The position numbers were made by a program, and so were the translations under genes. A stretch of 60,425 bases of DNA, counting the filler, from Basidiobolus meristosporus CBS 931.73 (taxonomy: Eukaryota > Fungi > Basidiobolomycota): the NCBI GenBank assembly GCA_002104905.1. It is 3 parts of 3 records of this genome, joined end to end, with 100 filler letters (N's around TTAATTAATTAA, not from the genome) between each part and the next. Parts side by side here need not be neighbours in the genome. Positions count along the whole stretch, not along the records: positions 1 to 21,322 come from MCFE01000991.1; 2 more parts are not named here. The stretch is one strand, 5' to 3'. The notes beneath the pieces were generated by a model. The model was not told the origin of the DNA, searched no databases, and saw only the letters and a program-made list of their open reading frames with translations. This document shows, in pieces, positions 1-60,425 of the stretch. Position 1 is the stretch's first letter, and each line of letters begins with the position of its first letter.

Positions 1-465
1 TTAGTAGCGTTGGCTTCCTTTAGAAAAGGCTTTGTTTAATTTATGTTGCCAAACAATCTAGAACTCAGCGATATATCCTAAATAACCTTGAGACCGTTAA
101 GCATCTATCAGCCGGACGCCACTTTGAATCTGCAACAGCTATTGCGCTGATCTATGTAGGTGCTGAAGAAATCAACGTGTTTCTAAGCAGGAAAAATAGA
201 ATATCTAGAACTCTAATTTTGAGGACTCCTGCAGCCATATAGGTATTTTGCTAGATTTTTTTTACCCTTATATTACTATCTATTGGCAGTTTATGTGTTT
301 GGGAGCTTGCCTGTAGGTTAAGTGATCCTAATAGGGTGAATAGGGTGAATAGGGTGAATAACCTCTCACAAGATTTGGTAATATGCTATCATGAAATTCA
401 CACACAAGTATTACTGTTGGAAGCACTAGTCTAGGTTGATGATTCTATAAACAGAATAGGAAGCA
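1..465. repeat. Decayed dispersed duplication; partner at about 11310-12260, which carries extra insertions
   Basis: Shared blocks such as ttagaaaaggc..aaataaccttgagaccgtta..atctatcagc (about 20-110 vs 11320-11410) and cacaagatttggtaatatgctatc.tgaaattcacac (about 366-405 vs 12160-12196). No intact ORF in either copy. Confidence 0.8.
330..359. repeat. 9-bp microrepeat (AATAGGGTG)x3
   Basis: Read directly. The homologous site near 12135 has only about 2 degenerate units. Confidence 0.85.
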
Positions 466-749
466 TCAAACAGAAGCACTAAGACTAATTAGTGATTATA
501 ATGGGATCCCAGGCCCTGATATTATGGGAATAAATAGTCACATACATCTACTAGTGTATTTATACTTATTGTCCAGCATCCACCAGAGGTTTTTGACAGA
601 GTAGCACTTTTATTTATACTGTTGTAAATGATGTGTAGCATGTATGGTTAGAATACCCCAACATACGCTGTTTACTTCTTTATCCAGCTACTTTGTATAC
701 TTGCATTATTTATAGCATTCAACATTGAACGTAATAGATTTATTAATCA

Positions 750-947
750 TCAGATACAGCATCTCTGGCCAGACTTGCATCCAGTATCCCAGGAGACGGA
801 TCTCCAACCGGTGGGGCAGCTACCGGAAATGCACAAGGAGCCTCTTGAGTTCCCTTGGGCTTGGCACGAGAGAGCATCTACGGAGCCGGAACTGGAGCTG
901 GCCACAAGAAAGGCGACCATCAGGGAGACTGCAAACTTCTTCATCAT
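750..947 (-). CDS. Small secreted six-cysteine peptide, beta-defensin-like spacing (copy 1)
   Basis: Signal peptide MMKKFAVSLMVAFLVASSSSGSVDA, then a 40-aa mature part with C-x10-C-x4-C-x12-C-x5-CC. TATATA lies about 55 nt upstream (1003-1008). The ORF is preserved in the paralog with several synonymous changes. Confidence 0.85.
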   Translation of the reverse strand: MMKKFAVSLMVAFLVASSSSGSVDALSCQAQGNSRGSLCISGSCPTGWRSVSWDTGCKSGQRCCI

Positions 948-2038
948 TGTTTTGATTGAGAGCTTAGTGTGTGAATGATGTCTAGCAGCAAGGTGAGCTC
1001 AATATATAGGCGTCATTTCCCCATTGTTGCACATACTTTTGTCAATAGTCGCTGTGGCTAGCTCTACAAATGGTTGTGCAAGAGAAGAAAGTTACCCGGG
1101 TAATGTAAACCAGCTCAGAAGGCTACCTGGGTAATGTAAACCAGTTCCAGGAAATTATATGTATTGATGGCCAACATCAAAAGAGCAGTAGCATTTAAAT
1201 GGTATTTCTCGTATGGCATAGTGTTACCTCTATATTCAAACATATAAATGATGCGGCAATAATATGCAAAATCAAAGGTAGCAATCCTTGAACTGGGCTG
1301 CTCATCACATTTTGTGCCACACGGCTTTTGCCGTGCAATACACTCATCCACGAAGAATGTTCTAAATGCAGTACCACACGGCTGAAAGTAAGCCTTCCCT
1401 GTTAGTTTCAAGTGTAGAACTACTTTGCCGATAGTTCATTAGATGGTTTATTAGGTAGATACAACATCTTTGGTGTCCCGGAATACCAACCTTTGACCAA
1501 TACCTGAAGGGCGCAAGTAGAGAGTGTCAACACAGCTGGCCTCAATAATGGCAGGTAAGGAGAGTTGTAACATGTAAAGTAAACAAGTACTCTTGAAGCA
1601 TGTGCAATATAGGTCATTACGTACACTGCTAATTATCCTTCCTCTGTGCAAAGCACTCACTCAGCGGTTGTTGTGGTTAGGCAGTCTGTAACAATGGAAT
1701 ATGTAAACCAGCTCTATACACGAATAACAATGTAATGGTTACATTCACTCTACTAATTGACAGTTATAGCAATCATGATATGCAGCATTGTTGCTTATAC
1801 AGTGTAAATGATATAGAGCACTGTGGCGAACAACAGTTCAATGGATGGTTCCCAATACAGTTGCACATATTAAGCCCCAAAGATGAGACCAGCATATTTT
1901 GCTACACTATTGGCTCCCATTATACTGCTATATAGTTGCTTCTTAAGCACTAATCTCCGTATATACAATACGGCTTGTCTCTAGCATCTGCATTGTCATG
2001 TGTACGCTCCACATTGAACGTATTGGATTTATTGATTA

Positions 2039-2233
2039 TCAGATACAGCATCTCTGGCCGGACTTGCATCCGGTATCCCAGAGCACGGGTCTCCAACCGG
2101 TGGGGCAGCTACCGGAAACGCACAAGGAGCCTCTTGAGTTCCCTTGGGCTTGGCACGAGAGAGCATCTACGGAGCCGGAACTGGAGCTGGCCACAAGGAA
2201 GGCAACCATCAAGGAGACTGCAAGTTTCTTCAT
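2039..2233 (-). CDS. Small secreted six-cysteine peptide, beta-defensin-like spacing (copy 2)
   Basis: Same Cys frame as copy 1. Differs by F>L in the signal, I>V, and RSVS>RPVL in the Cys3-Cys4 loop. Own TATATA at about 2292-2297. Confidence 0.85.
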   Translation of the reverse strand: MKKLAVSLMVAFLVASSSSGSVDALSCQAQGNSRGSLCVSGSCPTGWRPVLWDTGCKSGQRCCI

Positions 2234-5200
2234 CGTTGTTTTGATTGAGAGCTTAGTGTGTGAATGATGTCTAGCAGCAAGGTGAGCTCAATATATAGGC
2301 GTCATTTCCCCATTGTTGTACATACTTTTGTCAATAGTCGCTGTGGCTAGCTCTAGGAATGGTTGTACAAGAGAAGAAGGCTACCTGGGTAATGTAAACC
2401 AGTTCCACAAAGCTGCAGCATTATGGCATAGTGGTACAGAGTTAATGTGGTATTAATACACAAAATCAAAATCCATAAACCGGGTTGCTCATCAGATATG
2501 CTATTGTGTAGGGGTAGTTCTACACCAATAAGGCATCTTTGGTCTCTAACGGGAAAGTAAATCAGGACCTCGAGATGCATAGACAATGTTGATAATTACG
2601 TTTACTGTAGCATGTACATTCTATGGCTGTTGTGGCTAAGCACTCTGTAACAATGGAATGAGAGTGAATACCGTTTGAGACTTAAAGCGGTAATGATATT
2701 CAATCAACATATGCAACGCCCTAGGTAGCACTGTCGCTTATAAAGTATAAATGATATATAACATTGTTGCACATGGTCTGCGATAAACACTAGCTAGAGA
2801 ACCCCAAAAATACCGATGAATCTTGATTTTAAATCTAGATGCCGCTATTTGCAATAACACGCAAGTGTTTGTTGGATGACTCTTTGATTTTTCGTCATTC
2901 CACATACAAGTAAATATAGATATGACTAAGTGGTATGCAATGGCTTTGTGGATAAGAAGCTTACTACTTTCCATTCATTAAAGTGGTGAAGTTTATCCGC
3001 AGCTTACATTAATAAGACTTTACCCGTGGAAATGCACACTGAAGATTAAGACATTTACCATCTGGGCACTAACTGCCTGATCCTCTTTCCCTCATATCAC
3101 GACATGAGCTTGTGCATACAAGTGCGTTGTTAGACTTTTAGGTAGCATTGGTATTGCCACTATTGCCCTACTTAGAGTTGAACCAAGAGTACTGGTGAAA
3201 TGAGCAAAGTGCCATTTAATGAATCAATAAGTGCTGTTCATTGTCCTTGTCAATCCATAACAAAATATTCGGTTAGGCCATCAATCCATTCAAGTTGTTC
3301 ATGTCTTAAGAGTGGTGCATCAGCTGCGGGTTAAGTCTTGGCATAGTGGTGGCTGAGATGATAGACCCGAATCGAGGCTACATTCACTGCGTTGGTGGCA
3401 GGAAAACTGAGTATGTAACACCGCAGGTTTGTTCATTCATTTCAATGAAGCCTTTTTGGATGAGAAATAGAGGTACGATAACAGCCATGCATCCTCAATA
3501 CTTCGGTGTATGCGTTGGTATGCCAGCCAAACTCCGCACTTTTCATTGTAAGATGAGCTATGAGGAATCAAGTCGGCAATCTCCAGAATAACCGTGTCAA
3601 ACACTCTTCTTCCGGATTGAGCGTTTTCTTTGGCGCATTTGTCTACCCATAGACCATGGTTACTGAGATGTGAGTGTAGTATACAACAATGCAAGGCATA
3701 TTTTAAGAGAACACGTACGCTTTTGGACCTGACTTACCGGAGTAAGGACTTCACCTTTGAAACAGTGTCTGTGGTACTAGGGGATCGAGCTAGAAGCGAG
3801 ATAAATATATTGATAATTACAATGCCTCTCTGTACCCCCCCCCACTGGCCCTATGCCCCAGCACAGATAGCTATTGCCCGAAATCATTACGCAGGAGTGT
3901 CACCATACAGTCATTCCTGAGGTATGTGAGTGTGGTATGGGTCTACTAAGGAACAGTAAAGGTAGCTTAAAGCGATGGTAATGAATATTAAAGCATTGTA
4001 ATAAATAATCTCAATCCCATAACCCTTAGCCCCTTCATTCTATCTTTCGTTAAATTTGGATTTTCGAATAATTGAGCAGTTGGGTAGAGTGGCGTCTATC
4101 TGTAGCTCAAGCTTCTGGAGAACTGGTTGGGTGAAGGCTTGAGTAGTGGGTCCCTGCTGATGATTTCGATCCATGTCGAGGGCGTTGTCCTCTGGAGCCT
4201 AGTGTTGACATTGGCATCTTCAAGTAATTGTGAGATGGCAAGGTTATTAAAGACTTGGGGAACGCGTGAGGCTGGCAACAGAGCAACGAAAACCAAGCGC
4301 ACTGGAGCAGTCAGAGGTTGGCAAGTCTGAGTGGATGGTCACCAGTAGCCGCTACAATAAAGTTCGACTACCGACTTTATCTTTGCCTTTTTTATGCAAA
4401 GTTGTGTGTCCACTTAAACATTCGGTTATGAATTTGATTTTAATGATCAGAAAACTGTAATGGTAATTAAACAAGTATGTCATTTTGCAATCAAAATTAA
4501 GTATTTTTCTTTTCATTGCTTGCTGATTTTCAATATGTATATGTAGCGAGAGAGATTGGTATTTTGATTTGATTTTTGAATGATATTTGGTTAACAACAA
4601 GCTGTCAGAATGTGCAGACCGTCCTCGCCAGGCTGTTGGAATAATCAACCGGCAAGTTCATCAACTGAGCAGGTCCTATGGTCCCGAAAGACCGATCGGC
4701 CACTGCTCACACTTCCCTTTACGGACAGCGCACTACATCTCATCTACCAGCTTGGTATTAGTGTCTTTGTTGGGAAACAAAGACTGGGAATGTACTATAT
4801 ACATAATCCTGTAAAGTACAGTCGTAACGATACCAAACGACAGATGCCCCATATTTATAGGAAAAAAATGGATAAAAATTTTCATTCATTTCGTGGCCAA
4901 ATCCCATAATATTGAAATCGACGAAAATAACAGTATTATATATACTACTCCGGACTAGAGTTATTGACTATGAAATAACCAACTACGTAAGAACAGTGCC
5001 ATTCCTGTGTGCACGCTTCAAGCCCTTGCTTGAGAAATCGTAGTATGAGTCGTTTTGCGTCTCACGAATTATACAATGGTATGTTGACTTAAACGGCAAT
5101 TTAACTCCCAATATCGATACAACTATTTACAGTTCGATGGAATGAGTACACAAACATTGAAACTGGCGCTGAAAAGGGCTCACTGACATCTCAAAGTAAG

Positions 5201-5488
5201 AGCCCACCAGTTCTCCAAATGCGGTAGTTGATACACAACGCTGATTGAGCTTCTCTACCCGGCTATGTTGCATGCACTATTCACCCTTGCACCAACCAAA
5301 TGTAAAGTGTCCCTGTTCCTACGGTGAGTGTCGTTGTGAGCTGTTATCAAATGTCGATTCTTTTTGGACTGGTAAACTGTGTCTACCGTGGATTGAAAGT
5401 CTATGATACTGTGAGAGTAGGGTAGTAGTGCAAGGAGGGCTTATTTGTCTTGCCTACTCAATATTCTCAGTTAAGGTTGATTTATCTA

Positions 5489-5971
5489 TTAGGTGCAATT
5501 GTCAGCACAATGAGTGTATGGAATATTTTGTTCTTTTACGCATTGTATCTCTGTTACTAGGGTTGTGTACTGTACATCTTGGGTGGGCTGCATCAGAACG
5601 TAGGGAGAGAAAGAACTACAGTCATTTTGCTTGGCATATTCTAATGCGTTGCCCCGACCCTCCAGTTTAAGACTGGGCCCTGCTTGATACTTGACATTGA
5701 AGCCCTTATTGCTGTTGGCATTAGCAATGCTCAGGCTATCTTGCTTTCTGGTCACGGTGGTGAAACCCTGACGCAATAACGGGGATCGGACATTGGGTGT
5801 CTTAAAAACAGGCAAAACTCGAACGTTTTGGTGGTAATCGGTCGCATACTGTACACATGGTAAACTGCGATAATGAACCCTTCTATACTCGCGAGTGCAT
5901 GTAGAAGAACAGCCGATTAGGGCAGCAACGGCAACTTGATTCGCGGCAAGGCCTACAGTAATAAAGCGCAT
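5489..5971 (-). CDS. Putative secreted Cys-containing protein of unknown family (paralog of 8382-8609)
   Basis: Starts MRFITVGLAANQVAVAA. The first 55 aa align with the 8609 ORF (C..C.REYRR.H.RS.PC.Q...QNV.VLPV.K). About 160-aa open frame. Upstream flanks are also similar (about 6190-6230 vs 8865-8905). Confidence 0.55.
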   Translation of the reverse strand: MRFITVGLAANQVAVAALIGCSSTCTREYRRVHYRSLPCVQYATDYHQNVRVLPVFKTPNVRSPLLRQGFTTVTRKQDSLSIANANSNKGFNVKYQAGPSLKLEGRGNALEYAKQNDCSSFSPYVLMQPTQDVQYTTLVTEIQCVKEQNIPYTHCADNCT

Positions 5972-8381
5972 GTGGAGCGAATAACGTATTTGTGGGCTGT
6001 TGTATAGCATACAATATGGGTTAGCTGGGAAAATTGCTATTATATATTTCATGGATTAATCAGGTCATGACTCACACAATTATTATACTTTTTAAGTACC
6101 ATCGGTATTTTGCATTCCTTCACTCGTTATTTTTCAATTTTCTTCCATTATTTTGTGGAACTCACATGAATTTCTGGTATACTAGTGCTATCTAGTATCT
6201 TTGAAGTGCGACGAGCAGATCTCTTATACTTCATGCTGGCTGAGTGATGATAATTTGTGCAAGAGGAAGGAAGGCTGCATGACTGACTGGTGAAGTCATG
6301 CGGACTCTCCGATCCCACACGATTAGCTTTATGCGAGCTAGATTAATTTAAGCTCGCGTTTGCTACTTTACTTTATGTGAGACAGTGCATACACGAAATA
6401 GTAATCAGCATTTAATTTCAACCAAGTGCTTTATAGTATAAAGCTAGCAGTAGACAATGAGAATGTAGACTTAGGTCAAGAGGAGCGGCAAAAGAGGATG
6501 CCGGCTAAGAGGATATTTCTGAAAAGCATTTTGTCGTTAAGTGTTTCTAGAATGGTCACTCCTCTTTGGGCTTTATATTCGTATATGTGTATCTTCTTAG
6601 TTCCCACGACTATCAATCACTAAGTTTCAGGTCATACAACATGCAGGTACTGGCGACTTAATATTAAATTGGGAATCCACCTGTATCTGGTAATCCACCT
6701 GGAGGTTTGGTCTTTCAAGCGAAATACGCATGATTTGTCATATTTTTGTATTTCAGGTACATGCAACTGACTGACTACAATATCGTCAAGAAAAGTCACC
6801 CAATTATGAGTAATCGGATTATTATTTGCATTGATCCAAGCTGAAGGCTCACTTTTATTACATATAGATTATATTTTTCCACTTGAGCAAGTGTACATAT
6901 TTCTCCAGATAGACTTCGATACATTTGCTGTTGAGCAACTAGCTGATATTGAGCTAAGATTCTTTTTGAACAACTAGCGGATATTGCTTTGCTTTTTTGA
7001 GGATGGTTCTTGTTTGCACCCATAATTGCAATAATCCTTTGATTGGTCGTAAAGCTGGTTCAGTCGTTGATATAGAATGCCAAAGTACCTTTTTTAGCAA
7101 GGAAGGCCAGTAAGGCTAGGATGACTAGTTTTAAAGAATCTTCAACTACCACAATAGGTGCTAAGATATGTGGGCTTGCCGTTAATATTGAACAGTCCAG
7201 TTTATAAAGTAGCACTTTTCGCAGGTTAAATTCATAACTATGCAATCATAACCAACAGCAGTGGATTCGACGGGGTGGTATGAGAAGATGTTAGGGTAAT
7301 AATCGTTTCTACCGCTCCTCTCAATTCTATTCCTTTATTTGATTGTTTGCTTCGTATTTTTACCTTATTGTGAGTGTATGCGATTTGTCTTTTCTTTGTA
7401 CGCGTTGATGTCACTTAACATCGACTGACTCCTTACTTTGTATCAAGAACAAGCTGGTGAGGTCGCAGTCTCTTCGGAGGCTCATCACTTTTATTATATT
7501 CCGATTGCAGCAACCTTAAGAGGAGATGCTAACAGTCACTGAGCAGTCTGACAATCTCGAATACTTGTGGAACACTACCAGATGTTCTCTCTAATATCAA
7601 CCTTTTCGGTGGAGGGCAGCATTACTAAAGACTGGGGGTGAGTATTTTAGTACGTAAGTGAATATCTAATATTAACGCCCGCATCTCTGATTATGATACA
7701 GGTGCGTGCAAGTAAAATGCTAATCACAAGTAACAACAAGTATAAGAATGTCATTTGAATTTTATTGATTGAAAATTTTCATATAGATTATAGCATTTGG
7801 CCATGTTTTAGTTGTGAACATTATATCATAGATGCTATACTCCTCTCACTTGAGCTAAGATTCATGATTAAGTTCGAACAAAGTAAAGTTAACCTGACTA
7901 AATTAAAGAATCTTAACATGTAACTACTATCAGCAGCTAAAATTTATGGTCTTACTGTTAGGGTAGAACGCAGGAATTCGGTGCGCCAGATTTCCGAAAT
8001 AGGTACCAACATGAATGCCTGTATAACAGTCTAATTTATAAATATCAGTTTTCTCGAGCTGAACTCTTTACTACGCCATATCTCCTAGGTTTGTGCATTG
8101 ATCATATTATGACTAGCATCAGTGTCTTGAACGACCATTATTGACTACCCTGTATTGATATTACACATCAACTGTGAATAGCAATTCATTGACTTTAAGT
8201 TCAATTTAGCCTGCCAAACTCGGGATTTTGTGTGTATTGATGATCGTAAACTCAAACTGCCTTTTCTTCAAGATAAACAGACACTAATGGATAACAACAG
8301 AGGTAATAAGTAAACATACCACAAGAGCTTTACCTTTTCAAATGCTTAGCTCGAATACTAACGGCATTCAAGCGTATTTGA

Positions 8382-8609
8382 TTACAAACTTTTCATGTTC
8401 ACGAGGAGCATGCTTACCCTTGATATCTTAACGACAGGCAAAACTTGGACGTTCTGGCAGCAATTCTTCGCACGTTGTGTACAAGGTGAGCTACGATGAT
8501 GAGCCCTTCTGTACTCGCGAGCGCATGGAGAGGTACAGCTGATTGGAGCAGCAACTGCAACTTGGAGGGTGGCTAGGCCTAGAACCACTGCTACGGTAGT
8601 AAAGCGCAT
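8382..8609 (-). CDS. Putative secreted Cys-rich protein; probably exon 1 only
   Basis: Clear signal peptide MRFTTVAVVLGLATLQVAVAAP and 5 Cys. A G|GTAAGC donor-like site near 8418 lies close to where similarity to the paralog stops. Downstream exons not resolved. Confidence 0.6.
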   Translation of the reverse strand: MRFTTVAVVLGLATLQVAVAAPISCTSPCAREYRRAHHRSSPCTQRAKNCCQNVQVLPVVKISRVSMLLVNMKSL

Positions 8610-9136
8610 GTTGAACAATAGCTGAGTATTCTGGCGATTATCTGTACGTGAAAGTGAATTTGATTAGATTGCGAATGTTTTATGAACTTTATTGAGCACA
8701 CGTGCACCAGAACTTTTATGACTCTATGGACACTACCTGCGCTTGTCTTTAGTGATAGAATTTACTTTCTGGGCACACGTATCTTTGGATTGCTCATGAC
8801 CGTTGTTACTCGATACATCGCATTTTGTTTTGAGAAATGTACTATTATCAGTTTCCACTAAAATACCTAATTTTGAAGCGGCGACGAGCAACTCTCTTAT
8901 TATTGCTAAGGATTGTAGTCTTGGCTTTGTAAATAAAATAGATTTGTATTTTCACTCAACTAGGCTTATTTATCATTATTATGTGCATTTGATTCAAAAG
9001 TCAACCAGGTATTGGGTGTTGGGTATAGTAATGACAAAGCTTTTGAGTATCGGTTTGTGTGGCACGAGCTGCGTACCCTCCTGAAGCGCAGATACCGAGT
9101 ACCCCACTTCTCGAGGGGTCAACTTCACCCAAGGTG

Positions 9137-9186
9137 GTGAGATAAGATACAGGTGTGAGATAGGATACAGGTGTGAGATAGGATAC
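9137..9186. repeat. 18-bp minisatellite (GTGAGATAGGATACAGGT) x about 2.8
   Basis: Read directly. Confidence 0.9.
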
Positions 9187-9389
9187 GACACTCTTTCACA
9201 ATTGACATTGTCCAACAAGGCATCGGATGATTGTAGCTTGGAAATATTGAGCCCATGTAGCCCCAAGTAAAACATACGATGCAATACAATATAACAACCA
9301 TAGTAGGAGCCTAATTGGTTATTTGCATCTCCAGCCAACAACAATAGCATTAGTTGATAATCGCAATTTATTTGCCTACAAATGAGCTC

Positions 9390-9824
9390 ATGCAAGGATT
9401 CAAAGCTTACGATACTAGTTATCTTTCATCAATCAAACTAGAGGATAAGAGCGTTTATTCAACTGTCATGTGGTATAAGTATAGGCTCCGTCATGAGCGG
9501 CAGAGCAGAGTGCGTCAAGGTAAGTCAGTCTATCCAACATTCAAGTTCATCGGGCTAAATTGGTCTATTTTGTAACACGTAGATCTTACAATGGCAAACT
9601 ACCCTTTCAGCCGAGAATTCACTGATGAGGCCTTGGACAATAATGGACACAAGAGCTACTCCGGAAATGGAATGACCTTCTGCGTTGCAAGAGACACAGG
9701 GACAACTCCAGAATACCACTACCCCTGGGGAAAGCTCGAAGAAAAGTTTAGAAATCGGCAGAACTTTAAGGGATACATCATGTCAAGTGGAACTCAGTGG
9801 AGCTTTACTATCTGGAGAGACTAA
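9390..9824 (+). CDS. Two-exon small protein of unknown function (about 123 aa)
   Basis: Exon 1 9390-9519. Intron 9520-9582 (GTAAGT...GCTAAAT...TAG, 63 nt, contains an in-frame stop). Splicing joins RQ-D-LT in frame to the 77-aa ORF at 9591-9824. Confidence 0.55.
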
Positions 9825-10714
9825 GAGACACATTACGCTCAGTTCAGATATGTGAACGTGAATAAACAGTTTCTATATTGAAAGATGTCGGCTGTCCAAA
9901 GTAGGTTTATTGAGTATCTATGGAAGTGACCAGTATACGGTTTGGTGAACACTTGGGTTAAAAAAATAGCGTATTTTTAGCATATTTCAGCATATTATGT
10001 CTGATTCCTTGCCACTGCAGTTGAAAGGTAAAACATGCATGACCGACAGTGCAGTCACCGTCACTGATTTCAATGGATAAGCAGTGGATCACTCTACCGG
10101 TTACAACCATGGGAGAATTGCTTATTGGTACTGCATGCGCACAGACCTAATCAGCACTATCAACGTCATAGTACTCAAGAGTAATGACCAACAACAGGCA
10201 AATATATGCGTAGGTACTGTGTTTACCCAACATCTTGGGGTTTGGGCGATAAGCATCATTGATATTCATAGCAGCGCAAAGCCCAAAGAACTCGACGTAA
10301 CCTTTCATAAAAATATCAGTGTCATTGTTGCAAGAGATAACAAGTGTGGATATAAGATAATATATACTGATTGTCGTGGGTGTCTTTGGCTTCACCACAG
10401 TTGGCCATCCAGTCTTTGCATCTGGTTCATGCCATGCTTGACCAATCCACTCAATGTAAACAACTATTCATCTGGAAGGTGCGTGGATGGTGCGTGGATG
10501 GTGCGTTACCAGTGTACAGTCAATCTGGATTGCTTGCTATAGATTGTTGCGGGCTGTATGGAAGAAGTGAGGCGTCAAAATGCCGTAGTATTGAGTCACT
10601 GTCTGGGCGGGATAGATTTAAGGCAGCAGTTGTGGACTTGTCGGTCTTAAGACTTATTACACTGCACTTCCTCAACCATGGTATCCAATTAAGAAGCTTG
10701 TATGTATTCTGCTG

Positions 10715-10894
10715 ATGTCAGAAAAAATTGCCAGAGCCAAGAGAGCTAACAATGGAGACTACGCCTTGGTCACAGTCAAAGGGACTCACTGTACTTGGAA
10801 AGGACTCGCAACTGGCGAGCTGTCCTTCAAGCAGCTCCTCGAAGGGAGAAAGGGGACCGCCTACGTGGATAGCCAGACATGGGTAATCTTGTAG
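10715..10894 (+). CDS. Possible terminal exon or small ORF (MSEKIARAKRANNGDYALVTVKGTHCTWKGLATGELSFKQLLEGRKGTAYVDSQTWVIL)
   Basis: 59-aa open frame with protein-like composition, preceded by an intron-like GTATGT..GCTGAT..CAG stretch. No family recognised. Confidence 0.3.
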   Translation: MSEKIARAKRANNGDYALVTVKGTHCTWKGLATGELSFKQLLEGRKGTAYVDSQTWVIL

Positions 10895-13196
10895 GGTCTG
10901 GCTGGTGTCTACGTTTCCGGGGGACTCTTAGAGATGTTGCTGTTAAGGATATTTAGCTGAAGCATTGTGAAGTAATAAACATTCCTTTGACCCAGCTGTG
11001 TTATGCTCATTGCACTGTGAGCATCTAACATATGTGTGAATTGCTACTTTGATTGTCTAAGTGTAGCGTGAAAGCAGAGTTTTGCCCGGCCATGCTTTTG
11101 ATCAGATATATGTGTACAACTGCCATGTATAGGCATCCGTTCCAGCAATCAGTATCGTGTCACACGCTCCGCACTTCTGAAGACAATCATTTTCTGTTGC
11201 GGTCAATATGATATGGCACCCCTGAGGTCTTTCAGGTACCTGGAGAGGTCTTCGCTTTTGCCTTTGTAGATGATATAGGCCGTATAAGCATTGGTTTCCG
11301 GTAACCTTGATTCCTTGGCTTTAGAAAAGGCATTGTTTAACTTCTGTTACTAAACAATTTGGATCTCAGCATATATCCCAAATAACCTTGAGACCGTTAT
11401 GCACCTATCAGCGGAACACCACTTTGAGTCTGTAGCATCTATGTAAGTGTTAAAGAAATCAACGTGTCTCCGCTGGTCTAAGGAGAAAAAATAGAGTATC
11501 TTGAACTCTTATTTCGAGTACTCCTATAAAATAAAGCATCTTGCAGCCATACAAGTATTTTGCTAGATGCTGAGCTCCGCAACCTTAGCTATTGTACCTA
11601 GAAAGAGCATGGCAAATTTGGTGAGTTGCCTACTGGTCCACACTTCAGGTGCAATATAGAGTGAAGCTTACAATATGTTTACCCACATTGACTTAAGCTA
11701 GAAATACAAAGTGCCAGCAATTGACTATATAGATAAAGTTGGAAATAATAAGCATTTGCTTTGCTCTTATATCACTCAAATACCTTATTACTCAACTTGG
11801 CTAAGTGTCTATTAGCAGTTTATGTATTTGGGAGTTTGCCTGCAGGTTAAGTGGCCTTAAAAAAAGGTCAAAAAATGGATTTTCTCCAACACAATGGGTG
11901 AGACACAGAGGCTACTTGGCATGTAAATGTAGAGCTATGTTACACATTCTGTGGCCAAGTAAAGGTCTGCTGTGCCCCTCTGGCACATGATGGCACTATT
12001 CGGCACTCATGGCTCAATGTGGCACTATTCAACGGAACAGGTCTATGATATGGATCTTTTGGTTTGGCTAAACTTACAATTTTCAATATCTCAGGTTCTA
12101 TTGTTTTTACAGACAAGGATAAATTCTTTCTCGGGGGTGAATAGGCTGAATAACCTTTCCACAAGATTTGGTAATATGCTATCGTGAAATTCACACTTAC
12201 TAGGTGTGTGACAAGTATTACTGTTGTCCAAGGTTGATGATTCTGTAAACAGAATAGGAGATTTTAAAGCGCTTCAGTTAAACCTTTTTCGAATAACTGT
12301 CACACAGATACAACACGCTTTACGATACAGTTGAAAGAAAAAGATGCGATATCGAAGAGAGTGTTATTGTAGAGTCAATGGCAACTACTTCAACGAGTAT
12401 TCTGGGTGTAATTTCCCGCTTAAAAGCTTGTCCAAGGTGTTTTTAGTCGCTGTACTTCTTGATAGACGTGCGGTGCTTGTGTGCAGAACGTGATTTTCTC
12501 TTGGACAGTTGTTCTTCAGATACCGGGAACGAAAACAGATATGTTTAATAAACGATATCCGAAACAATTGGAATGTTTGTACTTCACAACGCCTACACTG
12601 AATAATGAGCCTGCTACACGGGATACTCTACTATTTTGGGTTTATTTCCCAATTTGTCCAAGTTGCGAACCCGATTGAAAACCCAGTTTATACTCCGAAT
12701 ACGTGGTAAATGATGATCAGCAACTCAACCGCAGATTTTGATAAACTATTAAAATTCCAGATAGTCGGCCAATCAATAACAGGCAGCAAAATGTCGATGG
12801 ATCCTACCATACAAACTCCATCACAATCAAATAAACATACATTTACCTTGATTCCTTGATAAATCTGGCGAAGTCTTGCACATCAGGGTCACCAAGGATC
12901 AATCTCTAAGTGGGTGTCGCTGAATATGAGGGTTCCAACATTTGTGAAGTGTCAGGAGTAACCTTGTTCTGAGGTGAAGAACTCTGAGAGCCCAAATGCT
13001 TTAAGGGCAGCATATCTGTATGGTGAGGCAGGTAGATCTAGAGCCATAGAGTAGAGGCAATACACTGCGAACTTGGCCAACCTGGTATAGTCACTTTTAG
13101 ACTGAGGGTCAAGTTTGTAGTATCCGTATTAAGCCAACTTTTGTATTTAAAGAAATAAGGAAAGTATCAAGGAAGTTATGAGTTATTGGCAAATCA

Positions 13197-13275
13197 TTAG
13201 TGATTGATTTACAATGCACCGAGATCATTTTTGGTTAGTGATTGATTTACAATACACTGAGATCATTTTTGGTTA
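13197..13275. repeat. 38-bp tandem duplication upstream of the reductase gene
   Basis: ttagtgattgatttacaat(g/a)cac(c/t)gagatcatttttgg occurs twice. Confidence 0.9.
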
Positions 13276-13543
13276 CCTAAGAGAAATCCAAGACGTAGAG
13301 AAACCAAAAGTGGATGCTTACCTAAATGGGGTCAGACACCTGAATAGGGAGCTGCTGTTGATATAATGCCTATCTGGAGATGACCACCCTGGAGGACACC
13401 CTAACATTGCGACGATAATACATTCTAAAAATCAACGGTAATCCATTCTAGATATACCAAATTGCCTCAAATTATTAAGCGGTCCTTCATATAAATTGTC
13501 CCTGTCAACATCATATACATCAGGACGATTGAAAGAAGCAGAT

Positions 13544-15502
13544 ATGAGACACGTAATTATTGGAGGTGTAGCCGGTGGAGCCACAGCAGCCGCCCGGTTG
13601 AGAAGAGCAGATGAGTTGGCCAAGATCATTCTATTGGAGAAGGGGCCCCATATCTCTTACGCCAACTGTGGTTTGCCGTATTATATAGGCGGTGTCATTG
13701 TCGATCGTGCTAAGCTGCTGTTGCAGACCTCGCAATCGTTCGGCAAGCGTTTCCGTATTGACGTGCGGATACAGAGTGAGGTAACCGGCATTCATCCAGC
13801 GAATAAAACCCTGACAATCCGTAAGGCAAGCGGGGAAGAATACACAGAGAGCTATGACAAGCTTTTGTTGTCTCCCGGTGCCAATCCCGTCAAGCCACCT
13901 TTGGATGGTATCAACTCGGAAGGTATCTTTACACTACGCAATGTGGAAGATACGGACCATATCAAGGCCTATATCGCTGAGAAGCAGGTGAAGCGCGCCG
14001 TCGTTGTAGGAGCAGGATTTATCGGACTCGAGATGGCAGAGAGCTTACATCGTGCCGGTGTGGCCATTTCCGTAGTAGAGATGGGCAATCAAGTTATGGC
14101 ACCTATTGACTTTTCTATGGCTGCACATATTCATCAACACTTGACACAAAAAGGGGTATCTCTCTACCTTGAAGAAAGTGTGACGCACTTTCATCGCACA
14201 GAGAGCGGCCTGATCGTTTTCCTAAAGAGCGGGAATGCTATTCCGGCCGATATGGTGTTATTATCTATTGGCGTGCGTCCATCAACAGAATTGGCGCAGC
14301 AAGCAGGCTTGAGGTTAGGAGAGACGGGTGGCATCTGGGTGGATGAGCACTTGGAAACATCCCAAAAGGATATCTATGCAGTGGGTGATGCCATTGAATA
14401 TCCCCATCCGTTGACCAAGAAGCCGTGGCTCAATTACCTTGCCAATCCTGCCAATCGCCAAGGTCGAATTGTGGCTGATAACATGGTATTTGGTAATACT
14501 GTCTCTTATGAGGGAGCAATCGGCACTTCAATTGCCAAGGTATTTGACATGACCGTGGCATCTACGGGACTTGCAGCCAAGCGTCTGAAGCAACTGGGTA
14601 TGGAATACCAGAGCTCAGTAACTCACTCCTCCTCCCATGCTGGGTACTATCCGGGTGCTTTGCCCCTGACGTTAAAGTTGATTTACCACCCAACTACCGG
14701 TAAGCTTTATGGTGCACAATGTGTGGGTTACGAAGGTGTGGATAAGCGTATTGATCAGATAGCCGGACTCATTAAGCATGGCGGGACTGTATACAACCTG
14801 AAAGAAACAGAGCACTCCTATGCCCCTCCGTACTCATCTGCTAAAGATCCTATAGCTATCGGCGGTTATGTCGCTTGCAATATCATTGGTGGAGCCATGC
14901 CAGCTATTTCCTGGCGCGAACTTGTTGAAGAACAAGAGAAAGTGATGATAATTGATGTCCGCACTGTGGAGGAATATTCTTTCAGTTCCATTCCAGGTGC
15001 GATTAATATTCCCTTGGACGATTTACGAGAACATCTTGCCGAGATCCCGACAAATAAGCCGGTTGTCCTATACTGTATCATAGGACTGCGCGGATATCTT
15101 GCTCAGCGCATATTGATGGGGCGCGGATATCAGAATGTACGTAATTTGATCGGGGGTTATAAGACTTATTCCGCCAGCATTGCTCCGGTTCCCAAGCCAT
15201 TCCCTGTGCCTTCTTCCCAGTCAGCTGCTGCTTCAACAGAAACTCCTTCAATTGCCTTGAAGGTAAATCTTTGTGCTTTACAATGCCCTGGGCCTATCTT
15301 GCAGGTGAAGCAAGCGATGGATAAGATTGCTGTTGGTGAACGTGTGGAAATCATTGCTACTGACGCAGTTTTAGCTCGTGACGCTGCTGCATGGTGCGAT
15401 GCTACAGGAAACCAACTGATCGAGAAGCATGAAGAAAAAGGACGCTACACAATTATTCTTGAAAAGGTCGCACCTACTGTTATATCCAATTCAACGCTGT
15501 AA
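13544..15502 (+). CDS. cdr: CoA-disulfide/persulfide reductase (pyridine nucleotide-disulfide oxidoreductase) fused to rhodanese and TusA/SirA-like domains; bacterial type, intronless
   Basis: FAD motif VIIGGVAGG at the likely start (ATG 13544). Redox Cys in SYANCGLPY, NAD(P)H motif VVVGAGFIG, dimerisation-domain YAPPYSSAKD, rhodanese DVRT...YCIIGLRG, and TusA motif LQCPGP...ATD...AWC. Confidence 0.95.
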   Translation: MRHVIIGGVAGGATAAARLRRADELAKIILLEKGPHISYANCGLPYYIGGVIVDRAKLLLQTSQSFGKRFRIDVRIQSEVTGIHPANKTLTIRKASGEEYTESYDKLLLSPGANPVKPPLDGINSEGIFTLRNVEDTDHIKAYIAEKQVKRAVVVGAGFIGLEMAESLHRAGVAISVVEMGNQVMAPIDFSMAAHIHQHLTQKGVSLYLEESVTHFHRTESGLIVFLKSGNAIPADMVLLSIGVRPSTELAQQAGLRLGETGGIWVDEHLETSQKDIYAVGDAIEYPHPLTKKPWLNYLANPANRQGRIVADNMVFGNTVSYEGAIGTSIAKVFDMTVASTGLAAKRLKQLGMEYQSSVTHSSSHAGYYPGALPLTLKLIYHPTTGKLYGAQCVGYEGVDKRIDQIAGLIKHGGTVYNLKETEHSYAPPYSSAKDPIAIGGYVACNIIGGAMPAISWRELVEEQEKVMIIDVRTVEEYSFSSIPGAINIPLDDLREHLAEIPTNKPVVLYCIIGLRGYLAQRILMGRGYQNVRNLIGGYKTYSASIAPVPKPFPVPSSQSAAASTETPSIALKVNLCALQCPGPILQVKQAMDKIAVGERVEIIATDAVLARDAAAWCDATGNQLIEKHEEKGRYTIILEKVAPTVISNSTL

Positions 15503-15572
15503 ATAAACCATTCACTAGAACCTTATTTTTGCTCCCGCTTGCAACATGGAGCTATTTATTACGTGAAAAACC

Positions 15573-15660
15573 TTGTAAATCTAAGGATATATGCTAGTTC
15601 AATCGAACTGTTTACAACGTGAGTAATTTTGTAAATCTAAGGATATATGCTAGTTCAATC
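15573..15660. repeat. Two perfect 32-bp direct repeats in the shared 3' intergenic region
   Basis: ttgtaaatctaaggatatatgctagttcaatc at 15573-15604 and 15629-15660. Confidence 0.9.
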
Positions 15661-15719
15661 AAAAACTTCCTTTCCCACTATTTCTAAAATCAGAAGATAG
15701 CTTTACATATTTATTGCTA

Positions 15720-16531
15720 TTATGCATCATCCACCAACTTGAAACTTTCTCTTGATGATACCTTTGTTAGATACTGTTGTAGGTTAGGTCTTCCTGAGAA
15801 CACTACATCGCCTTTGATTGACTTTAGATGGACCAGTAATGGGATGACGTGGACGTCAGCAGCTGTATACTTCACCCCCACAATATAAGGCCCACTTTCT
15901 AACTGGTCCTCTAGCTGATCCAGGAACAATTCTGCCTTTCGCCATTCAGCTCTGTGGAGATCATATAGAGGCTGTGCTTGTTCAGGATACTTGTAGGCAA
16001 CTAGGAAAGAATTCGTCTGCTGTAGCTTCTCACGATAAAATGGTGTATTTTGTCGCTGAATGAACTTGGTCAAGGCTTTTACACGACCCTCAAAAAATCC
16101 TTCTACAAAGGCCCTCTTACGCTCCAGTTCAACAAAATCGGATGGAGAAAACACCAAGAGAAACCCATCAATATTGTGTTAATCCAGTGAGTAATAGTTG
16201 CCATATCACTGGTGGTGTATAACTCAGTTCCAGGATAGTTGGAGTCAAGATACTCGGTAATGGTAGTGGAATCCTCCAAAATCTGATTAGTATCTGTATT
16301 TACTAAGGTAGGGACAGTGGCATATTTGTTGATCCTAGCATAAATGGTTACATATGTGCAGCAGGCGGCAGCTACATTACTATCTTACCGAAGGTATGAA
16401 GGCGAAAAGTTTTCTCCAGCTGCCAGATTGACCTCAATCACCTCAATGTCCGTAATATTCTTTTCAGCCAAAGTAAGACGAACTGATCTTGGCCACAGCG
16501 CTTGCTTGAAGGAGTAGAACTTGACTGGCAT
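15720..16531 (-). CDS. Glutathione S-transferase (GST-N + GST-C), one intron, one apparent 1-nt frameshift
   Basis: Exon 1 16531-16389, intron 16388-16335 (GTAAGA..CTAG, 54 nt), exon 2. Motifs include VRLTLAEK, GENFSPSYLRIN..TVPTL, LEDSTTITEYLD and GPYIVG.KYTAADVH. The frame shifts near 16174 (AA where AAA restores TNIDGFLLVF). TATATA lies about 35-40 nt upstream. Confidence 0.9.
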
Positions 16532-17510
16532 ATTTTGAATATCGAGTTTTGCTGAGCGTTGATCTTATATAGAAGAGTAGGTGATATTTCTGTTAGATGG
16601 ATGCCAACAGCTATTGATTGGTGTACAACGTTTGGCTTACGGATTTCAACGATCGGAATGTTCATTGGACTGGAAACTGTTTACCACTTTGGGATTATCT
16701 TTGGTCCGTGCTCAGCTATGCCGCTTTTCCTGTTTTTTAAACTCTATGACTAGTATCACCCTGCTAATTCAATCTTACTGCCAAATTAGATTCTGCAGGT
16801 ATTGTGCCTAATAAAGTAATTCTTACAGTGATTGGTAAGCAATTTAATGTGATCAGTGGCATTTAAGCCTGTTACTGGCTCTTAATAACTGCCTCATCAA
16901 TATCAATATCTATACCAACACTTTTGAAAGCCAAGACTTGTGCAAGGTCAGTGCCAATAGTACTGCCAAATTGCAGATCAGTGACACCAATTGCATTCCA
17001 TATTACAAGTCAACAGCAACTTCATAATAGCCCACATTGTATGGGTTGATGTTATGACTGCATTATCACATGTTTTCTGCCCAGCTATTGATATTATAAT
17101 TTGGCAACAACATGAATAGATCCAATAAATTGTGCTGAAGACCCAAACAATAGAAAATCTGGACTTCCCTGTACACATTTAGGTAGAGCTAAGTGCAAGT
17201 GTTGCAAAAGTAGTTTACCAGCTCCTAAACATCCCATTAGCTCAAGCAGTAGTCTATGAGCTTTTCATCTCCTGACCAGTGCCTGCTATCATTGAATAAT
17301 CATATGAAAACCGCATAATCCATGCATGGATCAAATCAATCTCACTATCATCAAAAACTGAACATCACAAAAATTTCATCAACTGCTGCTACACCTTGTG
17401 AGCACACATATGGTCCATGCTGAGCTGATTTGTGATATATTCAAGAGAAATGTGTAACAAAATTCTTGAATGGTTTAACTAAATCAAAGGGACAACTAAG
17501 TTCAGAATTA

Positions 17511-19130
17511 TAAGGGGGGAGACAGTCACCAACAGGTGAAATCTTTCTTTCAGTAGAAACAAAGAAGTCAGCGCTACTGTTGTAGCTTTGATACAAGAGT
17601 GTGTAGCTGAGGGGAATTTGTAGGTAAGTTAATAAGAAGCGATGATAGTTCTTAAGTGCTCAACACACTGTTCAGTGGGAAGGGGGGTAGCAAGAGAGGT
17701 AAGAATGACCTGTGCACAACATTAATGAGGGGAATGTGATAAGGATTGATATTCATCATAAAGGGAGTGTGCTGCTGCAGATATTGCTGCCAAAGGTCTG
17801 TCAAGTACTTCAGGTAGGCCAGCTTGGGTTTTTCTGACTGCAGAATAAATTCAGCAAACTTCTTGACTTCAGGACCTCCAAGTATAGTTCTCCAGCAGGA
17901 GCCAAATGTAGTGTGGTGTGTTCACTTCCAGGCCTTAATCAGTGGGTTGTTGCAGTGGTGAAGTCTGAGATATAATCTGGCTCTAAGGTAGAGAAGTCTG
18001 ATCTTATAGGGCATAAACCCAAAAGCACCAAGAATAGCATGTCTGTAGGGGCATTCAGGCAAATGAGGCACCAAGGAGGTAATGCACCATACTGCAAACT
18101 TGTCAAGCTTAGTGCAGTCTCTAGAAGTAAGAGAGAGAAGTGGTAAGCCACATTCCAGGACAGGGAAGACAAACTGCTTGAGTAGAAGAAGGCAGCTGGG
18201 AGCTGAAGTTGTAGGAGGAGTAACAGCCAGTAGCTAGTGGAGTGCCTGTCTTGCCAGGAAAATTCTCTTCTTGGGATGTGCTCCAGAGTCTAGTCCAGCA
18301 GGAAGGAAAGGAAAGCCAAGATATGTAGCAAAAACCTGAGCAGGTAGAGTGGAGTTCTCCAAGTTGATGGGAGAGCCCAAAGGTACTATATTTGCAATGG
18401 AAAGCAGGAAATTACTCTTCTGCAGATACTGGTGGATGGTCTGGGAGTCTTGTTGCACATTGGAGGAGGATATTCTGATGTCATCAGCAAAGAGAGTAAC
18501 CAGGCAGTCAGCTGAGAGTCTTGGGAAATCATTCAGGAAGATGGCAAACAGTATAGGACCAAGCACAGTGCCTTGAACCACTCCATTAGGAACTGAGAAC
18601 ACTGGTGATTGCTCACTTGGGTGCAGAATTCTTGCTTGTGGATCCAGAAACAGGGACCTGACAAGGAGGGTGAGAGAGGTACTGGAGAAGCATTGCAACT
18701 TGGACCAAAGCAGATTTCTGTCAACTGAATCAAAGGCCTTAGTAATATCAAACAGAACTGAGGGATACTAGCACTGGAGAGAGTGATCTTGGCTAAGTAT
18801 GACTGCATATTCCAAGGAGAGGCCAGGAACAAAGCCAAACTGTGCAGGATGAAACTTGAGGGAGCCAGAGTAGAGCTCCTGAGCAAGCAGAAGCTCAAAC
18901 ACCTTTCTGCAGGTGGGCAGCAGAGATATTGGCCTGTAGGTGCTAGGATCCAGGTGCTTTCCTTTACCCTTGTACAGTGGCAGAACATTTGCAAAGGACC
19001 ATTCCTCAGGAGTAGAAAGCTGGGCTGAGCATTGCTGAAACAGTGGAAGCAGAAGTGCAGACATGGCCTTGGTACTAGTCCTCAGAAGCTCATAGGAGAT
19101 TGTGTCCACACCTGGAGCAGTAGAGTTGGG
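17511..19130 (-). mobile_element. 5'-truncated non-LTR (LINE-type) retrotransposon, telomere-proximal copy 1, pseudogenised
   Basis: Collinear with copy 2 over about 1620 bp. Premature TAG stops at two Lys codons (near 18770 and 18236) and a TAA near 17655. The 3' end is ...GACTGTCTCCCCCC with no poly(A). Confidence 0.92.
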
Positions 19131-19142
19131 TTAGGGTTAGGG
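19131..19142 (+). repeat. Two TTAGGG units exactly at the 5' truncation point of LINE copy 1
   Basis: Copy 2 continues gagttgggAAGCC (20888-20900), whereas copy 1 reads gagttgggTTAGGGTTAGGG. Confidence 0.9.
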
Positions 19143-19280
19143 GAGGTGTTGTGCATCAACATTTAAAACTTGGCCCATTTTACTCCGTTTAAAATCTAGT
19201 ACCCTAACTGATTTTCCCTAACCCAAACATAACAAATCCCAGTTACAGTTAATTTTATCCCACCTCAGAATCTATTTTAG
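19143..19280 (+). mobile_element. PPT plus first about 135 bp of a copia-type LTR, lying between the two LINE copies
   Basis: A purine tract precedes TGTTGTGCATCAAC at 19147. The reverse complement matches 48100-48238 and 48325-48470. Confidence 0.65.
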
Positions 19281-21086
19281 GGGGGAGACAGTCACCAACA
19301 GGTGAAATCTTTATTTCAGTTGAAACAAAGAAGCCAGCGCTACTGTTGTAGCTTTGATACAAGAGTGTGTAGCTGAGGGGAAATTGTAGGTAAGTTAATA
19401 AGAAGTGATGATAGCTCTTCAGTGCTCAAGACACTGTTCAGTGGGAAGGGGGGTAGCAAGAGAGGTAAGAATGACTTGTGAACAACATTAATGAGGGGAA
19501 TGTGATAAGGATTGATATTCATCATAAAGGAGTGTGCTGCTGCAGATATTGCTGCCAAAGGTCTGTCAAGTACTTCAGGTAGGCCAGCTTGGGTTTTTCT
19601 GACTGCAGAATAAATTCAGCAAACTTCTTGACTTCAGGTTCTCCAAGTATAGTTCTCCAGCAGGAGCCAGGTGTTGTGTGATGTGTTCTCTTCCAGGCCT
19701 TAATCAGTGGGTTGTTGCAGTGGTGAAGTCTGAGATATAATCTGGTTCTAAGGTAGAGAAGTCTGATCTTATAGGGCATAAACCCAAAAGCACCAAGAAT
19801 AGCATGTCTGTAGGGGCATTCAGGCAAATGAGTCACCAAGGAGGTAATGCACCATACTGCAAACTTGTCAAGCTTAGTGCAGTCTCTAGAAGTAAGAGAG
19901 AGAAGTGGTAAGCCAAATTCCAGGACAGGGAAGACAAACTGCTTGAGTAGAAGAAGGCAGCTGGGAGCTGAAGTTGTAGGAGGAGTAACAGCCAGTAGCT
20001 TGTGGAGTGCCTGTCTTGCCAGGATAATTCTCTTCTTCAGGTGTGCTCCAGAGTCTAGTCCAGTAGGAAGGAAAGGAAAGCCAAGATATGTAGCAGAAAC
20101 CTGAGCAGGTAGAGTGGAGTTCTCCAAGTTGATGGAAGAGCCCAAAGGTACTGTCTTTGCAATGGAAAGCTGGAGATTATTCTTCTGCAGATACTGGTGG
20201 ATGGTCTGGGAGTCTTGTTGCACATTGGAGGAGGATATTCTGATGTCATCAGCAAAGAGAGTAACCAGGCAGTCAGCTGAGAGTCTTGGGAAGTCATTCA
20301 AGAAGATGGCAAACAGTATAGGACCAAGCACAGTGCCTTGAACCACTCCATTAGGAACTGAGAACACAGCTGATTGCTCACTTGGGTGCAGAATTCTTGC
20401 TTGTGGATCCAGAAACAGAGACCTGACAAGGAGGGTGAGAGAGGTACTGGAGAAGCATTGCAACTTGGACCAAAGCAGATTTCTGTCAACTGAATCAAAG
20501 GCCTTAGTAATATCAAACAGAACTGAGGGATACTTGCACTGGAGAGAGTGATCTTGGCTAAGTATGACTGCATATTCCAAGGAGAGGCCAGGAACAAAGC
20601 CAAACTGTGCAGGATGAAACTTGAGGGAGTTAGAGTAGAGCTCCTGAGCAAGCAGAAGCTCAAACACCTTTCTGCAGGTGGGCAGCAGAGATATTGGCCT
20701 GTAGGAGCTAGGATCCAGGTGCTTTCCTTTACCCTTGTACAGTGGCAGAACATTTGCAAAGGACCATTCCTCAGGAGTAGAAAGCTGGGCTGAGCATTGC
20801 TGAAACAGTGGAAGCAGAAGTGCAGACATGGCCTTGGTACTAGTCTTCAGAAGCTCATAGGAGATTGTGTCCACACCTGGAGCAGTAGAGTTGGGAAGCC
20901 TCTTGAGCACATTATGGATTCTCCTTTGATCAAGTGCAAGTGGGATGGGCAGAGTCTTGAAGTCAGGATGAAAGCCAGGAGTTGAGTACTGCTTTGTAGA
21001 GAAGAAGATGTTAGCCAGCTGTTCTGTTGAAGGTAACTTCCTGGAAGAGGGCCTCATTGCCCTGTAGAGTCTTGATACTGTTCTTG
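19277..21086 (-). mobile_element. 5'-truncated non-LTR (LINE-type) retrotransposon, telomere-distal copy 2, nearly intact
   Basis: Contains the RT ORF. The 3' end reads CCCCCCTAA on the sense strand. The 5' end is fused directly to the telomere array, with the frame open into it (CTA ACA AGA ACA GTA...). Confidence 0.95.
19522..21057 (-). CDS. Reverse transcriptase of LINE type; N-terminal endonuclease region absent by truncation
   Basis: Motifs APGVDTI, SYRPISLL, QFGF, DITKAFDSV, GVVQGTVLGPILF, LFADD and YLG. A 1-nt difference at 19529-19530 (GG vs GGG in copies 1 and 3) suggests the native ORF extends about 60 aa further, to about 19340. Confidence 0.95.
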   Translation of the reverse strand: MRPSSRKLPSTEQLANIFFSTKQYSTPGFHPDFKTLPIPLALDQRRIHNVLKRLPNSTAPGVDTISYELLKTSTKAMSALLLPLFQQCSAQLSTPEEWSFANVLPLYKGKGKHLDPSSYRPISLLPTCRKVFELLLAQELYSNSLKFHPAQFGFVPGLSLEYAVILSQDHSLQCKYPSVLFDITKAFDSVDRNLLWSKLQCFSSTSLTLLVRSLFLDPQARILHPSEQSAVFSVPNGVVQGTVLGPILFAIFLNDFPRLSADCLVTLFADDIRISSSNVQQDSQTIHQYLQKNNLQLSIAKTVPLGSSINLENSTLPAQVSATYLGFPFLPTGLDSGAHLKKRIILARQALHKLLAVTPPTTSAPSCLLLLKQFVFPVLEFGLPLLSLTSRDCTKLDKFAVWCITSLVTHLPECPYRHAILGAFGFMPYKIRLLYLRTRLYLRLHHCNNPLIKAWKRTHHTTPGSCWRTILGEPEVKKFAEFILQSEKPKLAYLKYLTDLWQQYLQQHTPL

Positions 21087-21322
21087 TTAGGGGTTAGGGT
21101 TAGGGTTAGGGTTAGGGTTAGGGTTAGGGTTAGGGTTAGGGTTAGGGTTAGGGTTAGGGTTAGGGTTAGGGTTAGGGTTAGGGTTAGGGTTAGGGTTAGG
21201 GTTAGGGTTAGGGTTAGGGTTAGGGTTAGGGTTAGGGTTAGGGTTAGGTTAGGGTTAGGGTTAGGGTTAGGGTTAGGGTTAGGGTTAGGGTTAGGGTTAG
21301 GGTTAGGGTTAGGTTAGGGTTA
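21087..21322 (+). repeat. Telomeric (TTAGGG)n array, about 39 units, at the contig end
   Basis: The G-rich strand runs 5'->3' to the contig end, as expected for a right chromosome end. A few TTAGG and TTAGGGG variants. Confidence 0.97.
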
Positions 21323-21422
21323 NNNNNNNNNNNNNNNNNNNNNNNNNNNNNNNNNNNNNNNNNNNNTTAATTAATTAANNNNNNNNNNNNNNNNNNNNNN
21401 NNNNNNNNNNNNNNNNNNNNNN
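21323..21422. other. Artificial contig spacer (N44-TTAATTAATTAA-N44)
   Basis: Exactly 100 nt, identical to the second gap, with stops in all six frames. Confidence 0.95.
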
Positions 21423-24000
21423 ATTTATATAGTTTCTTCCAAATCCCCATTAAGAAAGGCTATTTTGATATCAATTTGGTGTAGTTCTAGACTGTGTACA
21501 TCTGCCAGGGCTAAAACTGTCCCAATGGAGCTAAACCTGGTACCCAGAGCAAATGTTTCCTTAAAGTCTAGTCCCCAGATCTGGGAATAGCCTTTAGCCA
21601 TCAATCTAGCCATGTACTTATCAACTGCACCATTTGAGGCTATCTTGATCTTGTAGGCCAATCTACATCCTATTGGCCTTCTCCCATTTGGTAAGTCTAC
21701 CAGCACCCACATTTTTGCCTTAATCAGTGATTGGTACTCCTCCTGCATGGCTTGTTGCCTCATAGTAGCATCTGGACTCTGCATTACCTGTTCCAGTTTC
21801 TGAGGTTTGGCACATAAGGCAAGATAAACTTCTTCATAATATTGGATGTCTGCCACCAGGATCCAGGGACATATCTTATTTTGGTAGATCTCCCAACTGC
21901 AATAATATGCTTTATCTGGAACTGATAGAGTTATCTTCTGTATCTGGCTGAATTTGGTATGTATCTTCTTCATTAATGTTGATTGCATCATTAGGCAGCT
22001 AGCCAATGATTTCTGAGGCTTTTTGATCTGAATTCTCCTCAAATACAATATCACTACTCTTGATCAGCTTCTGAATTTTGCCATCATACACTCTATATCC
22101 TTTAGTATTATCAAAATACCCAGGAAAGACCCCTTTTCTACTCTTTGGTTCTAGCTTTGTGTGTTTTGTCAGGGATGTAATAAAAGACATTGCTGCCAAA
22201 GATTCTGAGGTGCTGGAGGTCTGATTTCTTACCTGTATATGCTTCAAAGGGTGTGGAATCACAAAGTGCTGTTGTTGGGCATCTATCCTTGATGTATACT
22301 GTGGTAGCAACATATTCAGACCAAAACATGTAGTCCACTACCTTATCATGTAGCATAGATCTTCCTATCTCTACTATTGTTTTAGTTGCACAATCTGCTA
22401 CTGCATTTACCTGCAGAGTGTATGGAGCAGTGGTCTGTCAAAGTCAAAAAGTGTTCTCATGGGCCCACATATGTCTGAGTGTACAAAAGCTTATATTTTG
22501 GTAATGTTAATGCCTCCTGAGCTCCCAAAACAATGCCTAGCTTGTTTGCCACATTAACATCACTTACAGAAATCAACTTGACTAGAATTGAATAAGTTTA
22601 GGCCTAAAACAAGCTCATTTTTCTCCAATTGGCTCATTTTCTATTACCCATGTGTCCTAGCCTTCTATGCCATGTCTCCCTGCTAGTTTCATCAGTTTCA
22701 GCAAGGTTGGTATACTCAGGAACAATATTATGATATCTGACTCCCAAGGCTAATTTTTGTCCATTTTCACTCAATATTGAGCAGTTCAGCTTAGTAAAGA
22801 AAACTTCAGTCCCTGAGCAGTTGCTTTACTGACTGAGAGTAGGGGTGTAGAGATTTCAGTCAGTTTTGCTGCTGTAGCCCATGAGATATCACACATGTTT
22901 AGTAGCATAGACCCACTGGCAGTAGCCTCCAGTGCAGAGCTGCCTCCCAGATAAACCTTTCATATGTGAATAGTCTTTAAGTTGCTGAACCACTCCTTTA
23001 AACCATAAATATGCAGTGATGCTCCAGAGTCATTATACCATTCATTACTTTGGTTACTTGCACTCTATTGCACAGCTACAACTAACTGTTCATCAGTAGT
23101 TATATGGTCTGCCTGCTCCAATTTTTGTTTTTGTCTGCTTATTTCTTCTTGCATTCTCTTTCTCAGTGTCCTGGCTTCTTACAGTAGTCTCAGCAACCAG
23201 GTTTTCTTTGGTTTTGTTGCTTTCCCTTCTTTACATGTGCCTTTCTGAGCTGAACCAAGCATTCAGGATCATTCAGTAGCTGTTATGAATAGACACAAGG
23301 CAGGAGAGTAGGGCTAGGTAAGGCAGGACCAGGAAAGGACTTAGGTATGGATCAACAAGGCAAGGCAATTTCCAAGGCAAGGCTGTTTATTCAAGACCTG
23401 TGTTTATCAGACTGAGGAATACATAAGGGGGGATAGGACTATATATACTTTTTGGCAATATGGATGCCAAGAAATATTGGCAAATACTGATGGGGTTCTG
23501 AGGTGGGGCACAGTAAGTGCGCCAAGATAGAATATACTGAAGAGCAGACAGGAATATCACATGAGGATATCTCAGGGGTCAGCTGATAATGCAAATAGTT
23601 CATGTGACATGCAGTTTTCTTATATGGCATGGGACCACATAAACTCTAGTGGGGAGCTTCCATAGAATGTTCCGTTGTGTAACATTGATTTGGAGCTTTC
23701 CAGAAGTTGCTAGAATGTAGTAGAACTTTCTAGAAGGAACTGGGATTTCTACACTGACTTAATTTGGCTAGATAATTGGAGACCAGGGTGTCATGATCAC
23801 ATGACAGTAGCAGTTTCAAGGTTTGTACATAATGTCTGGTAAACAGTTTCAATTTGATCTTCACTATAGGGGAGTAATCATAGCATCATGGATGTGAAGA
23901 AACTGGCAAAGTTGGGGCTGCTAATAAGGCCTACTGTGACCAATACTAGTCTAGAATTGTTAAGTAAATTTTCAGCTGCTGAATGATACCAAATAGTCTA
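21423..24000 (-). mobile_element. Degenerate Ty1/copia internal region (gag-PR-IN-RT), interrupted by a solo LTR
   Basis: RT motifs WVLVDLPNGRRPIGC..YKIK, ARLMAKGYSQIWGLDFKETFA and HQIDIKIAFLNGDLEE. Integrase tail TPFEAYTGKKSDLQHLRIFGS. Many stops. Right boundary approximate. Confidence 0.85.
23281..23806 (-). mobile_element. Solo LTR of the chromovirus family at 26874-34334
   Basis: TGTTATG...CATGACA, a 5-bp TSD GTAGC on both sides, and alignment with 33807-34334. Confidence 0.92.
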
Positions 24001-25128
24001 GTATTTCAACAGAAACAGATGCACCTGAGCAGCATTTATCAAAATGAAGTGTGGATCTATACAACAATCACTCAGACAAAGTAACTGTGAAAGACCTGAA
24101 AGTGGCAAACAATTGGGTAAAGAGAAAAAACTCTACCTGTGCCAGAGACAGGGAAGCATGAGAAGAAATCTGTAGCTCTTGCCAATTAATGCCTTAAGCA
24201 TATAATTGGCTAAATCCTATCATAGCCAAGAGGAATCACCAACAAGAAAATAGCTGCTTCCTCATGAGGGGAAGGTGCAGCCAATCAAGCTACACTCCAG
24301 CGAGGTAGATGAGTTTGCAGAGAAAGGCAATTTATCTGCCACAACCTCCATGTCCTCCTTTATATGCATAGTGGAGATCTCACTAACACACAAAGCACCA
24401 ATATCAGGAATTCTAAAGACTATTGCAATGCATACAGTGGAGCTATGGGGCAAAAACAGGCACAGTAAAAGGTTGCAGCACTTCTTTGAGAGCAGTGCTC
24501 ATGCAAATGAGCTTGAATTATGCAAGGATGTTTTGCCAAGACTGGTGGATGAGCTGCTGGACCTTGAAGTGCTGGCTGAACACTGGGATGTATGGAAACC
24601 ACCAAATCAACAATGGTATAAACCATGGGGTCCAGTCAAAGTCATGGAAAAAGGGTGTTTTGGCACAAAAATTGTATTGAATGGTAGATCTTAATGAAGT
24701 TACTTGTTGAATATCTGGTTGAGCTGGATGTTAGCATTGGGTATAGGGACTTTCATATGCTAATACAGCTTCAAATCAAATAAAAGATGATGATTGCGAG
24801 GGAATAAAAAAATTTGTATGCTTGAAAAGTAAGAGCATTGTGTGCGTTGAAAGGTAACTTCTGCAAAAAACAGGCAATAGACAACCAATGTACACAGATG
24901 AATGAGGAGATTGTGTGTCTGGATCACAAAGTGAGAGAATCTTTAGATAACCAATTAAAAGCCATTACATTTTGTTGTAATGAAAAGTTTTGATTAACTT
25001 TTTGGTGAAAACAGTGTGCAATTTTTGTCAACAGTATTTGCATGGTGTCCTAAAGGGCTCAGTATCTCTTGGGATTCTAATTTTGTGTTGGCCTTTTGAC
25101 AAGATTGTCATAGTTATCTTTTGTAAGG
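24000..25128. mobile_element. Fragment of the CACTA element (accessory ORF 3' part plus terminal region)
   Basis: ORF 24275-24694 aligns with the 35956-36395 translations (SEVDEFAEKGNLS, NRHSKRLQHFF). 24870-25128 is the reverse complement of the 35512-35800 terminus. Confidence 0.75.
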
Positions 25129-25710
25129 AGTATATGGCAGTTGATGAAGCTAGAAATGAAGCATTGTGGCTAATAAACCTCCTTCAAGATTTAGGTTTCT
25201 GTCAAAAAATGCCTATTACCTTATTTCAAGATAATCATGGATGCATACAATTAGGTAGATATCCACTACTACTGATGAGATGATTGCCCACATATTTACC
25301 AACCCAAATGCTAACAACAAACTTAATATCTTAGGACACATCTAGAACTAGATAGTGTTAGTATTTTGTTAGGTAGGAGTATTGTAAAGATTGTAGTCAT
25401 AACTGTGTAACTTAGATCATTACCTATATATGTTTGATAGTACTGACCAAGCTTCTTGTTAGGATTTACTCATCATATTTGGACCTTAACATTAGGTACC
25501 TGGAATAAGAAATCACCCGACGTGGTCCAAATTGCCCCAAACTTTGCAAACATGCTCATGGGACCTTGCCAAACATATTTATATGTTTGCTATCTTAAGG
25601 CCATGTAAAAATACAAGCACTACCTTCAGCCTCATTAAATCATTGGGTAAAAATCACACAATCTACATGCTTTTCCAATCACTTCCAATATCCACAAGAC
25701 TCTTACAATA
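25129..25710 (+). mobile_element. Copia RNase H end, PPT and 3' LTR (LTR 25380-25710)
   Basis: EYMAVDEARNEALWL...LFQDNHGCIQL, then purine tract aggtaggag, then TATTGTAA...TTACAATA. The LTR is related to 46983-47329 and 48885-49232. Confidence 0.8.
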
Positions 25711-26870
25711 ATGAAAAGTTTCTTTATTGGAATTTTGTGGTATTCAATAAAAAGCACCATCTGGTGTGTAAAGTATTGGGATGCTCCAGGGTCAATGTAC
25801 CTAACTTGGGAATTCCTGTTTGTGCTTGTACTCAATCCAGATATGGATAGTCTATTTTCAGTTATTGTTGCATTTATAAGATCAGACTTTGTTTGCTGAT
25901 TATATATCTTTTTGGAGCACCAGCCTGGGGTGTCCTTCCTCTTGTGGTAGTCTCAAAACAGGCTGCTGTTGCCTTCAAAGGAACTTGAGTACCTCCTTTG
26001 CTGATCATCACTGCTTATTAAAGCATTTTCATCTTGCTTCTGATTTGTGCTTAATTTTTTTAATTATTCATCCAGCAACCTTGCATATGTTCTATATGTT
26101 AGGTTGTTAGCTATATATTCATGCTTACTTAGTTGCATTGATCATTACTCTTTGATAAGCATTCTGTCTTGATCAAATTTCATGCCAGGATTTACCTGGT
26201 ATATTTGCACCTAGTTATCAGGTACCCAGATTATGACATTTCTAGTTGTCCAATCTTCTCCTAGGTTTTTTTTTCACAGGGATTACTACTGAAGCATTTG
26301 CAAGTGATTCACTTTGCACACCTGAACTACTTCCTTGTTGACTATAGTCTTGGCTACCTGCGTACTTGTAGTGAGTATATTGCCTCCTAGTTGATGAGTG
26401 CAATGCTGGAGCTTGGTTGTGCTGAATCACTTCAGACAAAGTGACAGAATCTGCCTGAAATGCTACACACTGACACACCCTTTTACTTGCCACAGGCTCT
26501 GGTTGTAGAGGCACTTCATGTGGATCATTGTCAGTCTGTTCACCAGAATAACTTGCTGATGTTCAGATATACTGGCACTCAAAGGCAAGACTTGATGCGC
26601 TGGTATAGCCCCTGGCTGAGTTCAATATGGTATTACATGTTGACTCAATTTGGCCCACTCCAATAGAACCCTGTCTAAATGAGCAGTTGGCTGAGTTCTG
26701 GTAGTATTGCTCTGATACATGCATGATGACTTAATGCAGGGTGCTCTTGTGAGGGGTGTAGGCATAGATTTGGCTGACATGTCCCAATGTGCCAATGTTG
26801 CAGGGGATGATAAGGAATCCAGCAAGGCATGCTGGCGCAACTGAGAAGCAGTTGCTTGAGGTCTGTATTC
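25711..26870 (-). mobile_element. Degenerate copia gag-protease relic
   Basis: Protease-like YIDPGASQYFT and a decayed zinc-knuckle region, CpG-depleted. Confidence 0.5.
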
Positions 26871-28938
26871 TTCTGTTAGGAATAGACACAAGGCAGGATA
26901 GCAGGGCTAGGCAAGGCAGGTTGTGTAACATTGACTTGGAGCTTTCAAGAGGCTGCTAGAATGTAGTAGAGCTTTCTAGAAGGAATTGGGATTTCTTCAC
27001 TGACTTGATTTGGCTAGATAATTGGAGACCAGGGATGTCATGTGATCATTACACTATTCACCTCTTTTGAGGGGCCCTCCTCAAGCTTTTTTGGCTTTGG
27101 CTTGTTGGGGTATATCTGGTGGAATAGCGCAATTAGATCTTGGCAGTTTGTTAGGTTTGCTGCTGGTTCCCAAGTTTGATAATTTGGGCCTTAACCCACC
27201 CAATCTACCAGATAGTGAAGTTGGGATATGATGCACTTTGAATCCAATACTTGCTGAACTTCAAACTCTTGGTGTTTGTCCACCTGGATGGCTAGGCAAT
27301 TTGCTGGGTGCCTGTTAGGTAGAGGACTATCATGGAATGATTCTAGGAGGGATACATGGAATGCATCATGAGTTTTCATACTTGGTGGCAACTGAAGTTG
27401 GTACACAATTGGACTAAGTTTCTTCTTGATCTTGAATGGACCTAGTTTCTTGTAGTTTAATTTGTCACAGGGGTGGCTTGTAGCAATGTTTCTTCTCAGG
27501 AGCCATACTGAGTCTCCTTCATTGAGCTTGGGGCTAGGCTGCCGTTTGTTGTCTGCAAACTTCTTGTACCCCTCATGGGCTAAGGATAGTTCTTTCTTGA
27601 GTGTTTCTTGGATTTCTAGAATTGTTGACGCATGTTTAGCTGCTGGGGGGCTCATAGGGTTGGTTGGGATCTGAATATCAAATTGCAGATGAAAATCATA
27701 AGTTGCATAGAATGGGGTGAGACCTGTTGAACTATGACAGGAGTTGTTGTAGGCAAATTGTGCAAGTGGTAGCAGTTAAGTCCAGTTGTCTTGCTGATAG
27801 TTAATATAGCACCAGAGGTATTGTTCAAGGATCTGGTTAATTCTCTCTGTCTGGCCATCTGACTGTGAATGAAAAGCGGTTGAGAGCTTGACTTGCACAC
27901 CAAGATATTGCATGAAGTGCTTCCAGAATTTTGATATGAACTGGGGTCCTCTATCTGATACACTGTCACTGGGAATACTATGGAGCCGGAAAATGTTCTT
28001 GATCACTAAGTGGGCAGTCTCCTTAGCATCTATGCTCTTTGAGCAGGGAATGAAGTGAGCCATCATGGTGAGCCAATCTGCCACCACTAGGATTGAATTG
28101 AATTGGTTGGATTCTGGGAGGTTGGTGATGAAGTCCATTGAAATTGGCTTCCATTGCTGGTCAGGGATTGGCAAGGGTTGGAGAAGTCCATATGGCTGGT
28201 GTCTAGCAGATTTTACATGGTTACATGTATCACAGGATTGGAGGTACTCCCTGACAAGAGATATCATCTTGGGCCACCAGAAGTCTCTCTTGATTGCATG
28301 CATTGTTTTAGCAGTACCAAAATGTCCCATGGCTATTGAGTCATGGCAAGAATGGATGATATCCAACTGGGTATCAGGGTCTGGAACAAACAGTTGGTGC
28401 TTGTGGTAGATGATGTCATTGACTAGATGTGGGTACTGGAGGTTTGGGAACTTGGGTGGTGGTTCAGTGAAGGATTTGAGATATTTCTTGATTGTTGTGG
28501 CTATGGAACTGGTGGCTTTGCTGACCTTGACTTTCTCAAGGAGTGAGGGAGCAATAATACTGGATGACTGGGTTGCAAGGAGCTCAAAGTGTCTTCTATT
28601 GAGTACTGGGTTTTTCATTTGCTAACAGGCATCATCCCCTTCTTCAAGGGAATACTCCACCTTTCTGGACAGGGCATCAGGTTTTCCCTGTTTTATTCCT
28701 GGTCTATAGGTGATGACAAAGTCAAAACTGACAGGAAGAGGGACCATCTGGCTTGTCTCTGGTTAAGTACTTTGAGGTGGTAAAGTACTCAAGGTTCTTG
28801 TGGTCATAGAAGATCTTTAACTTTGGGCTGCACCGTTGTGATGGTGTAGAGGTACTCCTGGGAGAAGCTACACAACTCAAGGTGTGGGAGGTGTCTGATG
28901 GGTGCAATAACCTCTGTGTCTAAACTGCTGGTGTCTTT

Positions 28939-29637
28939 GTCAATATGTCACTATGGTAAAAGCACCTGCTTCTCTAGCTTAGGTGCTCCAAGTGTCTCCA
29001 AAGGCCTCTGCATGTCTTGTGCACTACCCTGAAAAGCTCCTTGATGGCAGGTCTGAGATGTACTGTTGAAGGCAGGTGCAGAGATCAAGTGCTAATCAAT
29101 AAGGTAGAAGTGTTACTGCTAGAAGAGATGATTTATTGATGAGGGATTGCTTTCCCTTAAATACTTTTCCTGATTGCCAAGTGATTACTAATGACATGGT
29201 TCTAGAAGATTCTAGGTATCAGTGGAATTCTTGATGACACCACTATGAGCTAAAAATATACCAAGAATGTCCTGGATGGTTCTAAAAGGCACAGCACATT
29301 AAACCAATCAGGAATCAGTAGTCTGAAACCTGTGCAACATAGAAATACCATATATGGTATTGAAATGGTAGGGATGGTGACAGAGACTTAGGTCATGTGT
29401 CACAGGTACTGACACGGGTACTTGCCTTATGTAGATACATGTTTTGATCACAAAGCTGAATAACATCTGGGATAACTAATGGTAATAACTAATCAGGGTA
29501 AACATCATATGGGGATAATACTGATAATATGGGCAAAAGAAGAATGGGATAATACTGATAAGATAAAATATGGATAAGTATATCATAATGACTATATGAA
29601 TAAACTTGTCGGTGGGAGGTATGTTAACCCTACCACA
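28939..29637 (-). mobile_element. Nested LTR inserted in the RNase H region
   Basis: Aligns with 31030-31589 (aggcacagcac..aaccaatcaggaatcagta..ctgaaacctgtg). Ends in ..TACCACA. Left boundary uncertain. Confidence 0.6.
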
Positions 29638-30678
29638 TTGTCAAGGTAGTGTCTCCATTGCTCAAAGGCAACAATGATTGCAAGTAGTTCCTTATCATAG
29701 ATATCATAGTTTACTTCAGCTGGAGTAAATTTCTGGGAATAGAATGCAATAGGATGTAGTACATTCTTGTCATTTTACCGGGAAAGGATTACACCAAGTG
29801 CAAAGTCAGAGGCATCAGTTTCTATGATGAAAGGTTTCTCAAGGTCAGGATGAGCAAGCAGGGGAGCATATAGGAAGGATTTCTTGATGGAATTAAAGGA
29901 CTTGGACTGTTCCTCATTCCAGGCAAAGGGCAGATTCTTCTGGGTGAGCTTTGTCAAGGGAGTGACTATCTTGGAGTAGTTGGCAATAAATCTACAATAA
30001 AAGTTGGCAACTACAAGGAAGGACTGCACTTCTTTTACAGAACAGGGAGTTTTCCACAACTGGATGGCTTCTACTTTCTTGGGGTTCATTCTTGTTCCAT
30101 TTGAGCTGATAAGATAACCTAAGAACTCAACTTCTTTCTGGTCAAACTCACATTTCTCCAATTTGGCATAAAGGCCAGCAGTGTCAAATTTGGTCAAGAC
30201 TTTCTTGATATGGGATTTATGTTCTTCTTGTGTCTTGGAGTAGATCAAGATGTCATCAAGGTAGATAACCACAAATTAGTCAGGGTATTCATGGAATATG
30301 TGATTCATCGGGTGTTGAAAGACAGCTGGGGCATTGGTGAGACCAAATGGCATAACTTTATACTCAAAATGACTGTATCTTGTTCTGAATACTGTTTTCC
30401 ATTCATCACCAGGCTTGATCCTGACAAGGTTATATGCTCCTCTGAGGTCAATCCTAGTAAATACTTTGGCATCAGAGAGTTGATCCAACAGGGTGTTGAT
30501 CAGGGGTAAAGGGTACCGGTGTGGTGGTGTATAGGTCCAAGGGAGAGATATGTCCAACACTTCTTAAGTGTTTTGTGTGTGGGGTGTTCACTGGGTGCAA
30601 CAACCTCTGGCAAAAGCTTGTTAGGAATACTTGGGTTCTGTTTCTAATCTAATGTGAAGGGGAATAAAGCCACAAGCT

Positions 30679-31589
30679 TGTCAAGGGAAAACTATTGAGC
30701 TACAATCCCCAACTTAGCTGGCATCTTAACAAAAGTATGTGCTGGGCTCAGCATCTTTTGAGATGACAACGTACTAAAGCTTCCAGAGTCAAAACAACTG
30801 TAAACTCCACCAGCAGGGACTTGATAAGAATGCAGCTGTGGTCAATAGTTACAAAGACAGAAAAGTATCTTTGCCTGTACAAGAACAAACTTGGGAAAGA
30901 ATCAAATATAATAAAAGATACCTACTCTGAGTATTCCTCACAAGTAGTGCCTCCAAGGTCAGTTGGCTGTCAGCGCGGTTTCCTGGGAGTGTCCTGTGGT
31001 CTAGGGCTGGAAGTTCAGGTAGCAGCAGGTAGCAGTGATCACACTAATCAACAAGTTGGTATATTGATAAAAGGGATGATGATTTATTGTTGAGGGAGAG
31101 CCTCCCTTGTATACTTTTCTTACTGGCTAAGTGATTACTAATCATGGTGTTCCAGAAGGTTCCGGATATCAATAGAAATCTTAATGACATCAGAATGACC
31201 TAAGAATGTTCTAAGTAGGTGCCGGAAGGCTCTAAGAGGCACAGCACATCCAACCAATCAGGAATCAGTATTCTGAAACCTGTGTAACATGGGGATACCA
31301 TATATGGTAAGGAAATGGTAGGGATGGTGACACGGGTTGATCATGTGTCACAGGTACTGGCGCGGGTACTTGCCTAATATAGAAGCACTTGTAGCTAGTA
31401 ATCTTACATAAAGTGAGGGGTAACTTATGCAATAAGGTAAGCAGGTGTGATAGTCAACCGGCTTATGGGATAGTACTGATTGGGTAAGACAAATGGGATA
31501 AAACTAAAATAAGTGTAGTAGAGATATAGGGAAGTGGAAAATAAGGGAATGAGCACATCTGTCAGTGGGTGTCACTGTCACCCCACTAC
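30679..31589 (-). mobile_element. Nested LTR between the protease and RT regions
   Basis: TGTCAAG...CACTACA termini. The left part resembles 33479-33760 and the right part resembles 29050-29637. Confidence 0.6.
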
Positions 31590-33793
31590 ACCGGTTCTTG
31601 ATTGTGATCTTATTCAGTGCTCAGTAGTCTACACATATTCTTAGGATACCATCCTTTTTTTTTGACAAAGAGGATTAGGGCACCAGCCGGGGACTTAGAG
31701 TGCTGAATAAAACCTTACTGGAGGTTTTCTTGAATATAGCCATGGAGTTCTTTCAACTTGGGTTGCGAGAGGTTGTAAATAGGACCAAAAGGTGGGGTTT
31801 TTCCTTCTTCATGGTCAATGGGATAATCATAGGGTCTATGGGCTGGGAGTAGTTTGGCTTTCTTCTTGTCAAAGACATGGGCAAACTCTTGATACTTGAC
31901 AGGTATTCCATTGGAGGGGGTTCCTTCAGTGATGATGGGCTCCTGTGTCTGGGGTAGCTTAGGAAAGGATACTTCTTTACCTGAAATATCAGGTGGTCTC
32001 ATGGAGTTGACATGGTGGATTCTGGGGAATGTCAGGATTTTAGTCTTCCAGTGGATAGCTGTGTTATGGTGACTAAGCCATGAGCTTCCAAGGACTATGG
32101 AGTAATGGGGAGAGTTGATAATGTTGAAAGCTAGTGTCTCATGGTAACTAGTACTGGACAGCTGGAGTAGACAGGTCTCATGGGTAACAGCACCAGAAGA
32201 GAGGGACCTTCCATCAATAACTTCTACTTGGACAGGACAGGATTTCAGGACAGTGGGGATTTTGTGCTTCTGGACAGATGACTGGTCAATGAAACAGGAG
32301 GAAGCACCAGTATCTTTGAGGGCATGGACACAGACAGGGATGGATTCAGGGATGTGGATGTTGACAGGAGCTCTTAAGGACTGGATGGACTTGGTAGCGT
32401 ATGATGTTTCTTGAATGTGCTGAATTTGCATTGGAGGGTCCAGATGCAAGCCTGTCATTGTAACTTGACATTGGAGTTTCCCAATAATTCAGGAGAAGAT
32501 GGTGCACTGGATGATTGCAGGAGCTTGAAGCTGGACTTCTTGTTAGGACAAGACTTGGCAAAGTGGCCTGGCTGGCCACATTAAAGGCAGAGGTTTGCCT
32601 GCTGACATCTAGATCTTTCTTCTTTTGTGAGTATCTTATATTTAGCACTGTCAATGTGCATTGGATCATCAGGCTTAGTATTGGGTGACTGGATTACTGG
32701 GAAGGAATTTAGCTGATAAGTATGTCGGAATTTCTGTTTCTTCTGGAAAAGACAATTGTCACATTGGATTGCTTGATGAATAGCTTCACCCAGGGTAGTT
32801 GGGTCAGGGAGAGTGAGAAGTAGGTCACTGACTTCATCATTGAGCCCATCTTGATATTGACAAATCAGGGCAGCATCACCCCAAAGGCTCAAGCCACTGG
32901 CTAGTAGCTAGAATTCAGAAGCATACACAGATGCAGGTCTGTTTCCTTACTTCCAGTTCTTGGTCTTGTTGGTAGCAGCTCTGGCTTGGTCAATGTTGCC
33001 AAATGTTAGCTCCATTTCTGTGAGGAAGGCATGGTAGTTGATCAGTAGAGGGGAGTTGGTTTCCACCAAAGGGGAGAACCATTTCTGGGCCGCTCCAGTC
33101 TGCAGGTTAGAGATATAATTAACTTTTGCTTGATCTGTTGGGAACCAATTATGTTGTAGTGACAAGTGGTGTTTTGCTATATTGATGAAACCTTGGAAAT
33201 CATTCTGGGAGCCACTAAACTTGGTAGTGGAGGTGATCTTGGGATCATGGAAGGAGGCAGCCTGGATAGGCTGTTGCGCATTTTGGCTCTGGAGTTGAGC
33301 AACAGAGTTTCTGAGGTCTGCATTGTCTTGTTGCAGCTGGGCAAAGGCAGCCATGAGACTTGCAAGGTTATACTCTGGGCTGGACATGTCATGGTAGCAG
33401 GAGGTGTAGAAGTCTCTTAGACTTGCTCACAAATACTGGATATTGCTAGCTAATTTGTGCGTTATAAAGCCACTAGTGTGTCAAGAATACAATTATTGAG
33501 CCACAATCCCCAACTTTGAATAAGATAGCATCACTTCAGAAGGTACTGGCTTTAATGTCCTTTGATAGAGTATTGTACTAAAGGTTCCAATACTGTAACA
33601 ACTGTAAACTGCTCCAGCAGGGTAATAAAGTCAATGCAGCTTTGGCCAATAATCTTACAAAGATAAAGTATCTTTGCCTTTGGAGGACAAGACTAGGAAA
33701 AGATTCAGGATGATACTTATGGTAGGTATTCCTTTATAAGATCTTCTCAAGAACTTTTGGTAGAAGGCAGAGATCAACAGGTAAGTCAGGGGT

Positions 33794-33804
33794 AGTCTGA
33801 TAAA
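33794..33804 (-). promoter_or_regulatory. Self-priming primer-binding site
   Basis: The PBS TTTATCAGACT starts 2 nt after the 5' LTR. It is the perfect complement of AGTCTGATAAA at 33940-33930 inside the LTR, about 27 nt downstream of a TATATATA (33967-33974). Confidence 0.85.
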
Positions 33805-35955
33805 ACTGTTATGATTAGACACAAGGCAGGAGAGTAGGGCTAGGCAAGGCAGGACCAGGAAAGGACTTGTGTATGAATTGACAAGGCAAGGCAGATTTCC
33901 AAGGCAAGGTGGGTCATTCAAGACCTGTATTTATCAGACTGAGGAATACATAAGGGGGGATAGGACTATATATACTTTTTGGCAATATGGATGCCAAGAG
34001 ATATTGGCTAATACTGATGGGGTTCTGGGGTGAGGCACAGTAAGTGTGCCAAGATAGAATATACTAAAGAGCAGACTGGAATATCACATGGAGATGTGTC
34101 ATGGGTCAGTTGATCATATGACTAGGTCATGTGACATGTAACTACCATTTATGGCATGGGACTACATAGGTTCTAATGGGAAGCTTCCATAGAATGCTCT
34201 ATTGTGTAACATTGACTTGGAGCTTTCAAGAAGTTGCTAGAATGTTGTAGAACTTTCTAGAGGGAACTGGGATTTCTTCACTGACTTAATTTGTCTAGAT
34301 AATCAGAGACCAGGGATGTCATGTGATCATGACATCTTCCTCTAGAAGTTCACCTTCTAATTTGTCAAGGTACCCACTTACCCACTGTCAGATACTCTGG
34401 GACTGTTGCCTTGATGAGTCCTGTATGTATTGCTCTTGGCAGCCACCTAGCCCTACTAATATATCATGTAGCTCTTTAGTCATTCAAGGCAAAAACTCAA
34501 TCAAAATCTCTTTGGTTCCTAATTTTGTGGCACAAACAGACATATCATTCCTGTACTGTGCAAATTACATGCTGAATTGTTTGTGCAGATTCCTCATCAA
34601 ATCCCCTCACTCTCAGCTCATTCTTGATTTTAATATTTGCATTCTTGTATATCTTCCTAATACATTTGCTGGCATGTTGATGTAGTACTCATGCCACAGC
34701 TTTCTACTCAGATTCTTCCATCTTTGTCAACTGTCTGAGGCACTTAGTACTGCTTATCATAGACACTTAGGCCATACCAAGATCATTTGGCAAGAACTTG
34801 AATGGATCTGACATTGACTCTTCTGGTCCAGACCATGCTTGTGAGCTGGGGGATGGGTTTTGTCTGGGTTGTATTGAAGATGTGTTGAGACTTTGTATAG
34901 GGACCATAGTGACAGATTTGGGTACTTATACAGTAGTATATTGGTATCAACCAGGTCTTATATAAAGTATATATGAAAACTAATATGATTATTGAGTTCT
35001 CCATATATTATGTATGATGCATTGTGTAATAAATTGACACAGATCTGATCCCATCAATTGCAGATTTCCTATTTAATTATAGACTTGTGATTAAATCATT
35101 AATAATTTCACAAAGTCATTGTTTGAGGATGATTTTTGCAACATAATCATGGGCTTCATGGCAATTGATAGAGATTCAATCTTGATGTATGGAAACCAAA
35201 TAAATTAAGCTAATTGCACCAAGTCAATTCATATCACCTCTACTTCATCATGAGCCAGTTTTTATGTGACTTGGTCATCTGGATGGTGTTAACTCATAAA
35301 TCCCATCACTACCACCTAATTTCCTTTTGACAGATTAGATGCCACCTATACCAGGCACTGTGGACCATCTACCCCAATCTTCTTAAGGAGATCCCTTGTT
35401 AAACTTTTAAGCTATTACAAGAACTATTGCCCTACCAGGTTTCATCTCACCACTCATGGCAACAGTAGTGCTTGAAGCTTTCATTTCCAGCTGACAGCAA
35501 TGGAGTCCCACCACTATGAAAAAAGTATTGAAATGATCCCATCAAAAGGCCGTCACAAAGCTAGAGTCCCATGACTAAGAGGTACTGATCTTGTTGGGAC
35601 ATTGTCCAGAGACCATTGAAAAATAATTGCACCCCAGATTTCACAAAAAACTTAGTCAAAATTTTTCACTGCAACAATGTATAAGTGGCTTTGGTTGGTT
35701 TCCTGCCAATTTACTCACTCTCTGATCCTGGACACTCTATTGCCTCCTACACTTGTGTGAATTGATTGACAATTGCCTCTTTTTCATACTCCCTACTTCC
35801 TGACTCAACTGTTTCTCTTACTTTCCATGTGTACAAATTGATTTATATCCATTGAAACTTCAGTTTTATCTCAATTGCCAATTGTATTGACCTAAACAAG
35901 TCTCTATACTCTACACTAACATTATGCCCAACCTCACACTCAACAAGTAACTCCA

Positions 35956-37900
35956 TTAAAAGCCATCACTCAATAAGTACTTCTGCTGTAACACTCTGAT
36001 TCCACAACTTGGTGGGAACCTAACAGCTTTATGCCACTGTTCATTCACTAGGTCCAACATGTCCTGGTCTTCAGCTAGCACTGTAAGGTCTAGCTCCTCA
36101 TCTGCCAGTCTTTGCAATAAATCCTTGCAATATAACAGTGCATTTTCTTGAGCACTGCTCTTGAAGAAGAGCTGCAACCTCTTGGTGTGCCTATTAATGT
36201 TCAAATCTCCACTGAAGGCATTGTGATAGTCATTTGAGCTCTTGACATTGTAGCCTTGTCTGTCAGTGGGATCTCCACTTGGTCAACAATGGAGGCTGTG
36301 GAGGCTGTGGTAGACAAATTGCCTTTTTCAGCACACTCATCTACCTTGCTGGAGTATTGCTCAACTGGCCACGCTTCCAACTCTTGTGAAAACAACTGTT
36401 TTCATGTTGCTGATTCTTCTTGGCTATGATGGGATTCAGTCTGTTCCAGGCTTGCGGCATTAATTGGCAAGAACTGCAGTTTTTTTTTGCATGCCTCCCT
36501 GTCTCAGGTTTGGGTAGACATTTTTCCCTTTACCTTTTCCTTTATCACTGCCAGGTCTTTCACTGATATTTTGTCTGAGTGCTTCTTGTAAAGAACTAGG
36601 TTTTCTCCTGGATAAATTCTGCTCTGATGCATCTGTTTTGGCCTTCTTGTCCCTTGCTGGCACTCTCCTGGCAACCTGATGTTTCTTTTCAGCTTGTTTG
36701 AGCTCTCAACCATTGTTGTGATGGGCTCCTGTAAAAGCGGCTGGTTTTTATCTCTGCCAGGTCCTTAAGCTGCTACTTTGACTGGGTGCTTCTTGAGTGG
36801 TACTATGCTTTTTCCTTGATAAATGTTGTGCTGGTGCATCCATGTCTGCCTGCTTGTCCCTAATTGGCGCTCTTCCAGCTACCTGATGTCTCTTTGATGC
36901 TTGTCTGGAGCTTTCAGCCCTGCTTGTAATGGGCTCTTGAGGAAGCTGCTGGTTTTTAGCCATGGCACCCTTGTGCTTCTTCCTTTGATAGTTTCTGCTA
37001 TTCTTAAGATACTCTCCTAGCATACCAATGCTGGCCCAAAATCTATTTGCCTGTTTCAATCCAGGATAATGCTCATGAAACAATTCAAGTGCTTTCAGCC
37101 TGGCCTTGAGTTCCTGAAGGTCCCATGGTATGCTGGCCTTAGGGTGATGGCATGCTGGACTTCTGATAGCCTCTTGAGTATTAGCCGACTCTTCATTATT
37201 GCACTCAACAGCTTCACAGATCTTTGATGTCTTTAGATTCTTAGGCTTTAGTATAAACACCACATTGTCTCCCTGCCATGATGTGATAGGTTTTCTGTGG
37301 GCTTTGTCTTTAGGCACTGTTGTTGTGCTTCAATGACTGTATGGTGTTCTTCTGCTGTTACCTTGGGAAATGGCTCAATTTTTGGCTGCAACATTGAGCT
37401 ACTTGAGTTCCTTCTTTGCAGCAAAGATACTGCTTTCTCTACCTGGGATATTGATAGCTATACACATATTATCCACTCATCTTGTTTCTGGACTATTTCC
37501 TCTTTTCTCTGGGCCATTGCATCTATCCTATAAGCCACTGCTCCTAATTGCTTCATCAATGCATTGGTATGAGCTTACAACATACTTGCTAATATGGGTG
37601 GTGGCAATGTTATATTGGCCACTTGCTTATCTTCAGCTGAGGATACTCTGCGTGCTACATTCTCATCTGCCTGAGCATAACGGTCAGCTTGTGGCTCTGT
37701 AGAGGTTCTCAATTGCCTACTTGACTGAGAGCCTGAGGAGTCCTCATTATTACCTTTAATAGGCACACTGTCCACAGGGCCTTTTTTGGATGTAGCCCCA
37801 CTTGTTGCACTGAATGTCATAGCAAGCTGTTGTCCAACCATTATTCTGTTGCTGTCAGTGGTGAGGTTTGGTTAAGAGCCCGACAACTTTGCTTTGTTTT
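35956..37900 (-). pseudogene. CACTA accessory ORF of unknown function, broken into several frames, divergent from the transposase
   Basis: Consecutive ORF pieces 37841-37575, 37317-36748, 36663-36460, 36395-36201 and 36204-35956. A homologous piece recurs at 24275-24694. Confidence 0.6.
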
Positions 37901-38119
37901 TTGGCGGTATATATATGGAATTGAGTCAAACCAAAGGAGAAATAGTGTTATATATACATGTGTATGTGGTGCCACAACTTTATTTATAATGCTCACTATG
38001 GCAGGTCATCATTGATTCTGACATTCATGTAGGTGCAATGTCTCAAATACAACTCTTTCTTAAGTTCACATTAGTATTGACCAAAAAGTGATATAATAAA
38101 GTTATGTTTTGAAGGTCAA

Positions 38120-39900
38120 ACAGTTTGCCCCATGGACAAGACTACTTTGACTCAATGCCATCAAAGAAGAGAAAAAAGACCATGTGGCTATTGTGGCAAG
38201 CCTCTCAGCCATGAAGCACGCAGGCAGCATAGGAAATATTACAAGGATCATGACCAGTGTTTTACTACACAAGTCATATTTAGCCATTTACAGGTCACTA
38301 TTGTACAAACAACATCTTGCTGGCCACTTGATACTTCTATAATGGAATCTTGCCATACTTGTCACCATACACAAACTGAGTTAGGTGAGTTTGTGATGCC
38401 ATTAGGCTTGCCCCAGCCTTCTGAGTATGGTATGCTGAGTGATAGCTCTGAAGAAGCAGGCCCACTGATGGATTGTGAGCCTATCTTCCCTAACAACAGC
38501 TCCCTGCATGAGCCCTGCAAAATCACAATATGCAATGAGCAGGTTTTTCTGGTCACAATGGGTAGTATTGCTTATTACTGGAGATACTAAAGATGGGGGG
38601 TATCTGTTGGAGCAAAAGCTTTCTACTGGGAGCAATGCATCTGCTTTTTGATAATATCCCTATACTGATGACCAAGTTGTACATTGGGCATTTAAAACTA
38701 AATGAGCCCTTTGAGATACCATAGAAATTTCAAAGAATTGGTCAGATATAACAGAGTATCTGCAACCCAAAGTACTTCTCACAGGCTCCAATTAATACTC
38801 ATACGCATATGCAACAATACTAATGCAAAGACTAAATGAACTAGATATGTATTTATCCAAGTGGTGCTCTGAAGCCATTCCTATCAACAGTATATTGGAA
38901 GCATTGGGAGTAATAGGTGGATATTGTAGGAATATTCATCCAGAAGTGGATCACCAATGCCAACTTGATGCATCTGCAGCTGTTGTGTGAGGAACTTTTG
39001 ACAGGATTTGCGCAGCCTTACTACAAACATAAAGCTGAATGTGTAGATCTCTGCTGCTACTGTATTCATTCACTACTCCATCTTGCACACTGTGTGGAGA
39101 ATATTGGGCCTTGCTTCACCTTTTGGGAGTTTCCTATGGAGCAGATGTGTGGGGAGATAGGAAGACAAGTTAAGTTGTAGGTACTACCCTATCCCAATCT
39201 CATCAAGAATATTACCTTCAAGTCCATCATGGATGTGATGAGTTGGCACATGGAGGACAGCCAGAAAGGGTTGGAAAATACTGAGGACAAATGTGCACAT
39301 GGAGACACCTATTCCTATAGCATTAAGAAGCTAAGCAGCCCCAATGCATGGGTAATCAGTTACATAATGCAAAGTTGGGTTGGGTGCAACAAGCAACTAA
39401 TTTTTATCAGGAAAACTCTACCAAGATATGTCAGATTTCTCATGGTTGCAAGCCAACTTCTACACCATTCAATATAGAATTCAGACAAACAAAAGCCAGT
39501 GCGCACCTATAAGGGGGACTAGAATCCAGCAGAGAGAAGGAATATATTGGCTAAATACCAAGAAGCTCTTTGCAGATATTTTGGAGGTATTCATGGCAGA
39601 AGTGGCAACAACCAAGCATATGTTTGCAAGATGTATATGTTACCAGCAATACAAGATATATGGCAACTTTGCAAGTATCACACTAAAAAGCCGTAAAGTA
39701 GAGGTGATAGAAGTATGTCAATTGTGGCAGGTGTGCGCATTTGTTGAGGTTAGTAAGCAGGAGCCCATAGTTTTTTTTGATTTGAACTATATGTGGAATA
39801 CCCAAGGTAGTAGTGGGTAAGCAAATAAAAAGTGGTGGTTCTACAGTGGAATATATGAACTGCACAAGGGGAGGTAGAAAAAGTAAATATCATCTGGTAA
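38120..39900 (+). pseudogene. CACTA/EnSpm-type transposase, degenerate
   Basis: N-terminal C..C...H motif (PCGYCGKPLSHEARRQH) and DUF4218-like HSLLHLAHCVENIGPCFTFWEFPMEQMCG. Multiple stops and frameshifts. Confidence 0.8.
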
Positions 39901-41127
39901 ATTTGTATGGTAGCATTATAAAGAACAAGCAGTAGGCCGTCATACTGCTGATAGAATGCCATCAGAGTTATGCTGTGAGGCTGTCATAAAACCATCAAGT
40001 TTCTTGCCATATAGGGCAATTGGATGTCCTGGCCAACTGGATTTATTTAAAATAGCTACAGAGTGCTGAAAGACCACAACAATACTATGCAAATATTGCC
40101 ACAGCACCAATAAAGATCATCAAGTTTTATCCCTTTATTTGGTTGTAAAACTAGCAAAACACCATCATGATCCTGTTATAAGATCAGCAGGAGGGTCACT
40201 AATTCCAAGCTGCTGTTTTTATGGCAGTCTCTAAACGGGATCTTGATGGCTGATCTGTATCGGATCCACCTGTAGGACCAAATTATTTTTCATAGGGCAC
40301 CTTACAGAGGGTATGAATGACTTAGATCAAGCTTGGAATACTAGGCTCCAAAGCTCCAGTAAACTTCCATATCCCAGAGTGTTCAGTAACAGGTTCCATG
40401 TCAGGAGTATTTTGGATACCTTCCCAGTCAGTATCATTAGACCTTCTAGAGGGCACAGGCTCTTTTATTCTGGCAAATACAAGGCACACTATTTGTAGTT
40501 TCTAGTACTTTCCAACCTTAAGGGTAACATCATTGGGTTTAGTGGGACATTTGCTGGAAGTAGGCATTACAAAACACTGTGGATAGGGAATTATTTGGAA
40601 TTCAGTAGATGGGAGAAATGGATGGCAGATTTAGCTTATATAGGAGAGGATTGTCAGAGATTATGGTGTATAACAGCTCATAGGAAGCCAAGAAATGGAG
40701 TGCTTAGCAGGCAGTAGAGGTTTTACAATGAGATATTTAGTCATTTCAGGGTGAGAGTAGAGCATACATTTGGATATCTCAAGAGATTCAGCTTATCAAT
40801 GGGTGAATACAGTGGAAAGTCATATGCAGGAGATAAAGGCAGAATAGGCAAAATAGTTAAGATACTTATTAATGCACATCATATTCATACAAGAAGTCAT
40901 TTACTGAGAGTAATGTGTCTGGAGAATTATGAGACATATATGAAGATAGAAAAGCACTGTTCTGAGCAGCATCAGTAAGATTGTGTATCCCACCATTGGC
41001 ATAATGGTAGAAATTAGAGTGCTAGATTGGTCCAACACTTTATACAGGCTGGCACTATGTGGCACAATCCAACATAACAAGTCTAATATGTAATCCATAT
41101 AGCCCACACGGGATATTGTTATGTACC

Positions 41128-41562
41128 TATGAAAATTATTGTGATGATCCTGTCAAATGGCCATCATGGATTCCAAGTCCTGTGACTAAGAGGTATTGAT
41201 TCCATTAGGACACTGTGGAATGACTGTCAAGAAATAATTGCACCCCAGATATCATAAAAATTGGTCAAAATTTCTCATCACAACATTACAAAAGTGGCTT
41301 TTTGATTGGTTCTTTGCTAATTTCTCACTTTCAAATCCCAGATACTCTTTCACCTCCTACGCTTGAGTGCATTGATTGGCTATTGCCTTTTTTTCACACT
41401 CCTTACTACCTGACTCAATTGTTTCTCTTACTTTTCATGCATACAAATTGTTTTTATTTCCATTGAAACTTCAGTTGTACCTCAATTGCCACCTGAATTG
41501 ACCTATCCAAGTCCCTATTCCCTACACTAACAGTAAGTCCAGCCTTACACTCAACAAGTAAC
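41128..41562. mobile_element. Left end of another CACTA copy, cut by the contig end
   Basis: Direct repeat of 35512-35950 starting CCTATGAAAATTATTG. Confidence 0.8.
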
Positions 41563-41662
41563 NNNNNNNNNNNNNNNNNNNNNNNNNNNNNNNNNNNNNN
41601 NNNNNNTTAATTAATTAANNNNNNNNNNNNNNNNNNNNNNNNNNNNNNNNNNNNNNNNNNNN
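41563..41662. other. Artificial contig spacer (N44-TTAATTAATTAA-N44)
   Basis: Identical to the first gap. Confidence 0.95.
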
Positions 41663-44510
41663 TAGCCCCATTGTTGATCTTTATGCAGTAGGTATATTTT
41701 TGCAACCTCGATATACCGAATCCGGCATATCCCAAGGTGTTCGTTTCCGTAGTGTTGGCGTCTATCACCAATCTACTTACCAGATCTTGCTATAAATATA
41801 CTGCCACAGTTACCTTTGTGGGAGAGCAAGTCATATTTTTTGAAATGTTCTGTATATTTGGCGCACAAGTAGGTCCAATCACAAATGGCCTTTGAAGCCA
41901 GGGTCTAAATTGACCATAACATAGGTGCACTCATTCAGTCAACAGGGCATCGGTATATTCTAGTATTAGATAGTGTGCAACAAATAGACTATCTATGGCC
42001 TTTTGTGGGCCATGGTACATTCTCGCGGATTTGATGCCGCTTAACCTAGACTCAACACCACACAGCAACTAGTCCACATCGCGAAAATAGAAATGGCTCG
42101 AGATGCTTGGAGTGAAGTGACTGACTCCAAAGTACCACTGGGATGCCGAGTACAACAACCCTGCAGTATAGATCCGTCAGCCTATGATGCAACATGTCAG
42201 GAGTGGATAAATTCATACCGAAGAACGCATTATAAAAGGACGGCTGTCAAATACGTATCCGTGTACTACTTTCCACCTTCCGAAACCTTCACCGTTAAGC
42301 CGAATATTCCGCCTACAGGGTCTCCGCTACCTAGCCTTGCACCATTCTGCAAAGGAGTTGCTCTGCTCACTTGACTTCCGATACATGGCAGAATATCTCT
42401 GAATACCGGGCCGTAGATGATTCGAAATGTAACACGGAATAAAACGTTTACCAGTGATATTTTTGTATTTTGTTTATTGAACGAGCTGGGACATACTAAG
42501 CTAAAGTCTGAGGATGGAAAGTCCCTAGCTAGATTGTTTCCGTTGACAAAGTGTTCTTATATTCTCTTATTTACGGTATCATCCATATACTGAATAATTG
42601 GTTTACGGTATGGTAGTGATTCCAACCTTCGGGAGAACTCTGTATGTTGCTAAAGCTATATGAAATAATATTTAATCAGGCTCGATATAGAACAATGGTA
42701 TTCACGCTTCAAGTTTTAAAAGCATTGGTCTTTTCCTTTAATTCGTAATATCAACCATTGCCACACCGTTCTGGAGGCCAAATTGCATATACCATTAATC
42801 TCTATCTTCGTGGTTGACTTGTCAGTCTCTACTAACTAGGAGTTTTGGTGGTGATCTTGATATCCCAAATGTGGTAAATCCACCGCGTGAGTTTTTTGCA
42901 CCTATGCCCTCAAATTCTCCTTTAGTTATTATCAGTACCATTTGGGAGGTTAGATCTGATTTGAATATGAGTCTTGCACTTGGCAGTGTTCTGTATTGAT
43001 CTCAAGCTACCGGGTTTGTTTGAGAAGTTTTATCATAGATGTTTTGCTATTTTCGTCGAAGCCAAGTTCATTGGTACTTGTTCACATCGATGAGGCACCG
43101 GTATATTCTTATGTTAGGTAGTACGCGACGAATGGATTATCTACGGCTGTGGATGGAAGTAATCGATTCTACAGTAATCAACAGTTATCCAAGTGTTTTT
43201 ACGTCCTGGTGATAATTCATTTTTTCACCATACTGAAAATGTGCAGTTTGTATCAACCGTGACCCCGATTAATGGTTTACGGTATGGCTGTGAATCCATC
43301 CAACTTTTGATTTGAGGTGGTTTCTGTATGACTCTGTATGTTGCTAAAGCCGCATAAAATAATATCTAATCAGAGAACCCAACGGCTCGATACAGAACAG
43401 TGGAATACACCCTCCATGTTTCAAAAACATGTTTCAAAAACATTGGTTTTTTCTTTTTAATTCTTAATATCAGTCACAGCGAAATCCAGGCCCTACAACA
43501 AATTACCGAACTGCACATTCTGCTAATCTCTTAGTAGTTGCCATGTCAGACTCTACCAATTAGGATCTTTGATATCCCAAATCTGATAAATCGAACCAGC
43601 TGGACGCTTACACAGCGTTTATTTCTTGCTCATATATCTTCAAACCCTCCTTTGGTTTTTATCATTAAGCCGTATACACATCAACGCGGCCCCAGCACAA
43701 TCTTGTATTACATAGTACTCAAAAACCGGATAATCTACAATTGCTTGGGGCCAAGGTATATTCTGATCACGCCAAAAATATACTTCTTCAGTTACCATCT
43801 GTCCCCTTGCGTAAGGAGAAGTGTAATTCAATGAAGGCAAGTCATATTCTGTGAAATGTTCTGTGTAGATCGAAGGCATCTGAATTTGGCGCACAAGTAG
43901 GTCCAATCACAAATGGCCTTTGAAGCCAGGGTCTAAATTGACCATAACATGGGTGCACTCATTCAGTCAACAGGGCATCGGTATATTCTAGTATTAGATA
44001 GTGTGCAACAAATAGACTATCTATGGCCTTTTGTGGACCAAGGTACATTGTCGCGGATTTGATGCCGCTTTATTTGGAATTAATACTACACAGTCACCAG
44101 TCCAAATAGGGAAGATTACGAAAATAGAAATGGCTTGAGATACTTGGAGGGAAGTGACTGACTCCGAAGTACCTGGTGCATGGATCCGGCGGCTCATTAC
44201 GCAATATGTAAAGAGTGGATAAATCAATACCGAAGAATAAAAGGAAGGCTGTCAACTGATGAGCAATTCTTGCCATAGACGCACTATAAATTGAGGAGTG
44301 TTGCTTGACAAACGTTGTACTACTTTCCACTCTCCAAAAGCCTCACCGTTAAGCCGATTATTCCGCCTACAAGGTCTCCGCTACCCAGCCTTGCATCTGG
44401 AGCTCACCATTCTGCAAAGTGTTGCTACGCTCACTTGACTTCCGGCTCGTTTCCGATCATCTCTGAACGCCAGGCCACGGACGAAAAGCTAATGTATCGA
44501 TTGTATTGAC
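41663..44510 (+). pseudogene. Tandem decayed copies of an NB-ARC/STAND-like P-loop NTPase gene
   Basis: Direct repeats 41800-42460 vs 43790-44540 and 42590-42960 vs 43260-43660. Walker A relic IT*YSKTG*STIAW (43707-43748) and Walker B-like RYILVLDSVQ (about 43980-44008, also about 41950-41980). A recurring DIPN..NP..F pre-P-loop segment. CpGs are retained, unlike in neighbouring TEs. Confidence 0.45.
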
Positions 44511-44719
44511 GAGAAATGTAGCGTGGAATAAAACGTTTGCCAGTGATATTAAGTATTTTCTGGGACAAGTAAATTAGAAATGAGCAATCCTTAGGTGGAT
44601 TAATGCATTTGGGTAAGAGATATGCAAAATCAATACCAAAACGCAAGACAATCAGCATTTACATCAATAGTGATATTTTCTTCCTATTGCTACGGATATA
44701 CCAGCCGAGGCTCATATAT

Positions 44720-45330
44720 GTGAGCGCTGGTGGTTTGCAATTGGCAAGATTTTCTAATATAGTGGTTTGTGCTTGTAATGAAATAATGTTATAAATCAAT
44801 ATAATGATGTTGCTGGCCTTGATGTGGAAAACTGTTGGCATTACAACAGCAGTATAGCAGCCTACAGCTAGTACTGTACAATGCTACCATACCAGTTTAC
44901 CAAATGGGATTTCCTTTTGCTACCTCCCCTTGCACCATTCCTATATTCCATTGTAGAATCACCCCAATTTATTTGCTTACCCACTGCCACCATAGGTATT
45001 CCACATATGGTCAAATCAAAAAGAACTATGGCCTCTTGCTTACTAACCTCCACATACACACACCAGCTGCAACTGATATACTTCTATCACCTCAATTTTA
45101 CAGCTATTCAGTGTGATACTTACAAAGTTGCCATATACCTTGTATTGCTGATAACATATACATCTTGCAAACACAACCTTGCTTACATCCACTTTTGTCA
45201 TGAACACCTCTTAAATATCCACAAAATACACTCTGGTGCTTAGCCAATGTATTCCATCTATCTGCTGGACTCTAATCCCCCTTATAAGTGCATTTTGTTT
45301 CTTGTTTGTATAAATTCTGTATTAAATGGT
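44720..45330 (-). mobile_element. Fragment of the CACTA transposase 3' region
   Basis: Reverse complement aligns with about 39430-40100 (YVEVSKQEAIVLFDL vs FVEVSKQEPIVFFDL). Confidence 0.8.
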
Positions 45331-45339
45331 GTAAGAATG

Positions 45340-48238
45340 AGCCATTTAAGACCTCTTTTACAGTCTGGGGCTCATCAATATGGACTCAATAGGTATAGAC
45401 TAAGTATGTGTTTCATATTTATATAGTAAATTGGGCTATTTCTGGTCCTTGTAGATCTCCTGACTGTAATATTGGAATGATCACTTCTGCAATATTCCTG
45501 GGCACTGATTCAGGCTGAATCATGGCTGTAGAGCTCTTTGGAGTGAGAAAATTATCCTTGCTTTGCTGTAACTCAATCCTGACCATTGGTGGACTTGAAA
45601 TCAGATTCTTGTCATCACCTTGTGTCATTTTTTGTGAGAATTTTGAGTTTTCATCATACAACACATCCCTGGACTGGATCAGCTTCTTTGCTTTAGTATT
45701 GAAGAGTCTTCATGCATTACTCCCAAAGCAGTAGCTTAAATATATGCAGTTTACACTTTTTGGAAGAAATTTTGACTGATTTTTGGGCAGTTTCTTGGCA
45801 AATGCTGTACACCCAAATATTCTTGGTTTGTATCCATAGCATGCCTCAAGATGGGGTTCAGCTAATATTCATTTTGTTGTAACTCCTATTTTCAAGGTAT
45901 ACAACTGTTGCAACTGATTCTGCCTACAAGTCATAGGATAACTTTTGATCATGGAACATAGATCTTGCCATATCAGTTATTGATCTGTTTGCACATTCTG
46001 CCTCTCCATTTTGCTACAAGAATATGGTAGAGTTGTCTCTTGCTTTATCCTATGAATTTTGCAGAAGTGGATCAAGAGTGTTGGGGCATATTCTCCACCA
46101 TTGTCAGAATGTATTTTCTTGATTATTTCATTAGTTTCTCTCTCCACTATGGCTTTAAGCTCCCTGAGCTTAGACTAAGCTTTGTCCTTTCTTTCCATGA
46201 AGTAGACCTATGTGTACCTTGTGTGATCATCAATAACAGTGATTAAATACACCATCACATTTAAGGATATATTGTGTATAGGCCCAAGCAGATCTGAGTT
46301 AACTGGAACTAATCTTTGTTAGTATTGATTAACCCTGAGCTCCTGAATGGTTGTCTTGCTTGCTCCCCATAAATGCAGGCTTCACAGTTCTCCAAATTAG
46401 CTGGGGAGCATTGTTTACTCCAGTAATTAGCTGAACTTTGAACATGTTGTGCCAATAATCAAAATTGATATGTCTTAATCACATGTGCCAAAGTATTAAT
46501 ATTTCTTGATTAAAGTTACTTAAAAGGCAGGTGCGCTGCGTCCTTCACTGCTTCTAGGGTGTACTTGGTTAGTTCCTTCTCCAACTGCATCAAGTGTTTT
46601 ATTGTCACCCATTAAAACCTTCCTAATTGGACTTTCTGGATATAGGTTAAAAAGCTCTTTTTGGTGTATCAAGTGTTAAAATGCTCCAGAGTCAATAAGC
46701 AAATCTGAGAATCTTTGTTTGTGCTCATATTTAGTGCAAATAGGAACAGTCCATCCTCAACTGTTGCAGCATTCCCATAATCAGGCTTTTTCTGCTGCTT
46801 ACATCTCTTTTTAAGGCCATGATCTGATGTGTTCTTTTCTTTGGCTGTATTTACAAACAGCTTAGTGTTGCTTTTAAAGGGTCTGAAGTACCTCCATTGC
46901 GGGTTATCATTGCCTACTATAACATATTCTTCTTCCTTCTTATTGGCACTTGATTTGCTTAACTTTTCATCCAGGAGCCTTGTATTGTAAAAATTTGTAA
47001 TCCCACCAGAATATTCACCTAACTTAGTCACTTTGATCATTACCTTCAGATCCTAGAGGATACTGACCAAATTCCTTGTCAGGATTTACTTATAATATTT
47101 CACCAAAATACCAGGTACCCAGAACATGAAAATCCTCAAAGTTTTCCAAACAGCCTCAAACTTTGTACACATGTTCTTGGGACCTTCCTTAGCTTATTCT
47201 ATGTGTTTGCTATATTAAGACCATGTAAAAGTATAATTACTACTTTTACATTCAGTAAATCATTAAGTGAGACCACATAATCAACTTGTCCTCCCAGTGA
47301 CTTTCAATATCTCCAAGACTCTTACAGCACCTTCCATATACTTAATTTACAGTCAAATCTTCAGTTATGGACCCAGGGCTAATACAAGACCTTGAAACCT
47401 GCCTGTCAGACTACTCAGGCTGGTAACTATCACATCCTCATCAGTAATTGATATGCCCATAGATTCCATCTCATCCATCAGTATGGTAATTTTGTTAATT
47501 GGATTTTCATTTCTTTGCCTGACAGCACTTTTGTAGTAAAGAATTTTGTCTAAGATATATTTTCTTAGCAGCTGAATATGACTAGTGTTTGTCTTCTAAT
47601 GCCTTCCAGGCATTCTTTGCTGTTTTTGCTATTGAGCATTGAATTAGCAATTTGTCTTTAACATTAAGGCAAATGCAGTGAAAGGCACTTTGATCTTTCT
47701 TCTGGCATGTTAAGACTTCCTCTCTCATGTTTCTAGCAGGGCATTCTTCTCCCATGACAGTATCTCAAAGGCCTCTTTCTTGTAGCAGCATCTTAGTCTT
47801 CACCTATCACACTTGGCAGTTAGATCCATCCAAATTTTCCACACTAAACAAAAAGGTGCAGTAACCCTTATTTATACTTTTCTGATCAAGTTTGTATAGT
47901 AAGTACTAAGAGATTCAATTAATTGAAATTCACTTGGGTGTTGATAGGTGCATAAGATAAATGAAAAATTGCATTATTAATCAGCTGATGTCTTGGCAAC
48001 TAATAAGTGGTTGGATAGATCTCAGATGACTAATCCTTTGGAAAGGCTTAGCAGATCAGTTGAGGATGTAATGCCTACTTGAAAAATGATCAGGTGTGAC
48101 AGCTAAAAATAGATTCTGAGAAGAGAAAAAATAAACCATAACAGGGATTAGTTATGTTTGGGTTAGGGAAAATCAGTTAGGTTACTAGATTTTCTAGCAG
48201 GGTGAAATTGGCTGAGTTATAAATGTTGATGCACAACA
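45340..48238 (-). mobile_element. Degenerate copia element (LTR-gag-PR-IN-start of RT)
   Basis: Protease LLIDSGAF near 46700, integrase relics at 46400-45800, LTR start TGTTGTGC at 48238. Boundaries approximate. Confidence 0.65.
46983..47329 (+). mobile_element. Solo copia LTR
   Basis: TATTGTAA...TTACAGCA, flanked by CCTTG and CCTTC (4/5 TSD). Aligns with 48885-49232. Confidence 0.8.
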
Positions 48239-48470
48239 GATAGAGCTTAGAATACTAATGACTTGGAAAAGCTTGGTAGATCATTTGAAGATGTAATGAC
48301 CACATGAGAATTGGCTAGGTGTGACAGCTAAAAATAGATTGTGAGATTGGATAAATTAAACCATAACTGGGATTGGTTATGTTTGGGTCAGGGAGAATCA
48401 ATTAGGGTGCTAGATTTTGTTACATAGTAATATTGACTAAGTTATAAATATTTATGCGGAATGGCTTGTG
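48020..48470. repeat. About 225-bp tandem duplication of LTR sequence
   Basis: ggtgtgacagctaaaaatagatt..gggatt.gttatgtttggg occurs at about 48090-48170 and about 48315-48395. Confidence 0.8.
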
Positions 48471-48799
48471 ATTGCCTGGAAGTTCCCATTAGTTCCCCCA
48501 GCCTACTGGCAATTCCAGTAACAAATCAGCTACTGCAAATGGACACCTCTCACTTCCATATACTCAGACTTTCATATATCATGCCTGGATTCCCAGGAAA
48601 CCTCTCATAGACCTAGCTAGCTAGGAGAAATAGTAGCTTTCAGCTTCTCAACTGTCATACCAGGCTTACCAGAAATATATCATTCAGACCTAGTATTCTA
48701 GGATTAACTTCAGATTGACTTGGCTTCTTTACATACTTGCCATAAGTAAATAAAGAAATCACCAACTGGTAATTTTCATTCCCCCTGCCTAACCCTAAC

Positions 48800-49546
48800 T
48801 TCACCTGGTTTGTGCTGAAGAATAGTAGTTGGAGATCTAGATGTAAAGAAATTTGATAAATATATCCTGCAGTCAGGAAAGCCCTGTTGTAAAAATTTGT
48901 AATTCCACCTAAATATTCACCTAACTTGGTTACTTAGATCATTACCTTCAGATCCTAGAGAATACTGACCAAATTCCTTGTCGGGATTTACTTAGAATAT
49001 TTTCACCAAAATACCAGATACCCAGAACATGAAAATTCTCAAAGTTGTCAAAACAGCCCCAAACTTTGCACACATGTTCTTGGGACCTTCTTTAGCCTAT
49101 TCTACATGTTTGGTATGCTAAAACCATGTAAAAGTATAAATGCTACTTTTACTTTCATTAAATCATTAAGTAAAACCACATAATCTACTTGTCTTTCCAA
49201 TGACTTACAATCTCTCCAAGACTCTTACAACAAGCCCAAGCTGGCCTATAAAAGTCCTAGGCAGATTGTTTTCAGGAATATCTGAAGCAGCACACTCCCT
49301 TTATGATGGTTTCAGCTGATATCATGTTCCCCTTATAGATGTTGTTGACATGTCAATCTTATCTCACTTACCCCCCCCATTCCCACTGAATAATGTCTTA
49401 AGCACTGAAGAGCCTTCATCTCTTATTAATTGTCTACCAACTCCCCTCAGCTACACATTCTTGTATCAATGCTACAACAGTAGCACTGGCTTCTTTGTTT
49501 CAGCTAAAATAAAGATCACACCTGGTGGGAACTGTCTCCCACCTAA
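48800..49546 (+). mobile_element. Third, older 3' fragment of the telomere-associated LINE, interrupted by a solo LTR
   Basis: SPGLC*RIVVGDLDVKKFDKYILQSGKPKLAY aligns with TPGSCWRTILGEPEVKKFAEFILQSEKPKLAY of copy 2, and the 3' part matches 19285-19560. Preceded by CCTAACCCTAAC (48788-48799) and followed by degenerate CTAA(C)CC units (49542-49573). Confidence 0.85.
48885..49232 (+). mobile_element. Solo copia LTR inserted in LINE copy 3
   Basis: TGTTGTAA...TTACAACA termini and a perfect 5-bp TSD AGCCC. Confidence 0.93.
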
Positions 49547-49719
49547 TTCTAACCCAGCAACCTAAACCTAACCAAATGGGGCTAATTTAGTTCTTACTCT
49601 GCAGCCTTACACTGGATATAATCAAGAAGATGGGCTTATTGATTGGGTATCTGCTATTTCTCTTACTATCCAATCCTGGACACTCAATCATCTCCTGTAT
49701 TTAGCAAAAATGTCAGAGT

Positions 49720-49908
49720 ACCAATCAAAATCTGCTTAGGGGTTGTTATGATCAAAAGCTTGGGCAAAGTTTTTTGTGAAATCTGAGGTGCAATTTTTTT
49801 CCAACAAGTGCTGCATGGTGTCCTAGTGGCATCAATACCTCTTAGTCACAGGATTTAAATTTTGTGACAGCCTTTTGATGGATTCATTACAATTATTTTT
49901 TGTAGGGA
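49720..49908. mobile_element. CACTA terminal fragment
   Basis: Reverse complement of 35512-35670, ending in CCCTACAAAAAATAATTG. Confidence 0.75.
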
Positions 49909-50559
49909 AAGCACAGGCAAGACTGCCTCTCTTCCTGCCAGACAATCCCCAATATCATTGATTGGGAGCCCTCTGAATATTTGCTCAAACACCACTTTGG
50001 CAGTCCTCTCTTCAGGCTGTTCTCCTTCAAAAAAGAGCTCCTCAGAAGATTACCAGTTGATTGAGGAATTTACAATCTCCCCAAATCACCAACTTCTTCA
50101 GGAAATACTATCATGAGCAAGGAGTTTTACTCCTTTCTCCACCTAATTTTAATATTGAGGATGTCCGGGATTCAAAGAAGTCCATATTCATCTTGTAATC
50201 TTGCACCTTCCCAGATATCAGAGGTCTGACCTGGCTTCTTTATTTAAAATTTAAAATAAAGATCTCACCTTTTGATATTTGTCATCCCACTAAGTACATG
50301 GTTAGAATATTCACACTAGGTGCGATCTGGTGGGTTAACAGATACAGGTGGAGACCCATGACTTAGGGTACCTAACCCTCAAATAACAAACCTCCCAGTC
50401 TAACTTCTTCTAGGCTTTGTTTGCGCATTGGCGTACACTTGGAGAAAGCTTAGGACTGCACTATGCCCCTGATAGCCTCAAAGAGCTAGCTGACTAAACT
50501 GAGGTAGCATGACACTAATCTTATGGTCGGCCACAGAGATTAACATGGCGTAAAATTAT

Positions 50560-50860
50560 GAACATGCTTCGATGGCAGGCAGTAATTGGAGTCCAGGCTC
50601 CACCCCCTTCCTCGCAAAGCTCTTTCTTTCTGTGATCTGGTTATGATCCACGTTCAGCAAGTACTTTGTTCTTTCACGCAGAACCCCGCTTGTGAAGCTT
50701 GCCGTGAGAGCAAATGATAAGGGCATGTTTGTCCCAAGGTCTGAGTCCATCTGAGGCTTCTACCCTGACGGCTATCGTGTTCAAAATACTGACCCAGATA
50801 CGTTTGTTGGAAAATGCCCTCATACATTGCTTGGATAGGCGTCCTCCATTTGAATCAAGT
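50560..50860 (-). pseudogene. Possible cullin-homology-domain relic
   Basis: IFQQTYLGQYFEHDSRQGRSLRWTQTLGQTC followed, in another frame, by FALTASFTSG..KYLLNVDHNQ. This resembles the cullin F..FY...HSGRKL.W...LG.C.L.A.F segment. Short and frameshifted. Confidence 0.3.
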
Positions 50861-51901
50861 CAAGTGCAGTCTTCAGCTACTATCATTCGTGTCAAAACGA
50901 AAGCATTTTACTCAAGCGTAATACGCCCTAGTTACTGGCCAACTATGAGGCAGAATAATTCTCGATATTTCCAGGTAGAATAATTCTCGATATTTTTATC
51001 CTATACTTAATTATAGATCAACTACGTGTGTCAATTAGGCTTCTTTTCAAATGGAATTCTCATATATTTGGTTATCAAAACGACATCTGCCGTTGCCTAC
51101 ACATCAATTAGTATATTCAAAATCAGCCATGAACTTCAAGATTTTCTTCCTGGCCACTCTCCTGACCATTCTCTGGGTCAGTTAAGCCTAAGTCGAATAC
51201 TAACTAAATGATATTCTTTATTGGGGGCCGACATAATGCGCCATTACTCCTGAATTCATCCTCGAACATTTACAAATATATGATCAATAACATCAGTACA
51301 ACGATACTAACGTAAAGTTCTCAGAAAGCTTCTCTCTTGCTCATTTACGACTAACAATCGATACTATGGACTGTGCCATGTAAAATATCACTCAGGGTAT
51401 ATCCGCTTGTCTATTTCAATAGTTAGAGCTATACATAATATCGCGTAATCTGAGGTCTGTTGGGACTAGAATTAGCCCTAAGCGACCCAACCAAGTGGCT
51501 TTTAAGACCATCTTTTCCAACACACTACTCAGGACTATTTCTCCGAGCGCCAAGCAGAACAAGGCAAGCTGCCAAGTAGCATTTCTACAAGGTTTAGCTT
51601 TTGTCCATTGAGCATATTATTATGATCGATAAATGCTCTTAGGAAATGCTCAATACATATAAGGTAATCATGTCTGACATCTCTCACAATCTTGAAGAAC
51701 AAACAGTAGGCAATGAAGGCTTATCACGACTATACTCAGAAATGAGCTACTAATTCAAGTATAATTGACTGGATTTTGTTTGCAATACCCCAATGCTTCT
51801 GTTTCCTAAATTGGCTATATTCCTATCGGTCAATATTCTCAAATCTGTTACTTGGTTGAATTAAGCTTGGCTGACAACTAATAAAAGCTGCCTCATCCTC
51901 C

Positions 51902-53521
51902 ATGCTGTTTCCTCAGAAATTCCCCACAACAACTATGAGCGAAGAAAAGCCCTTCGAAAAGTCTACCCAAGTGGAGCACATCGATGCTGCACAAGATGAT
52001 CCTCCCAACTCCGATGACATCAAGCTACGCGTTGCTGGAAAGGTCCCCCTCGCAGCCTGGTTCATCATCGTCACCGAGCTGTGCGAGCGCTTTGCCTTCT
52101 ACGGTGCCTCCCTTCTGTTCCAGCCCTACATGCTCAAGGTTCTTGGCTTCAACAAGAGCACTGCCACCGCCGTGAACAGAGGCTTCCAGTTTCTGGCCTA
52201 TTGCACCACTATTCTTGGTGCCGTCGTTGCTGACCGCTACATCGGAAAGTTCAAGACCATCGTCATATTCTCCCTCTTCTACATGGTGGGCTTGGTGTTC
52301 CTGGCAGTCAGCTCCCTCCCAGCCTCTCTGGATGGAAGCTTCGGTGTGATCGGCTTCGTGATTGCCCTGTATGTCTTCATCTCCTTCGGCACCGGCGGCA
52401 TCAAGTCCAATGTTTCCTCCTTTGCCGCTGAGCAGATCAAGGAAGGAATCTTCCCGACCAAGACCCCTGGTGTCTACACCGACTCACAGCTCACCGTTGA
52501 GCGCATCTTCCGCTTCTTCTACTGGGCCATCAACTGTGGCGCCTTGCTGGGCCAGTTCATCTGTCCCATCGTTGCCAACGACTACGGATCCTACCCCCTA
52601 GCCTACTCACTGCCAGCGATCATGTTCGTGATTGGCCTCGTGATCTTCGTGTCCGCCAAAAAGCTGTACTATGTCAAGCCTCCATCCGGCACTGTCCTCT
52701 CGAAGACCTACTCCTGCATCAAGTATGCTCTGTCCCATCGCAAGACCCCGTTGGACAATGCCAAGACCAATGGGCCCATCGAGCACTGGCTGGACTACGC
52801 CAAGGTGGATGGCTTTGAGTGGGACGATCAGTTCATCGAGGATCTCAAGAAAACCCTGCGCGCTTGCTTGGTGTTCTTGTTCTATCCCTTCTACTGGGCT
52901 CTGTACTACAACATGTCCGACAACTTCATCAACATGGGACTGACGATGCAAAGACCATCGTTCATCAGTGGGCCCGAGCAGCTGAACCTGGTCAACAGCC
53001 TTGTCCTGGTAGTTGCCATCCCTATCTTTGACACGGCCATCTTCCCATTGCTGAGAAGAATGGGCTGCCATCTTGGCCCCATCACACGCATCACCATCGG
53101 GTTCACAATTGCCACACTTGCCTTTGTCTATGTCACCGTTCTCCAAGCACAGGTCTACAAGACCGGCCCCTACTACAACTTCACCGATTTGAGTGGCCTG
53201 CCCGAGGGTGAACAACCAGTCAACGACATCTCCATCTGGTGGCAAGTGATCCCGTTCATTGGAATCTCCATCTCCGAGATCTTCGCCTCAGTCACCGGCC
53301 TGGAGTTCGCCTTCCGACAAGCCGCCCCCGAGCTCAAGTCGGTGGTGACTTCTCTTTTCCTGTTCACCAACTGTGGTGGCAGTCTGATTGGCCTGATCCT
53401 TGCAGTGTGGAGCAACGACCCCAACTTTGTGTATGTGTTCGGCATCCAAACCGGACTGATGGGAGTCATGACTGTCATCTTCTACTGGATCTTCCGGAAG
53501 TTTGATGCCATTGAGTGTTGA
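51902..53521 (+). CDS. PTR2: POT/PTR2 family proton-dependent di/tripeptide transporter, copy 1, intronless
   Basis: ELCERFAFYG (ExxER motif), LGAVVADRYIGKF, GTGGIKSNVSSFAAEQ, FYWAINCG and GLEFAF..AAP.LKS, with about 12 hydrophobic segments. The start may be Met at 51935. Confidence 0.97.
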   Translation: MLFPQKFPTTTMSEEKPFEKSTQVEHIDAAQDDPPNSDDIKLRVAGKVPLAAWFIIVTELCERFAFYGASLLFQPYMLKVLGFNKSTATAVNRGFQFLAYCTTILGAVVADRYIGKFKTIVIFSLFYMVGLVFLAVSSLPASLDGSFGVIGFVIALYVFISFGTGGIKSNVSSFAAEQIKEGIFPTKTPGVYTDSQLTVERIFRFFYWAINCGALLGQFICPIVANDYGSYPLAYSLPAIMFVIGLVIFVSAKKLYYVKPPSGTVLSKTYSCIKYALSHRKTPLDNAKTNGPIEHWLDYAKVDGFEWDDQFIEDLKKTLRACLVFLFYPFYWALYYNMSDNFINMGLTMQRPSFISGPEQLNLVNSLVLVVAIPIFDTAIFPLLRRMGCHLGPITRITIGFTIATLAFVYVTVLQAQVYKTGPYYNFTDLSGLPEGEQPVNDISIWWQVIPFIGISISEIFASVTGLEFAFRQAAPELKSVVTSLFLFTNCGGSLIGLILAVWSNDPNFVYVFGIQTGLMGVMTVIFYWIFRKFDAIEC

Positions 53522-55306
53522 TAGGAAGTGCCAGAAGGTGTTCACCTGATTGTAACATTAGTATACATAGGATGTAAAATAAAAGCAAAAGCAGTTCGTT
53601 TAATCTTGAGTGATTTCTATGATAGTTTGATAATGTTAATGTTGTCATTAAAAATTTCGCCATTGTGCTAGTAGACTGTCAAGAATCGTATTTGTTGGAC
53701 TATCTACTCTCTAAATTTCTGTAGCAAGTAGCCATCACTCGCACTTCGTGCCAATATTGCCCTTCGAAATACTTGGAGCAATCATGTGTACCTATTGCTT
53801 TAGGATGTTGCAAAATAAATACTGCATGCCAAATTCTCCAACTTTTTGATTTATTGAGGATCAAAATTGAGTAAACGAAGCTTGTTGAGAAACTAAAAGC
53901 AGATTCGCCGTCCATATTTGGATTCATGATTACTAGTGGTAAATATGATAATGCTGATCATATGTAATGCCAAAATAAAATGTCACGATGTCTGTATACG
54001 CAACGTCTCTAGGATAAAGTGGTCCTTGTGATTAGAGTCGTATAAAAATGCGGATATTGATCTATAAACTAGATACACGAGCTGCAGGACCTGTGGATAC
54101 ATCAAGTTTTTACTTCCATTCATGCTACTTCATGACTCCATGTTTGCGCAATATTGACGGTGAAATCTCGGCACATTGGCAAGCAGCACTTGTGCATATA
54201 AAATAGCATGATATCGGCAATAGATTATTTTGAAGCTACTCAACTATTGTATTCAATAGAGGTGTTTTCGATCAGATTTGGCTACCATTACATGTAGCAA
54301 TTTCACTACTTATCCATTCTTTGTAGCAAAGCAGAAGAAATCCCTGATGGGTCAGCCAAGATAATGTACCATCACTTCAGAACTGTTTATCTTATGATCA
54401 ATACTTGTGTACCATCTCATCTATGGCTGATAATCGATACTATGTAGTATTGAACTATATCTCGTACGATAAAATCCCTTATGATATATATTTAACATTC
54501 TGCTTGACTATAAGCACGATCTACTTTTTGATTACCTTGCACACATTCAACTCAACTCAACTTGCAGCGCACAAACTCTCAGAAATATGATATGTATTAT
54601 TGCGATTGACACAAGAAGTGTACTTCAGTTATGTATAGGAATGATTTCTTGCTGACAAGGAAGCATCAAATAAAGATGATCTACAACTTAATGAGATATG
54701 TGGTGTTTAGGGTTGGCCTTCTTTACTATTAATTGAATGACTTGGTTGGTAATGCATACTAAATATGCTACTCAATCTGTAATAATGATATCCAAAACTA
54801 TCTGAGATCTGTTTGACGATAAAGGACGAACCCAATATCTGGAGGTGTCAGCATTGGACCGAATAGGAAATCACAAAATGTCAATTTGTAGTGTTGGGCT
54901 GTAATCTATCACAATGGGTAAGAAAAACACTGAGAACATATTTGGTAATCATGTCTGACATCTCCCTCAATCTTGATTCGATACCCTCAAATACTCTTCT
55001 CTTTACCATATCAAAACTGAGCTTCATTATTATTACCATTGCTATACATGATTCTTATGTCAGAGTGTTGGTATAACGATCCTTCAGAAATAGTTAGCTT
55101 GTATTAGATAGTAACATTACAATTCACAGGGTGGCCACAGGTGATGCACTGCATTCCGAAACCCTCCTTTTCAAAAAAATTTCTGCACTGGTGCATTGGG
55201 ATTAATCGTCACGCAAAAGTCTACTTATTCATTTATTAGGTATACTTCACGTATGCATGCAACAGTATAATCTTGGTATAAGAGATACGCAATCAATGGT
55301 ATGGAA

Positions 55307-56613
55307 TCAATTCGTGTTCGCATGTGTGAAACGAGTAGTGGCGAAACCTAAGCATAACGAATATTAGCACAAAGAAAGCGAGGGCCTCCGTAAGCTATCA
55401 ACTTACCAACTCTCTTGTTATCTGCGTCGTATACACTATAGAACCTCTCCAGGAACGTCAGCCCCAAAATGAAATCTAAGCCTGCACCTGAGTTCGAACC
55501 TAAATCACCAAATGCAAGATAGATACCCCCAGCCTCTCCACCGATTTGAGTGTTTAATGCCCGAGGAAATATGCAGGCATTTGCAGTGAGCTCTAGTGTA
55601 GTGCCTCCAATGGTAATGAAAAGCGACTTCAGCTTGGCGAATTGGGCTGAAGTAAGCTTGGGCAACCCAGTAGCTTTATCAATCACCGCCCCTGTTGCTT
55701 TCAAGTATTTTTGGAATGCGTCTGTTGGCAGTAAGAGTAACGTTGTGCCCGAATCAACGGATCCGGCGGTAGTTGACAAGATAGGCTCAGAAGCACCATA
55801 TCGGAAGGACCCGTCAACACCCCAAAAATCCCTTGCCGGAGATGTTGCAGTGATAGGAGCATAAGCAATGCTGCCAGTGTATTTGGTCGAATCCGTGCCA
55901 CCAAACGTAATCTCACCATTCGTGGAAGTCAGCGAAGTAGATGGCTCAAATGAGAGGCTAAAAACATTGCTAGGGATTGTACCTTGTGAAAACAGGTTGT
56001 CCACAACGGTAGGGACTGTGGAGCCAGTGCTGGGAGATAACGTGCCAAGGGTTAGATCAACTGGACCTAAACCAAGTATCCCGTCGCAGTCGGTAAACCC
56101 TTGAGATGAGGAAGCTACCCAATTGATTGAGATTGAACCACCAATCCAGGCGAAATCGTCACCGTATCGCTGAACTCGGTTCCCGAGAATGAACCACTTC
56201 CATAAGTGACGGAAACCGAATCTGCAGTCTGGGTGGAGGTGCTGGTATGAACGTAGGCCTTCTGTGCTCCTACCCATGTATTGGCAGAATTGGTATCGAT
56301 CAGAAGATCATAGGAAGTAGGTGGAGTTCCGATCCCAATGGAGGCGGTATACTGTGTATATATAGGTATGCTTCATTACTATTCAGAATCGACGATATAG
56401 TGGAATGAAAAAAGTAGTTACATGGACCACATTACTTTGAGCTGGGATGCTTCCTACTGCTCTAGCATACACACTTCTACGCGATATACTGGACGCATGG
56501 GCAAATGAACGACGAATCGGAAGTGTATAAACTTCGTTTCCACGAGGAAGAACGGCACCAAAGGTTGGGTGAACAATAGCAACTGCAATGAAAAGGGTGA
56601 TTAACCTAGCCAT
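55307..56613 (-). CDS. Secreted pepsin-family (A1) aspartic protease, polyporopepsin-like; two introns, one apparent 1-nt frameshift, atypical first catalytic motif
   Basis: Signal and propeptide from ATG 56613. Introns 56421-56352 and 55406-55348. Motifs IDTNSANTW, YGSGSFSG, DGILGLG, VDSGTT and FILGLTFLERFYSVYD. GGG at 56118-56120 needs a fourth G to give QSIGVA. Confidence 0.92.
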
Positions 56614-57429
56614 AGTTGCTCCAATAGTGCCGTACTTACCGCCTGAAGAACGAAGGCCGCCAAATATAAAGGGCTCGGAGTGATACGAAAATGCAGGGGA
56701 AGCAGCCAGCCCAACAAAGTAATAATGCCGCGTGCTATTCCAGAAGAGAATTTCCCTCCACATAATAAGCAATTAATTCCGAGCATATGGGAGTGGATGT
56801 TACATTCACTGATTAATTGATAATGCACTTATCCTTCCGACCAAGCTTGGAGAGATGTACAATATGGTTAAGCTACATATGTAGTGAGAGAGTGACTTTT
56901 ATATCTTTAGAGTAGCAGCCAATTAGCCTTTAGTTTTAAAGTTAGAATAGAAATCACTGGATTTGAAGTACCACCAATTACTTACAATAAGCTCCATGGC
57001 CAAGCTGCTGGGTAATATTGCTGCTAATTTGGCCTTGCCCCGTGTGCTTACAAAACAACTATCAAAGCTTTCCGATGTCGTTGCCTAGAGGGCATGATTG
57101 GTTGTTATCTGTATTTGGATGGGGTTAGGGGTCAGGATTGGAATATGGCCAAGATCTCAAACCGATAATTACTCTAGGCAAATGCTCAGTACATAAAAGG
57201 TTAAATGATTGGCAAATCTTGATAAGTAAACAGATGACTAAAAATTGATTCAGGTTAACTATCTTCTGAAAGAGCTACCTATTTAAGTATAATTGATTGG
57301 ATTTTGCTTGAAATAAATCAGTGGGTCAACTACCTAAATTGGCTATATCCCTATCTGTCAATATTCTCAAATCTGTCACTTGGTTGAATTAAGCTTGGCT
57401 GAGAACTAATAAAAGCTGCCTCATCCTCC

Positions 57430-59046
57430 ATGCTGTTTCCTCAGAAATTCCCCACAACAACTATGAGCGAAGAAAAACCCTTCGAAAAGTCTACCCAAGT
57501 GGAGCACATCGATGCTGCACAAGATAATCCTCCCAACTCCGATGACATCAAGCTACGCGTTGCTGGAAAGGTCCCCCTCGCGGCCTGGTTCATCATCATC
57601 ACCGAGCTGTGCGAGCGCTTTGCCTTCTACGGTGCCTCGCTTCTGTTCCAGCCCTACATGCTCAAGGTTCTTGGCTTCAACAAGAGCACTGCCACCGCCG
57701 TGAACAGAGGCTTCCAGTTTCTGGCCTATTGCACCACTATTCTTGGTGCCGTCGTTGCCGACCGCTACATCGGAAAGTTCAAGACCATCGTCATATTCTC
57801 CCTCTTCTACATGGTGGGCTTGGTGTTCCTGGCAGTCAGCTCCCTCCCAGCCTCTCTGGATGGAAGCTTCGGTGTGATCGGCTTCGTGATTGCCCTGTAT
57901 GTCTTCATCTCCTTCGGCACCGGCGGCATCAAGTCCAATGTTTCCTCCTTTGCCGCTGAGCAGATCAAGGAAGGAATCTTCCCGACCAAGACCCCTGGTG
58001 TCTACACCGACTCGCAGCTCACCGTTGAGCGCATCTTCCGCTTCTTCTACTGGGCCATCAACTGTGGCGCCTTGTTGGGCCAGTTCATCTGTCCCATCGT
58101 TGCCAACGACTACGGATCCTATCCCTGGCCTACTCACTGCCAGCGATCATGTTCGTGATTGGCCTCGTGATCTTCGTGTCCGCCAAAAAGCTGTACTATG
58201 TCAAGCCTCCATCCGGCACTGTCCTCTCGAAGACCTACTCCTGCATCAAGTATGCTCTGTCCCATCGCAAGACCCCGTTGGACAATGCCAAGACCAATGG
58301 GCCTATCGAGCACTGGTTGGACTACGCCAAGGTGGATGGCTTTGAGTGGGACGATCAGTTCATCGAGGATCTCAAGAAAACCCTGCGCGCTTGCTTGGTC
58401 TTCCTGTTCTATCCCTTCTACTGGGCTCTGTACTACAACATGTCCGACAACTTCATCAACATGGGACTGACGATGCAAAGACCATCGTTCATCAGTGGTC
58501 CCGAGCAGCTGAACCTGGTCAACAGCCTTGTCCTGGTAGTTGCCATCCCTATCTTTGACACGGCCATCTTCCCATTGCTGAGAAGAATGGGCTGCCGTCT
58601 TGGTCCCATCACACGCATCACCATCGGGTTCACAATTGCCACACTTGCCTTTGTCTATGTCACCGTTCTCCAAGCACAGGTCTACAAGACCGGTCCCTAC
58701 TACAACTTCACCGATTTGAGTGGCCTGCCCGAGGGTGAGCAACCAGTCAACGACATCTCCATCTGGTGGCAAGTGATCCGTTCATTGGAATCTCCATCTC
58801 CGAGATCTTCGCCTCAGTCACCGGTCTGGAGTTTGCCTTCCGACAAGCCGCCCCGAGCTCAAGTCGGTGGTGACCTCTCTTTTCCTGTTCACCAACTGTG
58901 GCGGTAGTCTGATTGGCCTGATCCTTGCAGTGTGGAGCAACGACCCCAACTTTGTGTACGTGTTCGGCATCCAAACCGGACTGATGGGAGTCATGACTGT
59001 CATCTTCTACTGGATCTTCCGGAAGTTTGATGCCATCGAGTGTTGA
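57430..59046 (+). CDS. PTR2: POT/PTR2 transporter copy 2, with three 1-nt deletions in C-runs (assembly error or very young pseudogene)
   Basis: Near-identical to copy 1, including about 150 bp of 5' flank and about 60 bp of 3' flank. C-runs are one base short at 58123-58125, 58778-58779 and 58851-58854. Confidence 0.9.
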
Positions 59047-59641
59047 TAGGAAGTGCCAGAAGGTGTTCACCTGATTGTAACATTAGTATACATAGGATGT
59101 AAATAAAAGCAATAGCGTTTCAATTATTCGTGAGTATTTACTTGGTAATATCGCTGGCATTCAGAATTTCAGGGATGTGCTTTGAATATTTCAGCAGGTA
59201 TGTAGCAGAGTTGAGTGCCAATATATTATATATGTATATTAGATTTCAACATATACCTCTAATAAATAGCTACTTTCCACTGCGTTGCTCAACACGATTG
59301 GGTGGTTTATTTGTTAAATTCTCTGAGCTTTGTAAAACCAAGGATGGTTTTGGTCTACTAGAGAGAAAACTAAAATATAGGATTAATTGATTCCAGGACC
59401 ACAACTTCAATATGGCAATCTCAAGAAATAAGCAGTAATAAGGAACCTCGAAAATTCGGTATAATTTCCGATGATATTGGTCACCTATTTACTTACCATA
59501 AAGATGCTATCGTTCTTGCTTAATTCCCATAAACATTCAACGATTCCTTTCTTACGAAAGGTTTTTACACGCGAAATAAATACGTCTACCATGATAACAG
59601 GGCTTAAGGGCTTATATTTGTAGATCAGTATATCACAACCT

Positions 59642-60104
59642 TTATTTAATCTCTTTCTTCATACAAACACTGTTCGGAGCATTAACATATACCCCCATAT
59701 CTGTCAGTAGGTTCATATCCCTGCTTTGTGTAAAAGTTGATTGCTGCTTGCATGTTCTGGCCAGTTTCCAGTATAATCTCCTTGAAGTTTAATTCTTTGA
59801 TCCAGTTTTCCGGATTCAGCGATTACGGCCGAACAACGCCCAACTTCCTCTTTTCAGGGCGACAAACATTCTTTTTAGTTCGCCTTTTGAGCATCATATG
59901 GTCGGAAACAGACGCAGCCAACGGGCTCCTCATCATCGTATGCCATAACTACTGTGTCTATGTATTCGATAGTATTTAGCTCCACATAGGCATTCGCTCC
60001 TCTCACTTAATATGTCCATCAGCGATGGCTAGATACTCGTCTAAGGCAGCTATCAATTGTTTGAAGCCTTTACCGTTACTGTCTGTTCTCTCGACCCTCA
60101 GCAT
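59642..60104 (-). pseudogene. Bacterial-type GNAT N-acetyltransferase, intronless, about 6 single-base frameshifts
   Basis: Frame-corrected reading MLRVERTDSNGKGFKQLIAALDEYLAIADG..AYVELNTIEYIDTVVMAYDDEEPVGCVCFRPYDAQKAELKRMFV.PEKRKLGV.SAVIAE.ENWIKELNFKEIILETGQNMQAAINFYTKQGYEPTDRYGVYVNAPNSVCMKKEIK. It has the GNAT motif A (KRMFV.P..R..G) and motif B (ILETG...A..FY...GY). Confidence 0.85.
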
Positions 60105-60425
60105 GTTGTGAGTAAAGGACAACAGCAAAGTTTCGGATTTATTAGAATTAATTGCAGATTTCTAATCTTATCACCATATCAAACCGTTCCGCAATTTCAG
60201 TGTTGAACAACTCTAGTTGTCCAATGATATTGGTATTGAGCAAAGCGATCTATTGACTGTGTGACTTTTCATTTCGAGTTGAATTATGCATTGAAATATA
60301 TAGTTTGTTTAACTTCTGGAGCATTAGCAGTCGTGTAGTGAGCCATACTTTCCCATTTCCTGCACATTGGTAACTTCATATTGACACTCTACTATTGAAC
60401 CATCTGATAATCAATAAAACTCAAC

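Follow-up and report, generated by a model that had tools for sequence, protein, structure and literature searches.

A truncated CoADR-rhodanese-TusA gene of probable Bacteroides origin in a subtelomere of the fungus Basidiobolus meristosporus

The window, a stretch of 60,425 nucleotides from the genome of Basidiobolus meristosporus CBS 931.73, contains on the first of its three parts (MCFE01000991.1, positions 1 to 21,322) a complete open reading frame without introns (Table 1). The frame opens with an ATG at position 13544, with no other in-frame ATG between the preceding stop codon and this position, and closes with a TAA at 15500-15502. Its product of 652 residues comprises four Pfam modules, namely Pyr_redox_2 (6e-62, residues 2-285; Pyr_redox matches with 4.6e-16), Pyr_redox_dim (1.2e-13, residues 331-432), Rhodanese (6e-18, residues 463-544), and TusA (5.5e-17, residues 573-641). 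All cofactor motifs are intact, including the N-terminal FAD-binding Rossmann motif (GxGxxG; GGVAGG at residues 7-12) and the NAD(P)H-binding motif (GAGFIG at residues 156-161). The three sulfur-carrying cysteines are likewise kept: C42 in SYANCG, C511 in CIIGLR, and C581 in CPGP. The surroundings of the redox Cys42 (SYANCGLPYY, corresponding to S-x-A-N-C-G-L-P-Y) are invariant across all relatives aligned, and the CxxGxR loop of the rhodanese domain (C511-IIGLR) is present, with the residue after the cysteine changed relative to 79 bacterial sequences (A512I). The original prediction had described an intact, intronless frame of 652 codons with three candidate sulfur-carrying cysteines (ANCG, YCIIGLRG, CPGP), located in a subtelomere and lacking bacterial operon neighbors; the open reading frame list, the translation, the Pfam and motif matches, the telomere array, and domain scans of the window around the gene bear out each of these points.

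Table 1. Coordinates of the gene, its domains, and neighboring features, counted along the window
Feature	Position	Strand	Evidence
CoADR-rhodanese-TusA CDS, complete, intronless, 652 aa plus TAA stop	13544..15502	+	ORF list, translation, Pfam, 78-83% identity to Basidiobolus/Bacteroides proteins
Flavoprotein module, aa 1-445: FAD motif, redox Cys42, NAD(P)H motif, dimerization domain	13544..14878	+	Pfam, alignment to 3ICR, motifs
Rhodanese domain, aa 446-545, active-site loop C511-I-I-G-L-R	14879..15178	+	Pfam, alignment to B. anthracis CoADR-RHD
Pro/Ser/Ala-rich linker, aa 546-572	15179..15259	+	Alignment; low conservation
TusA domain, aa 573-641, Cys581 in CPGP	15260..15466	+	Pfam; alignment to 1PAV and to TusA of E. 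coli (3LVJ)
11-residue tail specific to the fungus, with stop codon	15467..15502	+	End of bacterial homology; bacteria continue into ~165 aa DsrE
TATAAATT, candidate TATA box, 47-54 nt before the ATG	13490..13497	+	Read from sequence; putative
AATAAA, candidate poly(A) signal overlapping stop codon	15502..15507	+	Sequence
Glutathione S-transferase (GST) gene, tail-to-tail with CDS	15720..16531	-	GST_C 1.5e-9; GST_N; GST_N_3; frames
Proximal decayed LINE-like retroelement, RT split into three ORFs	17515..19110	-	blastn; RVT_1 fragments
Internal telomere-repeat remnant between both retroelement copies	19125..19142	+	Pattern search, sequence
Distal retroelement copy, intact 511-aa RT ORF at 19522-21057	19281..21057	-	RVT_1 3.4e-25
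Telomere array, ~40 TTAGGG copies, end of piece	21086..21322	+	Pattern search

The gene sits 5.6 kb from the chromosome end. Its convergent neighbor, 218 bp downstream, is a spliced GST gene, whose exon 1 (16388-16531) matches GST_N positions 1-47 and whose exon 2 (from 16333 on) matches GST_N_3 positions 42-74; the intervening intron of 54 nt (16334-16387, GT..AG) is skipped exactly by a contig of sequencing run X3. A change of frame near 16160-16175 in this gene is a possible frameshift. The proximal of the two retroelement copies is 86-93% identical to the family of the second copy and to another B. meristosporus locus (L001) by blastn, and the distal copy lies antisense to the telomeric G-strand. 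The possibility that these telomeric elements are endonuclease-deficient Penelope-like elements was rejected, because the closest solved relatives of the distal reverse transcriptase are those of LINE-1 ORF2 (3.6e-13), not TERT. Domain scans detected no recognizable gene within 13.5 kb upstream of the CDS, and no other bacterial gene was found on this 21-kb piece, which ends in a eukaryotic telomere. Neither inverted nor target-site-like repeats flank the gene, and the search turned up no more than two local tandem duplications, so nothing suggests that it rides on a DNA transposon.

Over residues 1-644, the protein is 78-82% identical to Bacteroides proteins of 811-824 aa. A search of 5.8 billion proteins yielded a best bacterial identity of 82%, compared with 83% for the closest eukaryotic protein, which is from B. 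meristosporus itself. In the maximum-likelihood tree, the two fungal copies form a clade of their own (UFboot/SH-aLRT 100/99), with the B. fluxus trio as sister group; the pair falls within a Bacteroides clade (93/88) that is itself part of a clade of Bacteroidaceae and Prevotellaceae (100/100), and the nesting inside the genus Bacteroides was recovered in two trees. The sequence comparisons thus lend strong support to a horizontal origin of the gene from Bacteroidota, as had been anticipated. Of the two gut genera originally named as typical carriers of the longer form, the donor lineage belongs to Bacteroides (the group of B. fluxus, GD17, and B. muris) and not to Parabacteroides. A protein of 961 aa (P0001) that was the top hit was rejected as a closer relative; it is bacterial, carries an internal duplication, and is probably an assembly artifact.

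Transfers of bacterial genes into Basidiobolus have been documented genome-wide (Tabima et al. 2020, PMC7466969), and 2-5% of Basidiobolus genes are reported to be of this kind. With respect to the HGT criterion of that study (PMC7466969), both the best hits and the phylogenetic nesting of the present gene are bacterial, and the same scaffold carries fungal genes, as documented by the spliced GST gene downstream, the retroelements shared with B. meristosporus, and the telomere. The gene is mentioned neither in a survey of horizontal gene transfer in 44 fungi nor in a preprint covering 19 genomes. The transfer is a clear case but not unprecedented; it is new in its details and of a kind already known.

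All 80 bacterial relatives (80/80) have a length of 805-832 aa and a C-terminal DsrE domain, confirming that the longer form, with TusA followed by DsrE, is typical of Bacteroides. The fungal protein has the TusA domain with its CPxP cysteine after the rhodanese domain, as in the four-domain proteins of Bacteroides, but the DsrE/DrsE_2 domain (~165 aa) is absent and the protein ends 11 residues past TusA. Bacterial homology stops at position 15475 (tblastn) and nucleotide homology to the paralogue at 15465. A search of the window with the DsrE part of the Bacteroides protein (tblastn) gave no remnant (best E = 1.2), in agreement with the predicted loss of this part. No stand-alone eukaryotic DsrE was present among the best 120 matches, which reach down to ~72% identity and are all bacterial or metagenomic. 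The co-directional gene for a MarR-family regulator that follows the bacterial gene in Bacteroides sp. GD17 (L005) and at one further locus (L011) is missing in the window. Both fungal copies stop within a few codons of each other at the same linker between TusA and DsrE, which places the loss of DsrE before the divergence of the two copies.

The window copy is not the only one in the fungus. A second copy, annotated as a pyridine nucleotide-disulfide oxidoreductase of 643 aa (P0002), is located in the same strain on a 195-kb scaffold (MCFE01000056.1, L001). It is intronless, has the same truncated three-domain architecture and a single origin with the window copy, and is likewise found close to members of the same retroelement family and to a remnant of telomere repeats. 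As both versions are present together in one sequencing sample, the two copies are paralogues. Their flanks show no homology by blastn beyond the repeat family, but the homology boundaries at the 5' and 3' ends of the gene are identical within a few nucleotides. The copies share 83% identity at the protein and 79% at the nucleotide level, with a dN/dS of 0.084 at a dS of 1.15. This level of synonymous divergence indicates that the transfer is not recent, and the low dN/dS that selection has long been acting inside the fungus.

Constraint is not uniform along the protein. Between the fungal copies, omega is 0.052 for the flavoprotein, 0.085 for the rhodanese domain, and 0.158 for TusA; the last value, compared with 0.020 in Bacteroides, marks a domain that is constrained yet relaxed 8-fold. 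The linker between rhodanese and TusA (aa 546-572), which is probably flexible, has only 26% amino acid identity between the fungal copies; its omega of 0.47 resembles the value for a Bacteroides pair (0.46). Of the 239 columns that are near-invariant among bacteria, 231 are kept. Both copies share the substitutions A576L/V and F610L at TusA positions that are invariant in 79 bacterial sequences.

Integration and expression were evaluated using contigs from sequencing runs. In run X1, the contigs of the gene have a k-mer depth of 539-558 and the GST contig one of 577, which is suggestive with regard to the criterion of equal read depth for gene and scaffold (PMC7466969); however, X1 and X2 perhaps represent the sample from which the window was assembled and therefore do not constitute independent support. 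Run X3, which is recorded as 'DNA?', covers only the two genes, lacks the GST intron, and contains contigs of both copies. It behaves like cDNA, and we infer that it is. One of its contigs (record 22, 15300-15523) reaches across the 3' limit of bacterial homology and ends 16 nt downstream of the AATAAA, at 15523. Among the contigs listed, none spans the 5' junction at 13544, and a search of sequencing runs found no run recorded as RNA that contains the stretch. Transcription of the gene is indicated. The GC content of the gene is 0.484, which equals the mean of fungal coding sequences (0.4865; PMC7466969), and that of its flanks is 0.39-0.41. Its origin, integration, truncation, duplication, and selection are demonstrated by these results, and it is best explained as a genuine chromosomal gene of Basidiobolus.

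The best structural matches are the CoADR-RHD of Bacillus anthracis (3ICR, 5e-172), Npsr of Shewanella (3NTA, 1.5e-152), and the CoA-persulfide reductase (CoAPR) of Enterococcus faecalis (8A56, 1.2e-148). The B. anthracis enzyme (3ICR/3ICS/3ICT), from a Firmicute, aligns with residues 3-544 and is roughly half identical; its catalytic cysteines are in register (SYANCGLPYY vs SFANCGLPYY; C511-IIGLR vs C-QLGMR), but it lacks TusA. CoAPR of E. faecalis (8A56) and Npsr of Shewanella loihica (3NTA) share this arrangement of two cysteines (C42 and C508 in CoAPR) and are also without TusA; CoAPR is controlled by CstR in a cst-like operon, whereas the fungus has no such regulator or operon. The mechanism proposed for both enzymes involves a pantetheine arm swinging across a tunnel of ~25 Å, and both prefer persulfides or polysulfides (PMC9405070, PMC7969121). 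The four-domain 'FAD-dependent oxidoreductase' of Bacteroides (e.g., P0003, B. fluxus YIT 12057 L004, and Bacteroides sp. GD17 L005) has the same three N-terminal modules and catalytic motifs; it differs in having DsrE/DrsE_2 and a MarR-family regulator, both missing from the fungal gene, which in turn has a new tail of 11 residues and eukaryotic surroundings.

NAD(P)H-dependent reduction of persulfides or polysulfides is the likely function, based on ~50% identity to the solved enzymes, and homology to 3ICR, 3NTA, and 8A56 predicts a tightly bound CoA together with NAD(P)H-dependent reductase activity. A Bacteroides-derived chromosomal gene that was truncated, duplicated, and kept under purifying selection, and that by homology encodes a persulfide reductase of the CoADR-rhodanese family, is the interpretation that we hold with good confidence. 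On this view, a single acquisition from a gut Bacteroides established a piece that begins at the bacterial start codon and stops in the linker behind TusA, whereas neither DsrE nor the MarR regulator downstream of it was retained. Later duplication of the truncated gene gave rise to at least two subtelomeric paralogues, the window copy and the annotated copy, both of which have remained under strong purifying selection. The protein would be a dimeric FAD enzyme of the Npsr or CoA-persulfide reductase family, whose Cys511 in the rhodanese domain would take over sulfane sulfur as a persulfide, possibly from Cys581 of the tethered TusA. The pantetheine arm of the tightly bound CoA would then deliver the sulfur to Cys42 beside the FAD, and reduction with NAD(P)H would release H2S. 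By homology, this enzyme may provide Basidiobolus with the non-glutathione persulfide relay originally suggested; the reliance of fungi on glutathione counts against CoA persulfide as a relevant stress. The benefit may lie in the protection of the CoA and thiol pool in a sulfide-rich gut.

A bacterial contaminant or a chimeric assembly join could mimic such a gene, as it is intronless, very similar to Bacteroides proteins, higher in GC than its flanks, and unbridged at the 5' junction among the contigs listed. This explanation is nevertheless highly improbable, because the closest relative among 5.8 billion proteins is fungal (83% vs 82%), the same truncation recurs on the 195-kb scaffold of B. 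meristosporus, the copies group together despite a dS of 1.15, no second bacterial gene occurs on the 21 kb that end in a telomere, contig k-mer depth in run X1 is similar to that of the neighboring GST gene, and a contig of run X3 extends across the 3' boundary. It is scarcely more credible that the two copies stem from separate transfers out of related Bacteroides; their monophyly (100/99), their common homology boundaries, and the shared A576L/V and F610L substitutions speak against it, although the unrelated flanks (repeat family excepted) and the divergence at the nucleotide level (79% identity) would be compatible with such a scenario.

There is also only a slim chance that the gene is a functionless relic of the transfer that has stayed open by accident. 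The decayed retroelements of the subtelomere, the possible frameshift in the GST gene, and the longer branch of the window copy (0.29 vs 0.13 for the paralogue) would fit a relic, but a frame of 652 codons that has stayed intact through more than one synonymous change per site at a dN/dS of 0.08, the retention of all motifs and of 231 of the 239 near-invariant positions, and the cDNA-like contigs do not. An integrated and selected gene with a different task deserves more consideration but appears unlikely. The fold family also includes CoA-disulfide reductases, NADH oxidases, and NADH peroxidases, so that the protein might instead reduce CoA disulfide or oxidize NADH and thereby serve redox or oxygen tolerance; alternatively, its TusA domain, which is maintained under selection (omega 0.16), might mobilize sulfane sulfur for biosynthesis (thiolation or cofactor sulfur), because TusA is a sulfur carrier in biosynthetic relays (3LVJ shows TusA with IscS). 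By contrast, the best matches of the protein are the rhodanese-fused members, which where characterized reduce persulfides or polysulfides and have little or no disulfide activity (PMC7969121, PMC9405070), and both relay cysteines for persulfide chemistry are conserved.

With a Bacteroides-derived persulfide reductase as the preferred reading, the gene represents a clean and well-bounded case of the domestication of a bacterial gene by a gut fungus, in which the donor is narrowed to one clade within a genus, the piece that was kept begins at the start codon and stops in a domain linker, and subtelomeric duplication came with purifying selection over a long time. An active enzyme would mean that Basidiobolus possesses a CoA-based persulfide reductase of a type known elsewhere from bacteria and archaea, which would bear on the sulfide tolerance of eukaryotic microbes in animal guts. 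More tentatively, the protein may be the first CoA-persulfide or polysulfide reductase active in a eukaryote, as far as we found; it would offer a gut fungus a bacterial, CoA-based route for removing reactive sulfur species where sulfide is abundant, and its TusA domain would have been re-wired to a fungal sulfur acceptor or donor. Such re-wiring after the loss of DsrE would explain the two substitutions shared by the TusA domains and their relaxed but still real constraint. The natural loss of DsrE also provides a ready-made experiment on the role of the TusA-DsrE extension in the Bacteroides enzymes.

The two paralogues have not evolved at the same pace. In dN, the window copy outpaces its paralogue by a factor of ~1.8, and it carries changes adjoining both relay cysteines (A512I and G578A), suggesting that it could be less important or diverging.

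The phylogeny called for in the original prediction was carried out and places the window protein, together with a second protein of the same fungus, inside the genus Bacteroides. The latter (P0002, a 643-aa B. meristosporus CBS 931.73 paralogue) is the second-best database match, with 83% identity at full coverage, and the remaining top matches are Bacteroides proteins of 811-824 aa. The top scorer, P0001, is a Bacteroides-type protein of 961 aa from an ENA contig, probably an artefact of assembly or gene calling, with a ~100-residue internal duplication and a long extension at its N-terminus. All 80 named bacterial relatives in the comparison set are 805-832 aa long. A quick maximum-likelihood tree (81 rows) unites the two fungal proteins (SH-aLRT 99) deep within Bacteroides. 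In a careful 36-row tree with its root on Tannerella, Alistipes, and Odoribacter (supports as UFboot/SH-aLRT), the fungal pair (100/99) is the sister group of a B. fluxus trio (96/66) within an 11-row Bacteroides clade (93/88), which is itself part of a Bacteroidaceae/Prevotellaceae clade (100/100); the pair falls outside five separately supported bacterial clades. This is the pattern to be expected if the gene stems from a single bacterium-to-fungus transfer out of Bacteroides. Such a transfer fits the ecology of Basidiobolus, whose habitat is the gut of amphibians and reptiles, with abundant Bacteroidota (PMC10964425). Between 2 and 5% of Basidiobolus gene models are reported as bacterial transfers, mostly intronless and with a fungal-like GC content (PMC7466969).

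The reading frame, domain organization, and three cysteine motifs of the original prediction are borne out by ORF, Pfam, and motif checks (see table). The GC content of the gene is 0.484 versus 0.39-0.41 in its flanks. The Rossmann fold begins right at the N-terminus, so nothing points to a targeting peptide.

Features of the window gene, its surroundings, and the locus of its paralogue (L001, on MCFE01000056.1)
Feature	Position	Details
Pyr_redox_2	window protein	Pfam 6e-62
Pyr_redox	window protein	Pfam 4.6e-16
Pyr_redox_dim	window protein	Pfam 1.2e-13
Rhodanese	residues 463-544	Pfam 6e-18
TusA	residues 573-641	Pfam 5.5e-17
FAD motif GGVAGG	residues 7-12	intact
Redox motif SYANCG	Cys42	intact
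NAD(P)H motif GAGFIG	residues 156-161	intact
Rhodanese loop CIIGLR	Cys511	intact
TusA motif CPGP	Cys581	intact
High-copy short repeat	12000-12183	
Upstream tandem duplication	13197-13272	2 x 38 nt
Candidate TATA box TATAAATT	13490..13497 (+)	47-54 nt 5' of ATG
Window gene	13544-15502 (+)	652 codons open, then TAA
AATAAA	15502-15507	overlaps stop codon
Downstream tandem duplication	15546-15657	2 x 56 nt
GST, last part	15720-16157 (minus)	GST_C 1.5e-9
GST change of reading frame	16160-16175 (minus)	between N-terminal domain end and GST_C ORF
GST intron	16334-16387	canonical, GT..AG, 54 nt
GST exon 1	minus strand	GST_N positions 1-47
GST exon 2	minus strand	GST_N_3 positions 42-74
RT element, first copy	17515-19110	tandem; 86-93% nt identity (both copies) to element in L001
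Telomere-repeat remnant	19125-19142	between RT copies
RT element, distal copy	19281-21057	511-aa ORF intact
Telomere array	21086-21322	~40 TTAGGG repeats, end of piece
L001: partial RT element copies	15708-17088	~4 kb downstream of paralogue, near scaffold end
L001: remnant TTAGGGTTAGGG	15958-15969	between partial copies
L001: Protoglobin-domain gene	17213-17575	120 aa, ~5 kb downstream of paralogue

Protein homology to Bacteroides extends from Met1 to about residue 644 (nucleotide 15475); at the nucleotide level, the window and the locus of the paralogue are homologous only over 13536-15465. The two fungal proteins stop at nearly the same point, a few residues apart at most, in the linker from which the bacterial proteins go on into a DsrE domain of ~165 aa. 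The proposed loss of this domain is confirmed, as the window protein stops at the linker and a tblastn search across the window found no DsrE remnant (best E = 1.2). When the database was searched with DsrE alone, under a length filter that leaves out full-length fusions, the best 120 matches were all bacterial or metagenomic fragments. Two TusA substitutions (A576L/V and F610L), at sites invariant in 79 bacterial sequences, are common to both fungal copies. The parsimonious explanation is one truncated acquisition and a later duplication.

The window protein has all sequence-level characters of the CoADR-rhodanese family. In Bacteroides loci, the gene is directly followed by that of a small MarR-family regulator, and it does not belong to a larger sulfur operon; unlike this four-domain form, the fungal gene has retained neither the DsrE domain nor the MarR gene beside it. 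Among prokaryotes, shorter proteins that combine Rhodanese and TusA exist (e.g., a 709-aa Bacteroidota cluster), so the three-domain layout is not new as such; in the fungus, it arose through truncation. The nearest Atlas families include no eukaryotic cluster, and a literature search found no paper connecting Basidiobolus with a CoADR-rhodanese enzyme. Already known are the paralogue, which is annotated in GenBank, and bacterial gene transfer into Basidiobolus.

The predicted subtelomeric position holds, with the gene lying ~5.6 kb from the terminal TTAGGG array, and so does the lack of bacterial neighbours, since no other bacterial-type gene was found around it. The flanking sequence is of eukaryotic type. 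A glutathione S-transferase (GST) gene lies tail-to-tail 218 bp downstream, its N-terminal domain interrupted by an intron; its change of frame may stem from a frameshift (a pseudogene or an indel in the assembly) or from a second intron of very small size, and a contig of sequencing run X3 runs unbroken over it with 7 gap letters. The 13.5 kb 5' of the window gene (1-13400) contain no Pfam-recognizable gene; the largest upstream ORF (5489-6052, minus, 187 aa) has no family match, and a tRNA search found none. The tandem duplications on either side of the gene are unrelated to each other, inverted repeats are absent, and the elevated contig depth suggests that these flanks may have further copies in the genome. 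Further upstream, contig depth in runs X1 and X2 reaches ~190,000 (in other places ~1,000) and numerous loose ends occur at 12002 and 12045, which marks a very high-copy short repeat.

The public runs were compared as contigs only, and the window may itself derive from the X1/X2 sample. K-mer depth in X1 is 539-558 for the gene contigs versus 577 for the GST contig, and X3 record 22 (15300-15523) crosses the point where bacterial homology stops and reaches the fungus-specific tail and the 3' flank. Both count to a limited extent in favour of integration; no bridging contig is among those listed for the 5' junction. Although recorded as 'DNA?', X3 is probably a transcriptome: between 12000 and 17500 its coverage is limited to 13.5-15.5 kb and 15.75-16.6 kb, with no intergenic DNA even though its window-like contigs match the window at 98-99% identity, one contig omits precisely the GST intron, and a window-like contig stops at 15523, 16 nt past AATAAA. 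At 15751, an X3 contig opens with sequence of an Illumina adapter. The cDNA-like behaviour of X3 suggests that both paralogues are transcribed, with contig depth of the ~80% version ~7-9 times that of the window-like version.

Two gene versions occur in single samples over 13651-15186 (X1/X2/X3), and the window gene and that of P0002 are therefore paralogues (or homeologues) rather than orthologues. In X1 and X2, which are one sample, the version ~99% identical to the window is accompanied by a second (~80% identity, depth 417-455), whose divergence equals that of the B. meristosporus gene from the window; X4 has one copy (~84% identity). The fungal copies differ by dN = 0.097 and dS = 1.15 (dN/dS = 0.084). 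Omega for the fungal versus a Bacteroides pair is 0.052 and 0.023 in the flavoprotein, 0.085 and 0.033 in the rhodanese, 0.158 and 0.020 in TusA, and 0.47 and 0.46 in the linker; in the fungus, constraint thus persists on flavoprotein, rhodanese, and TusA alike. It is relaxed the most in TusA (~8-fold, a weak estimate from only 69 codons), as might be expected from the loss of the neighbouring DsrE. The window copy keeps 231 of the 239 near-invariant bacterial columns and, measured by dN, has evolved faster than its paralogue by a factor of ~1.8 (0.058 versus 0.033), its private changes including A512I, adjacent to the rhodanese Cys, and G578A, close to the TusA Cys.

The three closest solved structures, B. 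anthracis CoADR-RHD (3ICR, 5e-172), Shewanella loihica Npsr (3NTA, 1.5e-152), and E. faecalis CoA-persulfide reductase (8A56, 1.2e-148), cover residues 3-544; their catalytic cysteine pair is matched in the alignment by Cys42 and Cys511. In the NAD(P)H-binding fold, the second strand ends in Glu179, which may hint at a preference for NADH. Judging from sequence similarity, the window protein most likely works like these enzymes, in which sulfane sulfur is taken up by a rhodanese cysteine at the surface, travels on the pantetheine arm of bound CoA through a ~25 Å tunnel to the FAD-side cysteine of the other protomer, and is finally reduced to H2S by NAD(P)H; persulfides and polysulfides are preferred over disulfides, and the E. 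faecalis enzyme shields the CoA pool against over-persulfidation (PMC9405070; PMC7969121). The C-terminal domain, tethered by an unconserved linker of ~27 residues, aligns with the TusA sulfur carriers 1PAV and E. coli TusA (3LVJ) and may, on this tether, donate sulfur to the rhodanese cysteine or accept it from there.

Both RT element copies near the chromosome end (17515-21322) share a starting sequence, GGGGGGAGACAGTCACC, and run antisense to the TTAGGG strand, with the true telomere beyond the distal copy. Only ~33 residues precede the RT domain of its ORF, which leaves no obvious endonuclease; among solved structures, LINE-1 ORF2 RTs come closest to it, and the element has the appearance of a non-LTR element that targets or heals telomeres. 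The paralogue of the window gene lies ~16 kb from the end of its scaffold, beside copies of this retroelement family and a TTAGGG remnant, and hence both paralogues appear to be subtelomeric. Protoglobins are mainly prokaryotic, and the Protoglobin-domain gene downstream of the paralogue may be another transferred gene.
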